Below, piece by piece: positions 1 through 64,000 of a DNA stretch of 64,000 nucleotides (positions within the stretch are counted from its first letter, which is position 1; each line of letters starts with the position of its first letter). Below the pieces are notes generated by a model. The model made no database searches, was not told where the DNA came from, and saw only the letters and a program-made list of their open reading frames with translations. The stretch is from a virus (Duplodnaviria > Caudoviricetes). Both the position numbers and the translations under genes were made by a program. The DNA is taken from IMG/VR virus record IMGVR_UViG_3300020046_005360; one strand, 5' to 3'.

Positions 1-105
1 ATCTGGAACAAATTGAATTGAATGGAAGAATTGTACTATTTCTCCATTTGATGCCATTACATTTGGGGTAGTAGCTAATAATTTAGCTATTTCTATACGT
101 TTCAT
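1..105 (-). CDS. hypothetical protein, N-terminal part (runs off window)
   Basis: ATG at 103-105 overlaps the TAA of 105..419 (TAATG); open frame MKRIEIAKLLATTPNV... to the window edge. Confidence 0.6.
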   Translation of the reverse strand, partial: MKRIEIAKLLATTPNVMASNGEIVQFFHSIQFVPD

Positions 106-419
106 TAATAAATTTCGTATTGTGGTTTTAGTTTTATTCTATCTTTTGGAATAAATTTATTAGCAGCTATACAATTGTCCAACCATTGTCTTTCTTCCCA
201 AGTTACTAAATGTACTGCTCTTTCACCCCCTATATATGGTGTTGTAGCGCTTCTATATTCCCATTTACCATCCATATTACTAATACATGAACCTTTAATT
301 CTTTCCAAATCTATGTCTCCACGACCATCCTTATCTGGTCCTTCATTTTTGGTTATTAAAAAGGTGTCACCTTTCATAATTTTGTAATATTCTCCAACTA
401 TTAAGTCTGTTGATTTCAT
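105..419 (-). CDS. small hypothetical protein, C-terminal PxYEIY family
   Basis: 104 aa ORF ending KPQYEIY*. Confidence 0.8.
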   Translation of the reverse strand: MKSTDLIVGEYYKIMKGDTFLITKNEGPDKDGRGDIDLERIKGSCISNMDGKWEYRSATTPYIGGERAVHLVTWEERQWLDNCIAANKFIPKDRIKLKPQYEIY

Positions 420-421
420 AA

Positions 422-673
422 CTAGTATATTTCGTATTGAGGTTCGTCAAAATAAAATTCCAAATCACATTCTAAAAATCCACTTTGGGGTCTTTTCATA
501 CTACTCCCCAATACTATTTCATATTGCTCTATTCTAACAATATAAGCAAATTTTTGGGATTTTATAGAATTCGTTATTAATGAACAACGTTCTAATGATG
601 TACCTACTGATTTAGTAGTAGGTATTTTGACTTTATCCCCAACTTTAAATTTTTTCATCTTCTTTCCACTCAA
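422..673 (-). CDS. small hypothetical protein (SH3/KOW-like N-terminus), C-terminal PxYEIY family
   Basis: KFKVGDKVKI N-terminus; ends EPQYEIY*; true start probably the second Met. Confidence 0.75.
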   Translation of the reverse strand: MSGKKMKKFKVGDKVKIPTTKSVGTSLERCSLITNSIKSQKFAYIVRIEQYEIVLGSSMKRPQSGFLECDLEFYFDEPQYEIY

Positions 674-1390
674 TTAATGGGCAATTATTTTTATAAATAT
701 TATAAATCATATCAGATACGATTTGTATTCCGTGCCAAATTTTACTAGCAACATTTTTAATGAAATTCCAAATAATGTCAAGAAAGTTAAAGAATATACT
801 ATTGATAAATAAGTATTTCCATATGTGATAAAAACCAACAACAAATACAACTATATTACCAACATCTAATAATAATTTACCCAATAATTTCCAATCAATT
901 GGTCTCCATTCTATACTCCATATAAGAAAACCAACAACTCCTAATAATGAAGTAAATAAAACACCTATAAGTACAAGATCCCAATCAACATCTAGTTTCT
1001 TCTTATATATTGGTTTATGTTGTTTACATAAATCATATATTTTATGCCATATATCATCAGATATAAATCCTGAGTATATCCTCCACTCATTAGAATTATA
1101 TAATATGTATGCTTCTTCTGGTGTTAAATCTCGATTACAATATTCGAGAAATTTGGATTTACGTTTTTGGTATTTGTCTTCTTTACGTTGATAATTCCAT
1201 TTATAATATTTTGATGATAAATTACCAAATAATTTTAAAATTACCATAAATGGTAAAAGTATAAAAGTAATTATTAGTGACCAAAAATAAGGACACATAT
1301 TTTTATACTTTTTGGTAGGATCTACGTCATATAACCACTTATATAACTTTACATGCCAAGCATCTTTTGAGAACGAATACAAGTTTTCAT
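645..1390 (-). CDS. hypothetical multi-pass membrane protein
   Basis: Three hydrophobic segments; ORF track starts at TTG 1382, and an ATG at 1388-1390 is out of frame by one base (possible A-run deletion). Confidence 0.7.
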
Positions 1391-1420
1391 AATCTTAATT
1401 GTTTTTTATTAATTTATTTT

Positions 1421-1453
1421 GTAAATATACGAATTCCATTCTTAAAATCCTAA
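1421..1453 (-). promoter_or_regulatory. early/middle promoter (TTCGTATATTTAC)
   Basis: Intergenic gtaaatatacgaa on the + strand; the motif recurs upstream of many genes. Confidence 0.7.
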
Positions 1454-1656
1454 AGGACTTCAAGAATTTTTGTTTCTTTAATACTTACAACCTTAAAATC
1501 TAGGTTTGTTCCTTCATCAACAAATTTTTTAACTGTAATGGTTTCGGCATCTAAACAACTAATTGCGGAAACAATATATTGTTCATTTTGTTTTTTTAAC
1601 TTACCCTTTTCGTCTTCAGATTTTACTTGGACATTTACTTGGAAATACTTGTTCAT
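1450..1656 (-). CDS. DUF4494-like protein
   Basis: YFQVNVQVKSEDEKGKLKKQNEQYIVSAISCLDAE pattern resembles the Bacteroidota DUF4494 repeat. Confidence 0.6.
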   Translation of the reverse strand: MNKYFQVNVQVKSEDEKGKLKKQNEQYIVSAISCLDAETITVKKFVDEGTNLDFKVVSIKETKILEVL

Positions 1657-1673
1657 TTTTATTTAGTTTTAAA

Positions 1674-2041
1674 TTATTTTGTGTATTTTTCTACGATTGC
1701 TCTAATTGTATTATCTACGTTTCCTTTAATATTGGAAACGATAAGTTCTCTTTCGATAGTTTTAACATCAATAACATGTTGGGGTTTATCCACATCATCT
1801 ACATAAGTCCTGCCGTTATAGTGTTGACTTAAAGTTAATTTTGGGTGGACCAATTTATATTCTTCTTCTAATGAAAGTTCGAATGCTTCCCTTTTTGTTC
1901 AATCTCTTTATTTACTTCTTTTTTTAGAAGACATAATTCTTGATATTCTTTTTGTTCAGGAGAATCTTTTTTACTCTCTTTAATTTGATCAACGATAGTT
2001 TCTACTACCGCATCCAATTCATATTTGGATAATTTTGCCAT
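1674..2041 (-). pseudogene. hypothetical protein interrupted by a -1 frameshift (A-run at 1892-1896)
   Basis: MAKLSKYELDAVVETIVDQIKES...EIEQK continues as REAFELSLEEEY...IVEKYTK* if one A is added; may be a sequencing error. Confidence 0.6.
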
Positions 2042-2063
2042 AATCTTTGTTTATATTTAATTG

Positions 2064-2318
2064 TTAATAAATTTCGTAATTAGGTTCTACGTTTTGTTTT
2101 AATATTTCTGTTTGGAATTCTTGGAATGTTAAAACGTTTCCTTTAGGTCTTGTATAATATACATCCCCAGGTTTAATTCCATAAATATAATAATATGATA
2201 TCGCGGGGTCAGTTTGGTACATTTTGTTATTACATACATTACCCCAATTTTCATCAAACCACTTACTAATAATAAATGCTTCTTCTTTATTTCCAGGTTT
2301 AATACACCACATTTCCAT
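2064..2318 (-). CDS. small hypothetical protein, PxYEIY family
   Basis: MEMWCIK...LTFQEFQTEIL...EPNYEIY*; paralog of 2321..2611. Confidence 0.8.
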   Translation of the reverse strand: MEMWCIKPGNKEEAFIISKWFDENWGNVCNNKMYQTDPAISYYYIYGIKPGDVYYTRPKGNVLTFQEFQTEILKQNVEPNYEIY

Positions 2319-2320
2319 AA

Positions 2321-2611
2321 TTAGTATATTTCGTAAGTTGGGTTAATTTCTTTTCCTAGAACCAATTCTTTGAATTCATCAAATGTTAATTCTCTATAGT
2401 CAGAATGATCAAAATCCTCTCTATTTCTACTTATAGAATTAGTATTACTAAATCCATGTCCTATATTTTTATATCCAGGTTTTAAAATATTCTCACTATA
2501 ACAGTATCCACTGTAGGATGAATAAATACTATTATTAGGATCTAATTTATTCATAAATTCGTTTACTACATCACCATTTTCATATGTTCTTTTTATACAC
2601 CACTTTTCCAT
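2321..2611 (-). CDS. small hypothetical protein, PxYEIY family
   Basis: MEKWCIK...LTFDEFKELVL...NPTYEIY*. Confidence 0.8.
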   Translation of the reverse strand: MEKWCIKRTYENGDVVNEFMNKLDPNNSIYSSYSGYCYSENILKPGYKNIGHGFSNTNSISRNREDFDHSDYRELTFDEFKELVLGKEINPTYEIY

Positions 2612-2629
2612 AACTTTATTATTTATATT

Positions 2630-2660
2630 GTAAATATACGAAATTTTATTTGAAAATCAA
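2630..2660 (-). promoter_or_regulatory. early/middle promoter
   Basis: Minus strand TTG...TTCGTATATTTAC upstream of 2611. Confidence 0.7.
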
Positions 2661-2661
2661 A

Positions 2662-2988
2662 CTATTCTTCATCTTTAATAGAAAATACTATCTTTTCGAA
2701 ATTGCGTACTCTAGCAGCTATTTCGTATTTCTGGTTTTTAACAAAGTAATTCTTCATCTCCATGAAAGCATCTCCCCACTCCTTTTCATATATAGATAAA
2801 AATTCAACATCATCATCTGATTCTGTAATTTCTATCCTATATATGTCTACAGTTTGGACTTCTTGTTTAGATTTCCATGATTTCTCTAATTTATCTAAAG
2901 TATATAAATGGACTTCTTCTTCACTTTCTTCATAAAAGTCGAACATATCATCATAGTCTCGAAACTTTAATAGTTTTAACTTTCCCAT
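2662..2988 (-). CDS. hypothetical protein
   Basis: 108 aa ORF; C-terminal YFVKNQKYEIAARVR is UVR-like and similar to 5577..5879. Confidence 0.7.
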   Translation of the reverse strand: MGKLKLLKFRDYDDMFDFYEESEEEVHLYTLDKLEKSWKSKQEVQTVDIYRIEITESDDDVEFLSIYEKEWGDAFMEMKNYFVKNQKYEIAARVRNFEKIVFSIKDEE

Positions 2989-3349
2989 TCTTTAATATTT
3001 TTGTTGTTGTAGCATCTTCTGGAAAACGACCATTGTGATATTCAGTTAGATCTAATTCAATTTGTTCAATTCTTTGCTTATCTTCCTTCGTTACACGTTT
3101 TTTACGTTCACTTCCTTTCGTAATATATTTTTTATTTAAAGTATCTAATTCTTTTAATAACTTTTCTGAGAAAGCATATTGAGGATCATCTATTTCTACG
3201 CTTAATGGAGTATGTTTAGATATATTTAAATCCCATTCCCATTTATATCTTGTTCCGTCTTTGTCTTGGAAATGCTGAGTGTATTTAAGTATTGGTGTTA
3301 TATTCTCAACTGGGCGACCTTTATTACTACTCTTACTAATAGATTTCAT
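2951..3349 (-). CDS. hypothetical protein
   Basis: 132 aa ORF in the operon. Confidence 0.7.
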   Translation of the reverse strand: MKSISKSSNKGRPVENITPILKYTQHFQDKDGTRYKWEWDLNISKHTPLSVEIDDPQYAFSEKLLKELDTLNKKYITKGSERKKRVTKEDKQRIEQIELDLTEYHNGRFPEDATTTKILKNGKVKTIKVSRL

Positions 3350-3632
3350 AATTTGGTTCGTAATTCTGTTTAGTTACATCGAAAGGTTTACCTAATTCAT
3401 CGTATTTAGCAATTTCTTGAGGAGTTGCGTAACGCCAATCTTTTAAAAATTTGGATTTATCAAAAGACATGACTTCATGTCCATTCGTATTAGTTCCAGA
3501 CATATCAATTACTGGGTATATACCATAATTATCTATTCTTTGTTTAAAACAATAGTTTGTCCTAGCACAATTATAACCATCAAATTCATCTTTTAATTTC
3601 AATGTAACTATATAATCGTCTTTTTTAAACAT
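3336..3632 (-). CDS. small hypothetical protein, PxYEIY family
   Basis: Contains WRYATPQEI; ends EPNYEIY*. Confidence 0.8.
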   Translation of the reverse strand: MFKKDDYIVTLKLKDEFDGYNCARTNYCFKQRIDNYGIYPVIDMSGTNTNGHEVMSFDKSKFLKDWRYATPQEIAKYDELGKPFDVTKQNYEPNYEIY

Positions 3633-3641
3633 AATTTTTAT

Positions 3642-3866
3642 TTAATAAATTTCGTAATTAGGTTCATAATTTGGTATTTCTTCTGGTAAAGCCCACCTAA
3701 ATGAATTTTGATGTAAACTAAACTCGTCACTTATTCCTTCATTATGTAATCCTTTGGAAGAAATTATAGCTCTATCTCCTCTCCAACTTATAACTTCACA
3801 AACACGACCAATATTTTCTGGATATGTTCCCCAACCTCCTTTTGTTATTACTATATATTCTTCCAT
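3642..3866 (-). CDS. small hypothetical protein, PxYEIY family
   Basis: Contains FRWALPEEI; ends EPNYEIY*. Confidence 0.8.
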   Translation of the reverse strand: MEEYIVITKGGWGTYPENIGRVCEVISWRGDRAIISSKGLHNEGISDEFSLHQNSFRWALPEEIPNYEPNYEIY

Positions 3867-3868
3867 AA

Positions 3869-4102
3869 CTAGTATATTTCGTAATTAGGTTCTAAATAAC
3901 CCCATTTAGTTAATAATATATTCGCTTTATCTCCACAATATTTACCTTCCAATGTTTGGTATAATCCGTATTCTAAACTATAATTAATAATATATACTAA
4001 TTCATCATAGTCAGATGTTTTAGGTATATTATCCATAGTATAATTGGAACCGTAGTGTTTATCGTAATTTCCCATATTTATCTCCTTTTTATATAATCCC
4101 AT
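3869..4102 (-). CDS. small hypothetical protein, PxYEIY family
   Basis: Ends EPNYEIY*. Confidence 0.75.
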   Translation of the reverse strand: MGLYKKEINMGNYDKHYGSNYTMDNIPKTSDYDELVYIINYSLEYGLYQTLEGKYCGDKANILLTKWGYLEPNYEIY

Positions 4103-4589
4103 CTATGTCCAAATGTTATGAACCCACTCAATTTATCTTCGGGTTTCCATCTAAATATTTCTTGGTCATATCTTTTATCTAATGTTGTTCTTAAACCTAT
4201 AAAATAATGTTCACCTAACCTTTGTTGGATACCAGCCTCTAAACCATAGTTTATTCTAAAAGCACCATCACGATCTACTTTAGCCATTCGAGCTCCAGCA
4301 TATATTCTAGTTTTTCAAATAATCCTAAAGTAGTATTCAATCCAATAGCACCATGAATATCGAAATATCCTCCAGTTAATGCTCCAAAACTTTCAAATCC
4401 CATTTTAGCATAAACATATCCTACATATTCAATCTCTCCCACTATATCTAATCCACCTTCTTTATATGATGCAAAGGGATCAATATGGGTACTTATAGTA
4501 AAATATTCTTTGTCCGAAAAATGTATAAAACTTTGTTTCTGTGCGAATAAACTATTACATAGTAATAGTAATAGGATTAATTTTTTCAT
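4078..4589 (-). CDS. putative outer-membrane beta-barrel protein, split by a -1 frameshift at 4311-4315
   Basis: Signal peptide MKKLILLLLLCNSLFAQ; alternating G/aromatic beta-strands; ORFs 4275..4589 and 4078..4287 join as FEKTRIYAGARMAKVD if one A is added. Confidence 0.6.
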
Positions 4590-5059
4590 AACTGTTTTTG
4601 TTTTACAATTTCAATTAATTTCTTTAAGCATTCAAGTTCTGCTTCTTCTTCATTAGAATTATCATACCCATCCCATTCAATTTTATCTCTTAAACCTCCT
4701 CTATACTGGTCAAAAGAATAAATTCTGTAACCAAATTCAAGTATTTCAAAATGGTCTTCTTCTGTTGAATAGAGTCTTTGAAAAGGTACACAAGGTTCTA
4801 TAACTAAATCATACTTCTCTCTAAACCATCTAAATACTTGTGAGAAAGTTGGTTTTGAAATATAATATTCATCTTTTAAAAATTTTCTAACTTCTTCACC
4901 TTCAGAGTTTTTATAACCACTATAACTTGATTGTCCACAAAACGTAATATAATCGTTTATTTTACTATTGTAAGTGAAAGTTGCTCCGAAACAAGGTTCA
5001 TCAAACCCTAATTCTTTAAGTGCTAATGCTTGTTCGTAAGGTATAAACTCATTTTCCAT
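4586..5059 (-). CDS. hypothetical protein, ALALKELGFD family
   Basis: Paralog of 27700..28068 and 25878..26237 (shared N- and C-terminal motifs). Confidence 0.8.
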   Translation of the reverse strand: MENEFIPYEQALALKELGFDEPCFGATFTYNSKINDYITFCGQSSYSGYKNSEGEEVRKFLKDEYYISKPTFSQVFRWFREKYDLVIEPCVPFQRLYSTEEDHFEILEFGYRIYSFDQYRGGLRDKIEWDGYDNSNEEEAELECLKKLIEIVKQKQL

Positions 5060-5087
5060 AACTAATCATTTTATTACTTTATATATC

Positions 5088-5100
5088 GTAAATATACGAA
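5088..5100 (-). promoter_or_regulatory. early/middle promoter core
   Basis: TTCGTATATTTAC upstream of 5059. Confidence 0.65.
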
Positions 5101-5130
5101 ATAATATATAATATTTTTATTCCCTAACAG

Positions 5131-5154
5131 AAAAAGGTCTCTTTTCAGAGACCT
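5131..5154 (-). terminator. intrinsic terminator
   Basis: AGGTCTC/GAGACCT stem followed by a U-run on the minus strand. Confidence 0.7.
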
Positions 5155-5179
5155 AATGAATTAATAAAAACAATTATAA

Positions 5180-5584
5180 TTAATCAAATGTACCAGGGTA
5201 TAATTTCTGAATAACGTTATATAAATCATCTGGAGTTCTGATATAAATTTCATCTCCATTATCGTTGGTTAAGAATTGTTCATTACCAGATTCATCTAAT
5301 CTTTCATAAAAAAAGAATGCAATTAACTGATATATATCGGGTCCATAACTTAGTAGTAGTATTTCATCTATTATAGAGTAGAAGGGGTCTTCATATGAAG
5401 ATAAATCTATATTAAATTGTGATTGAAGCATTATTGATTTAAGAAGTGCTTCATCATATTTTTTAATAATAGATATGAATTGAATCTTCTTTTGATTTTT
5501 TGCGTTACGTTTTTGTCTTCGCACGATGGTTTCACCACCTAATAGGCTTGTAAAACCATATTGAATGTCTTGTTTATCAATCAT
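5180..5584 (-). CDS. hypothetical protein
   Basis: 134 aa ORF. Confidence 0.75.
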   Translation of the reverse strand: MIDKQDIQYGFTSLLGGETIVRRQKRNAKNQKKIQFISIIKKYDEALLKSIMLQSQFNIDLSSYEDPFYSIIDEILLLSYGPDIYQLIAFFFYERLDESGNEQFLTNDNGDEIYIRTPDDLYNVIQKLYPGTFD

Positions 5585-5879
5585 TACTTTCTAATTTAAT
5601 TAATAAATCTCTAATAGTTGAACATCTTGGATAATCTTCTTTCAACAAGTAGTATTTTTCCAATGTTTCTAATGTAACTTTATATGTTTTTTGAGGGATT
5701 ATAACTTGGTATTCCTGCACATAACAAAAAACACATTCTTTCTTGTTTTTATTTACAGCTACTTCTATATTTGGTAAAAGTTTATCATAAATAACTTGTT
5801 GAACAGAATCCATCGCTAATCCCTTCACTATTACGTCAAGATTCTCACTTGCAAAGGTAACTGTGGGGATGTTTGCCAT
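5577..5879 (-). CDS. hypothetical protein
   Basis: 100 aa ORF with UVR-like C-terminal EDYPRCSTIRD. Confidence 0.7.
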   Translation of the reverse strand: MANIPTVTFASENLDVIVKGLAMDSVQQVIYDKLLPNIEVAVNKNKKECVFCYVQEYQVIIPQKTYKVTLETLEKYYLLKEDYPRCSTIRDLLIKLESND

Positions 5880-5882
5880 ATT

Positions 5883-6236
5883 TTAACGACTTAAGATTGC
5901 TTTAATAAACGGGAAAATACTTCCCACAGGAATATTCATTTTTACAGAAGTATTACCTTCTTTACCTTCTTCTGCATTAAGTTCAAGTTTATACTTTGCG
6001 AATTTAGGTCCTAATGAAGTCATAAGACTGTTTTGAAGTGTTTTAATTTCTTCATCAGATAGATTATAAATCATATTTCCTTCTGGATTGACAGGAACTA
6101 ATTCAAGATTAATTCCATTTTTATCAACATCTAAATTGACTTGGAATGTTTCTCCATTTAGGTTGACTTTATATTGTAAATCTCCTCCATCTTCTTCTAA
6201 CATTAATTGTCTTAATGATGTGTTTATATGCGCCAT
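5883..6236 (-). CDS. hypothetical protein, possibly virion-associated (N-terminal LRQLMLE motif)
   Basis: Preceded by the late-type motif ATATTTATA at 6250-6258. Confidence 0.7.
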   Translation of the reverse strand: MAHINTSLRQLMLEEDGGDLQYKVNLNGETFQVNLDVDKNGINLELVPVNPEGNMIYNLSDEEIKTLQNSLMTSLGPKFAKYKLELNAEEGKEGNTSVKMNIPVGSIFPFIKAILSR

Positions 6237-6257
6237 ATTATTATTTTTGTATAAATA

Positions 6258-6875
6258 TTAATTATAATAGTCTAATCTATTTCTTTTTATTTCTCTATTT
6301 ACTTTACTACACAAAGGTTGTAGGTTAGAGAAATGGTTCAATTTATAAATATCTTCTTCTGTATTTATAGAACTTAAGGGAATTATATGATCTATATCCC
6401 AAGTTTTATTAAATTCGAATATCCCATCTTTAGGATAACCTCTATTATTCCAAGTCATCCAAGATTCGAATTTAGATTCTAAATGTAATTTAAATTCTTC
6501 AAATGAACAACATAATATATCTTCAGTACATTTTGATTTAATACAAGATCCATTTAAATAATTTTTGAAACTACTAAGTATTGATGATCTCATATTTTGT
6601 TTTAATTTATATAAATGATCATTTTCCCTTTTATTTTTTTGATAATCATTATGATGTCCCGGATTAAGTTTATTCCATTTTATATTAGTTTTTTTAAAAT
6701 AATCCCTATTTATATTATAATATTCATTATTATATATTTTAGTAATATCCTTTTTACTATCATTATGTTTCTTTTTACAATTTCTGCATTGAAAATTAAA
6801 TCCGTCCTTTTTGGCTCGATTAATACAAAAATCACTAAATTCTTTTAACTCACCACACTTACTACATTTCTTCAT
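6258..6875 (-). CDS. HNH-family homing endonuclease with N-terminal Zn finger
   Basis: CxxC...CxxC; FESWMTWNN...WDIDHIIP...LNHFSNLQPLC. Confidence 0.85.
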   Translation of the reverse strand: MKKCSKCGELKEFSDFCINRAKKDGFNFQCRNCKKKHNDSKKDITKIYNNEYYNINRDYFKKTNIKWNKLNPGHHNDYQKNKRENDHLYKLKQNMRSSILSSFKNYLNGSCIKSKCTEDILCCSFEEFKLHLESKFESWMTWNNRGYPKDGIFEFNKTWDIDHIIPLSSINTEEDIYKLNHFSNLQPLCSKVNREIKRNRLDYYN

Positions 6876-6975
6876 ATCAAATAAAAAGGAGAAATTAAAG
6901 AAAACTACCTCGTCCGTAGTGAATCCTTAAAATCTCCTATATAATTTCTTTATTGGTAGGACGAGTACCGTTTGA
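6876..6975 (-). ncRNA. structured 5' leader RNA with kissing loops (copy 1)
   Basis: GGUA[CUCGUCC]UACC and ACUAC[GGACGAG]GUAGU hairpins with complementary loops; outer AGGAGA/UCUCCU stem; same architecture at 33682-33780. Confidence 0.7.
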
Positions 6976-7002
6976 TATAAATATATAAGGAGAATGGAAA
7001 CA

Positions 7003-8121
7003 TTAACTTACTTTAATTAAATCATTAATACTATTATTAATATTATTAACTTTTATTTTAAAAATATCGATTTCATATTCTTCACCTTTATTAACGTTAT
7101 TTAGGATGTTTTGGAGATTCTTAATAATTTCGAAATTATTATTATCCAAACGCAAACCATCGAATTTAATTACAATATCTTCACTTACTTCATCATCAAT
7201 ATGTTTTAATTTATATTTTATGGGAAATATTGTTGTTGGTTGTTCTTTTTCATAATAACTAGTTGTATCTATGTTAGTATATATCCCAAGACACCATGGT
7301 TCTAATACTTCTAATAATTGTTCTGTACAATTTTCAACAATAAACCCAATATCAAATTTGTTTTGTGAATTCATTGAACCCCATTTTCTCAAATAAGTTC
7401 TATTTGAATTACGTTCAATTTGTTGAGTTTTTGTTTTAGCTTCTTCACTAAATCTACTAGTTTTAGATACAAAATGATAAACAATTGAATCTAATGATGT
7501 AAAACAAGTTAATCCTTTTAATTTAAGACGTTTAATTAAATCATCATCTTCCGAAAAATACGGATTGAATATATTATCAAATCCTCCAATATCCAACAAG
7601 ATTTGACGAGAAAGACACATAAAAAATGAAACTCCATCACTAGTACCGTTTTGGTATTTAATTCTTTCTTGACTAGCGAAAGTATAGAAATCTTGACTAA
7701 ATGTCTCTATATCTGTACCAAAATCTTCTATAATTTTACCTGGTCTTTCGTGGTCTACGAATATTGGTGGTTCTATTGTAGTATAACTTATTACTCTGTC
7801 TTTATGAGTGTATTTTTCTAAATTTTCTAAAAAATTAGGAGCAACAACCATATCATTATGAGCAAATACTACGAAATCTTTAGTAGCAATTTCTATTGCT
7901 TTATTATATGTGTCCGAGAATGTTTTCCCTTCCTCCTCAAAAAATGTAATAGTATTAGGGTCATTTAGATTAAATAACCAAGAATTAGTTCCATCAGTAC
8001 TTCCATAAGAAACAAAAACCAACTCTTGAGTTGGATAGATTTGTCTAAACGTATTATAGAAATGTTGTGAGTATTCTAAGTTATTTTTAAGTCCGACTAG
8101 TGTGCTTATATTATTCCTCAT
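7003..8121 (-). CDS. glycosyltransferase family 2
   Basis: GSTDGT, FAHNDMVV, GGFDNIFNPYFSEDDDL, VYHFVSKTSR motifs. Confidence 0.85.
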   Translation of the reverse strand: MRNNISTLVGLKNNLEYSQHFYNTFRQIYPTQELVFVSYGSTDGTNSWLFNLNDPNTITFFEEEGKTFSDTYNKAIEIATKDFVVFAHNDMVVAPNFLENLEKYTHKDRVISYTTIEPPIFVDHERPGKIIEDFGTDIETFSQDFYTFASQERIKYQNGTSDGVSFFMCLSRQILLDIGGFDNIFNPYFSEDDDLIKRLKLKGLTCFTSLDSIVYHFVSKTSRFSEEAKTKTQQIERNSNRTYLRKWGSMNSQNKFDIGFIVENCTEQLLEVLEPWCLGIYTNIDTTSYYEKEQPTTIFPIKYKLKHIDDEVSEDIVIKFDGLRLDNNNFEIIKNLQNILNNVNKGEEYEIDIFKIKVNNINNSINDLIKVS

Positions 8122-8365
8122 ATAATTTATAACTATTTCCTAACATTAATAATAAATTAGCGCAATCCGCTATATGTTCTTTAATTAATTTATATTCATT
8201 ATCGTACATAGCATTAACTAATTTATCTTCATGATATTTTAATTCTTTCAATATTTCTCTAGGATCGATAAAGTCTTCCCAATCCCCTTTATGAGAATTG
8301 TCAATTAATTCTTTTTGCATCTCTAGTGCAAAATTATATACTTTATCTTGCATAATTAAGACCAA
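8111..8365 (-). CDS. MazG-like/all-alpha NTP pyrophosphohydrolase-like protein
   Basis: NSHKGDW...EHIADCANLLLML. Confidence 0.5.
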   Translation of the reverse strand: MVLIMQDKVYNFALEMQKELIDNSHKGDWEDFIDPREILKELKYHEDKLVNAMYDNEYKLIKEHIADCANLLLMLGNSYKLYEE

Positions 8366-8550
8366 ATTTTGGATTTTCTATTTTTAGGAACAGCGGGAGG
8401 AGGTGGGAGTGCCTTTTTTCTAGGAATAGTACAAAAATTTTTTATATTTGTTTTTGTACTACCTTCAGTCAAATTTTTATATTCAATTTTACTACATTCA
8501 CACTCACATCTTCTTTCACCACATCTACTACAAGGATCATTCCAACTCAT
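8356..8550 (-). CDS. small Cys/Pro-rich hypothetical protein
   Basis: CSRCGERRCECEC and PPPP; overlaps both neighbours. Confidence 0.55.
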   Translation of the reverse strand: MSWNDPCSRCGERRCECECSKIEYKNLTEGSTKTNIKNFCTIPRKKALPPPPAVPKNRKSKIWS

Positions 8551-9434
8551 AATGTTAATACTTTATTATATAATTCGTAATGTTGTTTACATACTATACT
8601 TCGTTTAAATCTATCCATTTTTGGTGGATATTTTAACGCAATGTCTAGTATCCTACCTTGAGGATCTACTTTATAAATGTAACTTGGTATACCACACATC
8701 CAACCTTCTATCGTAGTACGCCCACCAATACCTACTGTAAAATCAGCGTGTTTAACGTATTTTTCTGTATCATAACACGGATCTACGACTGTTATTAGTT
8801 TGTTGTTAAAATCGTGTTTACTATTTGATACTATGACGAGTTCGGTACCGTTTTGAATACATTCTGACACAACATGTTCAATCATTGGTCTACGTAATGA
8901 ATCATTAATTTCACCAATTAATGTTCCTGTTGGGTTGTAATAAATTATTTTATCAAAATCTAAATCCGCATCCTTATTAAATCTAGTTTCATCAATAGGG
9001 TTATATATCATTGATATATCCTTTGTTTTTATTCTATATTGATTTTTAAGGCAACGATATATATCAGGCTGTACTGATATGTAATGTTTTATTGATGGAT
9101 GTTTAATAGCCTCTTCACTTCTTAGTGCGGAATGGATTATAGATATCTTTGGTATATTTGGATAATAATGACATACTGCAGATGTTGGCCAAGGTTGCGA
9201 AACAATAATTAAATCGAAATTTTCTCTAATATGACAAACTTCATCCATTAATTTTACTTTTACTCCCAACTTTATTACATCTTTCCATAAATGGTAATCT
9301 AAATTAGGTTCTGTGGCTGTAGCTACAGTAATATCAAGATCTTTGTATTCAGTTAATCCTATTATTAGTTCGTGGTGATAGAGTTCACTACCACCGAGAC
9401 CATTCATGTTTTGGAAACTAATTAATATCTTCAT
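8547..9434 (-). CDS. glycosyltransferase (GT-B/GT4-like)
   Basis: MKILI...GLGGSE, IYNPIDETRF, GRTTIEGWMCG. Confidence 0.8.
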   Translation of the reverse strand: MKILISFQNMNGLGGSELYHHELIIGLTEYKDLDITVATATEPNLDYHLWKDVIKLGVKVKLMDEVCHIRENFDLIIVSQPWPTSAVCHYYPNIPKISIIHSALRSEEAIKHPSIKHYISVQPDIYRCLKNQYRIKTKDISMIYNPIDETRFNKDADLDFDKIIYYNPTGTLIGEINDSLRRPMIEHVVSECIQNGTELVIVSNSKHDFNNKLITVVDPCYDTEKYVKHADFTVGIGGRTTIEGWMCGIPSYIYKVDPQGRILDIALKYPPKMDRFKRSIVCKQHYELYNKVLTL

Positions 9435-10080
9435 AATTTATTAGTATTTTATACCTTCCATAATGGTCTTGTAATTTTATATCAGTAATTCCCGCACGTT
9501 GTAATCCAATTTTATTTTCTTTCAAGAATTTTATTGGGTTACCCACATATATACATCCTGGTTCTACTTTGGTTGATTTTGTAACAATACCCCCCATTCC
9601 GATCATAGCATAAGAACCTATTACTGAGTATTGATGGCAGATTGAACCTAATGCCATATTAGCTCCTTCCATAACATGAGAATGTCCACCTAACAAAACG
9701 TTGCAACTTATAGTTACGTTGTTTTCTATAATTACGTCATGCCCACAATGGCTACCTCGTAACATAATATTATCATTTCCTATTACAGTATCTTGTTCTG
9801 TACCAGCATTTATTGTAGTGAATTCTCTAATAGTATTATTATTACCAATTACGGTTCCAAATGATGTACCACTAATGAAATATGATTTATGTTCTGGTAG
9901 AGAATTTACTATACAATGTGATTCAAATCTATTACCATCTCCTATAATAGTATTATCTCTAATAATACAATAAGGTCCTATATAATTATATTTACCAATT
10001 TCGACATAATCCCCAATTATTGCTGTGGGATGTATGTAATTACCATATATAGGTTCGTTGTATTTTTTTATAGATTCCAT
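9418..10080 (-). CDS. LpxA-like hexapeptide-repeat acyltransferase
   Basis: IHPTAII, IGPYCII, IREFTTINAGT, HCGHD, HQYSVIG left-handed beta-helix motifs. Confidence 0.85.
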   Translation of the reverse strand: MESIKKYNEPIYGNYIHPTAIIGDYVEIGKYNYIGPYCIIRDNTIIGDGNRFESHCIVNSLPEHKSYFISGTSFGTVIGNNNTIREFTTINAGTEQDTVIGNDNIMLRGSHCGHDVIIENNVTISCNVLLGGHSHVMEGANMALGSICHQYSVIGSYAMIGMGGIVTKSTKVEPGCIYVGNPIKFLKENKIGLQRAGITDIKLQDHYGRYKILINYEDIN

Positions 10081-10083
10081 AAT

Positions 10084-10728
10084 TTATTTATTATAATTTC
10101 CAGTTAAATAACTTTCATTCTGTTTTTGTTGTTTTTCGAAGCTCTTAATGTGTAGTAAATCATATTCACCTCCAATAGGTAATTCTGTTCTTACTTTATA
10201 ATTTATTATAGTTTCATGTACTTGTCCTCCCCACTCTATTCCGGGGCGATTTATCATGATACGATACTGGAAATCAGGATAATTTATACGCTCTTTAATA
10301 TCTTGACGCCACCCCATTTGTTTTACATATTCAGGTGTTATTCCTGTTACAAAATTAGCTCTAGGAACTCCAATTACATCGACTTCCGGATTTAATTCAA
10401 TTATTAATGGAAGGTTTTCAATTAAAATTGGATTTGGTATTTCATCTGCATCTAAGAAAAATAAATAGTCTTTACACAATGGATGACTTCTTAATTTATT
10501 TTTCCATTCTCCAAAATTCCCTCCAAACTTATCGTCTATCAGTTTGATATGTCGAGCTTTATGGAGATCTGTCAGAAATTCAAAGAATTCACTATATTTA
10601 GGACATTTATTAGTATCTACTAAAACGATTATATTATCTTCGTCACGTTTATTAATACGTAGAGTTTCATACAATTTTTTAAATTCAACTATTTCATTAG
10701 CAACAGTTATGGCGTATGTTATTCTCAT
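10084..10728 (-). CDS. glycosyltransferase family 2
   Basis: FFLDADE DxD motif, YPDFQYRI, VHE. Confidence 0.85.
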   Translation of the reverse strand: MRITYAITVANEIVEFKKLYETLRINKRDEDNIIVLVDTNKCPKYSEFFEFLTDLHKARHIKLIDDKFGGNFGEWKNKLRSHPLCKDYLFFLDADEIPNPILIENLPLIIELNPEVDVIGVPRANFVTGITPEYVKQMGWRQDIKERINYPDFQYRIMINRPGIEWGGQVHETIINYKVRTELPIGGEYDLLHIKSFEKQQKQNESYLTGNYNK

Positions 10729-10949
10729 AATGTATCTCCTTGTTTTAAATCTTTGACATCAAATGTAGGTACTTTAATATAAAATGTACTATCTTTATTT
10801 TTCACCCATAAAAACTCACTTCCTGTATCGGAATCTGGATTCTCTAATAATATAATTCCCTTACCTCTATATTGTTCGATAGGAATAATTTTCCTTTCAG
10901 TACATGAAATCAACAATATAAAACTTAATATTAATACGACTTTTTTCAT
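10725..10949 (-). CDS. putative lipoprotein
   Basis: MKKVVLILSFILLIS-C lipobox. Confidence 0.65.
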   Translation of the reverse strand: MKKVVLILSFILLISCTERKIIPIEQYRGKGIILLENPDSDTGSEFLWVKNKDSTFYIKVPTFDVKDLKQGDTL

Positions 10950-10951
10950 AA

Positions 10952-11182
10952 TTAATAATCTATATGAATGAATATTGTTTCACCTTCTAATTCGGGATAT
11001 GTGTCTATTATCCAATTGGTCATATCAAAGTCATCATCAAATTCATCTTGTTGATCTCTTGATGTTACTTCATATTCAATATAACTATCACATGATGCTT
11101 CGTTCACAGAATAATTAGCTTCTGTTATCTCTTCTGGGATTTCACAATATGATACTACTTTTCTTGTTATTTCTTTATACAT
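10952..11182 (-). CDS. hypothetical protein
   Basis: 76 aa acidic ORF. Confidence 0.65.
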   Translation of the reverse strand: MYKEITRKVVSYCEIPEEITEANYSVNEASCDSYIEYEVTSRDQQDEFDDDFDMTNWIIDTYPELEGETIFIHIDY

Positions 11183-11184
11183 AA

Positions 11185-11439
11185 TTATTTTTTAAATTCA
11201 ACAGATCCATTTTTACTTAATTCTTGTGAGTATTCAAATATAATTTGATAAGCTCTATATAAATCCATTTCACAGCTTCTATAATCAAATCTTTTATTAA
11301 ACATATCTAAAACTACGATTCGTAAAAATTCAGGTAATCTTATATCAGTTTTGAATAGTAGTTCATATGCTTTTCTTCTACCAGTAAAATCACCTATATC
11401 TAATATAGCTTCTTCTAATTCTTGTTTAGTATAGATCAT
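11185..11439 (-). CDS. hypothetical protein
   Basis: 84 aa ORF. Confidence 0.65.
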   Translation of the reverse strand: MIYTKQELEEAILDIGDFTGRRKAYELLFKTDIRLPEFLRIVVLDMFNKRFDYRSCEMDLYRAYQIIFEYSQELSKNGSVEFKK

Positions 11440-11679
11440 TTAACGCATATCATTTAATAGTTTATTTAATATAATTAAAGCTTGGCGTTTTTCTGTGAAA
11501 GTATTTAAATCACCAACGAAATAATCTAATGCTTCAAAACTAGCATACTCACAAATATAATCATACTCTTCATCGGATATTCTCCAAGTAAACTTCATCA
11601 CATCATCAAAGGCATCCGTAATACCACCATGACCTTTATAAACAATGTCTGTTCTATTTTTACGAGATAATCTAGTCAT
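11440..11679 (-). CDS. hypothetical protein
   Basis: 79 aa ORF downstream of the promoter motif at 11697-11709. Confidence 0.65.
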   Translation of the reverse strand: MTRLSRKNRTDIVYKGHGGITDAFDDVMKFTWRISDEEYDYICEYASFEALDYFVGDLNTFTEKRQALIILNKLLNDMR

Positions 11680-11696
11680 AATACTTAATTTATTTC

Positions 11697-11745
11697 GTAA
11701 ATATACGAATATCTTATTAGTAAAAAAATTCCCTTTCGGGAATCT
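11697..11745 (-). promoter_or_regulatory. terminator hairpin followed by early/middle promoter
   Basis: ATTCCC-GAAA-GGGAAT hairpin with U-run, then TTCGTATATTTAC. Confidence 0.65.
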
Positions 11746-11746
11746 T

Positions 11747-12211
11747 TTATTCTAATAAACCCACTGAGGAGAGAGCATCTATAAATCCGTTTTGATTGAA
11801 TTTTTGTAGAGTGGTATTATCATTTTTAAATTTGATATATTCACCTGTTTTTGGATGTTTGAATCTTTCTTTTTCTTCTTCTGAAACAGGTATGGATTGC
11901 ATTGAAGCCCATTCCCAATCTGCAGCGCAAGTTCCTAAAATGAACACAATGCCTTTACCTTCTACATTTACTACTTGTGGGTACCAACATCTTCCTTCTT
12001 CATCCACAATTACAATATCTCGATAAAGTTCTGGTAGTGTTTCCTCATATTTTTCGATATCGAAACCTTCAGATTCCTTCATAAGATCTGTTGTCTCAAA
12101 TCCAGTTATTAACGATTTATATGAATTGTAATGTTCATTAATTGGTGTAATATAACAACTTTCAGGTAATCCGCTTAAGGGACAAGTCCCAATATAATCT
12201 TTTTCTATCAT
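11747..12211 (-). CDS. hypothetical protein
   Basis: 154 aa ORF coupled to the glycosyltransferase operon. Confidence 0.75.
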   Translation of the reverse strand: MIEKDYIGTCPLSGLPESCYITPINEHYNSYKSLITGFETTDLMKESEGFDIEKYEETLPELYRDIVIVDEEGRCWYPQVVNVEGKGIVFILGTCAADWEWASMQSIPVSEEEKERFKHPKTGEYIKFKNDNTTLQKFNQNGFIDALSSVGLLE

Positions 12212-13498
12212 TTATTTAACTAATTTAAGTTGTGGAAGTTTAAGTGAGTATGGAAGTATAATATTAGCGTCCAATACTTCTTGTATTTTTTCTTTAATTT
12301 TCGAAAAGCTAAAATTTTCTTTACAATAATAACTTAATCGTTTACCATTGTCTTTATATTTAGAATATTCTTCATGGTAGTCTCTCATTATTGCACCAGC
12401 ATGACCTAAATCCACACTATACCATTTCGAACCTTCAATTAACATATCTTTAACTTGAGCTGATGGGTGGATTGGTGTAAGTGTTCCTGGTAATAGAGTT
12501 GTAAATTTTGAATGGCAAAAATCTAATTGTCCTCCCCAACCTGACACAATTAATGGCTTTTTGGATTGAGTAAATTCTAGGAGTGGTTTACCCCAACCTT
12601 CACCTTTTGTAGTAGAAATCATTGCTTTTACCTTAGAATGATTATATAATTCATTCATTTCTTGGTCTGTAATTTCTCCATGAAATAAGTAAATATTAGG
12701 TAAATTAGTAGAGTTTACTGTTTTGCGAATATTTTCTATTCTTTTCAATATTTCTTCTCTATGAGGAATAGAACACGAACCTATTGAAGTTTTCAGAATA
12801 AGAGCCGGTTTATTTTTCTTGTTTTTAAATGTCTCGAAAAATACTTTAACTAATCCTGTTATATTCTTCCTATCTTCAGAAAAATTACCATTTAACCAAG
12901 TTCCTACATTTAAGAAACAGAAATCTTCTTTAATTAAATCTAATTCTTTTTTAATTTCGCTTTCACCATCTAAAAATGGTAAATATTTATATATTTCTTC
13001 AATAAATCCCTCTCCAATGATTTCTATAGGTTTTTCTACTTTAATTATACCTAGTGATTGTTGAGTATTATTATCCTTTTTCTCAAATTGAGAATTCATG
13101 AATGTATCTTTAGAATGTTTAGACGGAACAATATTTAAATCCATCTTATTAATTCCTTCAATCCATTGTGGTGCGCAAACGTCCGTTTCTATTCCAGCAG
13201 TCCATCCAATATTATAACCGCCAATAGCTTGGAATTCGGTTGGTATTGTATGCCAAATCATGATATCAGGTTTATATGTTAGGTTTTCAGATAAGATATA
13301 TTCACTTAAAAATCCCCAATCTTCTAAGTTATCTTTAATGAAACCTGAGGGTAAATTACCCCACCCACATGATATAATTTTTATATCGAATTTATCTTTA
13401 TATAACTCTATTAATGACTTTGCTATACCACGCCCACAAGCGGGATATCCTCCATATACATCAATACTAGAGTATAATACTAATTTTGGTTTATTCAT
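12212..13498 (-). CDS. glycosyltransferase family 4 (GT-B)
   Basis: TKGEGWGKPLLE ExxxxxxxE motif; RKNI. Confidence 0.85.
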   Translation of the reverse strand: MNKPKLVLYSSIDVYGGYPACGRGIAKSLIELYKDKFDIKIISCGWGNLPSGFIKDNLEDWGFLSEYILSENLTYKPDIMIWHTIPTEFQAIGGYNIGWTAGIETDVCAPQWIEGINKMDLNIVPSKHSKDTFMNSQFEKKDNNTQQSLGIIKVEKPIEIIGEGFIEEIYKYLPFLDGESEIKKELDLIKEDFCFLNVGTWLNGNFSEDRKNITGLVKVFFETFKNKKNKPALILKTSIGSCSIPHREEILKRIENIRKTVNSTNLPNIYLFHGEITDQEMNELYNHSKVKAMISTTKGEGWGKPLLEFTQSKKPLIVSGWGGQLDFCHSKFTTLLPGTLTPIHPSAQVKDMLIEGSKWYSVDLGHAGAIMRDYHEEYSKYKDNGKRLSYYCKENFSFSKIKEKIQEVLDANIILPYSLKLPQLKLVK

Positions 13499-13500
13499 TT

Positions 13501-14925
13501 TTAATATACTAATGGGTGATTAATCTTATTTTCTTTAATTCCTTCAAATTTGATTAACTCAAATGATTTGCGTGGTTTCCATACTTTCAATGTTTCATCA
13601 ATACCTTCAATCATATTCTTACACATATTTTTTGCGGACATCATAGATTCATCTGATTTGGCCCATTCTCTACCTTTTAATCCTTTGAATTTGCGTTCTT
13701 CTGGATGAAGGCTGTATACTTCTTCAATAGCTTTAGTTAAATCACGGAAATCTAAATGAGTATCCCAAATATATGGTGTTGCTGGTGAACCTACTAATGA
13801 TAAGTTTGAAGGGAATACAGGTACTGCCCACTCTCCATGTTTTTTATATCTTCCGAAATGGTTTGATTGAAATTTACTATCAAATTCAATCCATTTTCCA
13901 TTTTGTCCAACAAATCTCATTTGATCTTGCATTCCACCAGTAACGTTAGCTATAATCATTTTGCCAGCCATCATAGATTCTGTTAAACTCAATCCCCACC
14001 CCTCATTTGATGAAGGCAAAACAGTTACATCAGCTATATTATATAGTTGATTCATACCCGCATCGTCTAACTTTTTATGAGTAAAATATACGTTAGATTT
14101 TTTACCAAACAACATTTCTCTTACTGCTCCTAAATCTGTACCATTATTATCAACAACATCAGTATGAAGTAATAATGCTGTGTTACGTTGTTGATCAGGA
14201 GTTAATTTATCTTGGAATAATTTCCAAGCAGCCATAAGATCTGATGGGCATTTTCTTCGAATATTTCTTGAATTAAATAATGCAACAAATTGTGGGACAT
14301 TACCATTGAAGTATTCGGTTTTTGTTTTGTTAATTAGTTCTAAATCTTCTATTGGATAAAACTTATTTTCATTAATTCCATGAGGGATATATCTAAGTGT
14401 TTTATTTTTAGCTAAATCTCCTAATACCATTTTATGGATATTATCAGTTTGTTTTGAAATACCAAACAATGAATCACAACTATCATAGGCTGCTTTATTC
14501 CATAATGGAGTAGGTAATTCATCCCAAATAGAATAATACATTATAGGACATTGTTTACGAATTTCATTTTCTATACTAAATAACCATTGGTAAAAACGAG
14601 GGTCAGTAAAAATTAATACACCATCAGGTTTATCATTTTTTAATATATGTCTCATTAAATTTACGTCACCATAACCGTTAAAAGGATATAGAATAACTGA
14701 AGAGTCCTCATTACCAGACATTTTGTTAATCTGTTCAGAAACGTCGATTCTTTGTCCCGCGTTTGGGTGATCTATTCCTGCGGCGATGTTAATATAGTTG
14801 TATTTATGGGAAGTTCCTACTATGATTTCTCTAGCCATAGTTGCGATTCCCGAAAATAAAAAAGGATCATCTGCAATAAATAATATAGTTTTTCTTTGGT
14901 TTTTAGGTATGTAACCTTCTTTCAT
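13501..14925 (-). CDS. glycosyltransferase family 4 (GT-B)
   Basis: SNEGWGLSLTES, RNIRRK, IPHGIN. Confidence 0.85.
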   Translation of the reverse strand: MKEGYIPKNQRKTILFIADDPFLFSGIATMAREIIVGTSHKYNYINIAAGIDHPNAGQRIDVSEQINKMSGNEDSSVILYPFNGYGDVNLMRHILKNDKPDGVLIFTDPRFYQWLFSIENEIRKQCPIMYYSIWDELPTPLWNKAAYDSCDSLFGISKQTDNIHKMVLGDLAKNKTLRYIPHGINENKFYPIEDLELINKTKTEYFNGNVPQFVALFNSRNIRRKCPSDLMAAWKLFQDKLTPDQQRNTALLLHTDVVDNNGTDLGAVREMLFGKKSNVYFTHKKLDDAGMNQLYNIADVTVLPSSNEGWGLSLTESMMAGKMIIANVTGGMQDQMRFVGQNGKWIEFDSKFQSNHFGRYKKHGEWAVPVFPSNLSLVGSPATPYIWDTHLDFRDLTKAIEEVYSLHPEERKFKGLKGREWAKSDESMMSAKNMCKNMIEGIDETLKVWKPRKSFELIKFEGIKENKINHPLVY

Positions 14926-15577
14926 AATTTATTTTATTAATTTTTATATAACGATTTGTATATGAGCATAGTGGTTGAAAATTAGTATAATGATTTAACC
15001 GGATTATATCCTCTTCTGTTTTGGCACTTGATATTGGGATTATATGGTCTATATCCCAACCATAGTTTAATTCACCATTGTATAATCCTTGGTTTTCCCA
15101 AGTCATCCAAGGTTCGAATTTCGATTCAAGATATTGTTTAAATTCTTCAAAGGTACAACCTAATATTTGATAACTTCTAGGATTTTTTGTAAATCCATTA
15201 TTTCTAAAACTCGAGGATATTAAAGAAATAATTAGTCTTTTAGTTCTATATATAGTATCTTCTTGATATTTAATCCTTAATGATTGATTAATTTTATTTC
15301 TATTTTCAGATTTATATATTTTATTTTTAACCTTCCATAAATCTTTATTATTTTCGTAATTTTCTTTATCCTTTTGTTTATAATATTCAGGATTTAATAA
15401 TTGATGTTCTTTAACATTATTTCGAACTCTTTCTTTATTCTCAGGTTTAGATAAATAATTACTAAAAGCTTTACTACAACAGGACCTACAGCGAGAATTT
15501 AAACCATCCTTCTTACTTTTATCATTAGAATAATTATCTAATGATTTAGGTTCATTACATTTTTTACACGTTTTCAT
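14903..15577 (-). CDS. HNH-family homing endonuclease
   Basis: CKKC...CRSC; WDIDHIIPISSA...LNHYTNFQPLC. Confidence 0.85.
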   Translation of the reverse strand: MKTCKKCNEPKSLDNYSNDKSKKDGLNSRCRSCCSKAFSNYLSKPENKERVRNNVKEHQLLNPEYYKQKDKENYENNKDLWKVKNKIYKSENRNKINQSLRIKYQEDTIYRTKRLIISLISSSFRNNGFTKNPRSYQILGCTFEEFKQYLESKFEPWMTWENQGLYNGELNYGWDIDHIIPISSAKTEEDIIRLNHYTNFQPLCSYTNRYIKINKINYERRLHT

Positions 15578-15620
15578 ATCATGAATATATAACCTTTATT
15601 TTACTAATCCAAATTTATTT

Positions 15621-15800
15621 TTAAAATTCTAAATCATTAGTGTTGTGTAATTTTTTTCTAAATTCATCATCATTTAAATAGAGAAATATAGATCTATCTA
15701 CTAATTTTTGTAGTGAAAATTTGGATGACACACATTTAATTTTGAATTGATCAAAAGTATCAGGATTTACCTTAACGCTAGTTAAAATTTTAGGCTTCAT
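15621..15800 (-). CDS. small ribbon-helix-helix-like DNA-binding protein (not in ORF track)
   Basis: 59 aa MKPKILTSVKVNPDTFDQFKIKCVSSKFSLQKLVDRSIFLYL; late-type motif upstream at 15826-15834. Confidence 0.6.
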   Translation of the reverse strand: MKPKILTSVKVNPDTFDQFKIKCVSSKFSLQKLVDRSIFLYLNDDEFRKKLHNTNDLEF

Positions 15801-15838
15801 ATTTATACGTTTTTTATTTTACGTATATAAATATATAA

Positions 15839-16816
15839 CTAAAAGATTTCGAATGGGGAAGGTTGTTTTTTAAATGGAGTACCTCGATTACAATGTTGGT
15901 CTAAATCTTTATATGGACAGAACCCACAATTAAATTGTGATATTTCTTTTTTAAATTTAGTTTGTCTTATTACACCATGTTCATCAAAAGTTGAATTAGC
16001 AAAGTTTTCTAACATAGAATATGCTTTAACTATTTTACCTTTACCCGAAGCAGGAATAAATGATTGGAATCGTTTTTCAGGAAAATCACTATCTTCCTTA
16101 ATTTTACGTTTTAATATTAAAAACTTAACCTCAATATTTTCTATAGGAAAGTTGAATTGTTCAGAGAATAATTTTTTATATAATAATAATTGAGCTAGTT
16201 TACCTTCATCTTTTTTAGCCTTATCATACCAAGCTTTAGTTGATGTTTTTAAATCTATTATTTCAATAGTATTGGTTGGTTCATGATATAAAACTAAATC
16301 TAAGAAACCATTATAAAATACATTCGGTAATATATTATGAGATATAGGTACTTCACATCCAACTAGATGCCATCCTTTTTTAGAGAAGTAACCACCTACT
16401 TTATTTTTAAAATATTTTAAAATAGCAATACCATCTTCACAAAATTCATCCAATTCTTCAGGAGTTGAGAAATGTTTCTTGCCGTTTTTTTCATATTCAT
16501 CTAAATACAACGATTTAAGTTTTTGACGGAAAGTCATTATAAGATCTAGACGATCTGCAGCAGCTTTACTTTGTTCGTAATATATAGTAAGATATGATTG
16601 AATTAACTCATGACACGCAACCCCAAATATTAAATTAATGGATGGATCAGGAATTTTGATTTTATCACGATAACGAAGACCCCATCTATACGAACATTGT
16701 CCGAATATAGTCATTTGTGAATGACTTATTATACTTTGGCAAGACCAATCTATTGGAGGTGGTTTATACGCTTTTACCTGTTTAATTATATCAGGAATTT
16801 TTTGAGTTTTAGCCAT
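15839..16816 (-). CDS. PD-(D/E)XK nuclease (PDDEXK_1/Cas4-like exonuclease)
   Basis: ISHSQ...C, FGVACHE, GFLDLV...IIDLKTS, QLLLY, CGFCPY...C. Confidence 0.85.
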   Translation of the reverse strand: MAKTQKIPDIIKQVKAYKPPPIDWSCQSIISHSQMTIFGQCSYRWGLRYRDKIKIPDPSINLIFGVACHELIQSYLTIYYEQSKAAADRLDLIMTFRQKLKSLYLDEYEKNGKKHFSTPEELDEFCEDGIAILKYFKNKVGGYFSKKGWHLVGCEVPISHNILPNVFYNGFLDLVLYHEPTNTIEIIDLKTSTKAWYDKAKKDEGKLAQLLLYKKLFSEQFNFPIENIEVKFLILKRKIKEDSDFPEKRFQSFIPASGKGKIVKAYSMLENFANSTFDEHGVIRQTKFKKEISQFNCGFCPYKDLDQHCNRGTPFKKQPSPFEIF

Positions 16817-16917
16817 ATTTTATTTGGAGATTTAAGTTAACCTAACAGACGATCTTAATGGGTATTTCGAGGTTACTGGTTTGTTAACACTACTATTAAC
16901 CTTTTTTCGTATCTCCT

Positions 16918-17235
16918 TTATAGTTTTAAAAATTTAAAATTTACTGAATTAAAATCAACTCCAGGTCGTTCAACTAATTCAAGTGTACTACTTGATCTAC
17001 CAACATTCATTGATTTTAGAGTGAATGGAGTATTAATAGACATTCCATTTTTATATAATTTATGGCTATCAGATTCATATCCATTATGCCAAGTTTCTCT
17101 TGTAATAATTAATTTAATTTCGTTTTCTTGAAGAAATTGATAATCTTCCGGTCCATTTTCTCCCATTCCAAAGTAATTCATTCGGAAATAAATCCCCATT
17201 ACTTTTTCTTCTAATAAATCGTCTATTTCTAACAT
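16918..17235 (-). CDS. hypothetical protein
   Basis: 105 aa ORF. Confidence 0.65.
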   Translation of the reverse strand: MLEIDDLLEEKVMGIYFRMNYFGMGENGPEDYQFLQENEIKLIITRETWHNGYESDSHKLYKNGMSINTPFTLKSMNVGRSSSTLELVERPGVDFNSVNFKFLKL

Positions 17236-17528
17236 TTTTCAGAAATTTTATATTTTTTAGATAATTCTTTAGCAAATTGGTCTGCGTCTATAGGTTTAGG
17301 ATAAATTCCATCTGGTCTCCATGATTCCCATTGATAGTTCCAATTTCGGAATTCTTCAACTAAATCCCCCATTAAAGTTTCATCACTTTTTACAAAATAT
17401 TCATCTAATATGTCTTCTTCGAAGTTATCTTGTGTAGTAGTTTGATGAAAGAAACCTATTCCCGAACGATCACTAACTTCAATGTTAATATCATTTAATT
17501 CTTCATATTTTTTTCTAGAATCACCCAT
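17229..17528 (-). CDS. hypothetical protein
   Basis: 99 aa ORF. Confidence 0.65.
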   Translation of the reverse strand: MGDSRKKYEELNDINIEVSDRSGIGFFHQTTTQDNFEEDILDEYFVKSDETLMGDLVEEFRNWNYQWESWRPDGIYPKPIDADQFAKELSKKYKISEKC

Positions 17529-17935
17529 TATTTTAGTAATTTAGTTATTTCTTTTTCGGATAAACCCGTTTGTTGTAATATTTTAATAATTTTTGGTTCA
17601 TCCAACACACATAAACCGTCTAAAACCTCGCGGGAACTAATTGAATAATACGCAGCCAATTTATCTATGACGTCCTTGCTATACTCTTTTTTCTTCGCTT
17701 TAATCCATTGAAACCAACGTTTCTTTTTTGGTAAGTTAGTTAAAAAGAAATTATAATGGTCGCGATTAGGTACCTGCTGCTTCTGTACCTCATTAACTAT
17801 TTCAATCAAAGTTGGATCCATACTTAGCCATAGATTGGTTATAAAAGGGAGGTATGTTTTCTGTTCATCCTTGGAAAATGAATTCCAAGGAGTTTTAAGA
17901 ACAGTAAAATGATTAATCCAATCTCCAGGACTCAT
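17528..17935 (-). CDS. clamp loader small subunit (T4 gp62-like)
   Basis: YLPFITNLWLSM...HYNFFLTNLPKKKRWFQWIK pattern; near the clamp loader large subunit. Confidence 0.7.
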   Translation of the reverse strand: MSPGDWINHFTVLKTPWNSFSKDEQKTYLPFITNLWLSMDPTLIEIVNEVQKQQVPNRDHYNFFLTNLPKKKRWFQWIKAKKKEYSKDVIDKLAAYYSISSREVLDGLCVLDEPKIIKILQQTGLSEKEITKLLK

Positions 17936-18171
17936 ACTAATTTACTTTCTAATATTGATAATATACTATTCCAATATGAATATCGATTATGCCATTCAGC
18001 ACTATAACCGTTGGATGAAATATATAGAGCCTCTTTAGCTAATTCAATAGCACTTAAAGTTTTTAATTTTTCAACCTGTTCATATTCTAATCCCCATATA
18101 TTATCATATAAGGGTTCGAATCTAGATCTTATTTCCTCGGCTCGTTCTTCTTTAGTTAATTTATTCTTCAT
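17932..18171 (-). CDS. hypothetical protein
   Basis: 79 aa ORF. Confidence 0.6.
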   Translation of the reverse strand: MKNKLTKEERAEEIRSRFEPLYDNIWGLEYEQVEKLKTLSAIELAKEALYISSNGYSAEWHNRYSYWNSILSILESKLV

Positions 18172-18394
18172 CTCCTAACATTCCTATTAATTCCGTAGGT
18201 AAACCCTCTTTGCAGATCTTACCAGTTTCAGGACAATAGAAAATATCGATAGGAATTATAGCATCACGATCTCCCCCTGTCAAAAAACGGGATGCTTTAC
18301 GTAATAGTACACCTTGATGCCAAATTTTTCCACCTGATGGAGTTAATATCTCGGTTGTTTTTCTAATATCTAACGGTTGTGTTTGTTTTTCCAT
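18161..18394 (-). CDS. hypothetical protein
   Basis: 77 aa ORF, LRKASRFLTG...IPIDIFYC. Confidence 0.65.
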   Translation of the reverse strand: MEKQTQPLDIRKTTEILTPSGGKIWHQGVLLRKASRFLTGGDRDAIIPIDIFYCPETGKICKEGLPTELIGMLGDEE

Positions 18395-18396
18395 TT

Positions 18397-18957
18397 TTAT
18401 TTATCTTTTAATTTTTCAAGGTGATCTAAATCTTGTGATGTTCCAGCAAAGTTAACTAATTCAAACCAAGATATAAGTTGGTCATCTGATAATTTAGTAT
18501 CAGGATATTCATAAACAACATTAAATAATAATGAATAATCAATAACTCTATATTGAGCCATATCATCTAAGTCATTATAAAAATATTCTACCCCATCGAC
18601 TAATAATCCAAATTCTCCTTTATAAAATTCTTCAATAGTTTTTAAACGTTGCTTACCATCAATAATTTTATAAGTTGTAACTCTATCTTTATGTGATAAT
18701 GAGTCATCTTGGTACACAACTATTGCAAAGTTTGGAATTTGAAGTTCTTTCATTAATGAAACAATTAGTGAACGTTTTTGTTCAATTGTCCACACAAAAT
18801 CTCTTTGAAGATTTTTACCATTTGATAATTTAATATCATAATCTATAACATATCTATATTTTGGATCAAAAAGCCTTCTGGCAGAATGACTTGTAGCAGA
18901 TTGTATGTTAAGTTTATATTTTGGTTCAAATGCTTTAGTTGATAATTTGTTTTTCAT
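18397..18957 (-). CDS. DUF262 (ParB/Srx-like, GmrSD N-terminal) domain protein
   Basis: LQRDFVWT, IIDGKQRLKTI, FELVN motifs. Confidence 0.8.
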   Translation of the reverse strand: MKNKLSTKAFEPKYKLNIQSATSHSARRLFDPKYRYVIDYDIKLSNGKNLQRDFVWTIEQKRSLIVSLMKELQIPNFAIVVYQDDSLSHKDRVTTYKIIDGKQRLKTIEEFYKGEFGLLVDGVEYFYNDLDDMAQYRVIDYSLLFNVVYEYPDTKLSDDQLISWFELVNFAGTSQDLDHLEKLKDK

Positions 18958-18959
18958 AA

Positions 18960-19865
18960 CTATTTATTATTTATAATTCTTGAACAAAGACCTAGAAAAC
19001 ATATTTGTTTATCTGGACTAGTAGTACTTTGGAATGCGCTTTCTGCAATATACCAAGGATCAATTGAATTATTTGACCAATCATCTAAACGTTCCGATAG
19101 AAGTACGTATAATTCTGTATAGTCACGAAGTTGAAGATCAATTACTATTTTTCTTATTTTATTTAGATTTTTTGATTTAAGGTATCCAATTAATTCATCA
19201 CTTACTTTGCTTATATTTGAAGATGAATCAGTAACAATCAATTCGCCTGATTTAGAAAATGATTGTAATTTGATTAATGTTTGACGATTATCAGGATAGC
19301 AAATATTTACCACTTTAGCTATGTCTTTTAAATCGTATTTTATTTGTTCTTGTTCAAGAATATCTTTACATTTTTTAGCTAGTTCTTGTTTTGTAGGAGG
19401 GTGTAATTCATATCTCTCTAATCTAGATTGAATCGGTTCCAACATTCTTTCGAAATAGTTACAAGTAAATATAAAACGAGTATTTAATGAAAATGTTTCA
19501 ATTGTATTACGTAATGCGGATTGAGCATTTGCTGTAAGGAAATCTGCTTCATCTAATATAATAATTTTAACAGGTTTAAATGATGCAGATGAAGCAAATG
19601 AATTTACTTTTTCACGAATAGTTTCGATACCATTTTCACTTGATGCATTTATATACAGAGAATCGCAATCAATACAGTTTACTATCAACTTAGCACTCGT
19701 AGTTTTACCACAACCAGCTTTACCACTAAGAATTATATTGGGTATTGTTCCTTCTTGTATCCACCTTTCTAAATCTTTTCTATAATTTTCATTACCTATA
19801 TAGCCATCCAGAGTGTTAGGACGATAACGTTCAGTCCAGAGATAATGCATTGGGTTCATTTCCAT
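18960..19865 (-). CDS. clamp loader large subunit (RFC/T4 gp44-like AAA+)
   Basis: [27 protein letters not shown]. Confidence 0.9.
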
Positions 19866-20115
19866 AATCTAATTTATCTTTTTTAATATCACGATTTACT
19901 TTACTACATAATGGTTGAAGGTTTGTGTAATGATTTAATCTTATTACATCTTCAATACTTTTAGCTTCACTAATAGGTATTTTATGATCAATATCCCAAT
20001 CAAAATTTAATTCGCCATTATATTTACCTTTATTATCCCAAGTCATCCAAGGTTCAAATTTATTCTCTAAATATACGAAGAATTCTTCAAAAGTACAACC
20101 TAATATTTCATAAGT
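19831..20115 (-). pseudogene. N-terminally truncated HNH homing endonuclease
   Basis: Open frame RTYEILGCTFEEF...FEPWMTWDN...WDIDHKIP...LNHYTNLQPLC; the Zn-finger half is missing. Confidence 0.75.
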
Positions 20116-20116
20116 T

Positions 20117-20407
20117 CTACAATTCTTTTGAAGTAAGTAATCTATGATATCTTTGACCTTCGTAACCTTTTAAATAGTTATTAAAGTAATCAGCAAAGTC
20201 TTCTTTATTGTTGAATTTTTTATGTTCATAATAAAAACCTTGCCAAGTCAATCCAACTATAAAAGATAATCTTTTTTCTTGTATAAATTCCCAATTCTTA
20301 TTATTAATAGTTCCATTTTGGATACTACCATCAGAATTACAATCCATTTGAATAATAAATTTACCCGTAAAATTTTGTACTTCTTCTGGTGTTATTTGCA
20401 TTTTCAT
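20117..20407 (-). CDS. hypothetical protein
   Basis: 96 aa ORF with its own promoter motif at 20434-20464. Confidence 0.65.
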   Translation of the reverse strand: MKMQITPEEVQNFTGKFIIQMDCNSDGSIQNGTINNKNWEFIQEKRLSFIVGLTWQGFYYEHKKFNNKEDFADYFNNYLKGYEGQRYHRLLTSKEL

Positions 20408-20462
20408 AACTTATTTATTTTAAATTTATATTATGAATATACGAACTTTTTTCGAGAAAAAC

Positions 20463-20482
20463 AAACCCTCTTTCGAGGGTTT
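20463..20482 (-). terminator. intrinsic terminator after groEL
   Basis: AAACCCTC-GAAA-GAGGGTTT followed by a U-rich tract. Confidence 0.75.
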
Positions 20483-20488
20483 TAATTT

Positions 20489-22198
20489 TTAAAATTGAGC
20501 TTCTTGTTCTTTTCTATCTTCTCTACGTTCGTATACTAGGTTGTTTGTAGTAAGGATAGTACTTGCTACTGATGCTGCATTAATCAATGCACCTTTAGTA
20601 ACTTTCATTGGATCTAAAATACCTTCTTCCTTCATATTAACAATTAACTCTGATTTAAGATTATATCCAAACCAAGGGTCATATATTTTAGTATGGTTAG
20701 ATTTTTCTAAATTTGGTTTGGTCCAAAATTTTAACGTTTCTAATCGAGTTTTACTTCTATTATATCTATTTATTCCTACTAATTTATCATACAATTCCTG
20801 TATCCTATTTATATTATACCCAGCATTTTCCAAAATTCTTTGGAAGGGGGCTGCACAAGCATCCATAATAATTTCCTGTCCTAATTTAATGTCCTTATCT
20901 TCAGATAATTCTATATTATTAAGTGCATATAATAATGCTACTCCTCCTCCAGGTAAAATACCTTCTTCCAAGGCTGATTTGGTAGCGAATAATGCATCTT
21001 CTACTCTATCTTTCTTTTCATCAATCTCTAGTTCAGAATTACCTCCAACTGAAATAATAGCTACTCCACCAATTAATCTGCCTAGACGTTCTTGTAGTTT
21101 TTCTTTTTCAAACATTGATTGACTTGAGTCAATTTGTTTTTTCAACTCTTCAGAACGTTTTTCGATGTCTTCTTGAGTACAATCACCGTCAACAATGGTA
21201 GTTTTGTCTTTAGAAACATTTACTGTACGTGCAGAACCTAAGAATTTAACAAATTGTGCTTCAGTTAATTTATCTAACTTAAATCCCTTTTCTGGGGAAA
21301 TTACCTCACCACCAACAATAATAGCTAGATCTTCCAACACTTGAGTTCTTCTATCACCATAATCAGGTGCTTTAACAGCCACTGAATTGACAATTCCTCT
21401 CATTTTATTTACAATAAGAGTAGATAGGGCTTCTCCTTCAATATCTTCTGCAATAATAAGCAATGGTTTGTTTTCAAGATTAGCTTTGTTCATTACCCCA
21501 ACAATATCAGATGCTGCTGTAATTCTACCATTATAAATTAATATTAATGGTTTTTCCAAAGTAGTAGTCATAGTATCGTTATTTGTAACGAAGTATGGTG
21601 ATTTATATCCTCTATCAAATTGCATACCTTCCACAACTTCTAATGAAGTTTCTCCAGATTTTGATTTTTCAATAGATACAATACCTTCTCTACCAACTTT
21701 CCCTATAGCAGCAGCAATCAACTCTCCAATTTCAGGATCGTTATTACCAGAAATAGTAGCAACCTCTTTAATTTGAGAATCTTCGGTAATATCCACCTTA
21801 ATTTCATTAAGATAAGTAATTACTTGTTTTACAGCATCATCAATACCTTTCTTTACTTGTACTACATTAGAACCTGCTTCTAGAGCTTTAAAACCTTCTT
21901 CAATAATAGAAGTAGCTAATAGTGTTGAAGTAGTTGTTCCATCTCCATTTTCGATGGCAGATTTAATTGCAACTTCTTTAACCATTTGAGCTCCATAGTT
22001 TTCGATTTCATTTTCTAATTCATGAAATGATTTAGCTACAGAAACTCCATCTTTAGTTGCTCTTCTTTTTCCATATTGATCTTGAATTAATACACTACGT
22101 CCAAAAGGTCCTAATGTATCCGAGACAGCAGAATTTAGTTTTTTAACACCTGCTATAATTCCTTCTTTTAATTCTTTTCCGCTTGATACGTTTGTCAT
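20489..22198 (-). CDS. groEL: chaperonin GroEL
   Basis: [40 protein letters not shown]. Confidence 0.95.
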
Positions 22199-22208
22199 AT
22201 ATTTGTTT

Positions 22209-22508
22209 TTATTCTTCTATAATTGCTGCTGGTAAGTCTGTTATTCCACAAATAATGAAATCTTCTCCATCAATTTTTTGTTTTGTACTTCCCATAGGTG
22301 GTATTAATACAGTATCTCCGACTTTAAATTTACAGGGAGCTTCTTTTCCTAGATTAAAATTATATATAGGAGTTATAGCTATAATAACACCCTGTAATAA
22401 TTTGGTATTCTCCAAATCTGGTACCACGATGTTTCCATATACTTTTTCACCTTCTTCGATAGGTTTAATTATTGTTTGTCCGTAATTTGGTACTAGCCTT
22501 TTTGCCAT
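22209..22508 (-). CDS. groES: co-chaperonin GroES
   Basis: 99 aa directly upstream of groEL; GNIVVPD mobile loop, KVGDTVL. Confidence 0.8.
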   Translation of the reverse strand: MAKRLVPNYGQTIIKPIEEGEKVYGNIVVPDLENTKLLQGVIIAITPIYNFNLGKEAPCKFKVGDTVLIPPMGSTKQKIDGEDFIICGITDLPAAIIEE

Positions 22509-22834
22509 TATGAAATTTGTTTTAGTTTTGTATTTAAATTATTTACTGCGTCTTTATATTCGTCTATATATTGTCTGAATGAGTAAACTTGGTTAGGTCT
22601 AAGCATTTTTTCATTTACTTGTCTTTTCATCACTGAATTAATAGCTGATTCTAATGAGGTGTAGAATCCACATTCTTTATCTTTACTTGGCTTGTTTTCT
22701 TTCATTAATGTGAAACAATCCTTACTAAGTTTGATATAGAAATCACCCAATAATGGATCTCTAATTATTGAATTTTCATCACCTTTTGGTTTAGATGGTC
22801 TACCTTTACTTCTTTTTACAGCTAATTCTTCCAT
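22508..22834 (-). CDS. hypothetical protein
   Basis: 108 aa, AT-hook-like KGRPSK. Confidence 0.7.
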   Translation of the reverse strand: MEELAVKRSKGRPSKPKGDENSIIRDPLLGDFYIKLSKDCFTLMKENKPSKDKECGFYTSLESAINSVMKRQVNEKMLRPNQVYSFRQYIDEYKDAVNNLNTKLKQIS

Positions 22835-22839
22835 AATCT

Positions 22840-23046
22840 TTATTTTAATTGTTTTTGTAAATGTTCTATTAATAATTTAATTCCTTCTTGATCTAAAAAC
22901 ATACTATAACTTTCATTATACTCATTGAAAGTAATCTCAACATCATCCCCACTATCTCTACTATAAACATCCAAACTTTTATTCTTACCCCATCTTAATA
23001 TAAGATTAGTATAAGTTGTATCAGGGTATAATATTTCATGACTCAT
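22840..23046 (-). CDS. hypothetical protein
   Basis: 68 aa ORF. Confidence 0.6.
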   Translation of the reverse strand: MSHEILYPDTTYTNLILRWGKNKSLDVYSRDSGDDVEITFNEYNESYSMFLDQEGIKLLIEHLQKQLK

Positions 23047-23049
23047 AAT

Positions 23050-23772
23050 TTACTGTTTTAATGGAACAATCCAATATTGAACTTCTATTTCATCTTCCTT
23101 TGTTATTAAAGATATTACACCCATCGGATAAACATACATTTTTATATCTGAATCCTTATTGTTTGATATAATCTCTCTAAAATTAGCTACATTATATGTA
23201 AAAACAGGAATTTCATTATATATTTCTGTTGGTTGATTAAATGTAATTTTATTTGCATATCTTTCTTTTAAACCAATAGTGAATTTAAGGTTGTTAATCT
23301 TAAGTTTATCAATTTCATTTTTAATTGTGAATGTTTCAACTTTCATTAGGGCATTATGAGCCTTGATAAACCTAGTTATAAATTCTTGATCTATAGTCAA
23401 TACTATTGATGGATCAGGCATTTGATTAGATAATTTACCTTCACTAATAAGACCTAAATCACCAAGATTATAAGATAAATCAAATTGATTATCTTTTATA
23501 TCAAGTTTCATTGCTTTACCATCTTTTTCTATAACCTCTAATTCAATAGGATCATTTGTGATAGATACTAGTTTATATAATTGAGTTAAATCATATATCC
23601 CTAATTCAGAATCAACTAATTCGAATGGAGACTTAACTTTAATGATACAATCTTTTAAAGTAACAGATGCATCGATATTCAACTCATTGTCCTTAATTTT
23701 AAGTCTAATTTGTTCTGTAAGTCCACCAAGATGTACTTTTTCAATAATACTTATTAAGTGTTTTTTATTCAT
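23050..23772 (-). CDS. sliding clamp (T4 gp45/PCNA-like)
   Basis: 240 aa, LGIYDLTQLYKLVS and C-terminal VQYWIV; replication context. Confidence 0.7.
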   Translation of the reverse strand: MNKKHLISIIEKVHLGGLTEQIRLKIKDNELNIDASVTLKDCIIKVKSPFELVDSELGIYDLTQLYKLVSITNDPIELEVIEKDGKAMKLDIKDNQFDLSYNLGDLGLISEGKLSNQMPDPSIVLTIDQEFITRFIKAHNALMKVETFTIKNEIDKLKINNLKFTIGLKERYANKITFNQPTEIYNEIPVFTYNVANFREIISNNKDSDIKMYVYPMGVISLITKEDEIEVQYWIVPLKQ

Positions 23773-23826
23773 AAAATTGTTTTTGGACGAAATGAATTAG
23801 GATCATATACGATCCTAAGATTTTCT

Positions 23827-23955
23827 TTATATTTTTTTATTATGTTCTTCAATAATATCCCAAATATTTATTCCTTTTATCCAACCATCATTATCATCCA
23901 CTAGTAATTCTATATTACGTCGAGATTGTATTTTATTTGGATTATTTATTTTCAT
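23827..23955 (-). CDS. micro-protein, MKINNPN family (not in ORF track)
   Basis: 42 aa MKINNPNKIQSRRNIELLVDD...; ATGA overlap with 23952..24167. Confidence 0.55.
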   Translation of the reverse strand: MKINNPNKIQSRRNIELLVDDNDGWIKGINIWDIIEEHNKKI

Positions 23956-24167
23956 CTAATATATCTAAAATTAGCACAATTAGGATAATCTGTTCTAAGT
24001 ACTACTTCAAATTTATAATCAGGAGAGAATTTATGTTCTTCAGGTTTTAATCCATATCCAGGATAACTATATTTAAATTTGTTTAATAAACAAATAATAT
24101 AATCATAATCATTTTGGTTATTTACCATAAATGGTAATGATGGTCTATTTGGATTATTAATTTTCAT
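23952..24167 (-). CDS. small protein, MKINNPN family
   Basis: MKINNPNRPSLPF; similar to 30960..31148. Confidence 0.7.
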   Translation of the reverse strand: MKINNPNRPSLPFMVNNQNDYDYIICLLNKFKYSYPGYGLKPEEHKFSPDYKFEVVLRTDYPNCANFRYIR

Positions 24168-24223
24168 AACTTAAATCTTGTATAGTAAATATATGATTTT
24201 CTAAATTAATATCCAAATTTATT

Positions 24224-24970
24224 TTAAAAACTTAATCTATTTCTTTTAATTTCTCGGTTTACTTTACTACAAAGAGGTTGGAAATTAGTATAATGATTTA
24301 ATCTTATTATTTCTTCCTCATTACATGCACTACTTGAAGGGGTAATATGGTCTAGGTCCCAATTTTTATTGAATTCGAGAATTCCATCTTTTGGGTCTCC
24401 TTTATTTTCCCAATTCATCCAAGGTTCGAATAAGGACTCGATATAAATTTTAAATTCTTCAAAAGTACAACCAAGTATTTCTTCGGTTCGTTTAGATTTA
24501 TAATAATCATCTCCTAAAATAGATTTTAAACTTCTCCAAATATTATATCTAATAGACTTTGTTAATTTATATTGTGGGTTTATTTTTACTTTATTATTCT
24601 CATAATCTCTTTTATTTTTCTTAACTCGTTCAGGATTACGTATATTCCATAATATACTGCGTAATTTAGCAGGTTCAGGATCATCTATATATCTCTGTTT
24701 ATTATTTTTATTTATAGTATGTTTATTTTCATTATAATAATTTCCACGATAATCGGGATTATTGTCATACCATCTATTTACTCTATCGTTATGTTCTTCT
24801 TTATTATCTAAATAATATTGAGCCCAATATTCAGATGTTTGACCCTTTCTTGAGTCTCTATACGATTTATTACAATTTTTACATTTGGTGTTATAACCAT
24901 CACCTCTAGTTTTGTCTTTTGAAAATTGATTTAAATCTTTAGTTACTTTACATAAAATACATTCTTTCAT
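24224..24970 (-). CDS. HNH-family homing endonuclease
   Basis: CILC...CKNC; WDLDHITP...LNHYTNFQPLC. Confidence 0.85.
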   Translation of the reverse strand: MKECILCKVTKDLNQFSKDKTRGDGYNTKCKNCNKSYRDSRKGQTSEYWAQYYLDNKEEHNDRVNRWYDNNPDYRGNYYNENKHTINKNNKQRYIDDPEPAKLRSILWNIRNPERVKKNKRDYENNKVKINPQYKLTKSIRYNIWRSLKSILGDDYYKSKRTEEILGCTFEEFKIYIESLFEPWMNWENKGDPKDGILEFNKNWDLDHITPSSSACNEEEIIRLNHYTNFQPLCSKVNREIKRNRLSF

Positions 24971-24972
24971 TA

Positions 24973-25878
24973 CTATGAGAAATTAAAATAATCCGCAATA
25001 TACGAATTAAATATTGGGGATCCCCATCTTAAATCGGAATATATTTTTTCTATTTTATTATACAAAATAGAAGTAAATAGTTTATCTTTATCAATGTATT
25101 CTTCTACTAAATCTAATATGAAATCAGGATCATTAGTCCCTTTAACTGCTATTAAATCTATTTTTAATGGATTTTTCTTAAGATAAATTAAATATATTTT
25201 ATCCCCCAGTTGGATTTGAGGATACTCTTGATCTAATTTTTTAAATTTAATTAAATCATTATAAACTATGGATCCCCTACTATTCATAGGACATTTTTTA
25301 GCTAAACTAGAGAATATTTTTCCTGAAGGGGGAGGGGCTGATATATATTCCCCTATTTTCTTAACTCCAGAAGGTTTACATATATCTAACCATGGAGCTC
25401 CGTTTATAGAGTCCCTAAATTCAATAAGGAACTTATCAACTTCCGATTTAGAAGTAGAAAATAATATCTTTTTAATAATTTCAGAACCAAAACTACCAAA
25501 AAACTTAGGATAATTACTTTTTACTATATCTAAACCCATTACTACTAATTTTTCGATAGGCATACCTTCTTTATCTACTAAGAATTGAGCATAACGACGT
25601 TTTCCTGACCAATATGCTGATTGTAATATAAATTCGGGCTTTAAATCAAAATAATGGTCATCAGAATTTAATATACTTTTTGCTATAATACTTTGATAGT
25701 CATTAAGAATAGGTCTTAATTCTGTCTGTAGTGCTTTAGCTTTAGGTAAAGTATCCGGTACAGAAGTTAAATCCAAATCAGGATATAATTTTTTTAAAAT
25801 AGGTTCAAAACATATAAAGGCACTATCTGTATCAGATGCAACGATATGTTTGTTTATTTTTTGTATATCAAAATTCAT
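24973..25878 (-). CDS. DNA polymerase B, C-terminal subunit (motif C, thumb)
   Basis: ASDTDSAF, KRRYA, MGLDIVKS. Confidence 0.9.
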   Translation of the reverse strand: MNFDIQKINKHIVASDTDSAFICFEPILKKLYPDLDLTSVPDTLPKAKALQTELRPILNDYQSIIAKSILNSDDHYFDLKPEFILQSAYWSGKRRYAQFLVDKEGMPIEKLVVMGLDIVKSNYPKFFGSFGSEIIKKILFSTSKSEVDKFLIEFRDSINGAPWLDICKPSGVKKIGEYISAPPPSGKIFSSLAKKCPMNSRGSIVYNDLIKFKKLDQEYPQIQLGDKIYLIYLKKNPLKIDLIAVKGTNDPDFILDLVEEYIDKDKLFTSILYNKIEKIYSDLRWGSPIFNSYIADYFNFS

Positions 25879-26237
25879 TATATTAATTTAAGTGCTTCAA
25901 CTAATCCTACTTCTAACGCTTCTTCATACGTTCTATAAAAACATTCTGTTGTTTTATTATGGGTCCTATGAAAAATAGTTACTGAATAAGTATTCCAACC
26001 TAACTCGTCATCATAGTAATTACATTCTACTTGAACTATAATTTTATTAACTTCTCTTAAATGTTTTTGTAATAATGATTGAGTTATTTGAAAATACCAT
26101 GGTTGATATTCTCTAGGATTATAATTAGAATTAAGATTTTTAGGATTTTCGTTATCAATAGTTAAATATGGTATTAAATCAAACCCTTTTTCTTTAGCTA
26201 AACGTGCTGTCTCAAAACTTATTAATTGCTCTTGCAT
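25878..26237 (-). CDS. hypothetical protein, ARLAKEKGFD family
   Basis: ISFETARLAKEKGFD...TYEEALEVGLVEALKLI. Confidence 0.75.
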   Translation of the reverse strand: MQEQLISFETARLAKEKGFDLIPYLTIDNENPKNLNSNYNPREYQPWYFQITQSLLQKHLREVNKIIVQVECNYYDDELGWNTYSVTIFHRTHNKTTECFYRTYEEALEVGLVEALKLI

Positions 26238-26581
26238 AATTCTAGATTTAATGGATTATTCCAATAATTAGGTAATCCGTATTTTTTAATATTTTTACCA
26301 CCTTCCCAATTAACTCCCATTGAGTTAGGGTCTTGATATTTTGTAATAATACCCTTTAATTCAGTACCTGAATATACGACCTCTTTATGATATAACTCGT
26401 TACAATTAATACATTTTATTGAAGTCATTTTTAATTTAAGTCCTTCATTACTATACCAATTTCCATTACATAAATGAACTTTAGACACGTAAGTTCGTTC
26501 TAAGTTATTGTCTAATAGGAATAAATTAGTATCGTTAAAATAACTATTTTCTCTATATTTTAGTAAGGTTTTCAGACTCAT
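26222..26581 (-). CDS. hypothetical protein
   Basis: 119 aa ORF. Confidence 0.6.
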   Translation of the reverse strand: MSLKTLLKYRENSYFNDTNLFLLDNNLERTYVSKVHLCNGNWYSNEGLKLKMTSIKCINCNELYHKEVVYSGTELKGIITKYQDPNSMGVNWEGGKNIKKYGLPNYWNNPLNLELCKSN

Positions 26582-26754
26582 AAATATTTATCCATTTTTG
26601 AATTATTTGGGATTAAATACCAAAAATCTTCCATACTATCCCTTTTAGTTATCACCCAATATAAAGGGTATAAACATAATGAAATTAAAAATAATATAAT
26701 AAATATTGGTAATACGACCCCTCTATAAAATACTCCTAATATAAATTTTTTCAT
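26578..26754 (-). CDS. small membrane protein (not in ORF track)
   Basis: 58 aa MKKFILGVFYRGVVLPIFIILFLISLCLY..., ATGA-coupled on both sides. Confidence 0.5.
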   Translation of the reverse strand: MKKFILGVFYRGVVLPIFIILFLISLCLYPLYWVITKRDSMEDFWYLIPNNSKMDKYL

Positions 26755-27437
26755 TTGATATAATCTTTATATGCGATGAAATCATCATCTTTCCCAGGTT
26801 CGTCATCATCTCCAAGTCCTAAACTTTTAAGATGTTCTCTCATATGTTCATCCATATCCCATTCAACTATTCCTGTTCCTGTTTGTGGAATATGAGACTC
26901 AATGTCTTTAATTTGTTTTTTAGTGAAAACATCACCAACTGTTAAATAATAACAATTATAACAAACTAACTCTAGGTTATTTCCTCTCCAATTTCTTCTA
27001 TTTCCATCTTTGAAACTAAGGAGTAATGGAACTTTATAATCTAATATTCGAGCTTCATTAAATCCACACCTTACACATTTTTCTTCCAAAATGGCATCAA
27101 TAATCAGTCGTTCTTTGAAAGTGTTTATATCATAATTATCTATTGTAGTAATTTCACCACTTAAAATCATTCTAAGTTCACCTTTAGGTGCTCTTACATA
27201 TTGACTATATTGATTTTTTTTCTTTTTACCTTGTAAAAATTTAGGAATACCTTTACCACATTGATTTTTATGTTTTTCATATAGAGTTTTACCGGTCTCA
27301 GGGTCAAAATACAACTTAGCATAAATCATATAAGTCCAATAACTTATATTAAGGTATCGGGCTGCGGCCTTATTTGACTTAGTGACAGCCATTGCTCTAA
27401 GTATGTCTTGCTCACTCTGTGGTTTAGCTACTGGCAT
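26751..27437 (-). CDS. HTH plus degenerate HNH domain protein
   Basis: SNKAAARYLNIS HTH; CVRC...FKDGNRRNWRGNNLELVCYNC (HNH-like, catalytic His absent). Confidence 0.7.
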   Translation of the reverse strand: MPVAKPQSEQDILRAMAVTKSNKAAARYLNISYWTYMIYAKLYFDPETGKTLYEKHKNQCGKGIPKFLQGKKKKNQYSQYVRAPKGELRMILSGEITTIDNYDINTFKERLIIDAILEEKCVRCGFNEARILDYKVPLLLSFKDGNRRNWRGNNLELVCYNCYYLTVGDVFTKKQIKDIESHIPQTGTGIVEWDMDEHMREHLKSLGLGDDDEPGKDDDFIAYKDYIK

Positions 27438-27697
27438 TATTTCTTAATTTGTTCAAACCAATCCTTAAAGGATGGTTTATCATTATTCGGGTTTTCACCA
27501 TGTAAGTTTAATCTATAATCTAAAAATTCATCAAAATAACCCCTTTTATCAGATATAAAAAGAGTAGATATTTCATCTAATGTATAACTTCTTTCAGCCT
27601 GCCATTTAACACCTGCTATAAAACCTAATTCATATCCATACATTTGATTTGGAGTTGTCTTTCTATATCGTTTAGCGGCTTTTTCTAATTCTTTCAT
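27437..27697 (-). CDS. hypothetical protein
   Basis: GFIAGVKWQAERSY motif. Confidence 0.7.
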   Translation of the reverse strand: MKELEKAAKRYRKTTPNQMYGYELGFIAGVKWQAERSYTLDEISTLFISDKRGYFDEFLDYRLNLHGENPNNDKPSFKDWFEQIKK

Positions 27698-27699
27698 AA

Positions 27700-28068
27700 C
27701 TATTTTTGTTTTACTATTTCGATTAATTTACGGAGACATGATAATTCTGCTTCTTCATAAGTTTTCCATTGTTGGTTTGGATTATTATTTTCCCAATCTA
27801 TTTCAGAATAAATAATATAATCATACCAAGAAGTTTCTGTTGTTTTTCCACCTTTAAAAATTGGATAACCTATTATATGGTATTTTTCTCTAAACCATCT
27901 AAAAGCTTGTTGATAAAGAGGAGATGAAATATAGTCTTTATTAAAATTAACTAGTTGTAAATTTCTTCTTATACTACCTTGCTTGTTAAAGTATGTAAAA
28001 CATTGTTCATCAAAACCTAATTCTTTAAGTGCTAGTGCTTCTTTGTAAGGTATAAATTCTTTTTCCAT
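27700..28068 (-). CDS. hypothetical protein, ALALKELGFD family
   Basis: Close paralog of 4586..5059. Confidence 0.8.
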   Translation of the reverse strand: MEKEFIPYKEALALKELGFDEQCFTYFNKQGSIRRNLQLVNFNKDYISSPLYQQAFRWFREKYHIIGYPIFKGGKTTETSWYDYIIYSEIDWENNNPNQQWKTYEEAELSCLRKLIEIVKQK

Positions 28069-28083
28069 AACTTTCTTATTTGA

Positions 28084-28115
28084 GTAAATATACGAATTTT
28101 ATTTTAGGAATCCAA
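28084..28115 (-). promoter_or_regulatory. early/middle promoter
   Basis: TTGG...TTCGTATATTTAC. Confidence 0.7.
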
Positions 28116-29036
28116 TAAACCTTTTAAAATTAGATTTATATTACTGAATTCAATATATGCTATTCTAATTAATCCTATATTATTATCTTTACAGAATTGG
28201 TTTTTAATTTGATCTAATCTTATTTGTTTATCTAGAGCTTTTTGACCTCCAAAAAATTTAACAGGGATAGTATGTAATTGACCATCATATTCTACACAAA
28301 TGTTTTGTTTAGGGAGATAGAAATCAAATTTTAATTTATGGTTAGTTTCAGGATTAATACATTTATCGAATTTTTTCTGTGTTTCATATTTAATATTATT
28401 CTCTTTTAAGAATAATTCAACACTTTCTTCCCCTTTACTATTATTACATTTAGGACATCTTTGTCCAAATAAATGGTTACTTATTTGTTGTTTAAACCAA
28501 CCATGTTTTGGACATTTTATTCTAAATCCAGGATCATAATATCCTTTATAAGAGTCCCAATCATATTCGAAATCATGACCTAAGTTAAACACTTTTTCTT
28601 TTATATTATCAAGAGTTAAAGAGTTTCGTCCATAAACGGCACACTTAGGACATTCATGTTTTGGATGTATATGATTAGTCCATAGTTGTTTAAAAATTCC
28701 ATGATCTTTACATATTATCGGAACTACAGTATCAGTTTTAAAATCTTTAGTTATTAATGAGTAGTCATATTTAAAATTATGAATTCGATTAGCTTGAGTT
28801 ATTTTTTCTAAATACGTTAACTTATGACCTTTACATTTAGGACATTTAGACTTTTTATTTATATGATTATCTAATGAAACTTCCCAAACCCCATGTTCTT
28901 TGCATATAATGGGATATTTTTTCATTACACCTTCATACTCTTTTATTAAAGAATAATCATATTCACCATGAATTGTATTTGCCTTATTAATAAAATATTC
29001 CAAACCCATTCCTTTTTTTAAAAACTTAGTAGCCAT
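28104..29036 (-). CDS. homing endonuclease, DUF723-like Zn-ribbon repeats plus Vsr/DUF559-like nuclease
   Basis: Three IICKxHG...CPKC repeats; SKGE, FDFYLP, VEYDGQLH, LIRI. Confidence 0.85.
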   Translation of the reverse strand: MATKFLKKGMGLEYFINKANTIHGEYDYSLIKEYEGVMKKYPIICKEHGVWEVSLDNHINKKSKCPKCKGHKLTYLEKITQANRIHNFKYDYSLITKDFKTDTVVPIICKDHGIFKQLWTNHIHPKHECPKCAVYGRNSLTLDNIKEKVFNLGHDFEYDWDSYKGYYDPGFRIKCPKHGWFKQQISNHLFGQRCPKCNNSKGEESVELFLKENNIKYETQKKFDKCINPETNHKLKFDFYLPKQNICVEYDGQLHTIPVKFFGGQKALDKQIRLDQIKNQFCKDNNIGLIRIAYIEFSNINLILKGLLDS

Positions 29037-29078
29037 AAATCCTATTTAATTGTGTGGCTATAAATATACGAAAAAGAA

Positions 29079-30941
29079 TTAAGTATTCAAATATTTTTCA
29101 TCAATTACTTCATTAGCATATTTAATAGTTTGTACAAGCATACGTTGTCCTGTACAAGTTATAGCAGAAGATAAGACCTTATAACCATCAGTAAAACGCC
29201 AACTATTGATGGCGAAGGCACCGTATACTGCGTTTAATAATACTTTATTTACTAATTGCTTACGATCATATAAATTTCCTAAATCTTCATTTCCATTTTT
29301 ATAAGCTTCTTCCATTTGTCTTTTAAACTCTTTCCTCATTCGGAACCAATCTGTAAGTACATCAGCTACAATACTTCTTTCATCAGTTCGGAAACAAACT
29401 CCGTTAGCAGATATAGTCCATTTCTTACTTTCTATAGTTTGAATAAGTTTTTCTACAGTAACTTTATTAGTTGAAAATTTATAAGTTTCTTTATTTAGAA
29501 TTTCGAATTCTAATTCAAGTTTAGGATCTTTATTTTTTAAATCTTCTAGCCCCCACCAAATATTTCGTGTTGGATTGTCTATAACAATTCTACCTACTAA
29601 GGTTTCGATTCCCAGATTAAGACTACGAATAATAGATGGATATAAACTCGCATAGTCATAGTCACTTAACCAGCGGTAGACACCGGGACATGGGTCGAGG
29701 AGGAAGCCTCCAGCATATCCTTCTTTTTTCTTAACTGTTTTTAGTTCGCGCGTCTTTAGTTCATTAGAAGCGGTTTTAACCACAACAAAATCACCATCAA
29801 TAGAATGTATTTCTCCCTCAATTGTTGATGTACCTCGCTGATGTACAACCAAGTCACCTTCGTTAAGTTCTTTAATTTCTTTGTTTACTGTAGTAGGTTT
29901 ATTATGAACAACTATTTTCTTACGTTTAAGGTAAGTAAGAATAGCTCCTTCATTTAATACAGTATTAAAATAAATAGATTCATAAGGGGTATGACATAAA
30001 TGGGAAATCAAAACTGTTAATTGTACGAATTGTAAATTTTCTTCCAATTTTTCCAATATCTCAACATCTCGAATATTATATTCGATATACTTTTCAGGAT
30101 CTTTAGCTAATAATTCGTCTAGATTACCAGAGTATTCAATTTTTCCTAATTTAGCATATTTTATCCCAATATTATTTAATGTATATGAAGGTTCTTCACG
30201 TGTGATATATTTCTTTAGAAGACGCATGAAATCCAAACTTGATATACCACCAATTGTTATTGGTTTATCAGGCATAGCTGGGTTATTAATTACCTTTTTA
30301 ATTGGGGATAATAAATTTGCTGTTTCTTCACCAAATATTTTAAGTATTCTGCAGTAAAGATATGGTATATCGAAGAAATCTGAATTATATCCTATCAGTA
30401 TGGTAGGGTCAATTTCTTTCCACATTTTCAAGAATTTATTAATCATATCCCTTTCAGAATAACACGTAATAACTGTGTTTATTCCGATTGTTTTATTTTC
30501 TAATTTACCTGCTGTATCTACAATCCAACATATTCTTTTCTTTTCTTTACCTTCAAAATAGGTTAAAGCAAGTGATGTTAATTCTGCAGGAGCTGCTTGT
30601 ATGTAACTAGGAGTTAATGAACCTAATAATTGGATCTCAATATCCAGGTAAACTATATTATGGAATGTAGGTTGTGAATCATCTTTGTAATAGAAATCTC
30701 TAAGTACTGCTACTTCTTTTGTGATATCCTTTTCTAAAATTTGATTATCAAACCAATCATACTTTCCTTCAACTTTAGAAACTTTTTTCCCGAATAGTGT
30801 TGTGTACTCACCTTCTTCATCTAATTGATAAACAGGGGGAGTGTATTTAAAACGTTTCCAACCCTGTTCATCGTCTTTCAAATAGGTATAACCACGATCT
30901 GGATTACCCTTTCTTCTCTCTTGATATATTGATAAATAGAT
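29079..30941 (-). CDS. DNA polymerase B, N-terminal subunit (3'-5' exonuclease, motifs A and B)
   Basis: YLDIEI, GYNSDFFDIPY, YNIRD, DYASLYPS, KVLLNAVYG; frame is open 20 codons upstream of the TTG called at 30881. Confidence 0.9.
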   Translation of the reverse strand: MYLSIYQERRKGNPDRGYTYLKDDEQGWKRFKYTPPVYQLDEEGEYTTLFGKKVSKVEGKYDWFDNQILEKDITKEVAVLRDFYYKDDSQPTFHNIVYLDIEIQLLGSLTPSYIQAAPAELTSLALTYFEGKEKKRICWIVDTAGKLENKTIGINTVITCYSERDMINKFLKMWKEIDPTILIGYNSDFFDIPYLYCRILKIFGEETANLLSPIKKVINNPAMPDKPITIGGISSLDFMRLLKKYITREEPSYTLNNIGIKYAKLGKIEYSGNLDELLAKDPEKYIEYNIRDVEILEKLEENLQFVQLTVLISHLCHTPYESIYFNTVLNEGAILTYLKRKKIVVHNKPTTVNKEIKELNEGDLVVHQRGTSTIEGEIHSIDGDFVVVKTASNELKTRELKTVKKKEGYAGGFLLDPCPGVYRWLSDYDYASLYPSIIRSLNLGIETLVGRIVIDNPTRNIWWGLEDLKNKDPKLELEFEILNKETYKFSTNKVTVEKLIQTIESKKWTISANGVCFRTDERSIVADVLTDWFRMRKEFKRQMEEAYKNGNEDLGNLYDRKQLVNKVLLNAVYGAFAINSWRFTDGYKVLSSAITCTGQRMLVQTIKYANEVIDEKYLNT

Positions 30942-30959
30942 AATATTAAATTTTAGTAG

Positions 30960-31148
30960 TTAATATATAATATATATTTTAGGATATCTCATTAAACAAC
31001 TTATACTTTTGGGAAATTTAATATGATATGGATTTTTCTTGAATAATTTCCAACCTAAATTATTAAGTTTATTTACATAATATTCCTCTTGTTTTATGGA
31101 TTTAATTTCTATTGGAAATTGGATATCGTTTGGATTATTTATTTTCAT
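30960..31148 (-). CDS. small protein, MKINNPN family
   Basis: MKINNPNDIQFPIEI. Confidence 0.65.
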   Translation of the reverse strand: MKINNPNDIQFPIEIKSIKQEEYYVNKLNNLGWKLFKKNPYHIKFPKSISCLMRYPKIYIIY

Positions 31149-31302
31149 CGTAAACTATTTTAATGTATTAATTATACCAATCCCAAAATATTTATTATTA
31201 TAATTTTTAAATTTTTTAAAATAGTATGGGAAATCATCATTTGTATCCCCTCCTCTTAATTCCCAACCTATAGAAGTTAAATATCTCATAACTTTTATTT
31301 TT

Positions 31303-31344
31303 GTAAATATACGAAAGACAATCTAGGTCTCCTAAGAGACCTAA
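31303..31344 (-). promoter_or_regulatory. terminator-like hairpin plus early/middle promoter
   Basis: TAGGTCTC/GAGACCTA inverted repeat upstream of TTCGTATATTTAC. Confidence 0.6.
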
Positions 31345-31346
31345 TA

Positions 31347-31850
31347 TTATTTATTTTTACAACTTTCAATTTCTTCTGGTGTGAAAAATTGTTTTAAATT
31401 TGGTTTAAAATATGACAAAGATTTTTGGACTTTTTTATCTTTAGTACGATATACAACCCAATGATTATCTACTTTTTCATAATGACATGGAACTCCTAAT
31501 ATGTTTTCTCTATCTTTAACAGTATCTATAGCTTCTAATTCAGATAAACACAATTTAGACATATTAGACGCTTGTATTTCCTTATATACGTCTTGTATTT
31601 TATCTTTCATCCCATGCAACATAATACCATTACATAAAACATACATAATATCTCCAAGAGCATCTGCTACTCCTATTAAATCATTATTCTCACAAGCTTC
31701 TTTATACTCGTCTAATTCTTCTTTAATAAAATCATAAACAAATTCCCACTCCCATTTTTCTTTAGGAATATTTGGTTCATAATAATTAGGCTTATTCATA
31801 GCCTTATTGAAGGTTTCTACTTCATCAACGAACGGAACATTTTTATTCAT
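31347..31850 (-). CDS. MazG/PRA-PH-like nucleoside triphosphate pyrophosphohydrolase
   Basis: IKEELDEY...VADALGDIMYV...SNMSK. Confidence 0.85.
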   Translation of the reverse strand: MNKNVPFVDEVETFNKAMNKPNYYEPNIPKEKWEWEFVYDFIKEELDEYKEACENNDLIGVADALGDIMYVLCNGIMLHGMKDKIQDVYKEIQASNMSKLCLSELEAIDTVKDRENILGVPCHYEKVDNHWVVYRTKDKKVQKSLSYFKPNLKQFFTPEEIESCKNK

Positions 31851-31866
31851 ATTAAATATTTTGTTA

Positions 31867-32079
31867 TTATTTTAATTCATCTATTAATTCCAAAATTTTC
31901 TTTTGAATTTTTTCTGCATCTTCATACTCCCAACCTAATTCAAATAAAGGCATATCAAATTCCTCTTCTTCCTTTCCTTCTTCCTTTACTCTTTTAGTTA
32001 TCCAATGACACTTTAGTAAAGATTTTAATGTTGCAATTTGTTCTTCAATCTCTTGGTTTTGTTCTCTTTTAGATTCCAT
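31867..32079 (-). CDS. hypothetical protein
   Basis: 70 aa ORF. Confidence 0.6.
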   Translation of the reverse strand: MESKREQNQEIEEQIATLKSLLKCHWITKRVKEEGKEEEEFDMPLFELGWEYEDAEKIQKKILELIDELK

Positions 32080-32211
32080 TTTATATTTGATTATTTATTA
32101 ATTTCTTCCCACTCTTCAATCCAACAACGCACTGTTTCAGTTCCTACTTCAAAATCAGACATACATTCTAATTCTCTTAATTTTATTCTTATAAATTCTG
32201 ATAATTCCATA

Positions 32212-32712
32212 TTAAAATATTGATGTATTAAGGGTTAAAATAGGTAATTTTTTACCTCTTGATTCTAGTAAATATACAGATTCTTGAAATATTTTTTCTA
32301 ACCCCTGATTAAAACCCATAACTGAATTTAAATTCTTCCCTGGTTCCTCTTTTTCATAGAAAAAAGATATAGTTTCTTTACTACATTCGGTTTTAATTAC
32401 CATATCAGGTAAGTGATATCCATTTTTAGCCATTCTCCTTAGTAATCTGAATCCAAGAATACCTTCTACTATAATATGATAACCAGAGTAGTAATACTCA
32501 TTCACATCTCGTTCTAATATATTTAATGCTTCATCTTGATCATACATTCTAATATAATCATCTGATATAAATAAAGTTCTATCGTCTAATTGTTTAGATA
32601 ACTCTTTTGCTATAGTAACCTTTCCACTTTTTGTAGCTCCGATCACAAATATTAAAGTAAGTGGTCTGCAATAATCAACAATTTTTGATGTTATAAGTGA
32701 TTTAGGATCCAT
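32212..32712 (-). CDS. P-loop kinase-like protein
   Basis: IGATKSGKVTIA Walker A-like; IIVEG. Confidence 0.7.
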   Translation of the reverse strand: MDPKSLITSKIVDYCRPLTLIFVIGATKSGKVTIAKELSKQLDDRTLFISDDYIRMYDQDEALNILERDVNEYYYSGYHIIVEGILGFRLLRRMAKNGYHLPDMVIKTECSKETISFFYEKEEPGKNLNSVMGFNQGLEKIFQESVYLLESRGKKLPILTLNTSIF

Positions 32713-33070
32713 ATTTACTAATTATACCTAACTGGAAATATTCTTTAAAATCATTAAAATTAGGATTATGATTTGTTATAAAAATTCTGTCACCTATTTT
32801 ATAATCATATGTAGTTCCTTGTCTAGTAAACACTAAATTGTTATTAATTATATACAAACCTTCCGTGAAATCAGCGATATTCTGCTCGACTAAAGGAGGT
32901 TGTTGGGGTGTGGTGTTATAAGGAATTAATGCATTTAAAGCGTCTCTCCTGCGACCGCAGCCACAGTCTTCAATACCTAATATATCAGCAGTTTTTTCTA
33001 CCAGAGTCGAAACTCCGGTAGCTTTAAAAACTTTTTCTAATGTGTCTCCTAATCCAACAGATTCTGCCAT
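32702..33070 (-). CDS. hypothetical protein (GLGD...CGC motif)
   Basis: GLGDTLEKVFKATGV...DCGCGRRRDALN. Confidence 0.7.
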   Translation of the reverse strand: MAESVGLGDTLEKVFKATGVSTLVEKTADILGIEDCGCGRRRDALNALIPYNTTPQQPPLVEQNIADFTEGLYIINNNLVFTRQGTTYDYKIGDRIFITNHNPNFNDFKEYFQLGIISKYGS

Positions 33071-33681
33071 TCTATTTTATTTTTCTTTATTTCACGATTT
33101 ATCTTACTACAAAGAGGTTGTGTGTTATTATATTTTAACAATTTTAATAACTCTTCCTCATTTTTCGCGCTACTCATAGGTATTATATGGTCAATATCCC
33201 AACCATAATTAAATTCTCCATTATATTTGCCATAATTTTCCCAATTCATCCATTCTAAAAATTGAGATTCTATATATTCTTTATAAAATGTAATAGAACA
33301 ATTTAAAACATCAATAGTTTTGGATTTTCTTTCAAAACCCAAATTATTAATACTATTTCTTATTTGTATTCCAGAAGTTGTTTTTAATCTAAAAAGAGGA
33401 TCAGTATCATATTTATTTTTACGATATATCTTTTCTTTTTGTTTTAAATCATCTTTATTATCTTTATACCATTGTTTATGATATTCAGTTCTATCATTTT
33501 CTTCTTTATATGTTTTAGAATAAGATAGAATCTTATCTCTATTTTTAATATAATATAAAGAAGTATTTTCTTTTACACAGGACTTACAATGAATACTCAA
33601 ACCATCTTCTCTAGCTCTATTTTTATTGAATTCATTTAAAGGTTGGATTTTCTTACATTTAGTACATATTTTAGTTTCCAT
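33049..33681 (-). CDS. HNH-family homing endonuclease
   Basis: True start METKICTKC at 33681; WDIDHIIP...NTQPLC. Confidence 0.85.
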   Translation of the reverse strand: METKICTKCKKIQPLNEFNKNRAREDGLSIHCKSCVKENTSLYYIKNRDKILSYSKTYKEENDRTEYHKQWYKDNKDDLKQKEKIYRKNKYDTDPLFRLKTTSGIQIRNSINNLGFERKSKTIDVLNCSITFYKEYIESQFLEWMNWENYGKYNGEFNYGWDIDHIIPMSSAKNEEELLKLLKYNNTQPLCSKINREIKKNKIEWQNLLD

Positions 33682-33780
33682 AATACAAAAGGAGAAATTA
33701 AGAGTTGTATCTGGTCCATACAAATTCCTAAAATCTCCTTAAAAATATTTTTATTAAGCAGGACCAGTGCTTATTTACGG
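33682..33780 (-). ncRNA. structured 5' leader RNA with kissing loops (copy 2)
   Basis: UAAGCA[CUGGUCC]UGCUUA and UUGUAU[GGACCAG]AUACAA; AAGGAGA/UCUCCUU stem; covaries with 6876-6975. Confidence 0.7.
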
Positions 33781-33829
33781 ATATAAATATTGAAGAGAAC
33801 AAGAAATATCAATAAACCTTTTGATTCCA

Positions 33830-34672
33830 TTATACTCCTCTTAAATCATCAAATGCTATAATGTGTGCTCTTCCAGTAAAATTATACCCACGCTCAGCAC
33901 ATTGTTCCATACAGTAAGTATAATTTGGAATAACAGCTTTTTTAGTATCACCTGCAGGCATAACCCATGTTTTATTTTTAGGAATGTCATGAATTAGTCT
34001 AAATTCCTCAATTTTCTCCCAAATACCTTCATCATTTTGATCAACAACAGGTTTAAAATGATAATCTTTATGATAAGACATCATAGAAGCCATGGCTTCA
34101 TGATTCATTCTGAATTTATTATGTTGTTTAATAAACTTTTCATCAACAATTTTATCAGAATTAATAATAGGGATACCTAATTTTGGGATTGAATTTTCAA
34201 ATTTAGGTGATAATGAAATTAAATCAATAGGATATTTAGTTTTAATGAAATGTGAACCTTCTGTTTCAATAGTAACAAATCCATCACACAACATATACTC
34301 CCCACTTTCATTCCATATAGTACCAGCTTGACCTGAATCAGGGAATCTAAGTTTTTTGGAATGCATTTCTTTAAACATAGTAACTAATTCGTCTACTAAT
34401 TCTGGATGCATTGTAGGTGAACCTCCGCTTACCATTAAATGATTTATATCAGGACGAGACTCAAACAATTCTTTAATTGCTTGTAATGACCATGATCCTT
34501 TTTCTGGTGTAATTGAACTATACCAGCTGTCGCACCATCCACCCTCACCAAACCAACATCTATGTGTACATCCTGTTGTTCTAACTAGGAAATGTGGATA
34601 TCCTGCTCTAGAACCCTCAGTTTGGATACAAGTGTATGCTTCTATAATTGGTTGTATTTTACTATAATCCAT
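33830..34672 (-). CDS. queE: 7-carboxy-7-deazaguanine synthase (radical SAM)
   Basis: IQTEG...G...VRTTGCTHRC...WCDS, SGGSP, TIETEG, LSPK. Confidence 0.85.
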   Translation of the reverse strand: MDYSKIQPIIEAYTCIQTEGSRAGYPHFLVRTTGCTHRCWFGEGGWCDSWYSSITPEKGSWSLQAIKELFESRPDINHLMVSGGSPTMHPELVDELVTMFKEMHSKKLRFPDSGQAGTIWNESGEYMLCDGFVTIETEGSHFIKTKYPIDLISLSPKFENSIPKLGIPIINSDKIVDEKFIKQHNKFRMNHEAMASMMSYHKDYHFKPVVDQNDEGIWEKIEEFRLIHDIPKNKTWVMPAGDTKKAVIPNYTYCMEQCAERGYNFTGRAHIIAFDDLRGV

Positions 34673-34673
34673 A

Positions 34674-35366
34674 TTACTTAATTAAATGTAAAACTTCTTG
34701 TTTAGCTGTTTTTTCATGATTTGCAAACACACCTGATACCATAGGTGTTACCATACCAGCTCCTTGATGTTTTACTCCTCTACAAGATACACACTGATGC
34801 GATGCTTCAATAACTACCATTACTCCAATATTATCAATAATTTTATCAATAGCATTGTGTATGGCAACTGTTAGTTGTTCTTGAATTGCTCCTCTTCTAC
34901 CAAAATGTTCAACTACTCTGTTAAGTTTTGATAATCCAACTACTTTTCCACCTTTTTTAGGAATATAAGCAATATGTACTACTCCTTTAATAGTTTCGTG
35001 GTGGTGAGAACATACTGAAGTTAATGGAATATTTTTCTCTAAAACTATACCTTCATATCCATCTGAAGGGAATGTAGTTATTTCTCCATCACCAAAAATT
35101 AATTCGTATCTTCCTTTCCATATATCATTAATATATTTTTTAGCAATCCTTTTTGGAGTGTCGGCAGAATTGGGGTCGTTTTTGTAATCTACACCTAAGG
35201 CAGTAAGAAAATTACCATAATGAATAGTTGCTTCGTCAATAATTTTTTGTTTTTCCTCTTGATTAAGAGAACGATGTTCTGTTTTTAATACTTCTGCTAA
35301 TTGGGTTGAAATACCGTTAGCACATCCCGATTTAGCCAATTCAAAACCCTCAATTTTTTGTTTCAT
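34674..35366 (-). CDS. folE: GTP cyclohydrolase I
   Basis: TPKRIAK, SVCSHH, GLSKLNR, IQEQLT, HQCVSCRG. Confidence 0.95.
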   Translation of the reverse strand: MKQKIEGFELAKSGCANGISTQLAEVLKTEHRSLNQEEKQKIIDEATIHYGNFLTALGVDYKNDPNSADTPKRIAKKYINDIWKGRYELIFGDGEITTFPSDGYEGIVLEKNIPLTSVCSHHHETIKGVVHIAYIPKKGGKVVGLSKLNRVVEHFGRRGAIQEQLTVAIHNAIDKIIDNIGVMVVIEASHQCVSCRGVKHQGAGMVTPMVSGVFANHEKTAKQEVLHLIK

Positions 35367-35385
35367 TTCTTTTCGTTATTATATA

Positions 35386-35709
35386 TTATTTTTGTTTTTC
35401 TTTTAAAGTACAGTTTAACAAATCTGTATAATTTCTTAAATCGATTAATGTATCTGCTACACTTTCATTTTTAGCTACTTTTCCACTAAATAGTAAGTTA
35501 CATAAACGTTGGATTTTAAGTACTATATAAAACATATGAATTCCTTCTATTGTTTTAGTATCTATTTCCAATATTTTTATAAGGGCTTCCATCTGTTTGA
35601 AGTTTTTTAAAACATCTTCACCAGCATAATCATAACCTTTACTTTTGAGGAGTTCAATTCCTTTAGAATTAATTTCCTCAATAAATTTTAATTGTTCTTC
35701 TTGTTTCAT
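35386..35709 (-). CDS. nucleotide-modification-associated protein (DUF1599-like)
   Basis: KGYDYAGEDVLKNF...KIQRL...ESVADTLIDLRNY. Confidence 0.65.
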   Translation of the reverse strand: MKQEEQLKFIEEINSKGIELLKSKGYDYAGEDVLKNFKQMEALIKILEIDTKTIEGIHMFYIVLKIQRLCNLLFSGKVAKNESVADTLIDLRNYTDLLNCTLKEKQK

Positions 35710-35713
35710 AATA

Positions 35714-36781
35714 TTAATTTGATAAGGGGAAATCTATTCTTGGATGTGGGTTATAATCTTTGATAACTACATCTTGTGAATCTCCCGTTAATTGACAATA
35801 CATTCCATCTTGTAGTTGAATTGTTGGTAATGGTCTTGATTCTCTTGTAAGTTGTTCTTTAACACCTTCTATTTGGTTTAAATAAATATGAACATCTCCT
35901 AGATTACCAATTAATTCATCAGGAACCATATTTACTTCTTGTGCTAACATTTCAAGTAGAGTACCATATGAAGCTATATTAAAAGGTAGTCCAAGTGGAG
36001 TATCGACTGAACGTTGATTCCACATTAATGAGATAGCTCGTTTAGGAATATTATATTTATCCATTAATTCTTCATATTTTATCCAAAATGAAGAAACTTC
36101 TTCTGATTCAGGTAGAATTTCTTTATTCTTCCAAACCTTTTGAATTAATTTAATTCTTTCTTTCTGTTCTAATTCTTTAGTGTAAACTTGGAAAAAATTA
36201 TGACAAGGAGGTAAAGTCATTTGATCTATTTCTCCTACATTCCAAGCACTAACTATCATTCGTCTTGAATCAGGGTTATTTACTAGGTCGTCTAGGATAT
36301 TTTGAATTTGATCTATAACAATTTCACCAAATTCATTGTTTCTCCCATTATGTCCTACTACAACAGATTTACCAGTTCTCCAACTCTTCCATTGTTTTCC
36401 ATAAATAGGACCTAAATCCCAAATTGATTCATGGAAATGTGAACCTCCTTCTAAACCAAATTTAACCATTTCTTCCAAAGAATATGGAGTAGAACAAGAT
36501 TTGTAATATTTTTTATACCAATCTCCATCCCATATGTGGTTGTTGGATTTCCACAACACTCTTATATCAGAACTACCGGCTAAGAACCAAGCTAATTCAG
36601 ATTTAACTTGAGAAAATGCTACTCTTTTTGTAGTTAAAAGTGGAAAACCATCCGACATTTTATGTCGGATTTGTCTTCCAAATACACTGATAGTTCCAGT
36701 ACCTGTTCTATCTACTTTTTTAGTTCCATTATCTAGAATATCTTGAAGTAGGTCTAGGTATTGTTTATCTAAATTATTCAT
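35714..36781 (-). CDS. thyA: thymidylate synthase
   Basis: DRTGTGT, FPLLTTK, LGPIYG, LPPCH, QRSVD, PFNIASY, GDVHIY. Confidence 0.95.
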   Translation of the reverse strand: MNNLDKQYLDLLQDILDNGTKKVDRTGTGTISVFGRQIRHKMSDGFPLLTTKRVAFSQVKSELAWFLAGSSDIRVLWKSNNHIWDGDWYKKYYKSCSTPYSLEEMVKFGLEGGSHFHESIWDLGPIYGKQWKSWRTGKSVVVGHNGRNNEFGEIVIDQIQNILDDLVNNPDSRRMIVSAWNVGEIDQMTLPPCHNFFQVYTKELEQKERIKLIQKVWKNKEILPESEEVSSFWIKYEELMDKYNIPKRAISLMWNQRSVDTPLGLPFNIASYGTLLEMLAQEVNMVPDELIGNLGDVHIYLNQIEGVKEQLTRESRPLPTIQLQDGMYCQLTGDSQDVVIKDYNPHPRIDFPLSN

Positions 36782-37400
36782 AAAAATAATAGGGGTTTTC
36801 TTTTGTTTTAAATATTTTTAATGGGTTCAATTCCATTGTCTTAAAATTCATTAGAGATATTTGATTTGGTATTGTAGGATATGAGTTTTGAAATTTTGTA
36901 CTAGATATATTAAAATTATTATCTATAAACATTGGAGATATTTCATTTCGAAATAAAATTAATTCTTTATCATAATATCCAAGACAACTGAATGTTCCAT
37001 CTACATCACCTAAATCATTTCCATAATAAACAAATTCATTTAATAATGCAGTATCCCAATTATTTTTATTAAATAGTTTTTCTTGCATAGTATTTATATA
37101 ATCTTCTTTTATAATACCATTATGCCATAAATAACTCTCTAAATATTGGGATGGGTGAATACTATCTTTATTTTTTATACTTGTAGTAGGAGCTTGGGTA
37201 TGAGCTATGTAATAATTTTTAGGTGTTAATTTGTCTAATAAACCATAATTGAATTCTCCAAAATCTCTATCAATTATTTCTAATTTATTACTAGAAATAT
37301 CATATTCTGATAAGCTATATGAATGGTTTCCTCTATAAGAATTTAATTCAATTAATTCTTTGAGTTTCATTTTATCGAAACTTCCTACGATTGAACACAT
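36774..37400 (-). CDS. class II glutamine amidotransferase (Ntn hydrolase, Gat)
   Basis: True start MCSIVGSF (Cys2) at 37400, TAATG-coupled to queC; NSYRG, AHTQAPT, LWHNGII, DT. Confidence 0.8.
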   Translation of the reverse strand: MCSIVGSFDKMKLKELIELNSYRGNHSYSLSEYDISSNKLEIIDRDFGEFNYGLLDKLTPKNYYIAHTQAPTTSIKNKDSIHPSQYLESYLWHNGIIKEDYINTMQEKLFNKNNWDTALLNEFVYYGNDLGDVDGTFSCLGYYDKELILFRNEISPMFIDNNFNISSTKFQNSYPTIPNQISLMNFKTMELNPLKIFKTKENPYYFYE

Positions 37401-38140
37401 TATTTCCAAGGTATTTCTATGGAATAAGGAATTGGGTCTATAATTCCTACTTTCATAAAGTTCATAATTCGTTCTGAGCATGATGGGCATTTACCACAAC
37501 TTTCTCCTAATTCATTTGGATTATAACAAGTTATAGTACTTTTAAGTAATTCAATTAAACCCAATTCTTTACAAATTTCTATTTCTTGTGCTTTAGATAA
37601 ATGTGAGAATGGGGCAACTATTTCTACTTTGTGAGTTCTATTTTGAGAAGCAACATTATTAATACCATCAACAAATCTTTGTGATGTATCCCAATACCCA
37701 TATTCATCATGAACTTGAAGTCCAGTAAATACGTGAGATGCTTTTTCAACTTCTGCTGTTGATAATGTCAATGAAAGAAGTATCATATTTCTGAAAGGAA
37801 CATATGTTGGAGGTTGTGGATCACCTAATACATCTTTAATATCAGGCATTTTAACTTCTGTACCTCCTATATTAGCACATATAGGTTTCGCAATTTCTCC
37901 TAAAATAGACAAGTCTATAATTTTATGTTTAATACCTAGTATATGACATAAATTAGATGCTTTTTCTAATTCAATTTTTTGTTTTTGACCATAATCATAA
38001 CTAATAGCAGATACTTTATCTCTACCATATTTTGTTACTAACATCATAGTCATAACACTACTATCTAACCCCCCAGATAAAACTGCTATTACATTTTTTT
38101 CTGTTTGAGGTAGATTACTTAATGCTGTTGTTAAATCCAT
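37400..38140 (-). CDS. queC: 7-cyano-7-deazaguanine synthase
   Basis: SGGLDS, DYGQK, YVPFRN, TCY...CGKCPSC. Confidence 0.95.
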   Translation of the reverse strand: MDLTTALSNLPQTEKNVIAVLSGGLDSSVMTMMLVTKYGRDKVSAISYDYGQKQKIELEKASNLCHILGIKHKIIDLSILGEIAKPICANIGGTEVKMPDIKDVLGDPQPPTYVPFRNMILLSLTLSTAEVEKASHVFTGLQVHDEYGYWDTSQRFVDGINNVASQNRTHKVEIVAPFSHLSKAQEIEICKELGLIELLKSTITCYNPNELGESCGKCPSCSERIMNFMKVGIIDPIPYSIEIPWK

Positions 38141-38187
38141 TTTATAAATTTATATTTGCCAGGTATTAATAGGATATAGGCTAATCC

Positions 38188-38358
38188 TTATTTATTAGGT
38201 ACTAATTTAGCTTTTTGAGTATCGTAAAATCCTTTCTTAGCTAAATGTTCTAAGATTTTTATATCATTAGAGTCAATACAATGAGCATTACTAATAATTT
38301 TTCTACAGAGACGCATTACTTCATCTCTTGGAGCGGTAATAATACTATCTTTAGGCAT
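38188..38358 (-). CDS. small hypothetical protein
   Basis: Likely start MPKDSIITAPR inside ORF 38188..38415. Confidence 0.5.
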   Translation of the reverse strand: MPKDSIITAPRDEVMRLCRKIISNAHCIDSNDIKILEHLAKKGFYDTQKAKLVPNK

Positions 38359-38360
38359 AA

Positions 38361-38570
38361 TTAAAGTATTCCCGTTGCTGCAAAATATCCTTTTAGAAAG
38401 TAAATAGGATAACACATTACTTTTCCTTCGTAACCACCTTGTTTTATTTCTTGAGTTTTACATTTAACTCCCTGTTTTTTAGCTTCTTGAAATACTTGTT
38501 GACCAAGTTCCATACCTGCTCTTCTACCTAAATATTCATACAAGCTCGCGTAATCTACATTTTGTTCCAT
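38361..38570 (-). CDS. hypothetical protein
   Basis: SLYEYLGRRAGMELG...YEGKVMCYP. Confidence 0.7.
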   Translation of the reverse strand: MEQNVDYASLYEYLGRRAGMELGQQVFQEAKKQGVKCKTQEIKQGGYEGKVMCYPIYFLKGYFAATGIL

Positions 38571-38573
38571 AAT

Positions 38574-38663
38574 CTAATTTTTATTTACTATTTGTTTAAA
38601 TGTTTTTATATTATTTAATATACAATCTAAAGTTTTAGAATCAACTTCCTTTTCAAAAATACT
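38574..38663 (-). pseudogene. orphaned former 3' end of the dpdA-like gene
   Basis: SIFEKEVDSKTLDCILNNIKTFKQIVNKN* aligns ungapped with QFFDLDIDKECLENILSNINCFRNIVNKI (12/29 identical). Confidence 0.65.
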
Positions 38664-39526
38664 TTATTTTTTATATTTCCAAATATAACTATATGCACTT
38701 TTAGTTGAATTCATACAACACCCGTATATATTATTAAATTTATATTTAGTTTCTTTGGTTATATGAGGTATTCCATCCCAATTTTTTATAAAATTTCCTT
38801 CTAAATCATATTGAACAACTTCTTTTTCAATCTTATATTTTCTTTGAGGGATTCCATCTAATGGAAATTCATAACTCCAAATGAATCCATTAGAAGATTT
38901 AGTAGTTTTACTACAATTATTAGATATATTTCCTGCTAAATAACCTGTTTGTTTGGTAATTTCAATTAAACTTTTCCATTTTTTAATTATATTTCCGGAT
39001 AAGTCATATTGATATATATAAATTTATTCTTTATATATTCATCTATATTATTATTTGATTTATGGAATTTCCACAAATAATTATTTGAAGATTTTTGTAA
39101 ATTTCTACAACATTTAGATATATTAGTCCAATTAAATCCTAAGGTATTTTTTATTTGAATTAAACTATCCCATTTATTTATAAAGACCCCATCTAAAGTA
39201 TATTGAGATATTGGTTTAGACATTTTATCAATAAATGATTGAGGTTGAAAACTTACCCCACCTCCACCTTTATTCTTATTTTGGATATCAAATCCTAAAA
39301 ATCTAAAATATTCAATCCAGAAACATTCTAATGGTTTCCAATCTCTACTATGTAGAGAATTTATTTCATCTATATAATCATAGGTAATTTGTTTACCGTA
39401 AGTTCGTTGATGTTTGGATTTCCTACATGATTTAGTCTTACCTATATAGATTTTATTAGGGTCTCCATAGCAGTTAGTTACTAAATAGATCTTGGTAATT
39501 TGGGAAGTTTCTTGTATATTTATCAC
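38664..39526 (-). CDS. GIY-YIG homing endonuclease with NUMOD1-like repeats, frameshifted at the (AT)n run 39012-39020
   Basis: KIYLVTN...IYIGKT; repeats IxQYxLxG..IxxW; the second frame continues QYDLSGNIIKKW...IWKYKK*. Confidence 0.8.
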
Positions 39527-39550
39527 GGTAATAATTTATTTATTGGCGTA

Positions 39551-39595
39551 TATAAATATTACTTCCTTAAGCCTCTATTCAGAGGCTTTTATTTT
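39551..39595 (-). repeat. 45-bp GIY-YIG cassette left end (KIKASE* coding, hairpin, late-type motif), copy A
   Basis: 44/45 identical to 53401-53445. Confidence 0.9.
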
Positions 39596-40387
39596 ATTTA
39601 CTATATTTCTAAAACAATTTATATTAGATAATATATTTTCCAAACATTCTTTATCAATATCTAAATCAAAAAATTGTTCCATTTTAGATTTTGATTTAGT
39701 TTTAAAATTTTGTTCTGTATATAAACCTTCTTCAATAGCTTTAATAATTGGATTAGAAGTATCAATACTATTTACTATTCCAGGTAATGCCTGATTATAA
39801 TAATGGAATTCTGTCACATCTGTTGCTCCAAGAAGATGGATCCAATGATGTTCTTTTATTATATTTTTATTCCATAATCTTCGAATAAGTGTAATTCTAC
39901 CAATTTTTGCTTTTTCAATTTTATCTTCAACGGAACCAACTTCATTTTGATAAGCAATAGAAGAGTGATTAAAAGCAAAGTGCCTATATCCTAAATCGAT
40001 GCATTGTTGGTATAGTTGTTCTATTTCAGAAAATGTTTTACCTTGTAAAACTACCATTAAATTTAAATGGGGTTCTAATACTCCTGTTTTTTTAAGAGAC
40101 ATCCAATATTTAGCATCTTTAGCAGTAGCTGTAGCATCGTTCCAAGTATCTACAGGAATAAAAATTGTTGGTTTTGATTGTTTAATAAGTTGGATTAATT
40201 CTTGAATGGTAGGTACTTCACCTTCAAATAACCCACAATCCAAAATTTTCATCCCATTATATTCATCCATAAACTTTTTATACTTGTCATATCTAGTATA
40301 GAAGTAGGGGAGTATATATTGAAAGTCATTATACTCTTTACTTTTCTCCAATAAACATAGAGGAGACTCATGTGAAATTAATATCAT
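39575..40387 (-). CDS. DpdA-like/TGT-fold 7-deazaguanine DNA transglycosylase
   Basis: ILDCGLFE, PVD, VVLQG, IHLLG, SIDTS motifs of TGT-like barrels; lies inside the que cluster. Confidence 0.7.
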   Translation of the reverse strand: MILISHESPLCLLEKSKEYNDFQYILPYFYTRYDKYKKFMDEYNGMKILDCGLFEGEVPTIQELIQLIKQSKPTIFIPVDTWNDATATAKDAKYWMSLKKTGVLEPHLNLMVVLQGKTFSEIEQLYQQCIDLGYRHFAFNHSSIAYQNEVGSVEDKIEKAKIGRITLIRRLWNKNIIKEHHWIHLLGATDVTEFHYYNQALPGIVNSIDTSNPIIKAIEEGLYTEQNFKTKSKSKMEQFFDLDIDKECLENILSNINCFRNIVNKIKASE

Positions 40388-40517
40388 AATTATTTATATT
40401 TAAATATGTAACCTTTTATTGCTTCTTTAGCCACAATCAATGCTTTATCTTCACAACTAACTTCAACATCGAAATCAACATTAAAACTTACTTTACCTTG
40501 TATATTAAATTCCATAA

Positions 40518-41072
40518 TTATATTTCTATTTCATCTTGGGTTCCATCTGGTTTACTATAAACTGCATAACTAGGTTGTAAATTAAATTGTGTTCCTTTAT
40601 ATGCGTCTACATATTTTTGTCCTTCTCCTTTTTTCAAATAAGCAATCGTCATATGAGGATGATATTCATATGGAGATTCTTTATGAGGAAATGACTTAAG
40701 TTGTGTATTTATTTTTCCTAATACATTTCCTCCTTTAATTTTATAACCAACATCAAATTTAAGTACATCATATTCGGGATTATCAAAAATTGACATATTT
40801 GATACCATAAAAGTTTTATCTAAATCATGACCATTTATTACTCTAGTTATATCATCTGTTGTTACTTCTGGATGTAAACCAAATAATAAAGTACAATGAG
40901 GTTCTGATTCTAAACCGAATGATGGGTCTTCTTCGTCAACGTAAATATCTTCTTCTTTTATAGCACTATGGATTTTAAATATTTGAGGGAAATTAAAATA
41001 TAACATAGCACACCCGAATTCATGATTGTGATCTTCTAGAAGTAGTTGATTAATTGCTTTTCTTATATCCAT
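40518..41072 (-). CDS. 2H phosphoesterase (Acb1/T4 57B-like)
   Basis: Two HxT motifs: PHCTLL and PHMTIA. Confidence 0.8.
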   Translation of the reverse strand: MDIRKAINQLLLEDHNHEFGCAMLYFNFPQIFKIHSAIKEEDIYVDEEDPSFGLESEPHCTLLFGLHPEVTTDDITRVINGHDLDKTFMVSNMSIFDNPEYDVLKFDVGYKIKGGNVLGKINTQLKSFPHKESPYEYHPHMTIAYLKKGEGQKYVDAYKGTQFNLQPSYAVYSKPDGTQDEIEI

Positions 41073-41073
41073 A

Positions 41074-41262
41074 TTAAATAGTTATTGATGTTTTATTTTT
41101 ATTTTGGATACAAGCCATTGTATTATATGAATATAATATATCACTAACATTATATTTTTCTTCCAAAATATATTCCATATTTTCACGAGTTATATAACCT
41201 TCGTTTTGTAAAACATATAATACTCTCATAACATCTTCCAGTAGTGGTGTTGTATTTTTCAT
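41074..41262 (-). CDS. hypothetical protein
   Basis: 62 aa ORF. Confidence 0.5.
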   Translation of the reverse strand: MKNTTPLLEDVMRVLYVLQNEGYITRENMEYILEEKYNVSDILYSYNTMACIQNKNKTSITI

Positions 41263-41663
41263 TCTCTAATTAATTTATGATTATCCCATTTGAAGTTACC
41301 AATAATTACCCCACTTTGTATTATACAAGTATTTATAATTTCAAATAAATTAGAAAGATATATTTCTATCATATATCCATCAGGATGAATTAATTCAGCC
41401 CAATCTTGACTTTTACCAGATCTATAACCATTTATTTTCCATCCACTTCTAAATGTTTCTTTTATAATATAAATGGGGAGATTTTGTTTTTCCCAATATG
41501 TATTTCCCCAATTTTCAAATGATTTAGGAATTTCCCCCCTTTGAGTAAATTTAGATAAAAATCCTGTTTTAGGGATATTTGGAGATGAAGGATATTTATC
41601 CCAAATTTTTAAAAGAAATTCATCTTCTTCTAATATATAACAAGGTTCATATAACTTTTTCAT
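41259..41663 (-). CDS. hypothetical protein
   Basis: 134 aa, HPDGYMIEIYLSNL. Confidence 0.7.
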   Translation of the reverse strand: MKKLYEPCYILEEDEFLLKIWDKYPSSPNIPKTGFLSKFTQRGEIPKSFENWGNTYWEKQNLPIYIIKETFRSGWKINGYRSGKSQDWAELIHPDGYMIEIYLSNLFEIINTCIIQSGVIIGNFKWDNHKLIRE

Positions 41664-41665
41664 AA

Positions 41666-42130
41666 CTATTCTTGGTAAATTCCACTATTTTTTGTATTCT
41701 CATTACATTCAACTTTAACGACTTTAACTCTTCCACCTTCAGTTTTAGAAAATACATCATTAAATTTATTGAATACTAATTTAGCAGCACTTTCTGCTCC
41801 AATTCTATCCATAGTAACTAGTTTAAGTAATCCTAATTCTTCCATCATTTGAAATGATTCTAATTGTGGATCATCTTTTTCAATAATTGTAGTATGATCA
41901 AACATATCATTTAACCAATCTTTCAAACCATTTCTACTAAATAATCCAAAATCAACTATCCAATTCATTTCATCAAGTTGATCTTCTTCATAACCATCTT
42001 TGGAAGCAAACCATACTTTAAATGTAAATGCATAACCATGTAATAATTGACAATGACTATGTTGCGCTTTGTGTTGTCTAATAGCAACAGAAAAATTATC
42101 AAATATTTTTGTTGATAAATAAGTACCCAT
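41666..42130 (-). CDS. queD: 6-carboxytetrahydropterin synthase
   Basis: HCQLLHGY, WIVDFG, FDHT, AESAA. Confidence 0.9.
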   Translation of the reverse strand: MGTYLSTKIFDNFSVAIRQHKAQHSHCQLLHGYAFTFKVWFASKDGYEEDQLDEMNWIVDFGLFSRNGLKDWLNDMFDHTTIIEKDDPQLESFQMMEELGLLKLVTMDRIGAESAAKLVFNKFNDVFSKTEGGRVKVVKVECNENTKNSGIYQE

Positions 42131-42214
42131 ATTTTGTATTTTTATAATTTTATTTATATGAATATATGAAGGCCTTTATAAAAGGCCTAATAATTTTTAA
42201 TATATTTTCTGAAT

Positions 42215-42865
42215 TTAGATATATTCTGCGTATTTTAACGTTAGTTGAATTCGTTCTTGTAAACCTTTATCTCCCCCATTTATTATTTTAGATATTCTTG
42301 TTATAGTAGGAATACTAAAACCTCTATCACATTCTTTCCATACTCCAAATCTTGAAAAGTAGAACATAGCTGACTCGAATGCATATTTAGTTGCTACTAA
42401 ATCTGGGTTTGTCATTATTTCTGGATCTTTTATAAATTGTGAGAATAATAAATAATTTGCTCTACCTGTTAATTGTAACGCCCCTCTTCCTCTAAATTTC
42501 CAACCATCTCCCGACGCTTCATTTCCATTACCATTTTGATTTGCATAAACAAAATTAGCAATAGCTTCAGGTTTACTAACATATTTTTTAGCAAATTCTA
42601 ATTCTTGTGGAGAAATTACTTTATCTTTATTTAAATCGAAATCATGTTTAAATACTCTAGCTAAATTTTCGGCACTTTTATAGTTTAAATTTTCAATAAA
42701 AGTATCAAAATGACCAGTCTCATGATTTACTTGTGCAAAAAAATGTGCTCCCCTTTGAAGAGTTGTTATTTTAAGATATTTACATGTTGCTTTAAAAGTA
42801 TTTTTACCAAATACCCCATCAGGTTCTACTCCACTATTTTTTTGTAATATCTGTAACGAATTCAT
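42215..42865 (-). CDS. endolysin, glycoside hydrolase family 19
   Basis: DGVFG peptidoglycan-binding motif; FAQVNHETG, ENLNY, FRGRGALQLTGRANY, INGG. Confidence 0.9.
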   Translation of the reverse strand: MNSLQILQKNSGVEPDGVFGKNTFKATCKYLKITTLQRGAHFFAQVNHETGHFDTFIENLNYKSAENLARVFKHDFDLNKDKVISPQELEFAKKYVSKPEAIANFVYANQNGNGNEASGDGWKFRGRGALQLTGRANYLLFSQFIKDPEIMTNPDLVATKYAFESAMFYFSRFGVWKECDRGFSIPTITRISKIINGGDKGLQERIQLTLKYAEYI

Positions 42866-42867
42866 AT

Positions 42868-43104
42868 TTATTCTTCTTTTGATTTATTAATATTAGACCA
42901 AGTAGTTAAACCAAATAAGGCTGCAATAAAAGTATAGTCAATTGTTAACACCATTTCTAATTGTGTTAAATTACCTATCATTAACCATTTAGTATGAACA
43001 ATAATTACTAATACAATTAACACGAATGCTGTTAATTTTTTAGAGCTAAATCCTTCCTCATTAGTTTTAAAACTATTTAATAAATCATCTAATATTTTTT
43101 TCAT
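42868..43104 (-). CDS. putative holin
   Basis: 78 aa, two TM helices, SSKK motif, adjacent to the endolysin. Confidence 0.6.
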   Translation of the reverse strand: MKKILDDLLNSFKTNEEGFSSKKLTAFVLIVLVIIVHTKWLMIGNLTQLEMVLTIDYTFIAALFGLTTWSNINKSKEE

Positions 43105-43116
43105 TTTTAAATATTA

Positions 43117-43728
43117 TTAAATAGATTTTTCTTCTTCATCTTCTTCAAATATATTATCGAATGAAGAATCTATTTTGTTAGTAATTTTTTTCTCAAATAA
43201 ATTTAGTATATTATCCCAAAATTTAAATATTCTTGGTTTATATCCATATATTTTTTCATGATTTTCTCCTATACTATGAATTTCAAATCCACAAGATAAT
43301 AACCAAACAGTTCCTTGTAAACTTATACTAATAATATAAACCCAAGTTAGACCCATTATTTCTATCATTATTGAGGTTACTGCTAATAAAAATGACAATA
43401 ACGATACTCCTAATAATTTCCATAATGTTCTATATAACTTATAAGATTTTACATAAGGTTTTTTTGGATCTTTAAATTTTATTAAACTCTTATGTTTAGC
43501 TGCTTTTAAACCTGTTATCAAATCCGCTAGGCACACAATACAGAACATTATAGTTCCTACTACCATTAACACTATTGGAATTAATAAATGTTTAAGATCA
43601 GTACCATTCGTTAAAGTTTCAAACCAAAAAGTTAAAGGCATAGATAATGAAAACGACAACAATGATAATGTTCCTTTTTTAAATGATATTATTTTCCATA
43701 TAAAATTTAACGCTACTTCAAATACCAT
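43117..43728 (-). CDS. putative holin (Bacteroidota phage type)
   Basis: ADLITGLKAA...SYKLYRTLWK...EIHSIGEN; multiple TM helices. Confidence 0.7.
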   Translation of the reverse strand: MVFEVALNFIWKIISFKKGTLSLLSFSLSMPLTFWFETLTNGTDLKHLLIPIVLMVVGTIMFCIVCLADLITGLKAAKHKSLIKFKDPKKPYVKSYKLYRTLWKLLGVSLLSFLLAVTSIMIEIMGLTWVYIISISLQGTVWLLSCGFEIHSIGENHEKIYGYKPRIFKFWDNILNLFEKKITNKIDSSFDNIFEEDEEEKSI

Positions 43729-44168
43729 TTAATAAAATTTATTGATATTAATAATATTATTGTGCTTAATAATATAGGTTGGATGAAAATAACATATGTT
43801 ATAGCAGGAAATGATATTAATAATGATATTAAAGATATAACTTGAACAAATGAAAACATACAACTTATTATTTTCGTACTCAAACAACTAGTATATCGAA
43901 AAGACTTAAATATAAAAAATAAACTAAATATAAATAATTCTAAAGTTGCAAATAATGGGAACCAAAACAATAAATAATTATCCCCTTTATTAGTAATTAT
44001 TGCTGGATTGTTGCTATCTGGTATAAAAAAAGAAATTATTTCTATAAATGATACTAAAAAAATTACCAAAGCCATAGAATAATCTAATGTTTTTTTATTA
44101 CTTATCTCTTTTACTTTAGTGATTAGAGAAGTTTTCTTTCCTAAACTTTCATCAGGTATTCTGGGCAT
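43713..44168 (-). CDS. membrane protein in the lysis module
   Basis: Four TM segments; late-type motif at 44192-44199. Confidence 0.7.
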   Translation of the reverse strand: MPRIPDESLGKKTSLITKVKEISNKKTLDYSMALVIFLVSFIEIISFFIPDSNNPAIITNKGDNYLLFWFPLFATLELFIFSLFFIFKSFRYTSCLSTKIISCMFSFVQVISLISLLISFPAITYVIFIQPILLSTIILLISINFIKWYLK

Positions 44169-44202
44169 AATATGTAGGTTAAAATATACTCATAAATATA
44201 TA

Positions 44203-44221
44203 AGGCCCCTATAAGGGGCCG
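44203..44221. terminator. GC-rich hairpin between nrdJ and the lysis genes
   Basis: GGCCCCT-ATA-AGGGGCC. Confidence 0.6.
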
Positions 44222-44300
44222 AATAATTTAATTAATTTCTAATGAAAGAGTGTAGATCCAACATTCTACTCCCATATATTTATATATCATGTTTTATTTA

Positions 44301-46523
44301 TTAAAATGTTACTTCACACTGTCCTCCACTACAAGCAAGAGCTCCCATAGTGTCAATATCGACATAATTAGGTTCTTTCAAAATAGAAGGATAATCAATT
44401 AATTTAAAATTTCTAGAAACTGTATTCCATTTATGCCAAAGGTGGATATCTTTTAAACAATATATCGTTTTGTTCATATCTCCTTTGAAATAATTTTTAG
44501 CAAATTGTTTAGTTCTTCTAATCCAATCTTTTTTCAAAAGTACTTGTTCTCTTGTTCCAACAATAGGGGAAGTGGGGTCAGATACAGTTCCAGTGGCAGT
44601 CCATAAATCACCATTAAAATAATGTAACCCATCCACAATTAATCCAGATGCAAACAACACCCCATTTCCATATTTAGATATTAATTCTTCCGTATTTAAC
44701 ACTGATGTAAAAGGAGATTGTGGATAATCTTTATCCCCAAATAATGATAAGAAAGATACTGCTGAGAAGTTATCTTGATGTTCAAATATATAATCTACAA
44801 CTTCTTCTTTATTATCAATAATAACAGTATTACTTACATTATGGTTGGCTGTTTTTATATAGCATGCTTCTTCTCTTTTACCTTCAGTCACCCAGTATTT
44901 TTGAACTAATTCGATTAATTTAAGGTGTTTTACTCCTTGAACTTCATCTTTATACATTGTTACTTCGTTATTTTCACAAGGAGAATAAACAACATAATCC
45001 GTTTTAGTGCTACTCCATACTGATTCTTCCAATAATTCAGGGCATGTTTCTTCTAAATATTTAGCAGTATCACTATCTTTATTTAATTGCATTATTCTAA
45101 AATATCTTTTAGAATGTTCTGGATGGATTCCCGATGGTGTTTTTAGAATTACCGAAGCATTTCCAGAAGGTTTTACTGTTGTAGTACGTGCAGCTACATT
45201 TAATCCTAAAACTTTAGCAACCTCTTCATTAACTTGTTTTACAATATGAGCCCCTTTTGTTAGTATATCAGCATTAAATAATTCAGGTCTAGCCATCCAA
45301 CCTGTTATTGATACTCCTAATAAAGCTTCACCAGCTACTATTTCTTCAGTCTCTTTTCCTAAATATGGGAAAGTAGTATAACCAGCTTGCATTGTTCCTA
45401 CAATAGAAGCCTTTCTACATAATTCGTAGAATTTCTCTTCACTAAATCTTCCTTTTTTATCAGAACAAGCAGAAGCACTAATTTCATTTAAATTACAAAA
45501 TTGAAATACAGCATAATTTTTATCTTTAATTTGTTCATAAAAATTAAATTGAATTTCAAAACATGGATTAAACATATCATCATCGTGAGACATAAATACA
45601 AATCCAAGATCATTATCTCCTTCATTTAATGCTACTAAATCTTCAAATTGTTTCTTAGTAAATTTATTTCTTAGAAGACCTACAGAGTTATTACTTCTAG
45701 CTCTCCATGGATGTTTAGTTCTCCAATCACCCACCTTAGCATTAATCATCTCTTCATCATCTTCGTCTATAACAACGTTCATTGCTGATCTTCTGACACC
45801 TCCTGATAAAACCGCATCCGATAAATGCATGAATATATCATATACTATAATAGATCTAAATGGAGTTGAGTCTGAACTTCCTAGGTTTTTGTTTAATAAT
45901 TCTTCTATTCTTTCCAAAGATTGTTTTAGTCCATCAGGTCCTGGTGCTCTAAACCCCCCAGATATTAATGCCCCTTTAGGTCTAATTTGGGAATAATCTA
46001 ATTTAATTTCATATCCATAATATTCTTCGTATAAAGATTTATGTTTACAAAATGAACTCATTAATACCTTACAAGCTTCACCCCAACCTTCTGTTGAATC
46101 CGGGACTACAAATGTTTTAGTTCCTAATTTTCGTTTATCTATAGAAGGAAGTTGAGATATAAATTTCTTTTTTAATGAAACTCCTAATCCAGTACCTGCT
46201 AATAATATAAATAATCCCTTATTGAATACATCTGGAGAGTATGCATATGTAACGCAACAGTTGTATAACCTAGCATGATTCTTTAATATAAGATGCTCTC
46301 TAAATTGAAGATTTCTCTGTGATGATAAAAACTCTTTATTACAATATGAGTCTAATACTTCATTTATATAAGGAGTAACGATATCTCCATATTTTAAATA
46401 ATGTGTATTTAACACTTTAGCACAAGCCTCATTCCAAGTTTCATATCTTCCTAAATTTTCATCAAATTTGAGATAGTCCGTGTATAATTTTAATTGTGAA
46501 ACAAATTCTTTTCCCTTACTCAT
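44301..46523 (-). CDS. nrdJ: ribonucleotide reductase, class II (B12-dependent RTPR type)
   Basis: YNC, GGVRRSA, NPCFEI, FCNL, TTVKPSG, C-terminal CSGGQC; no beta subunit adjacent. Confidence 0.8.
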   Translation of the reverse strand: MSKGKEFVSQLKLYTDYLKFDENLGRYETWNEACAKVLNTHYLKYGDIVTPYINEVLDSYCNKEFLSSQRNLQFREHLILKNHARLYNCCVTYAYSPDVFNKGLFILLAGTGLGVSLKKKFISQLPSIDKRKLGTKTFVVPDSTEGWGEACKVLMSSFCKHKSLYEEYYGYEIKLDYSQIRPKGALISGGFRAPGPDGLKQSLERIEELLNKNLGSSDSTPFRSIIVYDIFMHLSDAVLSGGVRRSAMNVVIDEDDEEMINAKVGDWRTKHPWRARSNNSVGLLRNKFTKKQFEDLVALNEGDNDLGFVFMSHDDDMFNPCFEIQFNFYEQIKDKNYAVFQFCNLNEISASACSDKKGRFSEEKFYELCRKASIVGTMQAGYTTFPYLGKETEEIVAGEALLGVSITGWMARPELFNADILTKGAHIVKQVNEEVAKVLGLNVAARTTTVKPSGNASVILKTPSGIHPEHSKRYFRIMQLNKDSDTAKYLEETCPELLEESVWSSTKTDYVVYSPCENNEVTMYKDEVQGVKHLKLIELVQKYWVTEGKREEACYIKTANHNVSNTVIIDNKEEVVDYIFEHQDNFSAVSFLSLFGDKDYPQSPFTSVLNTEELISKYGNGVLFASGLIVDGLHYFNGDLWTATGTVSDPTSPIVGTREQVLLKKDWIRRTKQFAKNYFKGDMNKTIYCLKDIHLWHKWNTVSRNFKLIDYPSILKEPNYVDIDTMGALACSGGQCEVTF

Positions 46524-46624
46524 TTTATTTGTTAATTGTTATTTTAATAATTTCTTCATCATAAACCTCTATTTCATTAATTTTACTTTGTTCCATATTT
46601 TTTCTTTAGTTGTAATAATAAATA

Positions 46625-47995
46625 TTATTCTATACTAAAAGCTTTGAATTTTGAAAGTAATAATTCTTTTTCTTCCTTTTGGACTTCGTTTGGATTTTTT
46701 GATTTAGGTTTTTGATCCTGATAAGACTCAGTATCATCATATTCATCTAAGAATTCAAACCCACCATAAGATGTGTCTATATTCATATTATATGTCATTC
46801 CATCAGGACCGTATCTATTTTTTTGAATATGTCCTCTTCCTTTACCTGATGTTTTATCTTTTTTGAGTCTAGATAAAGACATACCGAAATCAACGATTGC
46901 TTGTTTAGTGTAACTTCCAGAGGTTTTATCTCCTTCAACTACTTCATCTTTGGCCCCAGCTCTGTTTACTTGAGATACAGACCAAATTGGTTTGTTTAAT
47001 TCTTTAGCTAAACCTTTAATACCATAATGAATATCATCAGCTTCTTCTAATTTGTCTCTTCGTTTAATTGGAGGTTTTAATAATTCAGCATAATCTAAAA
47101 GAATTAAATCTGCTTCAAATCCCATATCACCACATTTTTGGATGTGGGCTTTTAATGTTGACAAAGATGCTCCTTTTGGTGGGTATTCTTTGATAATAAG
47201 ATTATTCTCAAAACCAGATATTTTCTCTTTAATTTTATCTTTAAAATCACCAACTTCACTTACAGATATTTTGGTAAAACAAGCATCATATCTTTTCCCG
47301 ACATAATCCTCACCTAATTCTAAAGTATAGTGAATAATTTTATACCCTAAAGCTAAGGCAAATGCACCAATGGCAACTAGTGCCCAAGATTTACCACCAC
47401 CGGGACCTCCATAAATTAATCCATAATCTCCACCACCAAGACCTCCTTGTAATAAAGAATTGATTATATGCCAAGGAGTTGGAACAGGACTTCTACTATT
47501 TTCTAGATATCGTTTTTCAATATCTTTAGTATACTCATGTCCAATTTCTTTATTTTGTCCTGCTTTTAATGCATTTTCTATTTTATGTCTGATCTCTTCA
47601 TATTGGCCTGTGTTTAATAAATCAACAGAATCTAGAAGGGCTTGTTTTAATTTTTGATTAATACAAAATTCACTAAATTCTTGTTCAACATACTCTCTAT
47701 CTTCATTAATAATAGTAAAAATTGATTTAAGTTGTTCAGTAATAGCAACTTGAAGAACTTCATTTTCTAATTTTTTAACCTCAATTTTAAAATATTCTAG
47801 GTTTGGAGCCATATGATATTGATCGAAATATTTTAATATTTCTTCAACAACCCAACGTAAACCTATATGTTCGAAATGTTCAACTTCTATAACATCTCGT
47901 ATATTCAATAAAAATTGTCTTTCCTTCAAAAGGGAATTAACAACTTTAAGTTGAAAATTATGTCCATAACTCTCTAGTGATTTTAATGCACTCAT
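46625..47995 (-). CDS. replicative DNA helicase (DnaB/T4 gp41-like)
   Basis: GGPGGGKS, HYTLEL, LLDYAELL, SQVNR, KNRYG. Confidence 0.9.
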   Translation of the reverse strand: MSALKSLESYGHNFQLKVVNSLLKERQFLLNIRDVIEVEHFEHIGLRWVVEEILKYFDQYHMAPNLEYFKIEVKKLENEVLQVAITEQLKSIFTIINEDREYVEQEFSEFCINQKLKQALLDSVDLLNTGQYEEIRHKIENALKAGQNKEIGHEYTKDIEKRYLENSRSPVPTPWHIINSLLQGGLGGGDYGLIYGGPGGGKSWALVAIGAFALALGYKIIHYTLELGEDYVGKRYDACFTKISVSEVGDFKDKIKEKISGFENNLIIKEYPPKGASLSTLKAHIQKCGDMGFEADLILLDYAELLKPPIKRRDKLEEADDIHYGIKGLAKELNKPIWSVSQVNRAGAKDEVVEGDKTSGSYTKQAIVDFGMSLSRLKKDKTSGKGRGHIQKNRYGPDGMTYNMNIDTSYGGFEFLDEYDDTESYQDQKPKSKNPNEVQKEEKELLLSKFKAFSIE

Positions 47996-48143
47996 TTATT
48001 TTATTTAATTAATAATATTCTTAATAAGGAAAAAATAAATAATGAAATTAAAATAATTCCAAATATTATACTTCTCCTTTCATCTCTTTTACATCTAGGA
48101 CAACCATTCATATTAATTTTAATTAAACAATGTTCACACTTCA

Positions 48144-49163
48144 TTATTTATACTTATTTAATGGTTCAAAATTATTACTTAACCACATATTCAAATTCAT
48201 TATACTATTTTCCAATTTATCTTCATTATAATAATTTAGAAATTTAGTTTTATTGAAATTAAATGGTTTTGATTTAACCATCTCTTCTAATCTTACCTTT
48301 TCTTGTTCTGGAATATTAGGATTTTTTAAATCCATCAACTTTTCGTTAATATACAACTGATGTTTGAAATTATATATATCTCCATACCAGGGATTGTTTT
48401 TAGATTCGATTAAGCTTTTGTCTATAATTTCTTGTAATGTAATAGGAGTTGTACCCTCTAATTCTGGGAACATTTTCATCAATTTTCCAGGTCCTATTTT
48501 AGGTACTTTTGGAACATTATCGGAAGTATCGCCTAATATAATCTTTTTATTTAGGAAATTTTGAGGCCACAATCCGAATTCTTCAAATATTAGTTCTGGT
48601 GTATAATACTTCTTTTTTATAGGTGAATATACGGAAATTTTTTCACTTACCAACTGTAAGAAATCTTGATCGGCAGAAACTATAATAGATTTATTGAATT
48701 TTGGCGCTAAATAAGCGATTACATCGTCGGCCTCTAATTTATCAACGATGGATATGGAAACAGGGAGACATTTAAGATAATCAATTAATCTTAACATCTG
48801 ATCCTTCATAGATTCTGATTCCTGTTGTAAGTTATCGAACCCCGTCCAATTTGTTATACGTTTTATTTTACGAGTACCTTTATACTCTGCGTATAGGTTT
48901 TTCTTATTTGTTATATTTCCCTCTCCGTCAAAGATTAAGATAACCCTTGTTGGGTTAATAGTATTAATCATAGCTCCTAAAGAACGTAAATATCCTGTTA
49001 GGCCTCCGGTATGATGACCTTGAGCATTGAATTTATTTATAGTACTAAAACTACGAATAAACATATTCATAGAGTCAATGAGTATTACCCTATCATTTAA
49101 TGATAGGGTTTCCTCAGTTGAATTTTCTTGTACTAAATCTAATAAATGTTGATATTTAGACAT
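48144..49163 (-). CDS. 5'-3' exonuclease/flap endonuclease (T4 RNase H-like)
   Basis: LIDSMN, IFDG, YKGTR, EADD, SADQDFLQ, GDTSDN. Confidence 0.9.
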   Translation of the reverse strand: MSKYQHLLDLVQENSTEETLSLNDRVILIDSMNMFIRSFSTINKFNAQGHHTGGLTGYLRSLGAMINTINPTRVILIFDGEGNITNKKNLYAEYKGTRKIKRITNWTGFDNLQQESESMKDQMLRLIDYLKCLPVSISIVDKLEADDVIAYLAPKFNKSIIVSADQDFLQLVSEKISVYSPIKKKYYTPELIFEEFGLWPQNFLNKKIILGDTSDNVPKVPKIGPGKLMKMFPELEGTTPITLQEIIDKSLIESKNNPWYGDIYNFKHQLYINEKLMDLKNPNIPEQEKVRLEEMVKSKPFNFNKTKFLNYYNEDKLENSIMNLNMWLSNNFEPLNKYK

Positions 49164-50217
49164 TTATAAAATCTATTTCGTTATCAGATACGGTTTCCTC
49201 AGTAAATTCAAAATCTTCCGAACCTAATACCAATCCCCACTCCTTCTTATGCTCTTTTTTATAACTATCTTGAGATGATGGGGTGTCTCTTATAAAACCA
49301 TGCGCTGTACTAATAATAGTTCCTTTACCTACATTTCCTGTAACGTGATTTTTATCTACTTGAACTTTAGTTTTTAAACCCCACTCAATTACACGTTTAT
49401 CCTTAGTTACATTCAATTTTTGTGTACCATCACTTGTTATATTACCAAAAGTAATAGCCATAGAACAATCATAATACATTGAATCACCATTTTTGTTTTT
49501 CATTTTAGGTTGAGCCATAGGCATTAAAGCTGGTTCAATCCAAATTTTATTTACATAAAGTGCACTGTTTGTATATGGTTGTGACTCTTTTCGTGATAAT
49601 ACTATTTGTTGATTAACAAAATTTGCGAATTGTTGTGAAAGTGCGGCAGCATTCCACATAGGACTATTAGAACTTTTTTCTATACTCATTCTACAAGGAA
49701 TAGATCCAATAGAATCCCATAAAAACAACAAATCGTGTGGTAAATTTCCTTTTTTCTGTTCATTCAACATATCCATGATGAACTCTGCAACATCTTCAAT
49801 ACATTTTAGTCTTTCTGAATCGACATATATGAAGAACCCATTATAAGATGTGTTTCCATCTTTGTCTACTTCTCTACCCAAATCGAATCCCATAGTTTCC
49901 CAATGTTCCCAAGAGTGTTTCATTTCTGTAATAATAATTACAGGAAGGATTCCATCTTTTTGGGCTTGAACTGCTTGTTCTATAAGAAGAGTTGTTTTTC
50001 CTGTATTACTTCGACCTCTAATTAAAGTTGTATGACCTTTTGGAATACCAGGAACTTGTAATACCTCTTGCATTGATTCAGAGAACTTAATCCATTCTTG
50101 TGGTTTGTAATTAGAATTGGAACTACCTAAGTTTTTTCCAGTTTTAAACTTATCTAAAGAAAATGAAGAGTTTACTTTTGTCCCCAACTCTGAGGACAGA
50201 CTTTTTGGTTTTGCCAT
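49156..50217 (-). CDS. RecA/UvsX-like recombinase
   Basis: GRSNTGKT Walker A, FLWDSIGS, DKNHV. Confidence 0.85.
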   Translation of the reverse strand: MAKPKSLSSELGTKVNSSFSLDKFKTGKNLGSSNSNYKPQEWIKFSESMQEVLQVPGIPKGHTTLIRGRSNTGKTTLLIEQAVQAQKDGILPVIIITEMKHSWEHWETMGFDLGREVDKDGNTSYNGFFIYVDSERLKCIEDVAEFIMDMLNEQKKGNLPHDLLFLWDSIGSIPCRMSIEKSSNSPMWNAAALSQQFANFVNQQIVLSRKESQPYTNSALYVNKIWIEPALMPMAQPKMKNKNGDSMYYDCSMAITFGNITSDGTQKLNVTKDKRVIEWGLKTKVQVDKNHVTGNVGKGTIISTAHGFIRDTPSSQDSYKKEHKKEWGLVLGSEDFEFTEETVSDNEIDFINV

Positions 50218-50233
50218 AATTTAAATAAAATAA

Positions 50234-50255
50234 TCCCTCCCCTAAGGGAGGGAAT
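50234..50255 (-). terminator. intrinsic terminator
   Basis: TCCCTCCC/GGGAGGGA stem then a U-rich tract on the minus strand. Confidence 0.75.
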
Positions 50256-50260
50256 TAAAA

Positions 50261-51061
50261 TTAGTCCTTGAATAACTCGTCGAACTCATTAGCAGTAACT
50301 ACTTCTTTCTTTTTAGTAGAGGCAGTAACTACATCACCAGGTTCAGAAGGAAATGCATTTGCTTTTTCAGTAGTAACAACTGTTTTTTCTTCTTCTTTAT
50401 CTGGGTTTAACCAATCTTCTAGAAAACCTTTCATTTCATCAAAAGTAAATCTTGAATAAAAACCAATAGGGTCTGGTTGATTACTTAACCAAGCTTCAAC
50501 CTGTTTTGGGTCTTTAGAAAGTGGAGACTGTTTCATTGCAGGTCTAATTGTTGACTCTTTATATGTAGCACCTTGCACTACATCTAATTTAAAATCAAGA
50601 CCGTTCATTACATCAGTAAAATCACCAATTTCTTCATCAGCCGCCAATCCCATCAAAGTAGTATAGATTTGAGTACCAAATTCGTAGAATCTAACACCTT
50701 TGTCTTCTTCACCTCTTACAATAACAGGGGCAAATACTCTCATTTTAGGTTTAATTTTTTTAGCTAATTTCCAATCTTCGGGATCAGATGATTTACCTAA
50801 ATTTTTGGCAAATTCTACCATCGGATCTTTTTCACCAAAGTTAATTGGGGAGATGATGGTTTTTTTCCCGAACTGGTAATGCATGAAAAGCTCAATGAAG
50901 GGATTTTCTGGGTTTGTTTTTAGTGGTACGAATCTCAATAGGGATTTTCCTAATGGGGCTTTCCAGAATATCTTTGCTCTTTCTTCAGCATTCTTGGAAC
51001 TGTTACCTTTGCGTGGATTCTGGATTTGCTCCAGTTTCGATTGAATTGACTTTAAGTCCAT
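50261..51061 (-). CDS. single-stranded DNA-binding protein (T4 gp32-like)
   Basis: FWK...LRFVP...NPF, GVRFYEFG, acidic tail EFDELFKD. Confidence 0.85.
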   Translation of the reverse strand: MDLKSIQSKLEQIQNPRKGNSSKNAEERAKIFWKAPLGKSLLRFVPLKTNPENPFIELFMHYQFGKKTIISPINFGEKDPMVEFAKNLGKSSDPEDWKLAKKIKPKMRVFAPVIVRGEEDKGVRFYEFGTQIYTTLMGLAADEEIGDFTDVMNGLDFKLDVVQGATYKESTIRPAMKQSPLSKDPKQVEAWLSNQPDPIGFYSRFTFDEMKGFLEDWLNPDKEEEKTVVTTEKANAFPSEPGDVVTASTKKKEVVTANEFDELFKD

Positions 51062-51078
51062 ATTTAAAAATTAATTGA

Positions 51079-51720
51079 TTACTTAATTATTGTTAACAAA
51101 TTTCTTTTAATTTCTCTATTATATTTAGAACATAGAGGTTGATAATTTGAAAAATGACTCAACTTTAAAATTTCTTCCTCAGTAGAACCACTTGATATTG
51201 GGATTATATGGTCTATATCCCAATTTTTATTAAATTCAAGAATTCCATCCTTAGGGTTACCTTGATTATCCCAATTCATCCAAGGTTCGAATAATGATTC
51301 GATATATAATTTAAATTCTTCGAAGGTACAACCTAAAATTTGATATGTTTTAGATTTTTTAGAATAACCTCCCCATTTTAATGAACAGTAAGTTAAAGAT
51401 CTTACGATTTTTGAAATTCTAAATATAGGATCTGTTTGATATTTATTATTTTGTTGAGATTTTATTTCATCCTTATTAGATAGTCTCCAATTTTTTTGAG
51501 TTTCTTGTACTTTTTCTATATTATCGAAATAATATGATTTATTATATTCTCTTAAATATTCTTTCTTACCTTGATTTTTTTCTTGTATATTATCTTTATT
51601 TAACAAGTACCAATCCCCTCTACATTGTTTACAATTATAACTTAAACCATCTTTAGAATTTTTACTCTTACTAAATTCCACTAGTTCTTTATCTACTTTA
51701 CATTTAGTACACGTCTTCAT
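51079..51720 (-). CDS. HNH-family homing endonuclease
   Basis: CTKC...CKQC; WDIDHIIP...SHFSNYQPLC. Confidence 0.85.
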   Translation of the reverse strand: MKTCTKCKVDKELVEFSKSKNSKDGLSYNCKQCRGDWYLLNKDNIQEKNQGKKEYLREYNKSYYFDNIEKVQETQKNWRLSNKDEIKSQQNNKYQTDPIFRISKIVRSLTYCSLKWGGYSKKSKTYQILGCTFEEFKLYIESLFEPWMNWDNQGNPKDGILEFNKNWDIDHIIPISSGSTEEEILKLSHFSNYQPLCSKYNREIKRNLLTIIK

Positions 51721-51836
51721 ATTACTTATTTATTATGCTATAATATACAAAGGAAATTATGTATATCCAAGTATTAGGGTAAAAAAGAGGATAAAATTTA
51801 TCCTCATTGTTTATCATATTTTATTTTTATTTATAT

Positions 51837-52193
51837 TTATATTTTTCTTAGATATTTCGGGTCAATTCTAGTATTACTTCCTTCATCACTTTCAAAAGCT
51901 CCATCATAATATATTCCTTCTTCCCCTTTATCTATATATAAAGAAGCAGCATCTGGTTCCAATTCTAATATATTATCGTACCCGAGTTCATCTAACTCAT
52001 ATTTAGGAACCGCACTACTACTAAATTCATTGTATATATCTCTATCTTGATAATCACCTTTATCTCCACTAAAATGATATACGTCTGTTAATATAACACA
52101 ACGATCCCCATCTTTTACAGGTGATGGATTGTGAACTTTTATTTCAGTAAGTATTCCAGCTAATTCTTGTAATCTTTGTATTTCGTTACGCAT
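51837..52193 (-). CDS. hypothetical protein with RLQELAGI-LTE-IKVHNP leader
   Basis: N-terminus nearly identical to that of 58865..59140. Confidence 0.75.
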   Translation of the reverse strand: MRNEIQRLQELAGILTEIKVHNPSPVKDGDRCVILTDVYHFSGDKGDYQDRDIYNEFSSSAVPKYELDELGYDNILELEPDAASLYIDKGEEGIYYDGAFESDEGSNTRIDPKYLRKI

Positions 52194-52202
52194 CTCCTCC
52201 CA

Positions 52203-52649
52203 TTATATTGTGATTATTTTATGAATCTTTGTTGACATTTTTTTCAATACACCATCTTGTACTAATAAAATAGAGTTTTTGTAATCACCCCAATTGATTT
52301 CATACTGAGTATCAATTTTTCCACCATTTAATTCCTGAATTAATGTATTTAAAGAATTAATGCTATATAATACGTTATGTTCTTTCTTACGGTGAAGTAA
52401 AATAGTGTTAGGAATTACTTTATCATTAATATTGAATTGATCAATATTATAAGTAGCTATTAAATTTTCTTTACCTTCAACCTGAAGTATGAATATCTTA
52501 CTATGTAATATAGTATATCTTTTAGTAATTTCTTGAATTGTATTTTCTAAGTCTTCTTCGTTGAAGAACGTAACAAATAATTTACCCATATCGTGTTTAC
52601 GATTAAAATCTAGTTCATCTATAAATACGTCGTTTTTTTGCTCTTTCAT
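52203..52649 (-). CDS. conserved hypothetical phage protein
   Basis: NTILLHRKKEHNVLYSINSLN. Confidence 0.75.
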   Translation of the reverse strand: MKEQKNDVFIDELDFNRKHDMGKLFVTFFNEEDLENTIQEITKRYTILHSKIFILQVEGKENLIATYNIDQFNINDKVIPNTILLHRKKEHNVLYSINSLNTLIQELNGGKIDTQYEINWGDYKNSILLVQDGVLKKMSTKIHKIITI

Positions 52650-52661
52650 AATCTTAATTTA

Positions 52662-53375
52662 TTATATTAATTTGTTTTTAAATTTCCATTTATATCCACC
52701 AGATGTTTTAAGTTTACCTTTACAGCATTTCAATATTGTAATTATATTAAAATTAGGATTCTCTTTATAAGCATGAGTAGCACTGTTCCACTCTTTAATA
52801 AACTTATTTTCTAAACTATATTGAATTATAGGTTTTGAATGACCATTAGGAGTGTGTTTATAATTAGATTCTAATGGATATTCTTTATATCTCCAAATAT
52901 AACCATAAGCAGTTTTTAATTTTCCTTTACAACATCCTGTTATATCACTACCTTTAGAATTATTTATTTTAAAAGAAGCAGATCTAATACTTTTCCATTC
53001 TTTTATAAAATTACCTTCTAAATCATATTGAAATATTGATTTTATTCCCTTACCTAATTTATTATTACTTATTTTATCTTTTGTTTCTTTAGAAGCAAAA
53101 TCCATCCCATTTCCACCATTATTTTTATTTTGTATATTGAATCCTAATTGTCTAAAATATTCAATCCAAAAACATTCTAAAGGTTTCCAATCCTTACTAT
53201 CAAGAGAGTTAACTTCATCTATATAATCGTAAATAATTTGTTTACCAAATTTACATTTATGTCTATTTTTACGACAATTTTTTGTTTTTCCTATATAGAC
53301 TTTGTTGGGGTCTCCATAGCAATTAGTAACTAGGTAAATTTTTGTAATTTGGGAAGGTTTTGATATATTTATCAT
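52662..53375 (-). CDS. GIY-YIG homing endonuclease with NUMOD repeats
   Basis: MINISKPSQITKIYLVTNCYGDPNKVYIGKTK; paralog of 38664..39526. Confidence 0.85.
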   Translation of the reverse strand: MINISKPSQITKIYLVTNCYGDPNKVYIGKTKNCRKNRHKCKFGKQIIYDYIDEVNSLDSKDWKPLECFWIEYFRQLGFNIQNKNNGGNGMDFASKETKDKISNNKLGKGIKSIFQYDLEGNFIKEWKSIRSASFKINNSKGSDITGCCKGKLKTAYGYIWRYKEYPLESNYKHTPNGHSKPIIQYSLENKFIKEWNSATHAYKENPNFNIITILKCCKGKLKTSGGYKWKFKNKLI

Positions 53376-53400
53376 CGTAGTATGTTTTAATGTTTGCACG

Positions 53401-53445
53401 TATAAATATTACTTCCCTAAGCCTCTATTCAGAGGCTTTTATTTT
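53401..53445 (-). repeat. 45-bp GIY-YIG cassette left end, copy B
   Basis: 44/45 identical to 39551-39595. Confidence 0.9.
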
Positions 53446-54771
53446 CCTCAAACTATTATAATTAATCCCATAACTTACAGAACACCTAAACTCACTTTTT
53501 TCTATTATCTTTTTAATATCTTTCAATAAATGTTTTCCATCTTCCTTTTTATAATCTAATAGAATTGCATCATAACTATAAAGTATTATTTTGCTTTTTT
53601 TATCCCTTAAATATACGAATAAATCTTTTAAAATCAAAATATTATAATAAGTTTCTGAACTCTGAATTATGTAATTCCAACATTTTTGTGGTGTTGGGTT
53701 TGGAATTTCAGACAATTTTATTTGTCTTCCCCCAACTAGTTCTACAAACCCTTGTTCTTGTATCCGTTTCCATAATTCTTTGATATGGTTTTCTAACTTA
53801 TTCCAAAATGGAACATGTTTGTATTGGGAAAATACACCCCCATTCATTTGTTTGAATGAAAGTTGTTTACTTTCTTTATATTCTTCTTCAGATAATTCTT
53901 CTTTTCCAAAATATGATTTTCCAAATTCTGTATGTATATCACCTTGAGGTAAATCAAAACCAATTATTTTAGCAGAGAGGAAAAGATGATATGAATTCAT
54001 ATCAAACTCAAATAAATAATCTTCACTAGGTATTATAAATTCTCGAGTTCCATCGTTCTTTTTTAATGCACCGAAATTAACTCCATTAAATGAATTAGAC
54101 GGACGAGAGGTAAAATTATATAAATTATATTGGGTAAAAATTTTATTATCTTTTATAGACAATTGTGGGTGTTTTATTGAATAATGTTGCTCAAAACAAT
54201 TATTATCAAGCGACATCCCTTCATTTTCAACACGGTACATGACTTCTATATAATCCGTGTTATAATACGTTGATTTGAATTGATTACCAATATATTTCTT
54301 AATAAAATTGTATATTAAATCTTGCTCCTCATAATGTTTAGTTACAGGAATATAAGAATTTAAATTTGGATTAGTTTTAAAAGACCCTTCAATATAATTC
54401 GCAACTATTGATTTATAATCAGGTATTTCTAAATTGTTTATATTACTTTCAAGGTGAAGTAAATTTATATCTATAATTTTAGAATCTAAAAATTCTTCTC
54501 CCAAAAAATATATTGATTTCTTTTTATCTAATATATAAATATTTGGATGTTTTAATATGAATTCTTTAACTAAACCTAATTCAATTCCTATTCCATCGTT
54601 ATGATTGATTGGGAAAATATAACCCTTATGACCTTCAACTTTATAATAAATTAATGAAATTTCAGTTAATTTAGGATGATAGTTATGATTTAGTGGAATT
54701 ATAGATATAAAACATTGTTTATTATAAGATAATTTTTCTAATTGTTCTTTTTCTTCTATTAACCAATACAT
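53425..54771 (-). CDS. DNA polymerase family A-like protein
   Basis: TSRPSN, motif A FEFDMNSYH, motif B SKQLSFKQMNG, NYIIQS, motif C YSYDAIL. Confidence 0.8.
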   Translation of the reverse strand: MYWLIEEKEQLEKLSYNKQCFISIIPLNHNYHPKLTEISLIYYKVEGHKGYIFPINHNDGIGIELGLVKEFILKHPNIYILDKKKSIYFLGEEFLDSKIIDINLLHLESNINNLEIPDYKSIVANYIEGSFKTNPNLNSYIPVTKHYEEQDLIYNFIKKYIGNQFKSTYYNTDYIEVMYRVENEGMSLDNNCFEQHYSIKHPQLSIKDNKIFTQYNLYNFTSRPSNSFNGVNFGALKKNDGTREFIIPSEDYLFEFDMNSYHLFLSAKIIGFDLPQGDIHTEFGKSYFGKEELSEEEYKESKQLSFKQMNGGVFSQYKHVPFWNKLENHIKELWKRIQEQGFVELVGGRQIKLSEIPNPTPQKCWNYIIQSSETYYNILILKDLFVYLRDKKSKIILYSYDAILLDYKKEDGKHLLKDIKKIIEKSEFRCSVSYGINYNSLRKIKASE

Positions 54772-54786
54772 AACTTTTTATTTACT

Positions 54787-54836
54787 TAAATATACGAATA
54801 TATTTTGATTAAAAAAGACCTTCATTGAAGGTCTTA
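54787..54836 (-). promoter_or_regulatory. terminator hairpin plus early/middle promoter
   Basis: AAGACCTTCA/TGAAGGTCTT hairpin with U-run, then TTCGTATATTTA. Confidence 0.7.
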
Positions 54837-54986
54837 ATATTATCCTATATAATATTCGTAATGATATCTATATTTTTCTTTATTTTCAGTTTTAACTAAA
54901 AATGGGATATTATTCCAAGATGCATATAATAACACATACAATAAATAAGTTTTAAGAATTTGATTTTCCATACTTTTAAATTTTAA

Positions 54987-55017
54987 GTAAATATACGAAT
55001 ATATTTTGAAACTCCAA
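54987..55017 (-). promoter_or_regulatory. early/middle promoter
   Basis: TTGG...TTCGTATATTTAC. Confidence 0.7.
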
Positions 55018-55018
55018 A

Positions 55019-55633
55019 TTAAGGTTTAGAAAATTGTTCTAGATTAGTTAGATATTGTTTTATTCCCGAAAATGATTTTTCTTTAATATCTAATATTCGT
55101 TGGTTGGTTCCTTTTACTGTTTCTTGAAATTTATGAGTTGTTTTATCTTTACTTAATGATTCTGATATCCTCCACAACAATGATATCGGCTTCCACAATG
55201 GGTAATTGTAAATTCCTCCTAATGATGATAAATCTTCGTATGTTAACTTATCTATTTCTATTATTTGGAATTGTCTTATTGTTCTTTGTTTTGCAAAGTA
55301 TCTTGTAATTTTGTTGTTACTATAATCAGCTTTTGTTGGTGAGGGATAAAATTGTGTTGGTTCTTTAAATTCTAATATATTAACACCTCCTTTATTTAAC
55401 GAATTAAATATTAACGAATCTCTACTTACTATTAATTTTGATGGAATGGAATTATTTTCTGTTATTCTAATTAAAGGAGATACTAAAACGTCTTGAGGAT
55501 TTTTTCCTGTGAATTGTTTTCCATCATAAGTTATAAAGTAATCTCCTACATAATCTTTTCCATCTTTAGTAGTGAATTCTCCTAAATTTGCTTTCAGATT
55601 AGTAATAACTCTAGATTTTGGAAAATACGGCAT
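55019..55633 (-). CDS. putative virion/baseplate-associated protein
   Basis: Last gene of the tail module; PSPTKADY...ITRYFAK. Confidence 0.55.
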   Translation of the reverse strand: MPYFPKSRVITNLKANLGEFTTKDGKDYVGDYFITYDGKQFTGKNPQDVLVSPLIRITENNSIPSKLIVSRDSLIFNSLNKGGVNILEFKEPTQFYPSPTKADYSNNKITRYFAKQRTIRQFQIIEIDKLTYEDLSSLGGIYNYPLWKPISLLWRISESLSKDKTTHKFQETVKGTNQRILDIKEKSFSGIKQYLTNLEQFSKP

Positions 55634-55638
55634 AAAAG

Positions 55639-58600
55639 TTAATTAAAGGGATTATAATATGTAGGCATAAATATAGGAGTTTTACCACTATATTCTATTC
55701 TAGTTTTAATTAGGGCGTTTGCTATAGTTTTAATATCAACTTTAGCAAAATTTGGATTACCTCCAGTACCACCATAGTTTGCTATTTGTCCTACTCCTGT
55801 AATTACATTACCTACTAATTCTCCACCAGATTTAGTTACTACAGGCATTGAAGCCCATTCATATCCTATATTATTTATTGCATTTGCTAAGTCTATAGAT
55901 GATCCTTTATTGATTCCTTTAATATAATTTCCTACAATATATCTGAATTCAAGTAGCATATGATCTCCCATTTTCTCTTGATTTTGTGGAGTGTATCTGT
56001 CGTTATCTTTAAATTTTAGTGCTACTTTTAAAATATTCATAGTACTAGGAATAATTTGAAATCTTCCAGAAGCAAATACCCTTCTTCTATCACTTTCACT
56101 TGATATATTTTGTAAGGATTTAATGTTTTGAAATGACATACCACTAACATTGGTTGAAGATCTCATACCTTTTCCTCCAGTATTTGCAACTCCATAATTA
56201 TTTCCACTCTCATAATTTCCTATTATATTCTTTAATTTAGTTAATGATTTATCAGTTTGTACTACATTAGAAGGTACGGTTAATATATTAATAAATGGGT
56301 TTGATAAATTTGGTATATTTGAATTAAATGAAATATTCTGAGATTGGTTATAGCTAGTATATGTCTTGATATCTTCTTTATCAAATCTTATACTAAGAGT
56401 TTGTCCTGTTATTTTTGTAGTCCATTTATTATTATCAAAAGTTTGATCTATTCCGTGTATTATGAAGGCTATTTTAGGTAATTTATCTTTAGTTTTATAT
56501 GATGATGGTAGTAAGTTTGTTGGTATAGTAAAAGCTGAATTTGGTATTATTCCAGAAATACCATCCATTGTTATATTAAAATCTAAAGGAATTATAACAG
56601 ACGCTTTATTAATTGAATCTTTGGCTATTCTATATTCTGATAGTAATCCCCTATATGTGTTTATGGAGGGGTCTATAGATGATATGTTTATATCAAAGTT
56701 ACTTCCTCCTGAACCCATTATACTTTCTAAATGTTGAATTAATGTTTTTAAATTATCTTCTGATATAGCAGGGTCTGGGGTTGTTGGAGTAGAGGGAGAG
56801 AAATTTGATGTTGTTTTCTCTGCTGATATTCTGTCTATTAAACCTCTAGATAAATTAGATATAGCGAATGCATCATCTCCTAAAGCACTTGGATTTGCTT
56901 GAGCGGCTATTGTTACCATACTAGCCATATTAGGACCTATTTTACTTTTAAAATTATAATTATATACTATACTTTTATTACCTAATATAGGGATTTCGGT
57001 ATATTGTGTTGAGTCTTCTAATTCTTTTTGAAGAGATAATTTATTATCATCTACTAACCTAACACATTTATTAGAATCATCTACAACCACTCTAAATTCA
57101 TTAAATCCCCCCAAAGCTTTACTAATACCATCTAGTAAAGAATTTAAAAATTCAGAAAAATTAACATCTCCCTTACCATCTTTATCTCTTTGATTTCTTA
57201 ATATATCTGTGATATAATTAATATTAACTAATATACACATCATACGAGCTCTAACTTCCTTTTCTTCTGGGGTTACATTAAGATAATTATTTACAAAACT
57301 ATCAGATTTTATTTCTTTTTTATATTTTATTTCTCCTTCTTCATATGTGCTAGAATACATAGAACCTCCAGAAATATTAGAAGGAGTGTATTCTTTTTCA
57401 ACAACGACACCATTAATATCATTAAATACTCTGTCTATCATTATCCCTAAACCAAAGGGATCATCCATATTGCTTTGATTTCGTGGTATAATACAAACTC
57501 TAGGATCTAGGGACATTTGTCCTTTAAAAGTGGCACAGTAATTTAATTGATCATTAAAATCTATGTAAATATATGGTTTTATATTATCTCCACTTTTATT
57601 ATATATCATTCCAGTAGCAGTTATTAATGCTAAAAGATGACCTAATGTTATATATATTTGTTTTTCATCATTTCCATTACCTTCATTATCTGTTATGTTA
57701 TATGAAACTCCTACTGATGTAAATAGAGTGTTGGATATGTTTTGTATTTGAACTTTTTCTCCACCATTATTTTTATTTAATTCGGATATTAAAGAGTAGT
57801 GATTTCCTTTTATAGCATTTTCGTCTCCAACGATATTTCCTTTATCATTAAAACTTAAAAATTTATATGGAGTATTATTATATATCTTATTTAATACTTT
57901 TCTATAATACGGACTATTAACTCCTAAAACAGTAACTCCAGAATCTCTAGATGGTGTATTATTTACTTGTTGATATATAGAAAATAGTGCTTTATTTAAT
58001 ACAGATAAATTTTTATCTGCAATTTGAGATGTTATATTTTTTTTATCTTCTTCATCTCCCGTATTTTGAGGTTTAGATAGAAAATTGGTATTTTTATTTA
58101 CAGCCTGATTTATTTTTAATGAATCTAATATATCTCCAGCCCCAACTAATTTTATATCACACAGATATGAACCATCATCTTGTATCTCCCAACCAAAATT
58201 GGAAGTAGTTCCGACCATTGCATCATAATTTCCAGAATGGTCTATTCTTTTCTTTTGAATTGCTTTTACTAGTTGTTCTTTATTCGAGTAACTAAATACA
58301 TCTAGGGGTTTTGGATTGGATAGGTTTGAATTTTCATCCAAATAGACAGTATGACCCCATTCTAAAACTAATGAAAACCCTAATTTCATATATAAGGCAT
58401 CCATTAATTCTAATTGCTTTATATCATAACAAATAAATTTTATAGTAGCATATTGTAAAGTACCTAACTTTCCCGCAGAACTCAAATCAATAGATGTTAT
58501 ACCAGGCATAGGTTTAAAACCTAATGGTTTAGAAGGAAGCATACTATAAGAACCGTTTGGTTCTACTCCAAACCTATTAGTAATTTTACCATTATCATTT

Positions 58601-58860
58601 TGGACAGTACCTCCTTGTAAAATATATTTTTTGGATAATGCAGCTCCAGATAGTCCATATTCTGCAAATAAAGGGTGGGATTCTGTTACATCAACACAAG
58701 ATGTTAATCTAATCCAAGCATTTTTGTTATTGAAGTATATAAGATGCTTATTTTCTCTTTTTCCATTATATTCTTCAACAAATTTCTTTCTATTTTCAAT
58801 CTGTTTAACTACATATGGTTGAAAAGGTCCACCAGCAATATTTGTAAATTTATCTGCCAT
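55639..58860 (-). CDS. baseplate hub-like protein with C-terminal lysozyme-like domain
   Basis: 1073 aa; PMPGI, LEWGH, ITMDGISG; C-terminal YESG...GRFQI...QEKMG...EWAS. Confidence 0.7.
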   Translation of the reverse strand: MADKFTNIAGGPFQPYVVKQIENRKKFVEEYNGKRENKHLIYFNNKNAWIRLTSCVDVTESHPLFAEYGLSGAALSKKYILQGGTVQNDNGKITNRFGVEPNGSYSMLPSKPLGFKPMPGITSIDLSSAGKLGTLQYATIKFICYDIKQLELMDALYMKLGFSLVLEWGHTVYLDENSNLSNPKPLDVFSYSNKEQLVKAIQKKRIDHSGNYDAMVGTTSNFGWEIQDDGSYLCDIKLVGAGDILDSLKINQAVNKNTNFLSKPQNTGDEEDKKNITSQIADKNLSVLNKALFSIYQQVNNTPSRDSGVTVLGVNSPYYRKVLNKIYNNTPYKFLSFNDKGNIVGDENAIKGNHYSLISELNKNNGGEKVQIQNISNTLFTSVGVSYNITDNEGNGNDEKQIYITLGHLLALITATGMIYNKSGDNIKPYIYIDFNDQLNYCATFKGQMSLDPRVCIIPRNQSNMDDPFGLGIMIDRVFNDINGVVVEKEYTPSNISGGSMYSSTYEEGEIKYKKEIKSDSFVNNYLNVTPEEKEVRARMMCILVNINYITDILRNQRDKDGKGDVNFSEFLNSLLDGISKALGGFNEFRVVVDDSNKCVRLVDDNKLSLQKELEDSTQYTEIPILGNKSIVYNYNFKSKIGPNMASMVTIAAQANPSALGDDAFAISNLSRGLIDRISAEKTTSNFSPSTPTTPDPAISEDNLKTLIQHLESIMGSGGSNFDINISSIDPSINTYRGLLSEYRIAKDSINKASVIIPLDFNITMDGISGIIPNSAFTIPTNLLPSSYKTKDKLPKIAFIIHGIDQTFDNNKWTTKITGQTLSIRFDKEDIKTYTSYNQSQNISFNSNIPNLSNPFINILTVPSNVVQTDKSLTKLKNIIGNYESGNNYGVANTGGKGMRSSTNVSGMSFQNIKSLQNISSESDRRRVFASGRFQIIPSTMNILKVALKFKDNDRYTPQNQEKMGDHMLLEFRYIVGNYIKGINKGSSIDLANAINNIGYEWASMPVVTKSGGELVGNVITGVGQIANYGGTGGNPNFAKVDIKTIANALIKTRIEYSGKTPIFMPTYYNPFN

Positions 58861-58864
58861 AACA

Positions 58865-59140
58865 TTATTTTATATTAAACCATTTCATATCTATTCCAGA
58901 TATGTTATTATGGGGAGTTTCTAAGTATTTTTCATAGTTTTTATACTTATTACTAACCACATAAATGCGATCATCTTGGATAGCGACATCTCTATCTAAT
59001 AATTTACCACTTTTATCATAAATTCTACCTTTTCCTGTTGGGGTTTTTTTAAGAATAAAAGGAAGGGTTGGATTATTCACTTTTATTTCAGTAATAATAC
59101 CAGCTAATTGTTGAAGACGTTCTATTTCGTTATATTTCAT
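58865..59140 (-). CDS. hypothetical protein with RLQQLAGI-ITE-IKVNNP leader
   Basis: Inserted in the tail operon; shared N-terminal motif. Confidence 0.7.
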   Translation of the reverse strand: MKYNEIERLQQLAGIITEIKVNNPTLPFILKKTPTGKGRIYDKSGKLLDRDVAIQDDRIYVVSNKYKNYEKYLETPHNNISGIDMKWFNIK

Positions 59141-59432
59141 TTGTTTTTTGGAAAGTATTTATTATAGAAGTTGAATCTCTTGGTATTCTAAGTTGCATTC
59201 CTACTGGAGGGTAAAATGAATCACATTCTAAATCGTTTACCATTGCCACAGCCCACCATAAAGATTCATCTCCCCAGAAATCATACGCAATAAGATCTAA
59301 TCTATCATTATATGAAGTTATAATATACGTATCATCTTCGTTAATGCCAATTTCTGGATAATAAGTTTGTGAATAAAGTTGTTTTCCTTCATCATTTGTA
59401 TAGGTAGGTATTGTTGTATAACGTGATGACAT
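59130..59432 (-). CDS. baseplate wedge LysM-like protein (gp53/tail X-like)
   Basis: DRLDLIAYDFWGDESLWWAVAMVN...GMQLRIP. Confidence 0.8.
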   Translation of the reverse strand: MSSRYTTIPTYTNDEGKQLYSQTYYPEIGINEDDTYIITSYNDRLDLIAYDFWGDESLWWAVAMVNDLECDSFYPPVGMQLRIPRDSTSIINTFQKTNEI

Positions 59433-59470
59433 GTTTTATAGTTTTGTATTTGAATATATTAAAAGCAATT

Positions 59471-61303
59471 TTAATTACCTAATAAATTTTTCTTATCAAT
59501 ATTTAAATTATAGAATGGATTTTTGTTAGTGATAAAATTCTCAGTGTCTCCTACATTTTCAGATATTAATGAAGGTACTTCATAATCAAATAATGTAATA
59601 GTTCTTGGTAATGTATGTAGTATTGGAACAAATGAAACTGATACGTTTATTGCTTGTGGTAATTCCATCATATCATTGTCTTTGCCTTCTTCAGGTTCAT
59701 CCATTTTTATCTCCCAAGAAAAGTTATCATCAATAGAATAGTTTAAAGATTTTAATATTCCAGGAGTTCTATATAAATACTCTCCAATAGTTAATCTAGT
59801 TATATTTCCTCTCATAAATCCATCAACAGAATAATCTGGTTGCAAAGTTGAATTAAGGTAGTTTAATTTTTGCCATAGAGGTTTCATCTCTTGTTTAGAT
59901 TGTGCTACTATAGTAAAATTAAATGAAATAGTTCTATCAAATCCTTGATATGTATACATATTTTCCCCCCTACCTGTATATCTTTTACCTTCCCAATCTG
60001 CTGTGTTACTATCTGTGAATCCTTTTAAAAATGCTCTGAAATGGGTTCTATATGTGTTGTTATTACTATTATTGTCTATAGTCTCAAATGCAAATTTTAT
60101 TAAATCTCTTGAATTTGGATCTTTTTCTACAGTGTGTTTATCAAAATTACCATAATATATAGGGGTCATGTTAACTTTATCTTGACCATCTTTAAATACA
60201 TTATTTGTACTTTCTCTTCCATTTTTCAATGTCCCAACACTAGTTCTAGGTCTTGCACCTGGAGATCCGATTCCTATACGAGTAGCCATTGGGATTTGGG
60301 AATTTGTGTAATCTCTTGAAAATACACTACCAGATATTCCTACATCTTTTCTAAAATCTGTAACTTTGTCTCCAAAAACTTTTTTAGAAATTTGATCATA
60401 TGTTAAAGTGTTGGAAAAAGGTGAAGTTTGGAAAGTATAATTTATTGGTTGTGGAATATTTCCACTTCCATCAATTCCAATTAAATCATTTACATTACTA
60501 CCAGAATTATATAATTTTAAATGACTACTTATATCACTATTAATAAAATATAAATTATTTCCCAAAGATCCTGTAGTAGGTTGTATTATATATCGAGAAA
60601 AAGGATCAGCCCCTTTAGCTCTTTTTGTATCTATTATAGAACCTTTATTATCTGTAGATCTAAATATTATAGTTTCTCCATCTCCATATAAAGAATTTGG
60701 TCCACCTCCATATTTTTGAATTTGGAATTCATCTGTTGATATTCCTAAATTATCTAATATAATTGAACCTGTATCAACTTTAATTATTTTATTATTATAT
60801 AGATTTACTAATCTATTTTCTTCAAGAGATTTTTTTCCAACAATAGATAAATATTTTTGATCATCATCTAATAAAGTTAATGGAGTGGCACCAGACCTAG
60901 AATAATGAACCCCAGTTCCTGTTGTAAGAGTTGAAAATAATAAATTAGAATTTAAATTATAAGTTCTAGTATTAATTCTTCCTCCATTTTTACCAGTTTC
61001 TATTAGAGGATTTGATTTTTGTAAACCAACCTGTTTAGAAGTAAAGTTACTTCCTTTAGGAAAATCAGTTAAAAATTTGCGGATTCTAATAGTATCTTCT
61101 GCAGCAGCACGGATAGCATAAAAACCACCTCTTTGTGGATAATCTGAGCTGAATCTCGCTGATTCTAATATAGTTTTAGTTGGGTCCGAATCAATGTTGT
61201 TTAGAGAATATTTTATATATGGTAGTCCAGAACTTCCCCCATCAGGGCGATCTTTTCCATATTTTAAATTTCGTAAATCTGATTTTAATTCCTTTAAACC
61301 CAT
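59471..61303 (-). CDS. baseplate/tail tube initiator-like protein
   Basis: FRAFL...W...YTGRGE...YQGFDRTISFNF...RLTIG. Confidence 0.65.
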   Translation of the reverse strand: MGLKELKSDLRNLKYGKDRPDGGSSGLPYIKYSLNNIDSDPTKTILESARFSSDYPQRGGFYAIRAAAEDTIRIRKFLTDFPKGSNFTSKQVGLQKSNPLIETGKNGGRINTRTYNLNSNLLFSTLTTGTGVHYSRSGATPLTLLDDDQKYLSIVGKKSLEENRLVNLYNNKIIKVDTGSIILDNLGISTDEFQIQKYGGGPNSLYGDGETIIFRSTDNKGSIIDTKRAKGADPFSRYIIQPTTGSLGNNLYFINSDISSHLKLYNSGSNVNDLIGIDGSGNIPQPINYTFQTSPFSNTLTYDQISKKVFGDKVTDFRKDVGISGSVFSRDYTNSQIPMATRIGIGSPGARPRTSVGTLKNGRESTNNVFKDGQDKVNMTPIYYGNFDKHTVEKDPNSRDLIKFAFETIDNNSNNNTYRTHFRAFLKGFTDSNTADWEGKRYTGRGENMYTYQGFDRTISFNFTIVAQSKQEMKPLWQKLNYLNSTLQPDYSVDGFMRGNITRLTIGEYLYRTPGILKSLNYSIDDNFSWEIKMDEPEEGKDNDMMELPQAINVSVSFVPILHTLPRTITLFDYEVPSLISENVGDTENFITNKNPFYNLNIDKKNLLGN

Positions 61304-61307
61304 TTAA

Positions 61308-61508
61308 TTATATAGGTAAATTGTTAATATATTTTTTAGCAGGTTGTTTTGGATCTAATTCTGATGGGGATGGTTTATTCGGTATATTTGGTAATCCATT
61401 TATAGAATATTCATTATGTTGCTTAGAGCCTTGTAATTTATTTAAATTATTTTGTGTTAATCCTTTTGTGGATAAATTCGAATTTTTTTCTTGACCTAGT
61501 ATTGACAT
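61308..61508 (-). CDS. small hypothetical virion-module protein
   Basis: 66 aa, PSELD...KYINNLP. Confidence 0.6.
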   Translation of the reverse strand: MSILGQEKNSNLSTKGLTQNNLNKLQGSKQHNEYSINGLPNIPNKPSPSELDPKQPAKKYINNLPI

Positions 61509-61540
61509 GATATTTTATTTATTTTATTTGGGTTTATTTA

Positions 61541-61825
61541 TTAATCTTCAATCATACTCCAATCCAGAATATCATCATTAATTTTCCATATATAAAATGG
61601 AATAAATGGATTTTTTGTTTGATTAAAGGGAGTTTTATTAAAATCAATTAGGTTATAATGTCCAGGATATCCCGATTTCCAATCTTTCCCTATTGTTTGT
61701 ATGAGTCTAAGGACCTCATTTTTATTATTAATTACAGTAGGTGTATTATAGCTACCTATATTTAAAGGGCCTGCATTTACTCTTATTTCACTTAATAAGA
61801 AATTTCTATGTTTTGATATATCCAT
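61541..61825 (-). CDS. hypothetical protein with LLSE-IRVN leader
   Basis: Late-type motif at 61836-61844. Confidence 0.65.
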   Translation of the reverse strand: MDISKHRNFLLSEIRVNAGPLNIGSYNTPTVINNKNEVLRLIQTIGKDWKSGYPGHYNLIDFNKTPFNQTKNPFIPFYIWKINDDILDWSMIED

Positions 61826-61850
61826 TTTATTTTATTATAAATATTAATTA

Positions 61851-64000
61851 TTATATTCTTCTATTTGATATAGCTAGTGGTGTTAATAATTCTTGAGAAA
61901 CTTTATTTCCATCTAAATTAACAGTCATCCCTTTTTTTAATTCCCCAGACATCACCCTAATTTCTGAAATTAATTGGTCTAATTTATTATTAAGTGATGA
62001 TGCTAAAGAAGAAACATTACCACCTTCTGATTTCTGTCCTCCCATTAAATCAGTTCCTGCTATAACACTATCATCTTTATTATTAAGTGATGATGCTAAA
62101 GAAGAAACATTACCACCTTCTGATTTCTGTCCTCCCATTAAATCAGTTCCTGCTATAACACTATCATCTTTATTTAATTGGATTGATCCTTTAGGACCTG
62201 ATAATATCATCCCCCCATCAGGACCTACCATACCATCATCCATTGATTTTAAATAACCATATGCCGCTGCCCCACCAGCTAAACCGATAGCAGTTGCTAT
62301 ACCTAATGTAGCAGCACTCATACCAGTCATTTGTGATACCGCTGTTGCTATTGCAACTCCTAAATTTTTAACCATTAATACACCCTGGGCAGCTAATGAT
62401 TTAATTGAACTCGCTTCAGCTGCTGCTCTTATGGTAGAATACATCGCAGATGCTTGTTGTAGTGTTTTAGCTATTCCTAAACTTATTACAACACTTCCTA
62501 TTAATGATTCCCAAATGGTTAACTGTTCTGTTGAACCGGTAAATAAACCAAATATTTTAGATACTGATTCTAATATGTATCGGAATGTTCCACTTATTGT
62601 TGTTAAAACTGGAAATAAGGTGTCAACTATTGGAGAAACTATACTCATTATAGGCCCAGCCATTGATACAAAAACTTCTTGTAGTTTTTCTGTTAAAGCT
62701 AAAAATCTTTCTTGGGTAGTAGTAGATTTTAATTGTCTTGCATATTCTTCTTTTCCTAATTTAACAATAGATGATAAACTACCTCCATGGTCAGTAAGAT
62801 ATTTAAGTTTTTTTCTATTTTCTTCATTATCTGTCATACCTAATTTAGAAAGAGCTTCTTGTTCCATCAACATATTACCCATCTCATCTCTAGACATACC
62901 CATTGCTTTAGCAATTGATTCTTGTTGCAAAACATTCATATCACCAAATGATGCCGATGTTATACCTTGTTTAGCTATTTCTTGGGATAAACCAGATATA
63001 TCATTTGTTAACGCATAATATCTTGCTCTTTCTAGGTTAAGAGATTTACCTGTCATTACTTCAGCTTCAAATTCAGAAGCAATAGAACTTTCTATATCAA
63101 GAAGTGAATTTTGTATTCCCTCTATTTCTTTTAATCCAAGTCCTATTTTTTTAACTTCGAAAGCAGCTTTCGCCAACTCAGCAGGATTCTTAGAAAATGT
63201 AATTAATGTTGCTTTAGAAATGTTTGAAATATCGTTTAATAACGCTTTTTCATTGATAGCTAAACCTTTTTTTAAATTTAAAGCTTTTACTTGACCTAAA
63301 TAAGTAGCAGCAATTTCCTTTTCAGGTTTACCAGTAATTAATCTTAGTTTGTATAATTGTTCAGCAGCTTCATTAGAATATCCTGCTTGTTTTGTTAATT
63401 CAGTATAGGTAGTTAACATTTCTCCATTCAATTGAGCACTAGTACCTAAGGAAGTATTTAAAGCGTTTTGAGCTTCTACTAATGATTTAGTAGTAATAAA
63501 AGTATTAGATGAAGTAGCAGCAACTTGAGTTAATTCTTGATTTATTTTAGAAGCTTGTTCATAAGAAATACCCATGGATTTGGCGGTTTCTCCTGTCATA
63601 GTATCAAAATTGGACATAGCTTTAACTATCATAGTTAATGCAGCCCCAAGTAATGCTATTGGTCCTAATGTTTTTGTAATATTTCCAAATAATTCCCCAG
63701 AAAATTTACTTATAATCTGAAATTTATTTTTATTACCTTCATTAGCTACTAACCATTCTTTAGTCTTAAATACAGCGCCATCAATATCTAATCTTTTAGA
63801 TAAACTCCCAAATCCTAATTTATCTAAGGACTTACTTATACCCTCAGCAATACTTGGTATCATACCCATTTTATCACCAATCATATTTGTAAGTCTTAAT
63901 TCTTCTTGTAGAGAATGTTCAATTTCTCTTCTAGAATCTATTTGAGATTCAAGACCACTAATCAAATCATCTATATGCTGTTTTTCAGGTCCATTTAATG
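61851..64000 (-). CDS. tail tape measure protein (C-terminal part; starts beyond the window)
   Basis: Long Ala/Leu-rich helical ORF, LLDIESSIASEFEAEVMTGKSLNLERAR; upstream of baseplate genes. Confidence 0.8.
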   Translation of the reverse strand, partial: LNGPEKQHIDDLISGLESQIDSRREIEHSLQEELRLTNMIGDKMGMIPSIAEGISKSLDKLGFGSLSKRLDIDGAVFKTKEWLVANEGNKNKFQIISKFSGELFGNITKTLGPIALLGAALTMIVKAMSNFDTMTGETAKSMGISYEQASKINQELTQVAATSSNTFITTKSLVEAQNALNTSLGTSAQLNGEMLTTYTELTKQAGYSNEAAEQLYKLRLITGKPEKEIAATYLGQVKALNLKKGLAINEKALLNDISNISKATLITFSKNPAELAKAAFEVKKIGLGLKEIEGIQNSLLDIESSIASEFEAEVMTGKSLNLERARYYALTNDISGLSQEIAKQGITSASFGDMNVLQQESIAKAMGMSRDEMGNMLMEQEALSKLGMTDNEENRKKLKYLTDHGGSLSSIVKLGKEEYARQLKSTTTQERFLALTEKLQEVFVSMAGPIMSIVSPIVDTLFPVLTTISGTFRYILESVSKIFGLFTGSTEQLTIWESLIGSVVISLGIAKTLQQASAMYSTIRAAAEASSIKSLAAQGVLMVKNLGVAIATAVSQMTGMSAATLGIATAIGLAGGAAAYGYLKSMDDGMVGPDGGMILSGPKGSIQLNKDDSVIAGTDLMGGQKSEGGNVSSLASSLNNKDDSVIAGTDLMGGQKSEGGNVSSLASSLNNKLDQLISEIRVMSGELKKGMTVNLDGNKVSQELLTPLAISNRRI
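61983..62174. repeat. exact 93-bp tandem duplication in the tape measure gene
   Basis: Units start at 61983 and 62076; encodes NKDDSVIAGTDLMGGQKSEGGNVSSLASSLN twice. Confidence 0.95.

Follow-up and report, generated by a model that had tools for sequence, protein, structure and literature searches.

A short aromatic C-terminal tail on small proteins of an uncultured T4-like phage, possibly read by one common receptor

The question raised by the first four kilobases of this phage DNA is why seven small proteins encoded there should all end in nearly the same residues directly before the stop codon, and whether what is conserved is a peptide that meets a partner, a site in the DNA, or a signal to the ribosome. 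In the window, which is the whole 64-kb stretch of DNA that was analysed, the pattern xPxYEIY-stop closes all seven of the minus-strand open reading frames singled out in the earlier note, so that the shared C-terminal heptapeptide reported there, followed immediately by TAA or TAG, stands for every one of them; translation of the 64 kb in all six frames yields seven occurrences of YEIY, every one of them at the very end of a protein. Of the 13 genes within 105-4102, 7 are tailed, and these are genuine, small accessory genes in a T4-like phage that is AT-rich and of the Flavobacteriia type. The phage is uncultured and of Flavobacterium type. The seven are:

105..419, minus strand: tailed protein of 104 aa, tail KPQYEIY, with the motif (A)TxEExxWLxxCI before the linker.
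422..658, minus strand: tailed protein of 78 aa, tail EPQYEIY, with an N-terminal KFKVGD motif.
2064..2318, minus strand: tailed protein of 84 aa, tail EPNYEIY, paralog of 2321..2611.
2321..2611, minus strand: tailed protein of 96 aa, tail NPTYEIY, of the same family as 2064..2318.
3336..3632, minus strand: tailed protein of 98 aa, tail EPNYEIY, with a beta-rich body and a helix (DWRYATPQEI).
3642..3866, minus strand: tailed protein of 74 aa, tail EPNYEIY, a singleton family among the 113 clustered proteins.
3869..4102, minus strand: tailed protein of 77 aa, or 68 aa if the start is ATG 4075, tail EPNYEIY.

In a strain-level relative (L030) the 105..419 protein has an identical copy, the 78-aa version of 422..658 is also called (ATG 658 is the probable start, the open frame reaching TTG 673), the copy of 2064..2318 is shortened to 41 aa with its tail retained, 2321..2611 is missing, another, different tailed gene holds the position of 3642..3866, and 3869..4102 is called from the equivalent of ATG 4075; the ortholog of this last protein in L004 (69% identity) ends in EPQYEIY. 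An Atlas search with 2064..2318 matched unnamed viral clusters only. The tailed array of L030 runs on past the window edge, with 12 tailed genes in 20 kb, and in a complete relative of 180.5 kb (G005) the tail closes 34 of about 329 genes, or about one gene in ten; its scale is genome-wide.

Strict terminality is equally established, YEIY being confined to the terminus in all seven window proteins and occurring 113 times at a terminus and once internally across 22 related loci; among control open reading frames, 3 of 320 have a generic aromatic-tail end. The codons support selection on the tail peptide rather than on the DNA, as had been claimed from the seven genes alone: within the window they vary only synonymously (CCA/CCT, TAC/TAT, ATT/ATA/ATC, TAT/TAC, with the stops TAA/TAG), and across the 113 ends the counts are TAC 65 and TAT 48, GAA 108 and GAG 5, ATA 49, ATT 49 and ATC 15, and finally TAT 86 and TAC 27, the first and second codon positions being fixed, the third free to change synonymously, and all three stop codons occurring. 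The first tail Tyr is nevertheless encoded by TAC in 58% of cases vs 13% in the bodies, which argues for some constraint at the DNA or translation level too. In addition, at 31 of 130 ends the following gene draws its ATG from the TAT-GAA of the tail, as happens in the window where 2951-3349 takes its start from the tail of 3336..3632. A further remark of the earlier note, that the genes follow early or middle promoters, did not hold up, sigma-70-like sites being unenriched (38 found vs 46.6 +/- 5.7 in shuffled sequences).

The bodies to which the tail is attached were rightly described as mostly unrelated. With the tails removed, the 113 distinct tailed proteins fall into 39 jackhmmer clusters; among the five largest families HHalign gives a probability below 1% in 8 of 10 pairs and at most 51%, over 17 columns, the pair in question being families 2 and 3 with a short common R-x-A-T-x-x-E helix. 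The window bodies belong to at least five families devoid of profile-level similarity, and the only paralogs among the seven are 2064..2318 and 2321..2611, which share the motif MExWCIK ... LTFxEFxxxIL and belong to a family of 26 members. The length of the linker between body and tail varies, also inside families; in the structure model of 3336..3632 the fold extends to about residue 85 and the last block is coil (pLDDT 53), and a protein with a tandem-duplicated domain (L038, 2973-3497) has one tail only, at the very end. These models and alignments support a tail that would lie outside the fold, on a flexible linker whose length varies; the tail is portable across unrelated bodies.

The comparison of 15 phage lineages adds that the tail is a property of the genome in which a body is found. 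Seven body families recur between lineages, and each of their members ends in the tail typical of its genome: YEIY, YP[IL]YN in L044, [FY]P[IV]F in L052, FPIY in L046 and FxIF in L073. Thus, the family of 105..419 (family 1) has YPIYN, YPIF or YSIY tails in other lineages, the L046 member of the 422..658 family (family 7) ends in QFPIY, and the L052 members of the 3336..3632 family (family 2) end in FPIF or YPVF. To judge by these sequences, the tails switch in concert between lineages, and this argues for one common reader in each phage. The suggestion that the tail is a docking signal to one hub therefore gains from portability, from the flexible linker and from concerted switching; the particular hubs that had been proposed for it (a scaffold, a protease, a PDZ/TPR receptor, a tyrosine kinase) are unsupported. 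The literature search found no paper on a shared tail system, and the sequences suggest an address tag, so far undescribed, that a single shared partner would read.

A related tail occurs on an enzyme outside the array:

15839..16816, minus strand: PD-(D/E)XK (Cas4-like) nuclease of 325 aa (Pfam PF12705, E 2.6e-16).

Its score against the PF12705 profile (60.8 bits, with a gathering cut-off of 22) places it within the superfamily, and its C-terminal extension of 10-15 residues ends in PSPFEIF. Homologs of at least 55% identity keep a PF-x-I-[FY] end, and those below about 51% stop directly after a C-terminal Cys cluster that is common to the nuclease homologs; the ortholog in the cultured Flavobacterium phage immuto is without the extension. 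The loose likeness of this end to the tail, pointed out before, is consequently a conserved trait in the close homologs and absent in the distant ones, and by this distribution an ordinary enzyme family has evidently gained a related aromatic tail only in these lineages.

We propose that Tyr-Glu-Ile-Tyr-COOH, preceded in this lineage usually by Glu-Pro-x and carried on a variable flexible linker, would be a short linear docking motif, by whose free C-terminus the tagged proteins of one phage would bind one common receptor; the specificity of this receptor would vary by phage lineage, and the tails of all families would then change jointly. Docking on a common receptor is, from the sequence patterns, the probable function. 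Its outcomes could include hub assembly, delivery, stabilisation or timed removal. As for the receptor, the candidate is a single-copy helical-hairpin protein of about 150 aa (hereafter H), non-tailed and embedded in the tailed arrays; that this putative receptor is the right one we would place at somewhat under even odds. The complete reading, in which a phage-encoded receptor H would recognize a C-terminal tag of 4-5 residues, the specificities would be reset together and the 24 nt encoding the tag would serve also as a recombination handle, is tentative, with a rough probability of 0.3.

The case for H is positional. The protein at 15383-15841 of L030 belongs to phrog_2574 (E 2.5e-10, positions 19-138 of 140) and lies about 5 kb beyond the left edge of the window, the 64 kb of which hold no copy; a profile search gathered 902 representatives (clusters at 50% identity), almost all of 145-170 aa. 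Wherever H has at least two complete neighbour genes (15 of 15 neighbourhoods) there are genes sharing one aromatic C-terminal tail, and of the other 2 among the 17, each with one informative neighbour, L053 shows YEIF and L054 no tail. No other non-tailed family occurs in more than 4 of the 15 loci, so that H is the only recurrent non-tailed gene of the arrays; there is one H per record in four of five records, the fifth being 56% complete, and G005 has exactly one, within its larger tailed cluster. The 56%-complete contig of L026 contains five tails, and H was not found on it. Co-location of tails and H is thus established. In the first 100 kb of immuto, a cultured relative, none of 107 small open reading frames has an aromatic tail and no H was found (best E 0.16), so that all three features, H, the small-protein tails and the nuclease extension, are missing there. 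The loci all come from related ecological and host groups, and the co-location of H could reflect a shared "early hyperplastic region" instead of function.

Other searches with H returned little: tblastn gave 0 matches in 50,697 phage records, Pfam no match at E <0.1 except one spurious and no TPR signal, and the best structural match (VIA, Z 7.0) corresponds to generic coiled-coil hairpins and is within the noise of the tool for helical models. No peptide-binding fold is recognisable in H. A weak or absent structural match would be compatible with a helical peptide-binding groove. A distant, partial H-like protein of Bacillus phage vB_BcoS-136 has no tails nearby. The expectation that tail type follows H clade was not borne out cleanly, as the H tree led to a prediction of YPIYN-like tails beside P0119 and FxIF was found; YEIY tails span several H clades.

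Among the alternatives, the one that survives best, unlikely as it is, takes the tail for a degron or adaptor tag at the C-terminus that a host factor would read, for instance a Clp- or Lon-type protease or adaptor of Bacteroidota, such that early accessory proteins would undergo a common, timed turnover and H would merely be another conserved early gene. C-degrons, as in the ssrA/ClpXP case, share the features of a strictly C-terminal, short, hydrophobic and aromatic tail on a disordered linker; moreover, the carriers are small accessory proteins that differ between strains, and tail types, which do not match H clades cleanly, might follow the lineages of hosts just as well as those of H. The ssrA tag is served by the SspB adaptor and ClpXP, and the resemblance, in a short C-terminal tag with a hydrophobic end that a small adaptor and a protease recognise in the ssrA case, would fit timed removal; ssrA, however, is added co-translationally by tmRNA, whereas the tag here is encoded in the genome on specific genes. 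A host reader would, in addition, leave unexplained both the joint absence of H, tails and nuclease tail in immuto and the standing of H as sole recurrent non-tailed gene, and a degron would be odd on a replication-module nuclease where it is kept across 55-99% identity. Portable terminal tags with helical readers do exist: PTS1 (-SKL) is read by the TPR domain of Pex5, and the EEVD of Hsp70/Hsp90 by TPR co-chaperones, in each case through 3-4 terminal residues and the carboxylate. These systems are eukaryotic, though, H has neither a Pfam TPR signal nor a significant structural match, and no transport or chaperone context is evident here.

Considerably less probable is that the conserved element is the DNA itself, a junction or recombination site at cassette borders of which the peptide would be a by-product, comparable to the promoter-early stem-loop modules of T4-type phages or to integron attC sites. 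The exchange of cassettes is consistent with the comparison of window and L030, and the shuffling that had been suggested for the shared 3′ ends finds its boundaries there: homologous flanks (93% and 90% identity) end at window position 3858 and restart at 3359, both boundaries are tail-coding DNA, and in the interval either strain carries a pair of non-homologous tailed genes. The tail and next start of different genes are linked by several cross-matches (24-42 nt at 90-100% identity), and the TAC excess and the starts supplied by TAT-GAA point the same way. Yet the third positions and the stops are free to differ, unlike the fixed first and second ones, the motif is consistently in frame and at the protein end (113 vs 1), the peptides of other lineages differ and are again homogeneous at the amino-acid level, the nuclease bears a tail and is no cassette, and breakpoints at gene boundaries are expected anyway where only intact genes survive. 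Arbiol et al. reportedly described in 2010 how small early genes of T4-type phages are shuffled via repeated promoter/stem-loop cassettes (PeSLs), which resemble the present arrays in their hyperplastic small early genes, their content varying between close strains and their short repeats at borders; the border repeat here is, by contrast, coding (tail plus next start) and would be kept by peptide selection. Within the docking proposal, the tail DNA of about 24 nt and the next start codon would act, as a secondary effect, as repeated micro-homologies at which strains appear to swap cassettes.

A sliding-clamp-binding motif of the T4 gp45 type, by which the tagged proteins would ride a phage clamp, is very improbable, even with a gp44-like clamp loader at 18960-19865 and a related tail on the replication-module nuclease. 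In T4 and RB69, gp43, gp55 and gp33 bear clamp-binding epitopes at the extreme C-terminus (Geiduschek and Kassavetis, 2010, PMC2988020; see also PMC7892883), and these are short, hydrophobic and acidic, interchangeable, set on divergent linkers of variable length and directed to one hub (PMC2988020). The tail resembles them in being an extreme C-terminal hydrophobic and acidic epitope on a variable linker, common to functionally different proteins of one phage. T4, however, has three carriers, the complete relative 34 and this lineage at least 14; the carriers here are mostly orphans of 70-100 aa, and so many clamp clients would be unprecedented; from one lineage to another the tetrapeptide changes as one set; and the hub is a ring clamp in T4 as opposed to a positional candidate of about 150 aa and helical structure. 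The polymerase is the prototypical carrier in T4/RB69, and here the tail is absent from both PolB parts as from FEN/RNase H, the helicase, the UvsX-like protein, the gp32-like SSB and the clamp loader; no match to gp55, gp33 or a known family was obtained for the larger tailed proteins of G005, neither gp55 nor gp33 was itself located, and Pfam finds no clamp gene in the window. T7 gp2.5 and gp4 and the bacterial SSB have acidic, aromatic-tipped C-terminal tails that are similar as docking handles with a terminal aromatic residue, a free carboxylate and acidic residues nearby. Theirs are long acidic runs on one or two DNA-replication proteins, as against one Glu, two Tyr and Ile on dozens of mini-proteins; a tail of the SSB or T7 gp2.5 type was rejected on its single Glu and on the untailed gp32-like SSB (50261-51061, ending ...DELFKD) and DnaB-like helicase (46625-47995). 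The T7 SSB tail is reportedly discussed in PMC12339929.

Just as improbable is a nascent-peptide or mRNA termination signal, such as a pause of the ribosome for re-initiation on a closely spaced next gene where the host lacks Shine-Dalgarno initiation. Shine-Dalgarno sequences are rarely used in Bacteroidota, and tailed genes often stop 2-3 nt short of the following ATG or with a 14-nt overlap; but the gap to the next gene is alike for tailed and untailed small genes of the same arrays (medians of 2 vs 3.5 nt; Mann-Whitney p 0.73), it reaches at least 48 nt after 6 of 30 tailed genes, and a signal directed to the ribosome should not differ between related phages nor sit on a nuclease with a variable residue at position -3. 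Finally, that all seven are divergent members of one domain family with the tail as its last structural element is barely credible, despite the likeness of several bodies to small, beta-rich domains whose N-terminal strand is (K/R)xGD-like and despite the helix common to families 2 and 3, since full-length homology is lacking among the bodies, linkers vary within families, the modelled tail is low-pLDDT coil, a related tail closes a 325-aa nuclease, and in other genomes the same body family has another tail.

If the tag-and-reader proposal is true, the tag would address about a tenth of the proteome in many Bacteroidota-type phages, and the 24 nt that encode it would let strains exchange cassettes of tagged effectors.

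Between positions 105 and 4102 of the window lie 13 minus-strand genes, and seven of them terminate in xPxYEIY immediately before the stop codon, just as the earlier note had described. This ending is called the tail here, the remainder of each protein its body, and a run of such genes an array.

Tailed genes in the window
105-419, minus strand, tailed gene, xPxYEIY-stop
422-673 (probable start ATG 658), minus strand, tailed gene, xPxYEIY-stop
2064-2318, minus strand, tailed gene, xPxYEIY-stop
2321-2611, minus strand, tailed gene, xPxYEIY-stop
3336-3632, minus strand, tailed gene, xPxYEIY-stop
3642-3866, minus strand, tailed gene, xPxYEIY-stop
3869-4102, minus strand, tailed gene, xPxYEIY-stop

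Six-frame translation of all 64 kb yields YEIY seven times, always terminal, and among the codons of these tails the differences are confined to third positions, where they are synonymous, and to the choice of stop. The bodies had been called mostly unrelated, and a single pair with detectable kinship was found among them, 2064-2318 and 2321-2611. Pfam and PHROG searches assigned no family to the seven proteins, nor to eight larger tailed proteins of relatives, and megablast of positions 1-8000 against phage records gave no match. Also within the array region is an untailed 68-aa protein (1450-1656), which matches the N-terminal half of DUF4494 only and is 60-68% identical across all relatives. 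Two ORF pairs, 4078-4287 with 4275-4589 and 1674-1853 with 1868-2041, each correspond to one gene in L030, a strain-level relative (the first of 169 aa, its N-terminus resembling a signal peptide, the second of 122 aa), so that the window carries frameshifts or sequencing errors at both places.

DNA-pattern scans of viral contigs turned up arrays in several low-GC contigs, the small ORFs of which end in this way too; across these loci YEIY is terminal 113 times and internal once. The first and second codon positions of the tail are fixed and the third is free (TAC 65, TAT 48; GAA 108, GAG 5; ATA 49, ATT 49, ATC 15; TAT 86, TAC 27), and TAA, TAG and TGA all follow it, a pattern of selection on the peptide and not on the DNA. 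For comparison, only 3 of 320 control ORFs terminate in a generic aromatic-tail pattern. That the carriers might be full-length homologs of one domain including the tail, which the earlier note had set against its own proposal, is not borne out, on several grounds: (i) the 113 distinct tail-trimmed proteins fall into 39 jackhmmer clusters, and among the five largest body families the HHalign probability is below 1% in 8 of 10 pairs, the best pair reaching 51% over 17 columns, a short common helix; (ii) the spacer from the last conserved body element to the tail varies in length inside families, and a tandem-duplicated domain has a single tail, at the extreme end; (iii) in the AlphaFold model of 3336-3632 (pLDDT 78) the fold stops near residue 85, and the last block, tail included, is coil at pLDDT 53. 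A fold search with this body returned weak SH3-like rows only (E >1). As a motif the tail belongs to the peptide, stands strictly at the terminus and is portable.

In gene content the window is the module for replication and nucleotide metabolism of a large, 28% G+C phage, with a split family-B polymerase, gp44-like clamp loader, DnaB-like helicase, FEN/RNase H, UvsX-like and gp32-like proteins, together with a GroEL-like chaperonin, ThyA, RNR, 7-deazaguanine genes and five glycosyltransferases. Its closest cultured relative is Flavobacterium phage vB_FspM_immuto (GroEL 52% identical), hereafter immuto. L030, which was recovered by exact-protein look-up, is a mosaic at 84-93% nucleotide identity that extends 10 kb past the left edge of the window, and it carries 12 tailed genes in 20 kb, seven of these past the edge. 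In G005, a complete relative of 180.5 kb with terminal repeats that shows synteny to the window (median protein identity 56%), 34 of ~329 genes are tailed, in two clusters, and 32 of the 34 belong to its 195 small genes.

Other features of the module were observed alongside. The polymerase seemingly occupies two genes (26751-27437 and 29079-30881), between which (27437-29036) three ORFs are inserted, including that of a DUF723/zinc-ribbon protein (28104-29036); in G005 it is likewise in two genes, adjacent to each other. Five or six dispersed paralogs of ~205 aa (6258-6875, 14903-15577, 24224-24970, 33049-33723 and 51079-51720, with a fragment at 19831-20046), with a weak HNH signal and 40-70% identity to two copies in a related contig, B, look like a homing-endonuclease family scattered across the replication module. 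Next to the clamp loader gene, 18397-18957 encodes a protein of 186 aa that has a GmrSD_N (DUF262-like) domain. The genes for GTP cyclohydrolase I and for a radical-SAM protein resembling QueE, at 33830-35366 and neighbours, taken with the QueC/D/E/F and DpdA annotated in immuto, suggest a 7-deazaguanine modification of phage DNA. The glycosyltransferase block (five genes, with GT2, GT4 and two GT1, and a hexapeptide-repeat protein; 7003-14925) is placed immediately upstream of the tailed genes and is conserved in relatives.

Tails of other types were met beside divergent genes for H, a helical protein of ~150 aa discussed below, where each locus has one common C-terminal tail that differs between cases.

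Common tails at loci of divergent H genes
L044: YP[IL]YN, nine genes
L045 and L046: FPIY
L047/L048 and L051: YEIY
L052: [YF]P[IV]F, five genes
L053: YEIF
L049/L050: F[LN]FNN
L073: F-x-[IV]-F, seven genes

When all ORFs of 15 H loci were clustered, seven body families recurred across lineages, and their members carry the tail of their own genome, not that of their own family: relatives of 105-419 end in YPIYN in L044 and in YPIF in L039, those of 3336-3632 in FPIF or YPVF in L052, and those of 422-658 in FPIY in L046. This genome-wide homogeneity of the amino-acid tail, written in synonymous codons, is the strongest argument for one reader per phage, that is, a common partner that would bind all its tails. 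A reverse DNA scan of IMG/VR for E-Y-P-I-Y-N-stop gave isolated matches, without arrays or H, and is uninformative.

The PD-(D/E)XK nuclease at 15839-16816, for which a loosely similar ending had been pointed out, does end in PFEIF. Its homologs of at least 55% identity have an extension of 10-15 residues past the Cys cluster and end in PF-x-I-[FY], with divergent residues preceding the tail; those at 51-54% identity end in FTFY or SFFQ, and more distant homologs, as well as the immuto ortholog, have no such extension. Since the tail is found in near homologs and in none of the distant ones, an ordinary enzyme gained a related tail in these lineages and in no others, which supports the portability of the tail and suggests that the common reader may also recruit at least one DNA-processing enzyme. 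Within single arrays (L005 3107-4757; L047 5759-12086) position -3 of the tail is relaxed, YEIY standing beside YDIY, YQIY, YSIY and YDIF, which resembles the variable -3 of the nuclease tail (PF-x-I-F).

We give a probability of about 0.6 to the reading in which the tail would be a docking tag and all tagged proteins of one phage would answer to a single reader. Of the earlier interpretation, peptide selection, portability and the idea of a common hub are kept, but the early/middle-type promoters find no support in a scan that covered sigma-70-like sites: in 1-6500 these number 38, against 46.6 +/- 5.7 in shuffled sequence, and are not enriched. That the tail might instead be a degron read by a host factor is unlikely. 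A purely DNA-level junction, which the variable third positions contradict, is quite improbable, although a secondary DNA aspect is real, as TAT-GAA provides the ATG of the next gene in 31 of 130 tail ends; in 72 of the 130 the codon is TAC, which abolishes that ATG. The clamp-binding C-termini of T4 are the nearest known design (PMC2988020), yet a clamp-binding motif of this type is very improbable here, given that the polymerase, FEN, helicase, SSB, UvsX-like protein and clamp loader of the window all lack the tail and that none of the tailed proteins looks like gp55 or gp33. A signal for translational coupling or termination can hardly be maintained, the distance to the next gene being alike for tailed and untailed array genes (medians 2 and 3.5 nt, p 0.73).

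Returning to the docking tag, its reader might be H, a tentative proposal that is less probable than the tag itself. The H family (phrog_2574 by match; 902 representatives when clustered at 50% identity, with few exceptions 145-170 aa long) adjoins tailed arrays in L005, L009 and two syntenic contigs, and in loci retrieved through H, not through the tail, YEIY genes again adjoin it. G005 has one copy, inside its larger tail cluster; four of five records searched hold exactly one, the fifth record being 56% complete; and no other non-tailed family is present in more than four of the 15 H loci. No copy was found in the window, and that of L030 lies at 15383-15841, ~5 kb past the window edge. In the first 100 kb of immuto, the part scanned for H, none of the 107 small ORFs has an aromatic tail and H is missing (best E 0.16), so that H, tails and nuclease extension are absent together. 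Against H as reader, the neighbours of a partial H-like protein in Bacillus phage vB_BcoS-136, the single, partial tblastn match of the family representative P0016 among phage records, have no common tail (tblastn with L030 H and with P0041 gave no match); and the co-location of H and tails could stem from common residence in a plastic early region.

The confident model of H (pLDDT 91) has long helices at 19-33, 59-82, 98-129 and 134-151 and two small hairpins, and no search by structure or sequence found H a convincing relative: no PDB entry reached E <0.7 in Foldseek, the top VIA wide match (Z 7.0) was to coiled-coil hairpins and lies in the noise range, TM values in the Atlas were 0.40 or less, and PDB sequence profiles gave E 0.08 or worse. 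The prediction that tail type tracks H clade failed, which also speaks against H as reader: the locus of P0119, clade mate of P0150, gave FxIF and not the predicted YPIYN. Three H alignment columns split E-type from P-type tails, in lineages too few to count as evidence, and one of them adjoins the near-invariant Tyr76 (Ala versus D/H/I/Y). A 243-aa gene directly follows H in two divergent lineages (L044 10583-11314; L073 10558-11289).

The comparison of strains bears on how arrays change. Between flanks that are 93% and 90% identical, homology of the window with L030 ends at 3858, just past the tail, stop and ATG of 3869-4102, and restarts at 3359, where the tail codons of 3336-3632 begin; the interval holds two tailed genes in each strain, and these differ between the strains. 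Moreover, 2321-2611 has no counterpart in L030, 2064-2318 is shortened there with its tail retained, a NUMOD endonuclease gene is extra in L030 and a copy of the 4586-5059 family is extra in the window. Cross-matches of 24-42 nt join the tail-plus-start junctions of different genes. The shuffling of cassettes through tail DNA, raised in the earlier note, is consistent with these breakpoints and cross-matches, but is not proven by them, because selection for intact genes would also leave breakpoints at gene boundaries.

T4 and T7 provide precedents for the principle of a short C-terminal docking epitope common to several proteins of one phage. Not described before are the scale, here ~10% of genes, the fact that the carriers are orphans, the switching of tails in concert by lineage, and the tie to an uncharacterised helical family; no paper on a YEIY motif in phages was found, and the string YEIY alone returned unrelated matches among those listed.

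Much of what is still unexplained in phage genomes consists of small orphan genes, and here dozens per genome, of many unrelated families, are identifiable from a four-residue ending. If one partner reads the tag, a single interaction would organise a large share of the accessory repertoire, probably that of host takeover or counter-defence, and knowing this partner would open a way to the functions of hundreds of orphan families together. The system would also supply natural orthogonal pairs of tag and reader (YEIY, YPIYN, FPIF and others). The link between tails and cassette exchange provides a specific mechanism by which early regions could be so plastic.

Follow-up and report, generated by a model that had tools for sequence, protein, structure and literature searches.

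Homing endonucleases need to be expressed under tight limits, and to our knowledge the control of this expression is known only for T4-type phages of hosts that use Shine–Dalgarno (SD) sequences. The plasmids pT181 and pIP501 rely on an antisense RNA whose loop–loop kissing decides whether a leader terminator is formed, and kissing loops are also found in riboswitch expression platforms, as in the guanidine-IV (mepA) riboswitch and in the L5–L13 contact of corrinoid riboswitches. In the T4 family, two kinds of device keep the expression of homing endonuclease genes down, namely hairpins in which a promoter is embedded, and terminators (PMC2988022). Inhibitory hairpins of the first kind, whose promoter is a late or a middle one, have been described for I-TevI, I-TevII, I-TevIII, segB and Aeh1 mobE, terminators limit T4 mobE and segF (with about 30% termination at mobE), and the transcripts of T4 segB, segG and Aeh1 mobE are processed by RNase E (PMC2988022).

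The element analysed here is a leader of about 110 bases, made of two hairpins with mutually pairing loops, which is found before two mobile nuclease genes of the window, i.e., of the whole 64,000-nucleotide stretch of DNA under study, which comes from a large uncultured phage. It belongs among the regulatory leaders of phage homing endonuclease genes, with no Rfam family and no published description found. Indeed, Rfam 15 returned no match, whether at the gathering score or with E relaxed to 10, in keeping with an earlier note on this DNA, which had not recognized a named motif. Full-text searches of the literature brought up no description; the element may be listed among the more than 10,000 candidate viral RNAs, all unnamed, that were catalogued in 2023 (PMC10690425).

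Both window copies are read as minus-strand RNA, and the window genes around them all lie on the minus strand. In copy 1, a promoter-like box, TATTTATA, is read at 6976-6983. It is overlapped by the 5' strand of a helix called P0 (6971-6979), which in the minimum free energy fold forms 9 bp with a 3' strand at 6873-6881 that takes in the start codon (ATG at 6873-6875). A small 5' hairpin follows, P1 (6955-6969, from sequence and RNAfold), with the 7-nt loop CUCGUCC at 6959-6965, and then an A-rich single-stranded linker (6938-6954). The long interrupted hairpin P2/P3 was located by RNAfold at 6887-6938. It is built from a GGAGA..UCUCC base, a tandem U.U and 7 bp, on top of which sits the apical hairpin P3 (6904-6920), whose loop GGACGAG (6909-6915) is complementary to that of P1. 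A U-tract of composition U5AU3 (6879-6887) directly adjoins the stem.

The second copy, 27 kb away, has the same layout, with the TATTTATA box at 33782-33789, P1 at 33755-33773 (loop CUGGUCC at 33761-33767, from sequence and RNAfold), an A/U-rich linker at 33740-33754 and P2/P3 at 33690-33739 (from RNAfold); this copy obtains 84.7 bits from the covariance model. P3 extends over 33705-33723, and its loop GGACCAG (33711-33717) is again complementary to the P1 loop. The stretch from the stem to the ATG (33679-33681) is a U4-G-U-A-U-U tract at 33682-33690, the weakest U-tract of the family. The earlier note had described most of this anatomy, and it could be confirmed: the P1 and apical hairpins with perfectly complementary 7-nt loops are recovered in both copies by reading, alignment and RNAfold, counting places the loops exactly 43 nt apart in both, and the central C-G/G-C compensatory swap between the copies is real. 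The conserved interrupted stem reported near the start codon is also present; it stops 14 nt short of the ATG in copy 1 and 9 nt short of it in copy 2.

P1, P2 and P3 were all obtained by RNAfold in both copies, with z = -3.3 and none of 200 shuffles folding as well. The two leaders are about 79% identical, as compared with 39% for the HNH proteins encoded behind them, so that the non-coding part is the better conserved of the two. One kissing pair alone nevertheless proves nothing, since an unrestricted scan, in which any two hairpins sharing at least six complementary loop bases counted, yielded 17 pairs in the window versus 8-14 in shuffled sequence; further kissing-hairpin leaders are no commoner in the window than in shuffled sequence. 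The significance of the element comes from a family of 62 members, not from a single pair.

This family was found by a pattern scan, anchored on the two strands of the P2 base, together with a covariance model, a wider search that the earlier note had suggested and that brought 62 real copies from viromes and metagenomes, the majority of them freshwater ones. The pattern scan of IMG/VR gave 69 loci, with 48 places being true copies. The metagenome scan added 38 loci, mostly from freshwater lake samples and including two TARA contigs, and the scan of prokaryote genomes added one contig of a metagenome-assembled genome. Among the 65 distinct pattern matches, 62 are real and 3 are due to chance. 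The loops are complementary in 61 of the 62 real copies, through 6-9 contiguous Watson-Crick pairs that come in 18 sequence versions. The sole real copy with mismatched loops is on a metagenome contig of 1160 nt (L258), where P1 carries one allele and P3 another, and it looks like a natural recombinant or an assembly chimera. Two other copies are decaying or unusual: in one of them (L011:3640-3770, minus strand) the nuclease gene has a stop at codon 3 and the loop pair one mismatch, and the other (L012:5352-5380, plus strand) has a U-tract lengthened to 16 T and an ORF that would begin at TTG. When IMG/VR was scanned again with the box, the linker and the U-tract as anchors in place of the P2 base, AT-rich chance matches came up, many of them from giant viruses, and the covariance model recognized no new member among the matches listed.

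Covariation was counted on a 42-sequence alignment (A5) fitted to the nested helices only; the loop-loop helix and P0 were not in the model that made it. In this alignment, 98.6% of the cells of the kissing helix are paired, and five of its seven positions show compensatory changes, with up to four pair types each. P3 is 99.4% paired with 4/4 pairs covarying, P1 93.9% paired with 4/4 stem pairs covarying, and P2 97.4% paired overall, its upper part covarying (6 of 12 pairs). Double-sided changes affect 22 of the 38 modelled pairs. Over all 38, pairing amounts to 95.8%, against 84.3% after shuffling and 43-50% with slid partners, the shuffle counts overstating significance because the sequences are related. 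The GGAGA:UCUCC base is invariant in this set by construction of the search pattern. A divergent member reached through the protein route (L189) has GAGGAUU:AAUCCUC in its place, with different but again complementary loops and again the tandem U.U internal loop. The linker is kept at 13-17 nt across the family, which would be about the length needed by P1 to reach the tip of a stack of some 20 bp and would explain the fixed 43-nt spacing of the loops. G.U pairs fit the sense orientation only, and the antisense strand scores about 25 bits in the model, as compared with 77-135 bits for sense-strand copies and 36 bits for the divergent member; an antisense-strand RNA was discarded on both grounds. 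As far as can be read from aligned sequences, the element is thus a conserved, tertiary-folded sense-strand RNA with strong covariation, loop-loop helix included, and the tertiary fold proposed in the earlier note is borne out.

The genes found behind the leader are more diverse than the window suggested. A GIY-YIG/NUMOD endonuclease follows in 43 of the 62 copies, the zinc-ribbon HNH type of the window in 9, an HNH-NUMOD3 protein in 3 and a seg-like GIY-YIG protein in 2. Conversely, when 80 IMG/VR homologs of the zinc-ribbon HNH type seen in the window were examined, only 2 had the leader upstream. The element had initially been presented as associated with HNH genes, and these counts rule out such a restriction: the leader goes with free-standing homing endonucleases at large. 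Even one and the same loop allele, CUGGUCC, is found before three unrelated nuclease families.

In the window itself, cassette 1 (6237-7002, minus strand) extends from the glycosyltransferase stop to the ATG of the next gene and includes the promoter-like box, the leader and a zinc-ribbon plus HNH endonuclease gene of 205 aa (6258-6875, minus strand; phrog_1035, endonuclease VII / HNH type). Cassette 2 (33071-33829, minus strand), from the QueE stop to the next gene's ATG, has the same content, its zinc-ribbon HNH gene (33049-33681, minus strand, 210 aa from the ATG at 33681) being a paralog of the first. Six HNH paralogs are present in the window, and the other four lack the element, as the earlier note had stated; their upstream regions were inspected and the covariance model matches two sites only. 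Upstream of one of these four (gene 51079-51720), at 51760-51845 on the minus strand, doubled TATAAATA boxes are followed by a classical GC-stem terminator with U6, about 65 nt and the ATG; promoter-like box, terminator and nuclease thus come again in this order, without the kissing pair. A truncated HNH paralog, reduced to its C-terminal 90 aa (19858-20115, minus strand), lies directly behind an unrelated small ORF and is probably a decayed endonuclease gene.

The closest complete relative of the window (G001) is 180,524 bp long with terminal repeats, and shares 77% identity in QueE and 64% in the glycosyltransferase. At its cassette-1 site, the glycosyltransferase homolog is separated by 9 nt from the homolog of window gene 5883-6236, with neither leader nor HNH gene. 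At the cassette-2 site (L293), a 56-aa ORF comes after QueE, and after that the counterpart of window gene 32702-33070, again with neither leader nor HNH gene. No copy was found by the covariance model across this whole genome, which is a weak negative. Both cassettes are missing from it as whole units, and comparison of the two genomes indicates clearly that the leader belongs to the insertion in the window, the cassettes being present or absent as units. A GIY-YIG-like endonuclease gene, apparently without leader, lies two genes downstream of the glycosyltransferase in the same relative (L373:121-810, minus strand).

The earlier idea that the RNA travels with the mobile nuclease therefore holds for the two window cassettes, but not throughout the family, as contigs of two types (L058/L061 and L262) have kept box, leader and a U7 tract but have no nuclease gene behind them. 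These nuclease-free copies amount to about 3 of 62, at two distinct sites. Their junction lies just past the U-tract, and a gp32-like single-stranded DNA-binding protein (SSB) gene lies about 90 nt beyond the leader, after a second promoter-like site (L058:2305-2510, minus strand, and L262); a RecA-like gene is present too. The same SSB gene comes directly after the GIY-YIG gene in three contigs (L001, L006, L013) and further downstream in two more (L015, L018). Such a nuclease-free site would be an empty homing site, or else the remnant of a deletion.

Several observations point to the nature of the TATTTATA box. It is invariant in 41 aligned copies, not being part of the search pattern, and a GTTT element about 14 nt upstream of it is conserved in most copies in spite of differing upstream genes. 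Half of its sense-strand occurrences in the window (8/16) are intergenic, versus 11% expected. The six intergenic boxes outside the two leaders precede ordinary genes, four of them at 18-33 nt before the ATG, and in one contig (L042) the same promoter module stands before an SSB gene, with a different leader. Judged from these positions and from its invariance, the box behaves like a native phage promoter. Of note, two TATTTATA boxes of the window lying 14 kb apart (53401-53440 and 39551-39590, minus strand) share a near-identical 25-nt upstream stretch, with one mismatch, and may represent a promoter/operator module that is repeated before ordinary genes.

At the other end of the leader, the long second hairpin and its U-tract look like a terminator. 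The P2/P3 hairpin has a mean ΔG of -17.5 kcal/mol, the 8 nt that follow the stem contain 7 U in 60 of the 65 pattern matches, and the ATG lies 13-14 nt past the stem in 48 of 65. A stable stem with a directly adjoining U-tract is thus present, as U5AU3 in copy 1 and in a weaker form (U4G) in copy 2; in the divergent member L189, the U-tract is poor or displaced. The hairpin departs from the canonical short, GC-rich, uninterrupted form with a small loop, being about 50 nt long and AU-rich, interrupted by two internal loops and capped by an apical loop of 7 nt, and a simple consensus scan for terminators gave none in either leader region.

P0, the pairing of the box region with the start-codon region, varies in length, from 9 bp in copy 1 to 12 bp in most GIY-YIG copies and only 4 bp in copy 2. 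Across the family it is 92.1% paired, with two compensatory positions and mismatches in several copies; the compensatory C-G and A-U changes come from copy 1 and from two other members (L019, L053). Translation initiation in this phage has its own features. An SD-like 4-mer precedes only 5 of the 77 window genes, G is nearly absent from positions -13 to -4, and gene starts have unstructured A-rich leaders, as compared with the U-rich kissing-loop leaders. GGAGA was considered as an SD sequence brought near the AUG, in the manner of T4 gene 38, and rejected, since the genes are SD-less and the spacing is about 19 nt; it is rather a helix clamp than a ribosome-binding site. Such A-rich, G-poor, SD-less starts suggest a Bacteroidota-style initiation signature. 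Among cultured phages, the only relative is the GIY-YIG gene of Flavobacterium phage FL-1 (KY421186.2; L374:790-905), annotated as 'hypothetical protein'. Its leader has a box of the TAnnTTTG type, the Bacteroidota -7 consensus, and a simpler GGAG..CUCC hairpin with U6, without the kissing pair. The SD-less starts, taken together with this link, point to a host among the Bacteroidota; the TAnnTTTG motif is not clearly enriched in the window.

On balance, we consider it probable that each copy is a self-contained cassette, in which a promoter box of phage type and some 100 nt of structured leader precede the ORF of a free-standing homing endonuclease, and in which the leader would act in cis as a brake on the nuclease, through attenuation and/or start-codon occlusion. 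The brake would hold a DNA-cutting enzyme at a low, controlled level. After folding of the small 5' hairpin P1 and of the long interrupted P2/P3, with pairing of their 7-nt apical loops, P2/P3 and the U-tract would form a leader terminator (an attenuator), so that only read-through transcripts would reach the ORF. The contact between the P1 and P3 loops would lock the P2/P3 terminator or speed its folding. In transcripts coming from upstream genes, the box region would pair with the start-codon region as P0 and the AUG would be hidden, whereas transcripts begun at the cassette's own box would lack the 5' strand of P0. Attenuation by a terminator and occlusion of the start are both known from homing endonucleases of the T4 family (PMC2988022), and the simpler hairpin with U6 before the homologous GIY-YIG gene of phage FL-1 is a further precedent. 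The direction in which the kissing contact acts on downstream expression may be either way, as it may promote or hinder termination, and its main effect may be translational. A cis-regulatory leader fits the anatomy, i.e., a promoter-like box, a 5' hairpin, a long hairpin with U-tract and an ATG 9-14 nt further on, better than the options put forward in the earlier note. Against the brake speak the unusual form of the hairpin, the poor U-tracts of copy 2 and L189 and the short P0 of copy 2; moreover, a strong terminator right behind its own promoter looks self-defeating, unless read-through is regulated.

Control may instead be purely translational, without termination, a possibility that we regard as rather unlikely but that has the most to be said for it after the brake. 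The kissing fold, placed 9-14 nt before an SD-less, U-rich AUG, would hinder loading of the 30S subunit and, together with P0, would limit translation to transcripts begun at the putatively late-type box of the cassette itself, in the manner of I-TevI in T4. P0 does take in the start codon and overlap the box, the distance from stem to ATG is short and fixed, the U-rich leaders differ from the unstructured A-rich ones used by window genes, and the T4 paradigm provides a precedent (PMC2988022). However, the 13-14 unpaired nt before the AUG may suffice for initiation without melting of P2, and P0 contains only AU pairs, is reduced to 4 bp in copy 2 and is mismatched in several copies. Translational control also leaves both the U-tract abutting the stem and the pairing of the loops unexplained.

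It seems improbable to us that the leader is a small RNA in its own right, extending from promoter to terminator, with the nuclease gene simply lying behind it. The private complementary loops of such an RNA would also act in trans, through dimers or on nascent copies from the same cassette. The contigs that keep box, leader and U7 without nuclease, with a second promoter-like site before the SSB gene, are consistent with such an RNA, as are the distributions of loop alleles: loops differ between all copies of one contig (the window, L005, L013, L014 and L050/L053/L059), and nuclease genes at least 85% identical bear different loops. Yet the 12 within-contig pairs that all differ (12/12) would be expected about 20% of the time, as estimated from allele frequencies, the few nuclease-free copies are perhaps deletion remnants, and the intramolecular contact should outcompete pairing in trans. 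A related proposal, which we hold to be a long shot, is that the hypervariable loops serve as a private address, the terminated leader RNA acting in trans on the nascent transcripts of its own cassette only. If this were true, each selfish nuclease gene would have its own dose sensor, or a means of excluding like copies during co-infection; it would amount to an intramolecular-plus-trans form of plasmid antisense attenuation, with the alleles forming a natural collection of orthogonal kissing pairs, at least 18 in all.

More doubtful still is an RNA stability or processing element, that is, a 5' protective fold or a site for RNase III or RNase E setting the mRNA half-life. P1 would lie at the extreme 5' end of the transcript if the box is a promoter, the long helix could serve as an RNase III substrate, and transcripts of T4 segB, segG and Aeh1 mobE are cut by RNase E (PMC2988022); nothing specific was found in favour of such a role, for which neither the U-tract nor covarying loops are needed. 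The options raised in the earlier note, an autoregulatory switch that binds protein, a scaffold on which the nuclease would form an RNP, or a small ribozyme, here taken as self-cleaving, appear very unlikely, since, for all the conserved tertiary fold, the tandem U.U internal loop, the conserved A-rich linker and the lack of a known family accounting for the element, one leader and even one allele with identical loops stands before three unrelated nuclease families, a leader site can be nuclease-free, few unpaired positions are conserved, and no self-cleaving ribozyme in Rfam (hammerhead, twister, pistol, hatchet and others) was matched even at E up to 10.

The cis-acting brake would represent an equivalent control device, of different architecture, in a large group of uncultured, mostly freshwater, SD-less phages. 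The mobile unit can comprise a putative promoter and a leader besides the nuclease ORF. The 18 loop-loop alleles on an otherwise constant scaffold provide a clean natural experiment, as well as ready-made orthogonal RNA parts.

How does this leader compare with the systems described so far? Like guanidine-IV and corrinoid riboswitches, it combines two hairpins and a loop-loop contact that would be coupled to a terminator. No kissing-loop riboswitch family in Rfam (guanidine-IV and others) was matched, and, whereas riboswitch loops carry invariant ligand-contacting bases, the loops are here the most variable part, with 18 alleles and no evident conserved pocket.

The likeness to the T-even hairpins would be one of function. 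Both are leader RNAs that act, or would act, in cis before GIY-YIG and HNH homing endonuclease genes (PMC2988022). The T-even hairpins have a promoter box in the 5' strand of a start-occluding helix, and the promoter-like box described here overlaps the 5' strand of a helix that may occlude the start, in which case only box-started transcripts would be translatable. The T-even hairpins are single and simple and sequester an SD sequence, which is not used here (5/77 genes). P0 is instead a weak AU helix closing a three-way fold, and what is most prominently conserved is another pair of hairpins, the covarying 7-bp helix that joins their loops, and a U-tract, with no sequence homology between the systems. 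The T4 mobE and segF terminators (PMC2988022) also consist of a stem directly followed by a U-tract and placed so as to reduce transcription into or through a selfish nuclease gene. They lie within the 5' coding region and have short GC stems with 4-nt loops, whereas the terminator predicted here would be located in the leader and be formed by a hairpin of about 50 nt, the loop of which pairs with that of a hairpin further upstream.

A coupling of hairpin-loop kissing to a leader terminator hairpin, as predicted here, is also at work in the attenuation of pT181 and pIP501, where loop variants, natural or artificial, likewise give orthogonal specificities (cf. PMC3753616). An antisense gene supplying the second loop is not indicated at our locus, given the position of both loops 43 nt apart on one strand, the G.U pattern and the model scores. 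The kissing partner in the plasmids is supplied in trans, by an antisense RNA of its own, whereas one and the same sense-strand molecule carries both loops of the phage leader.
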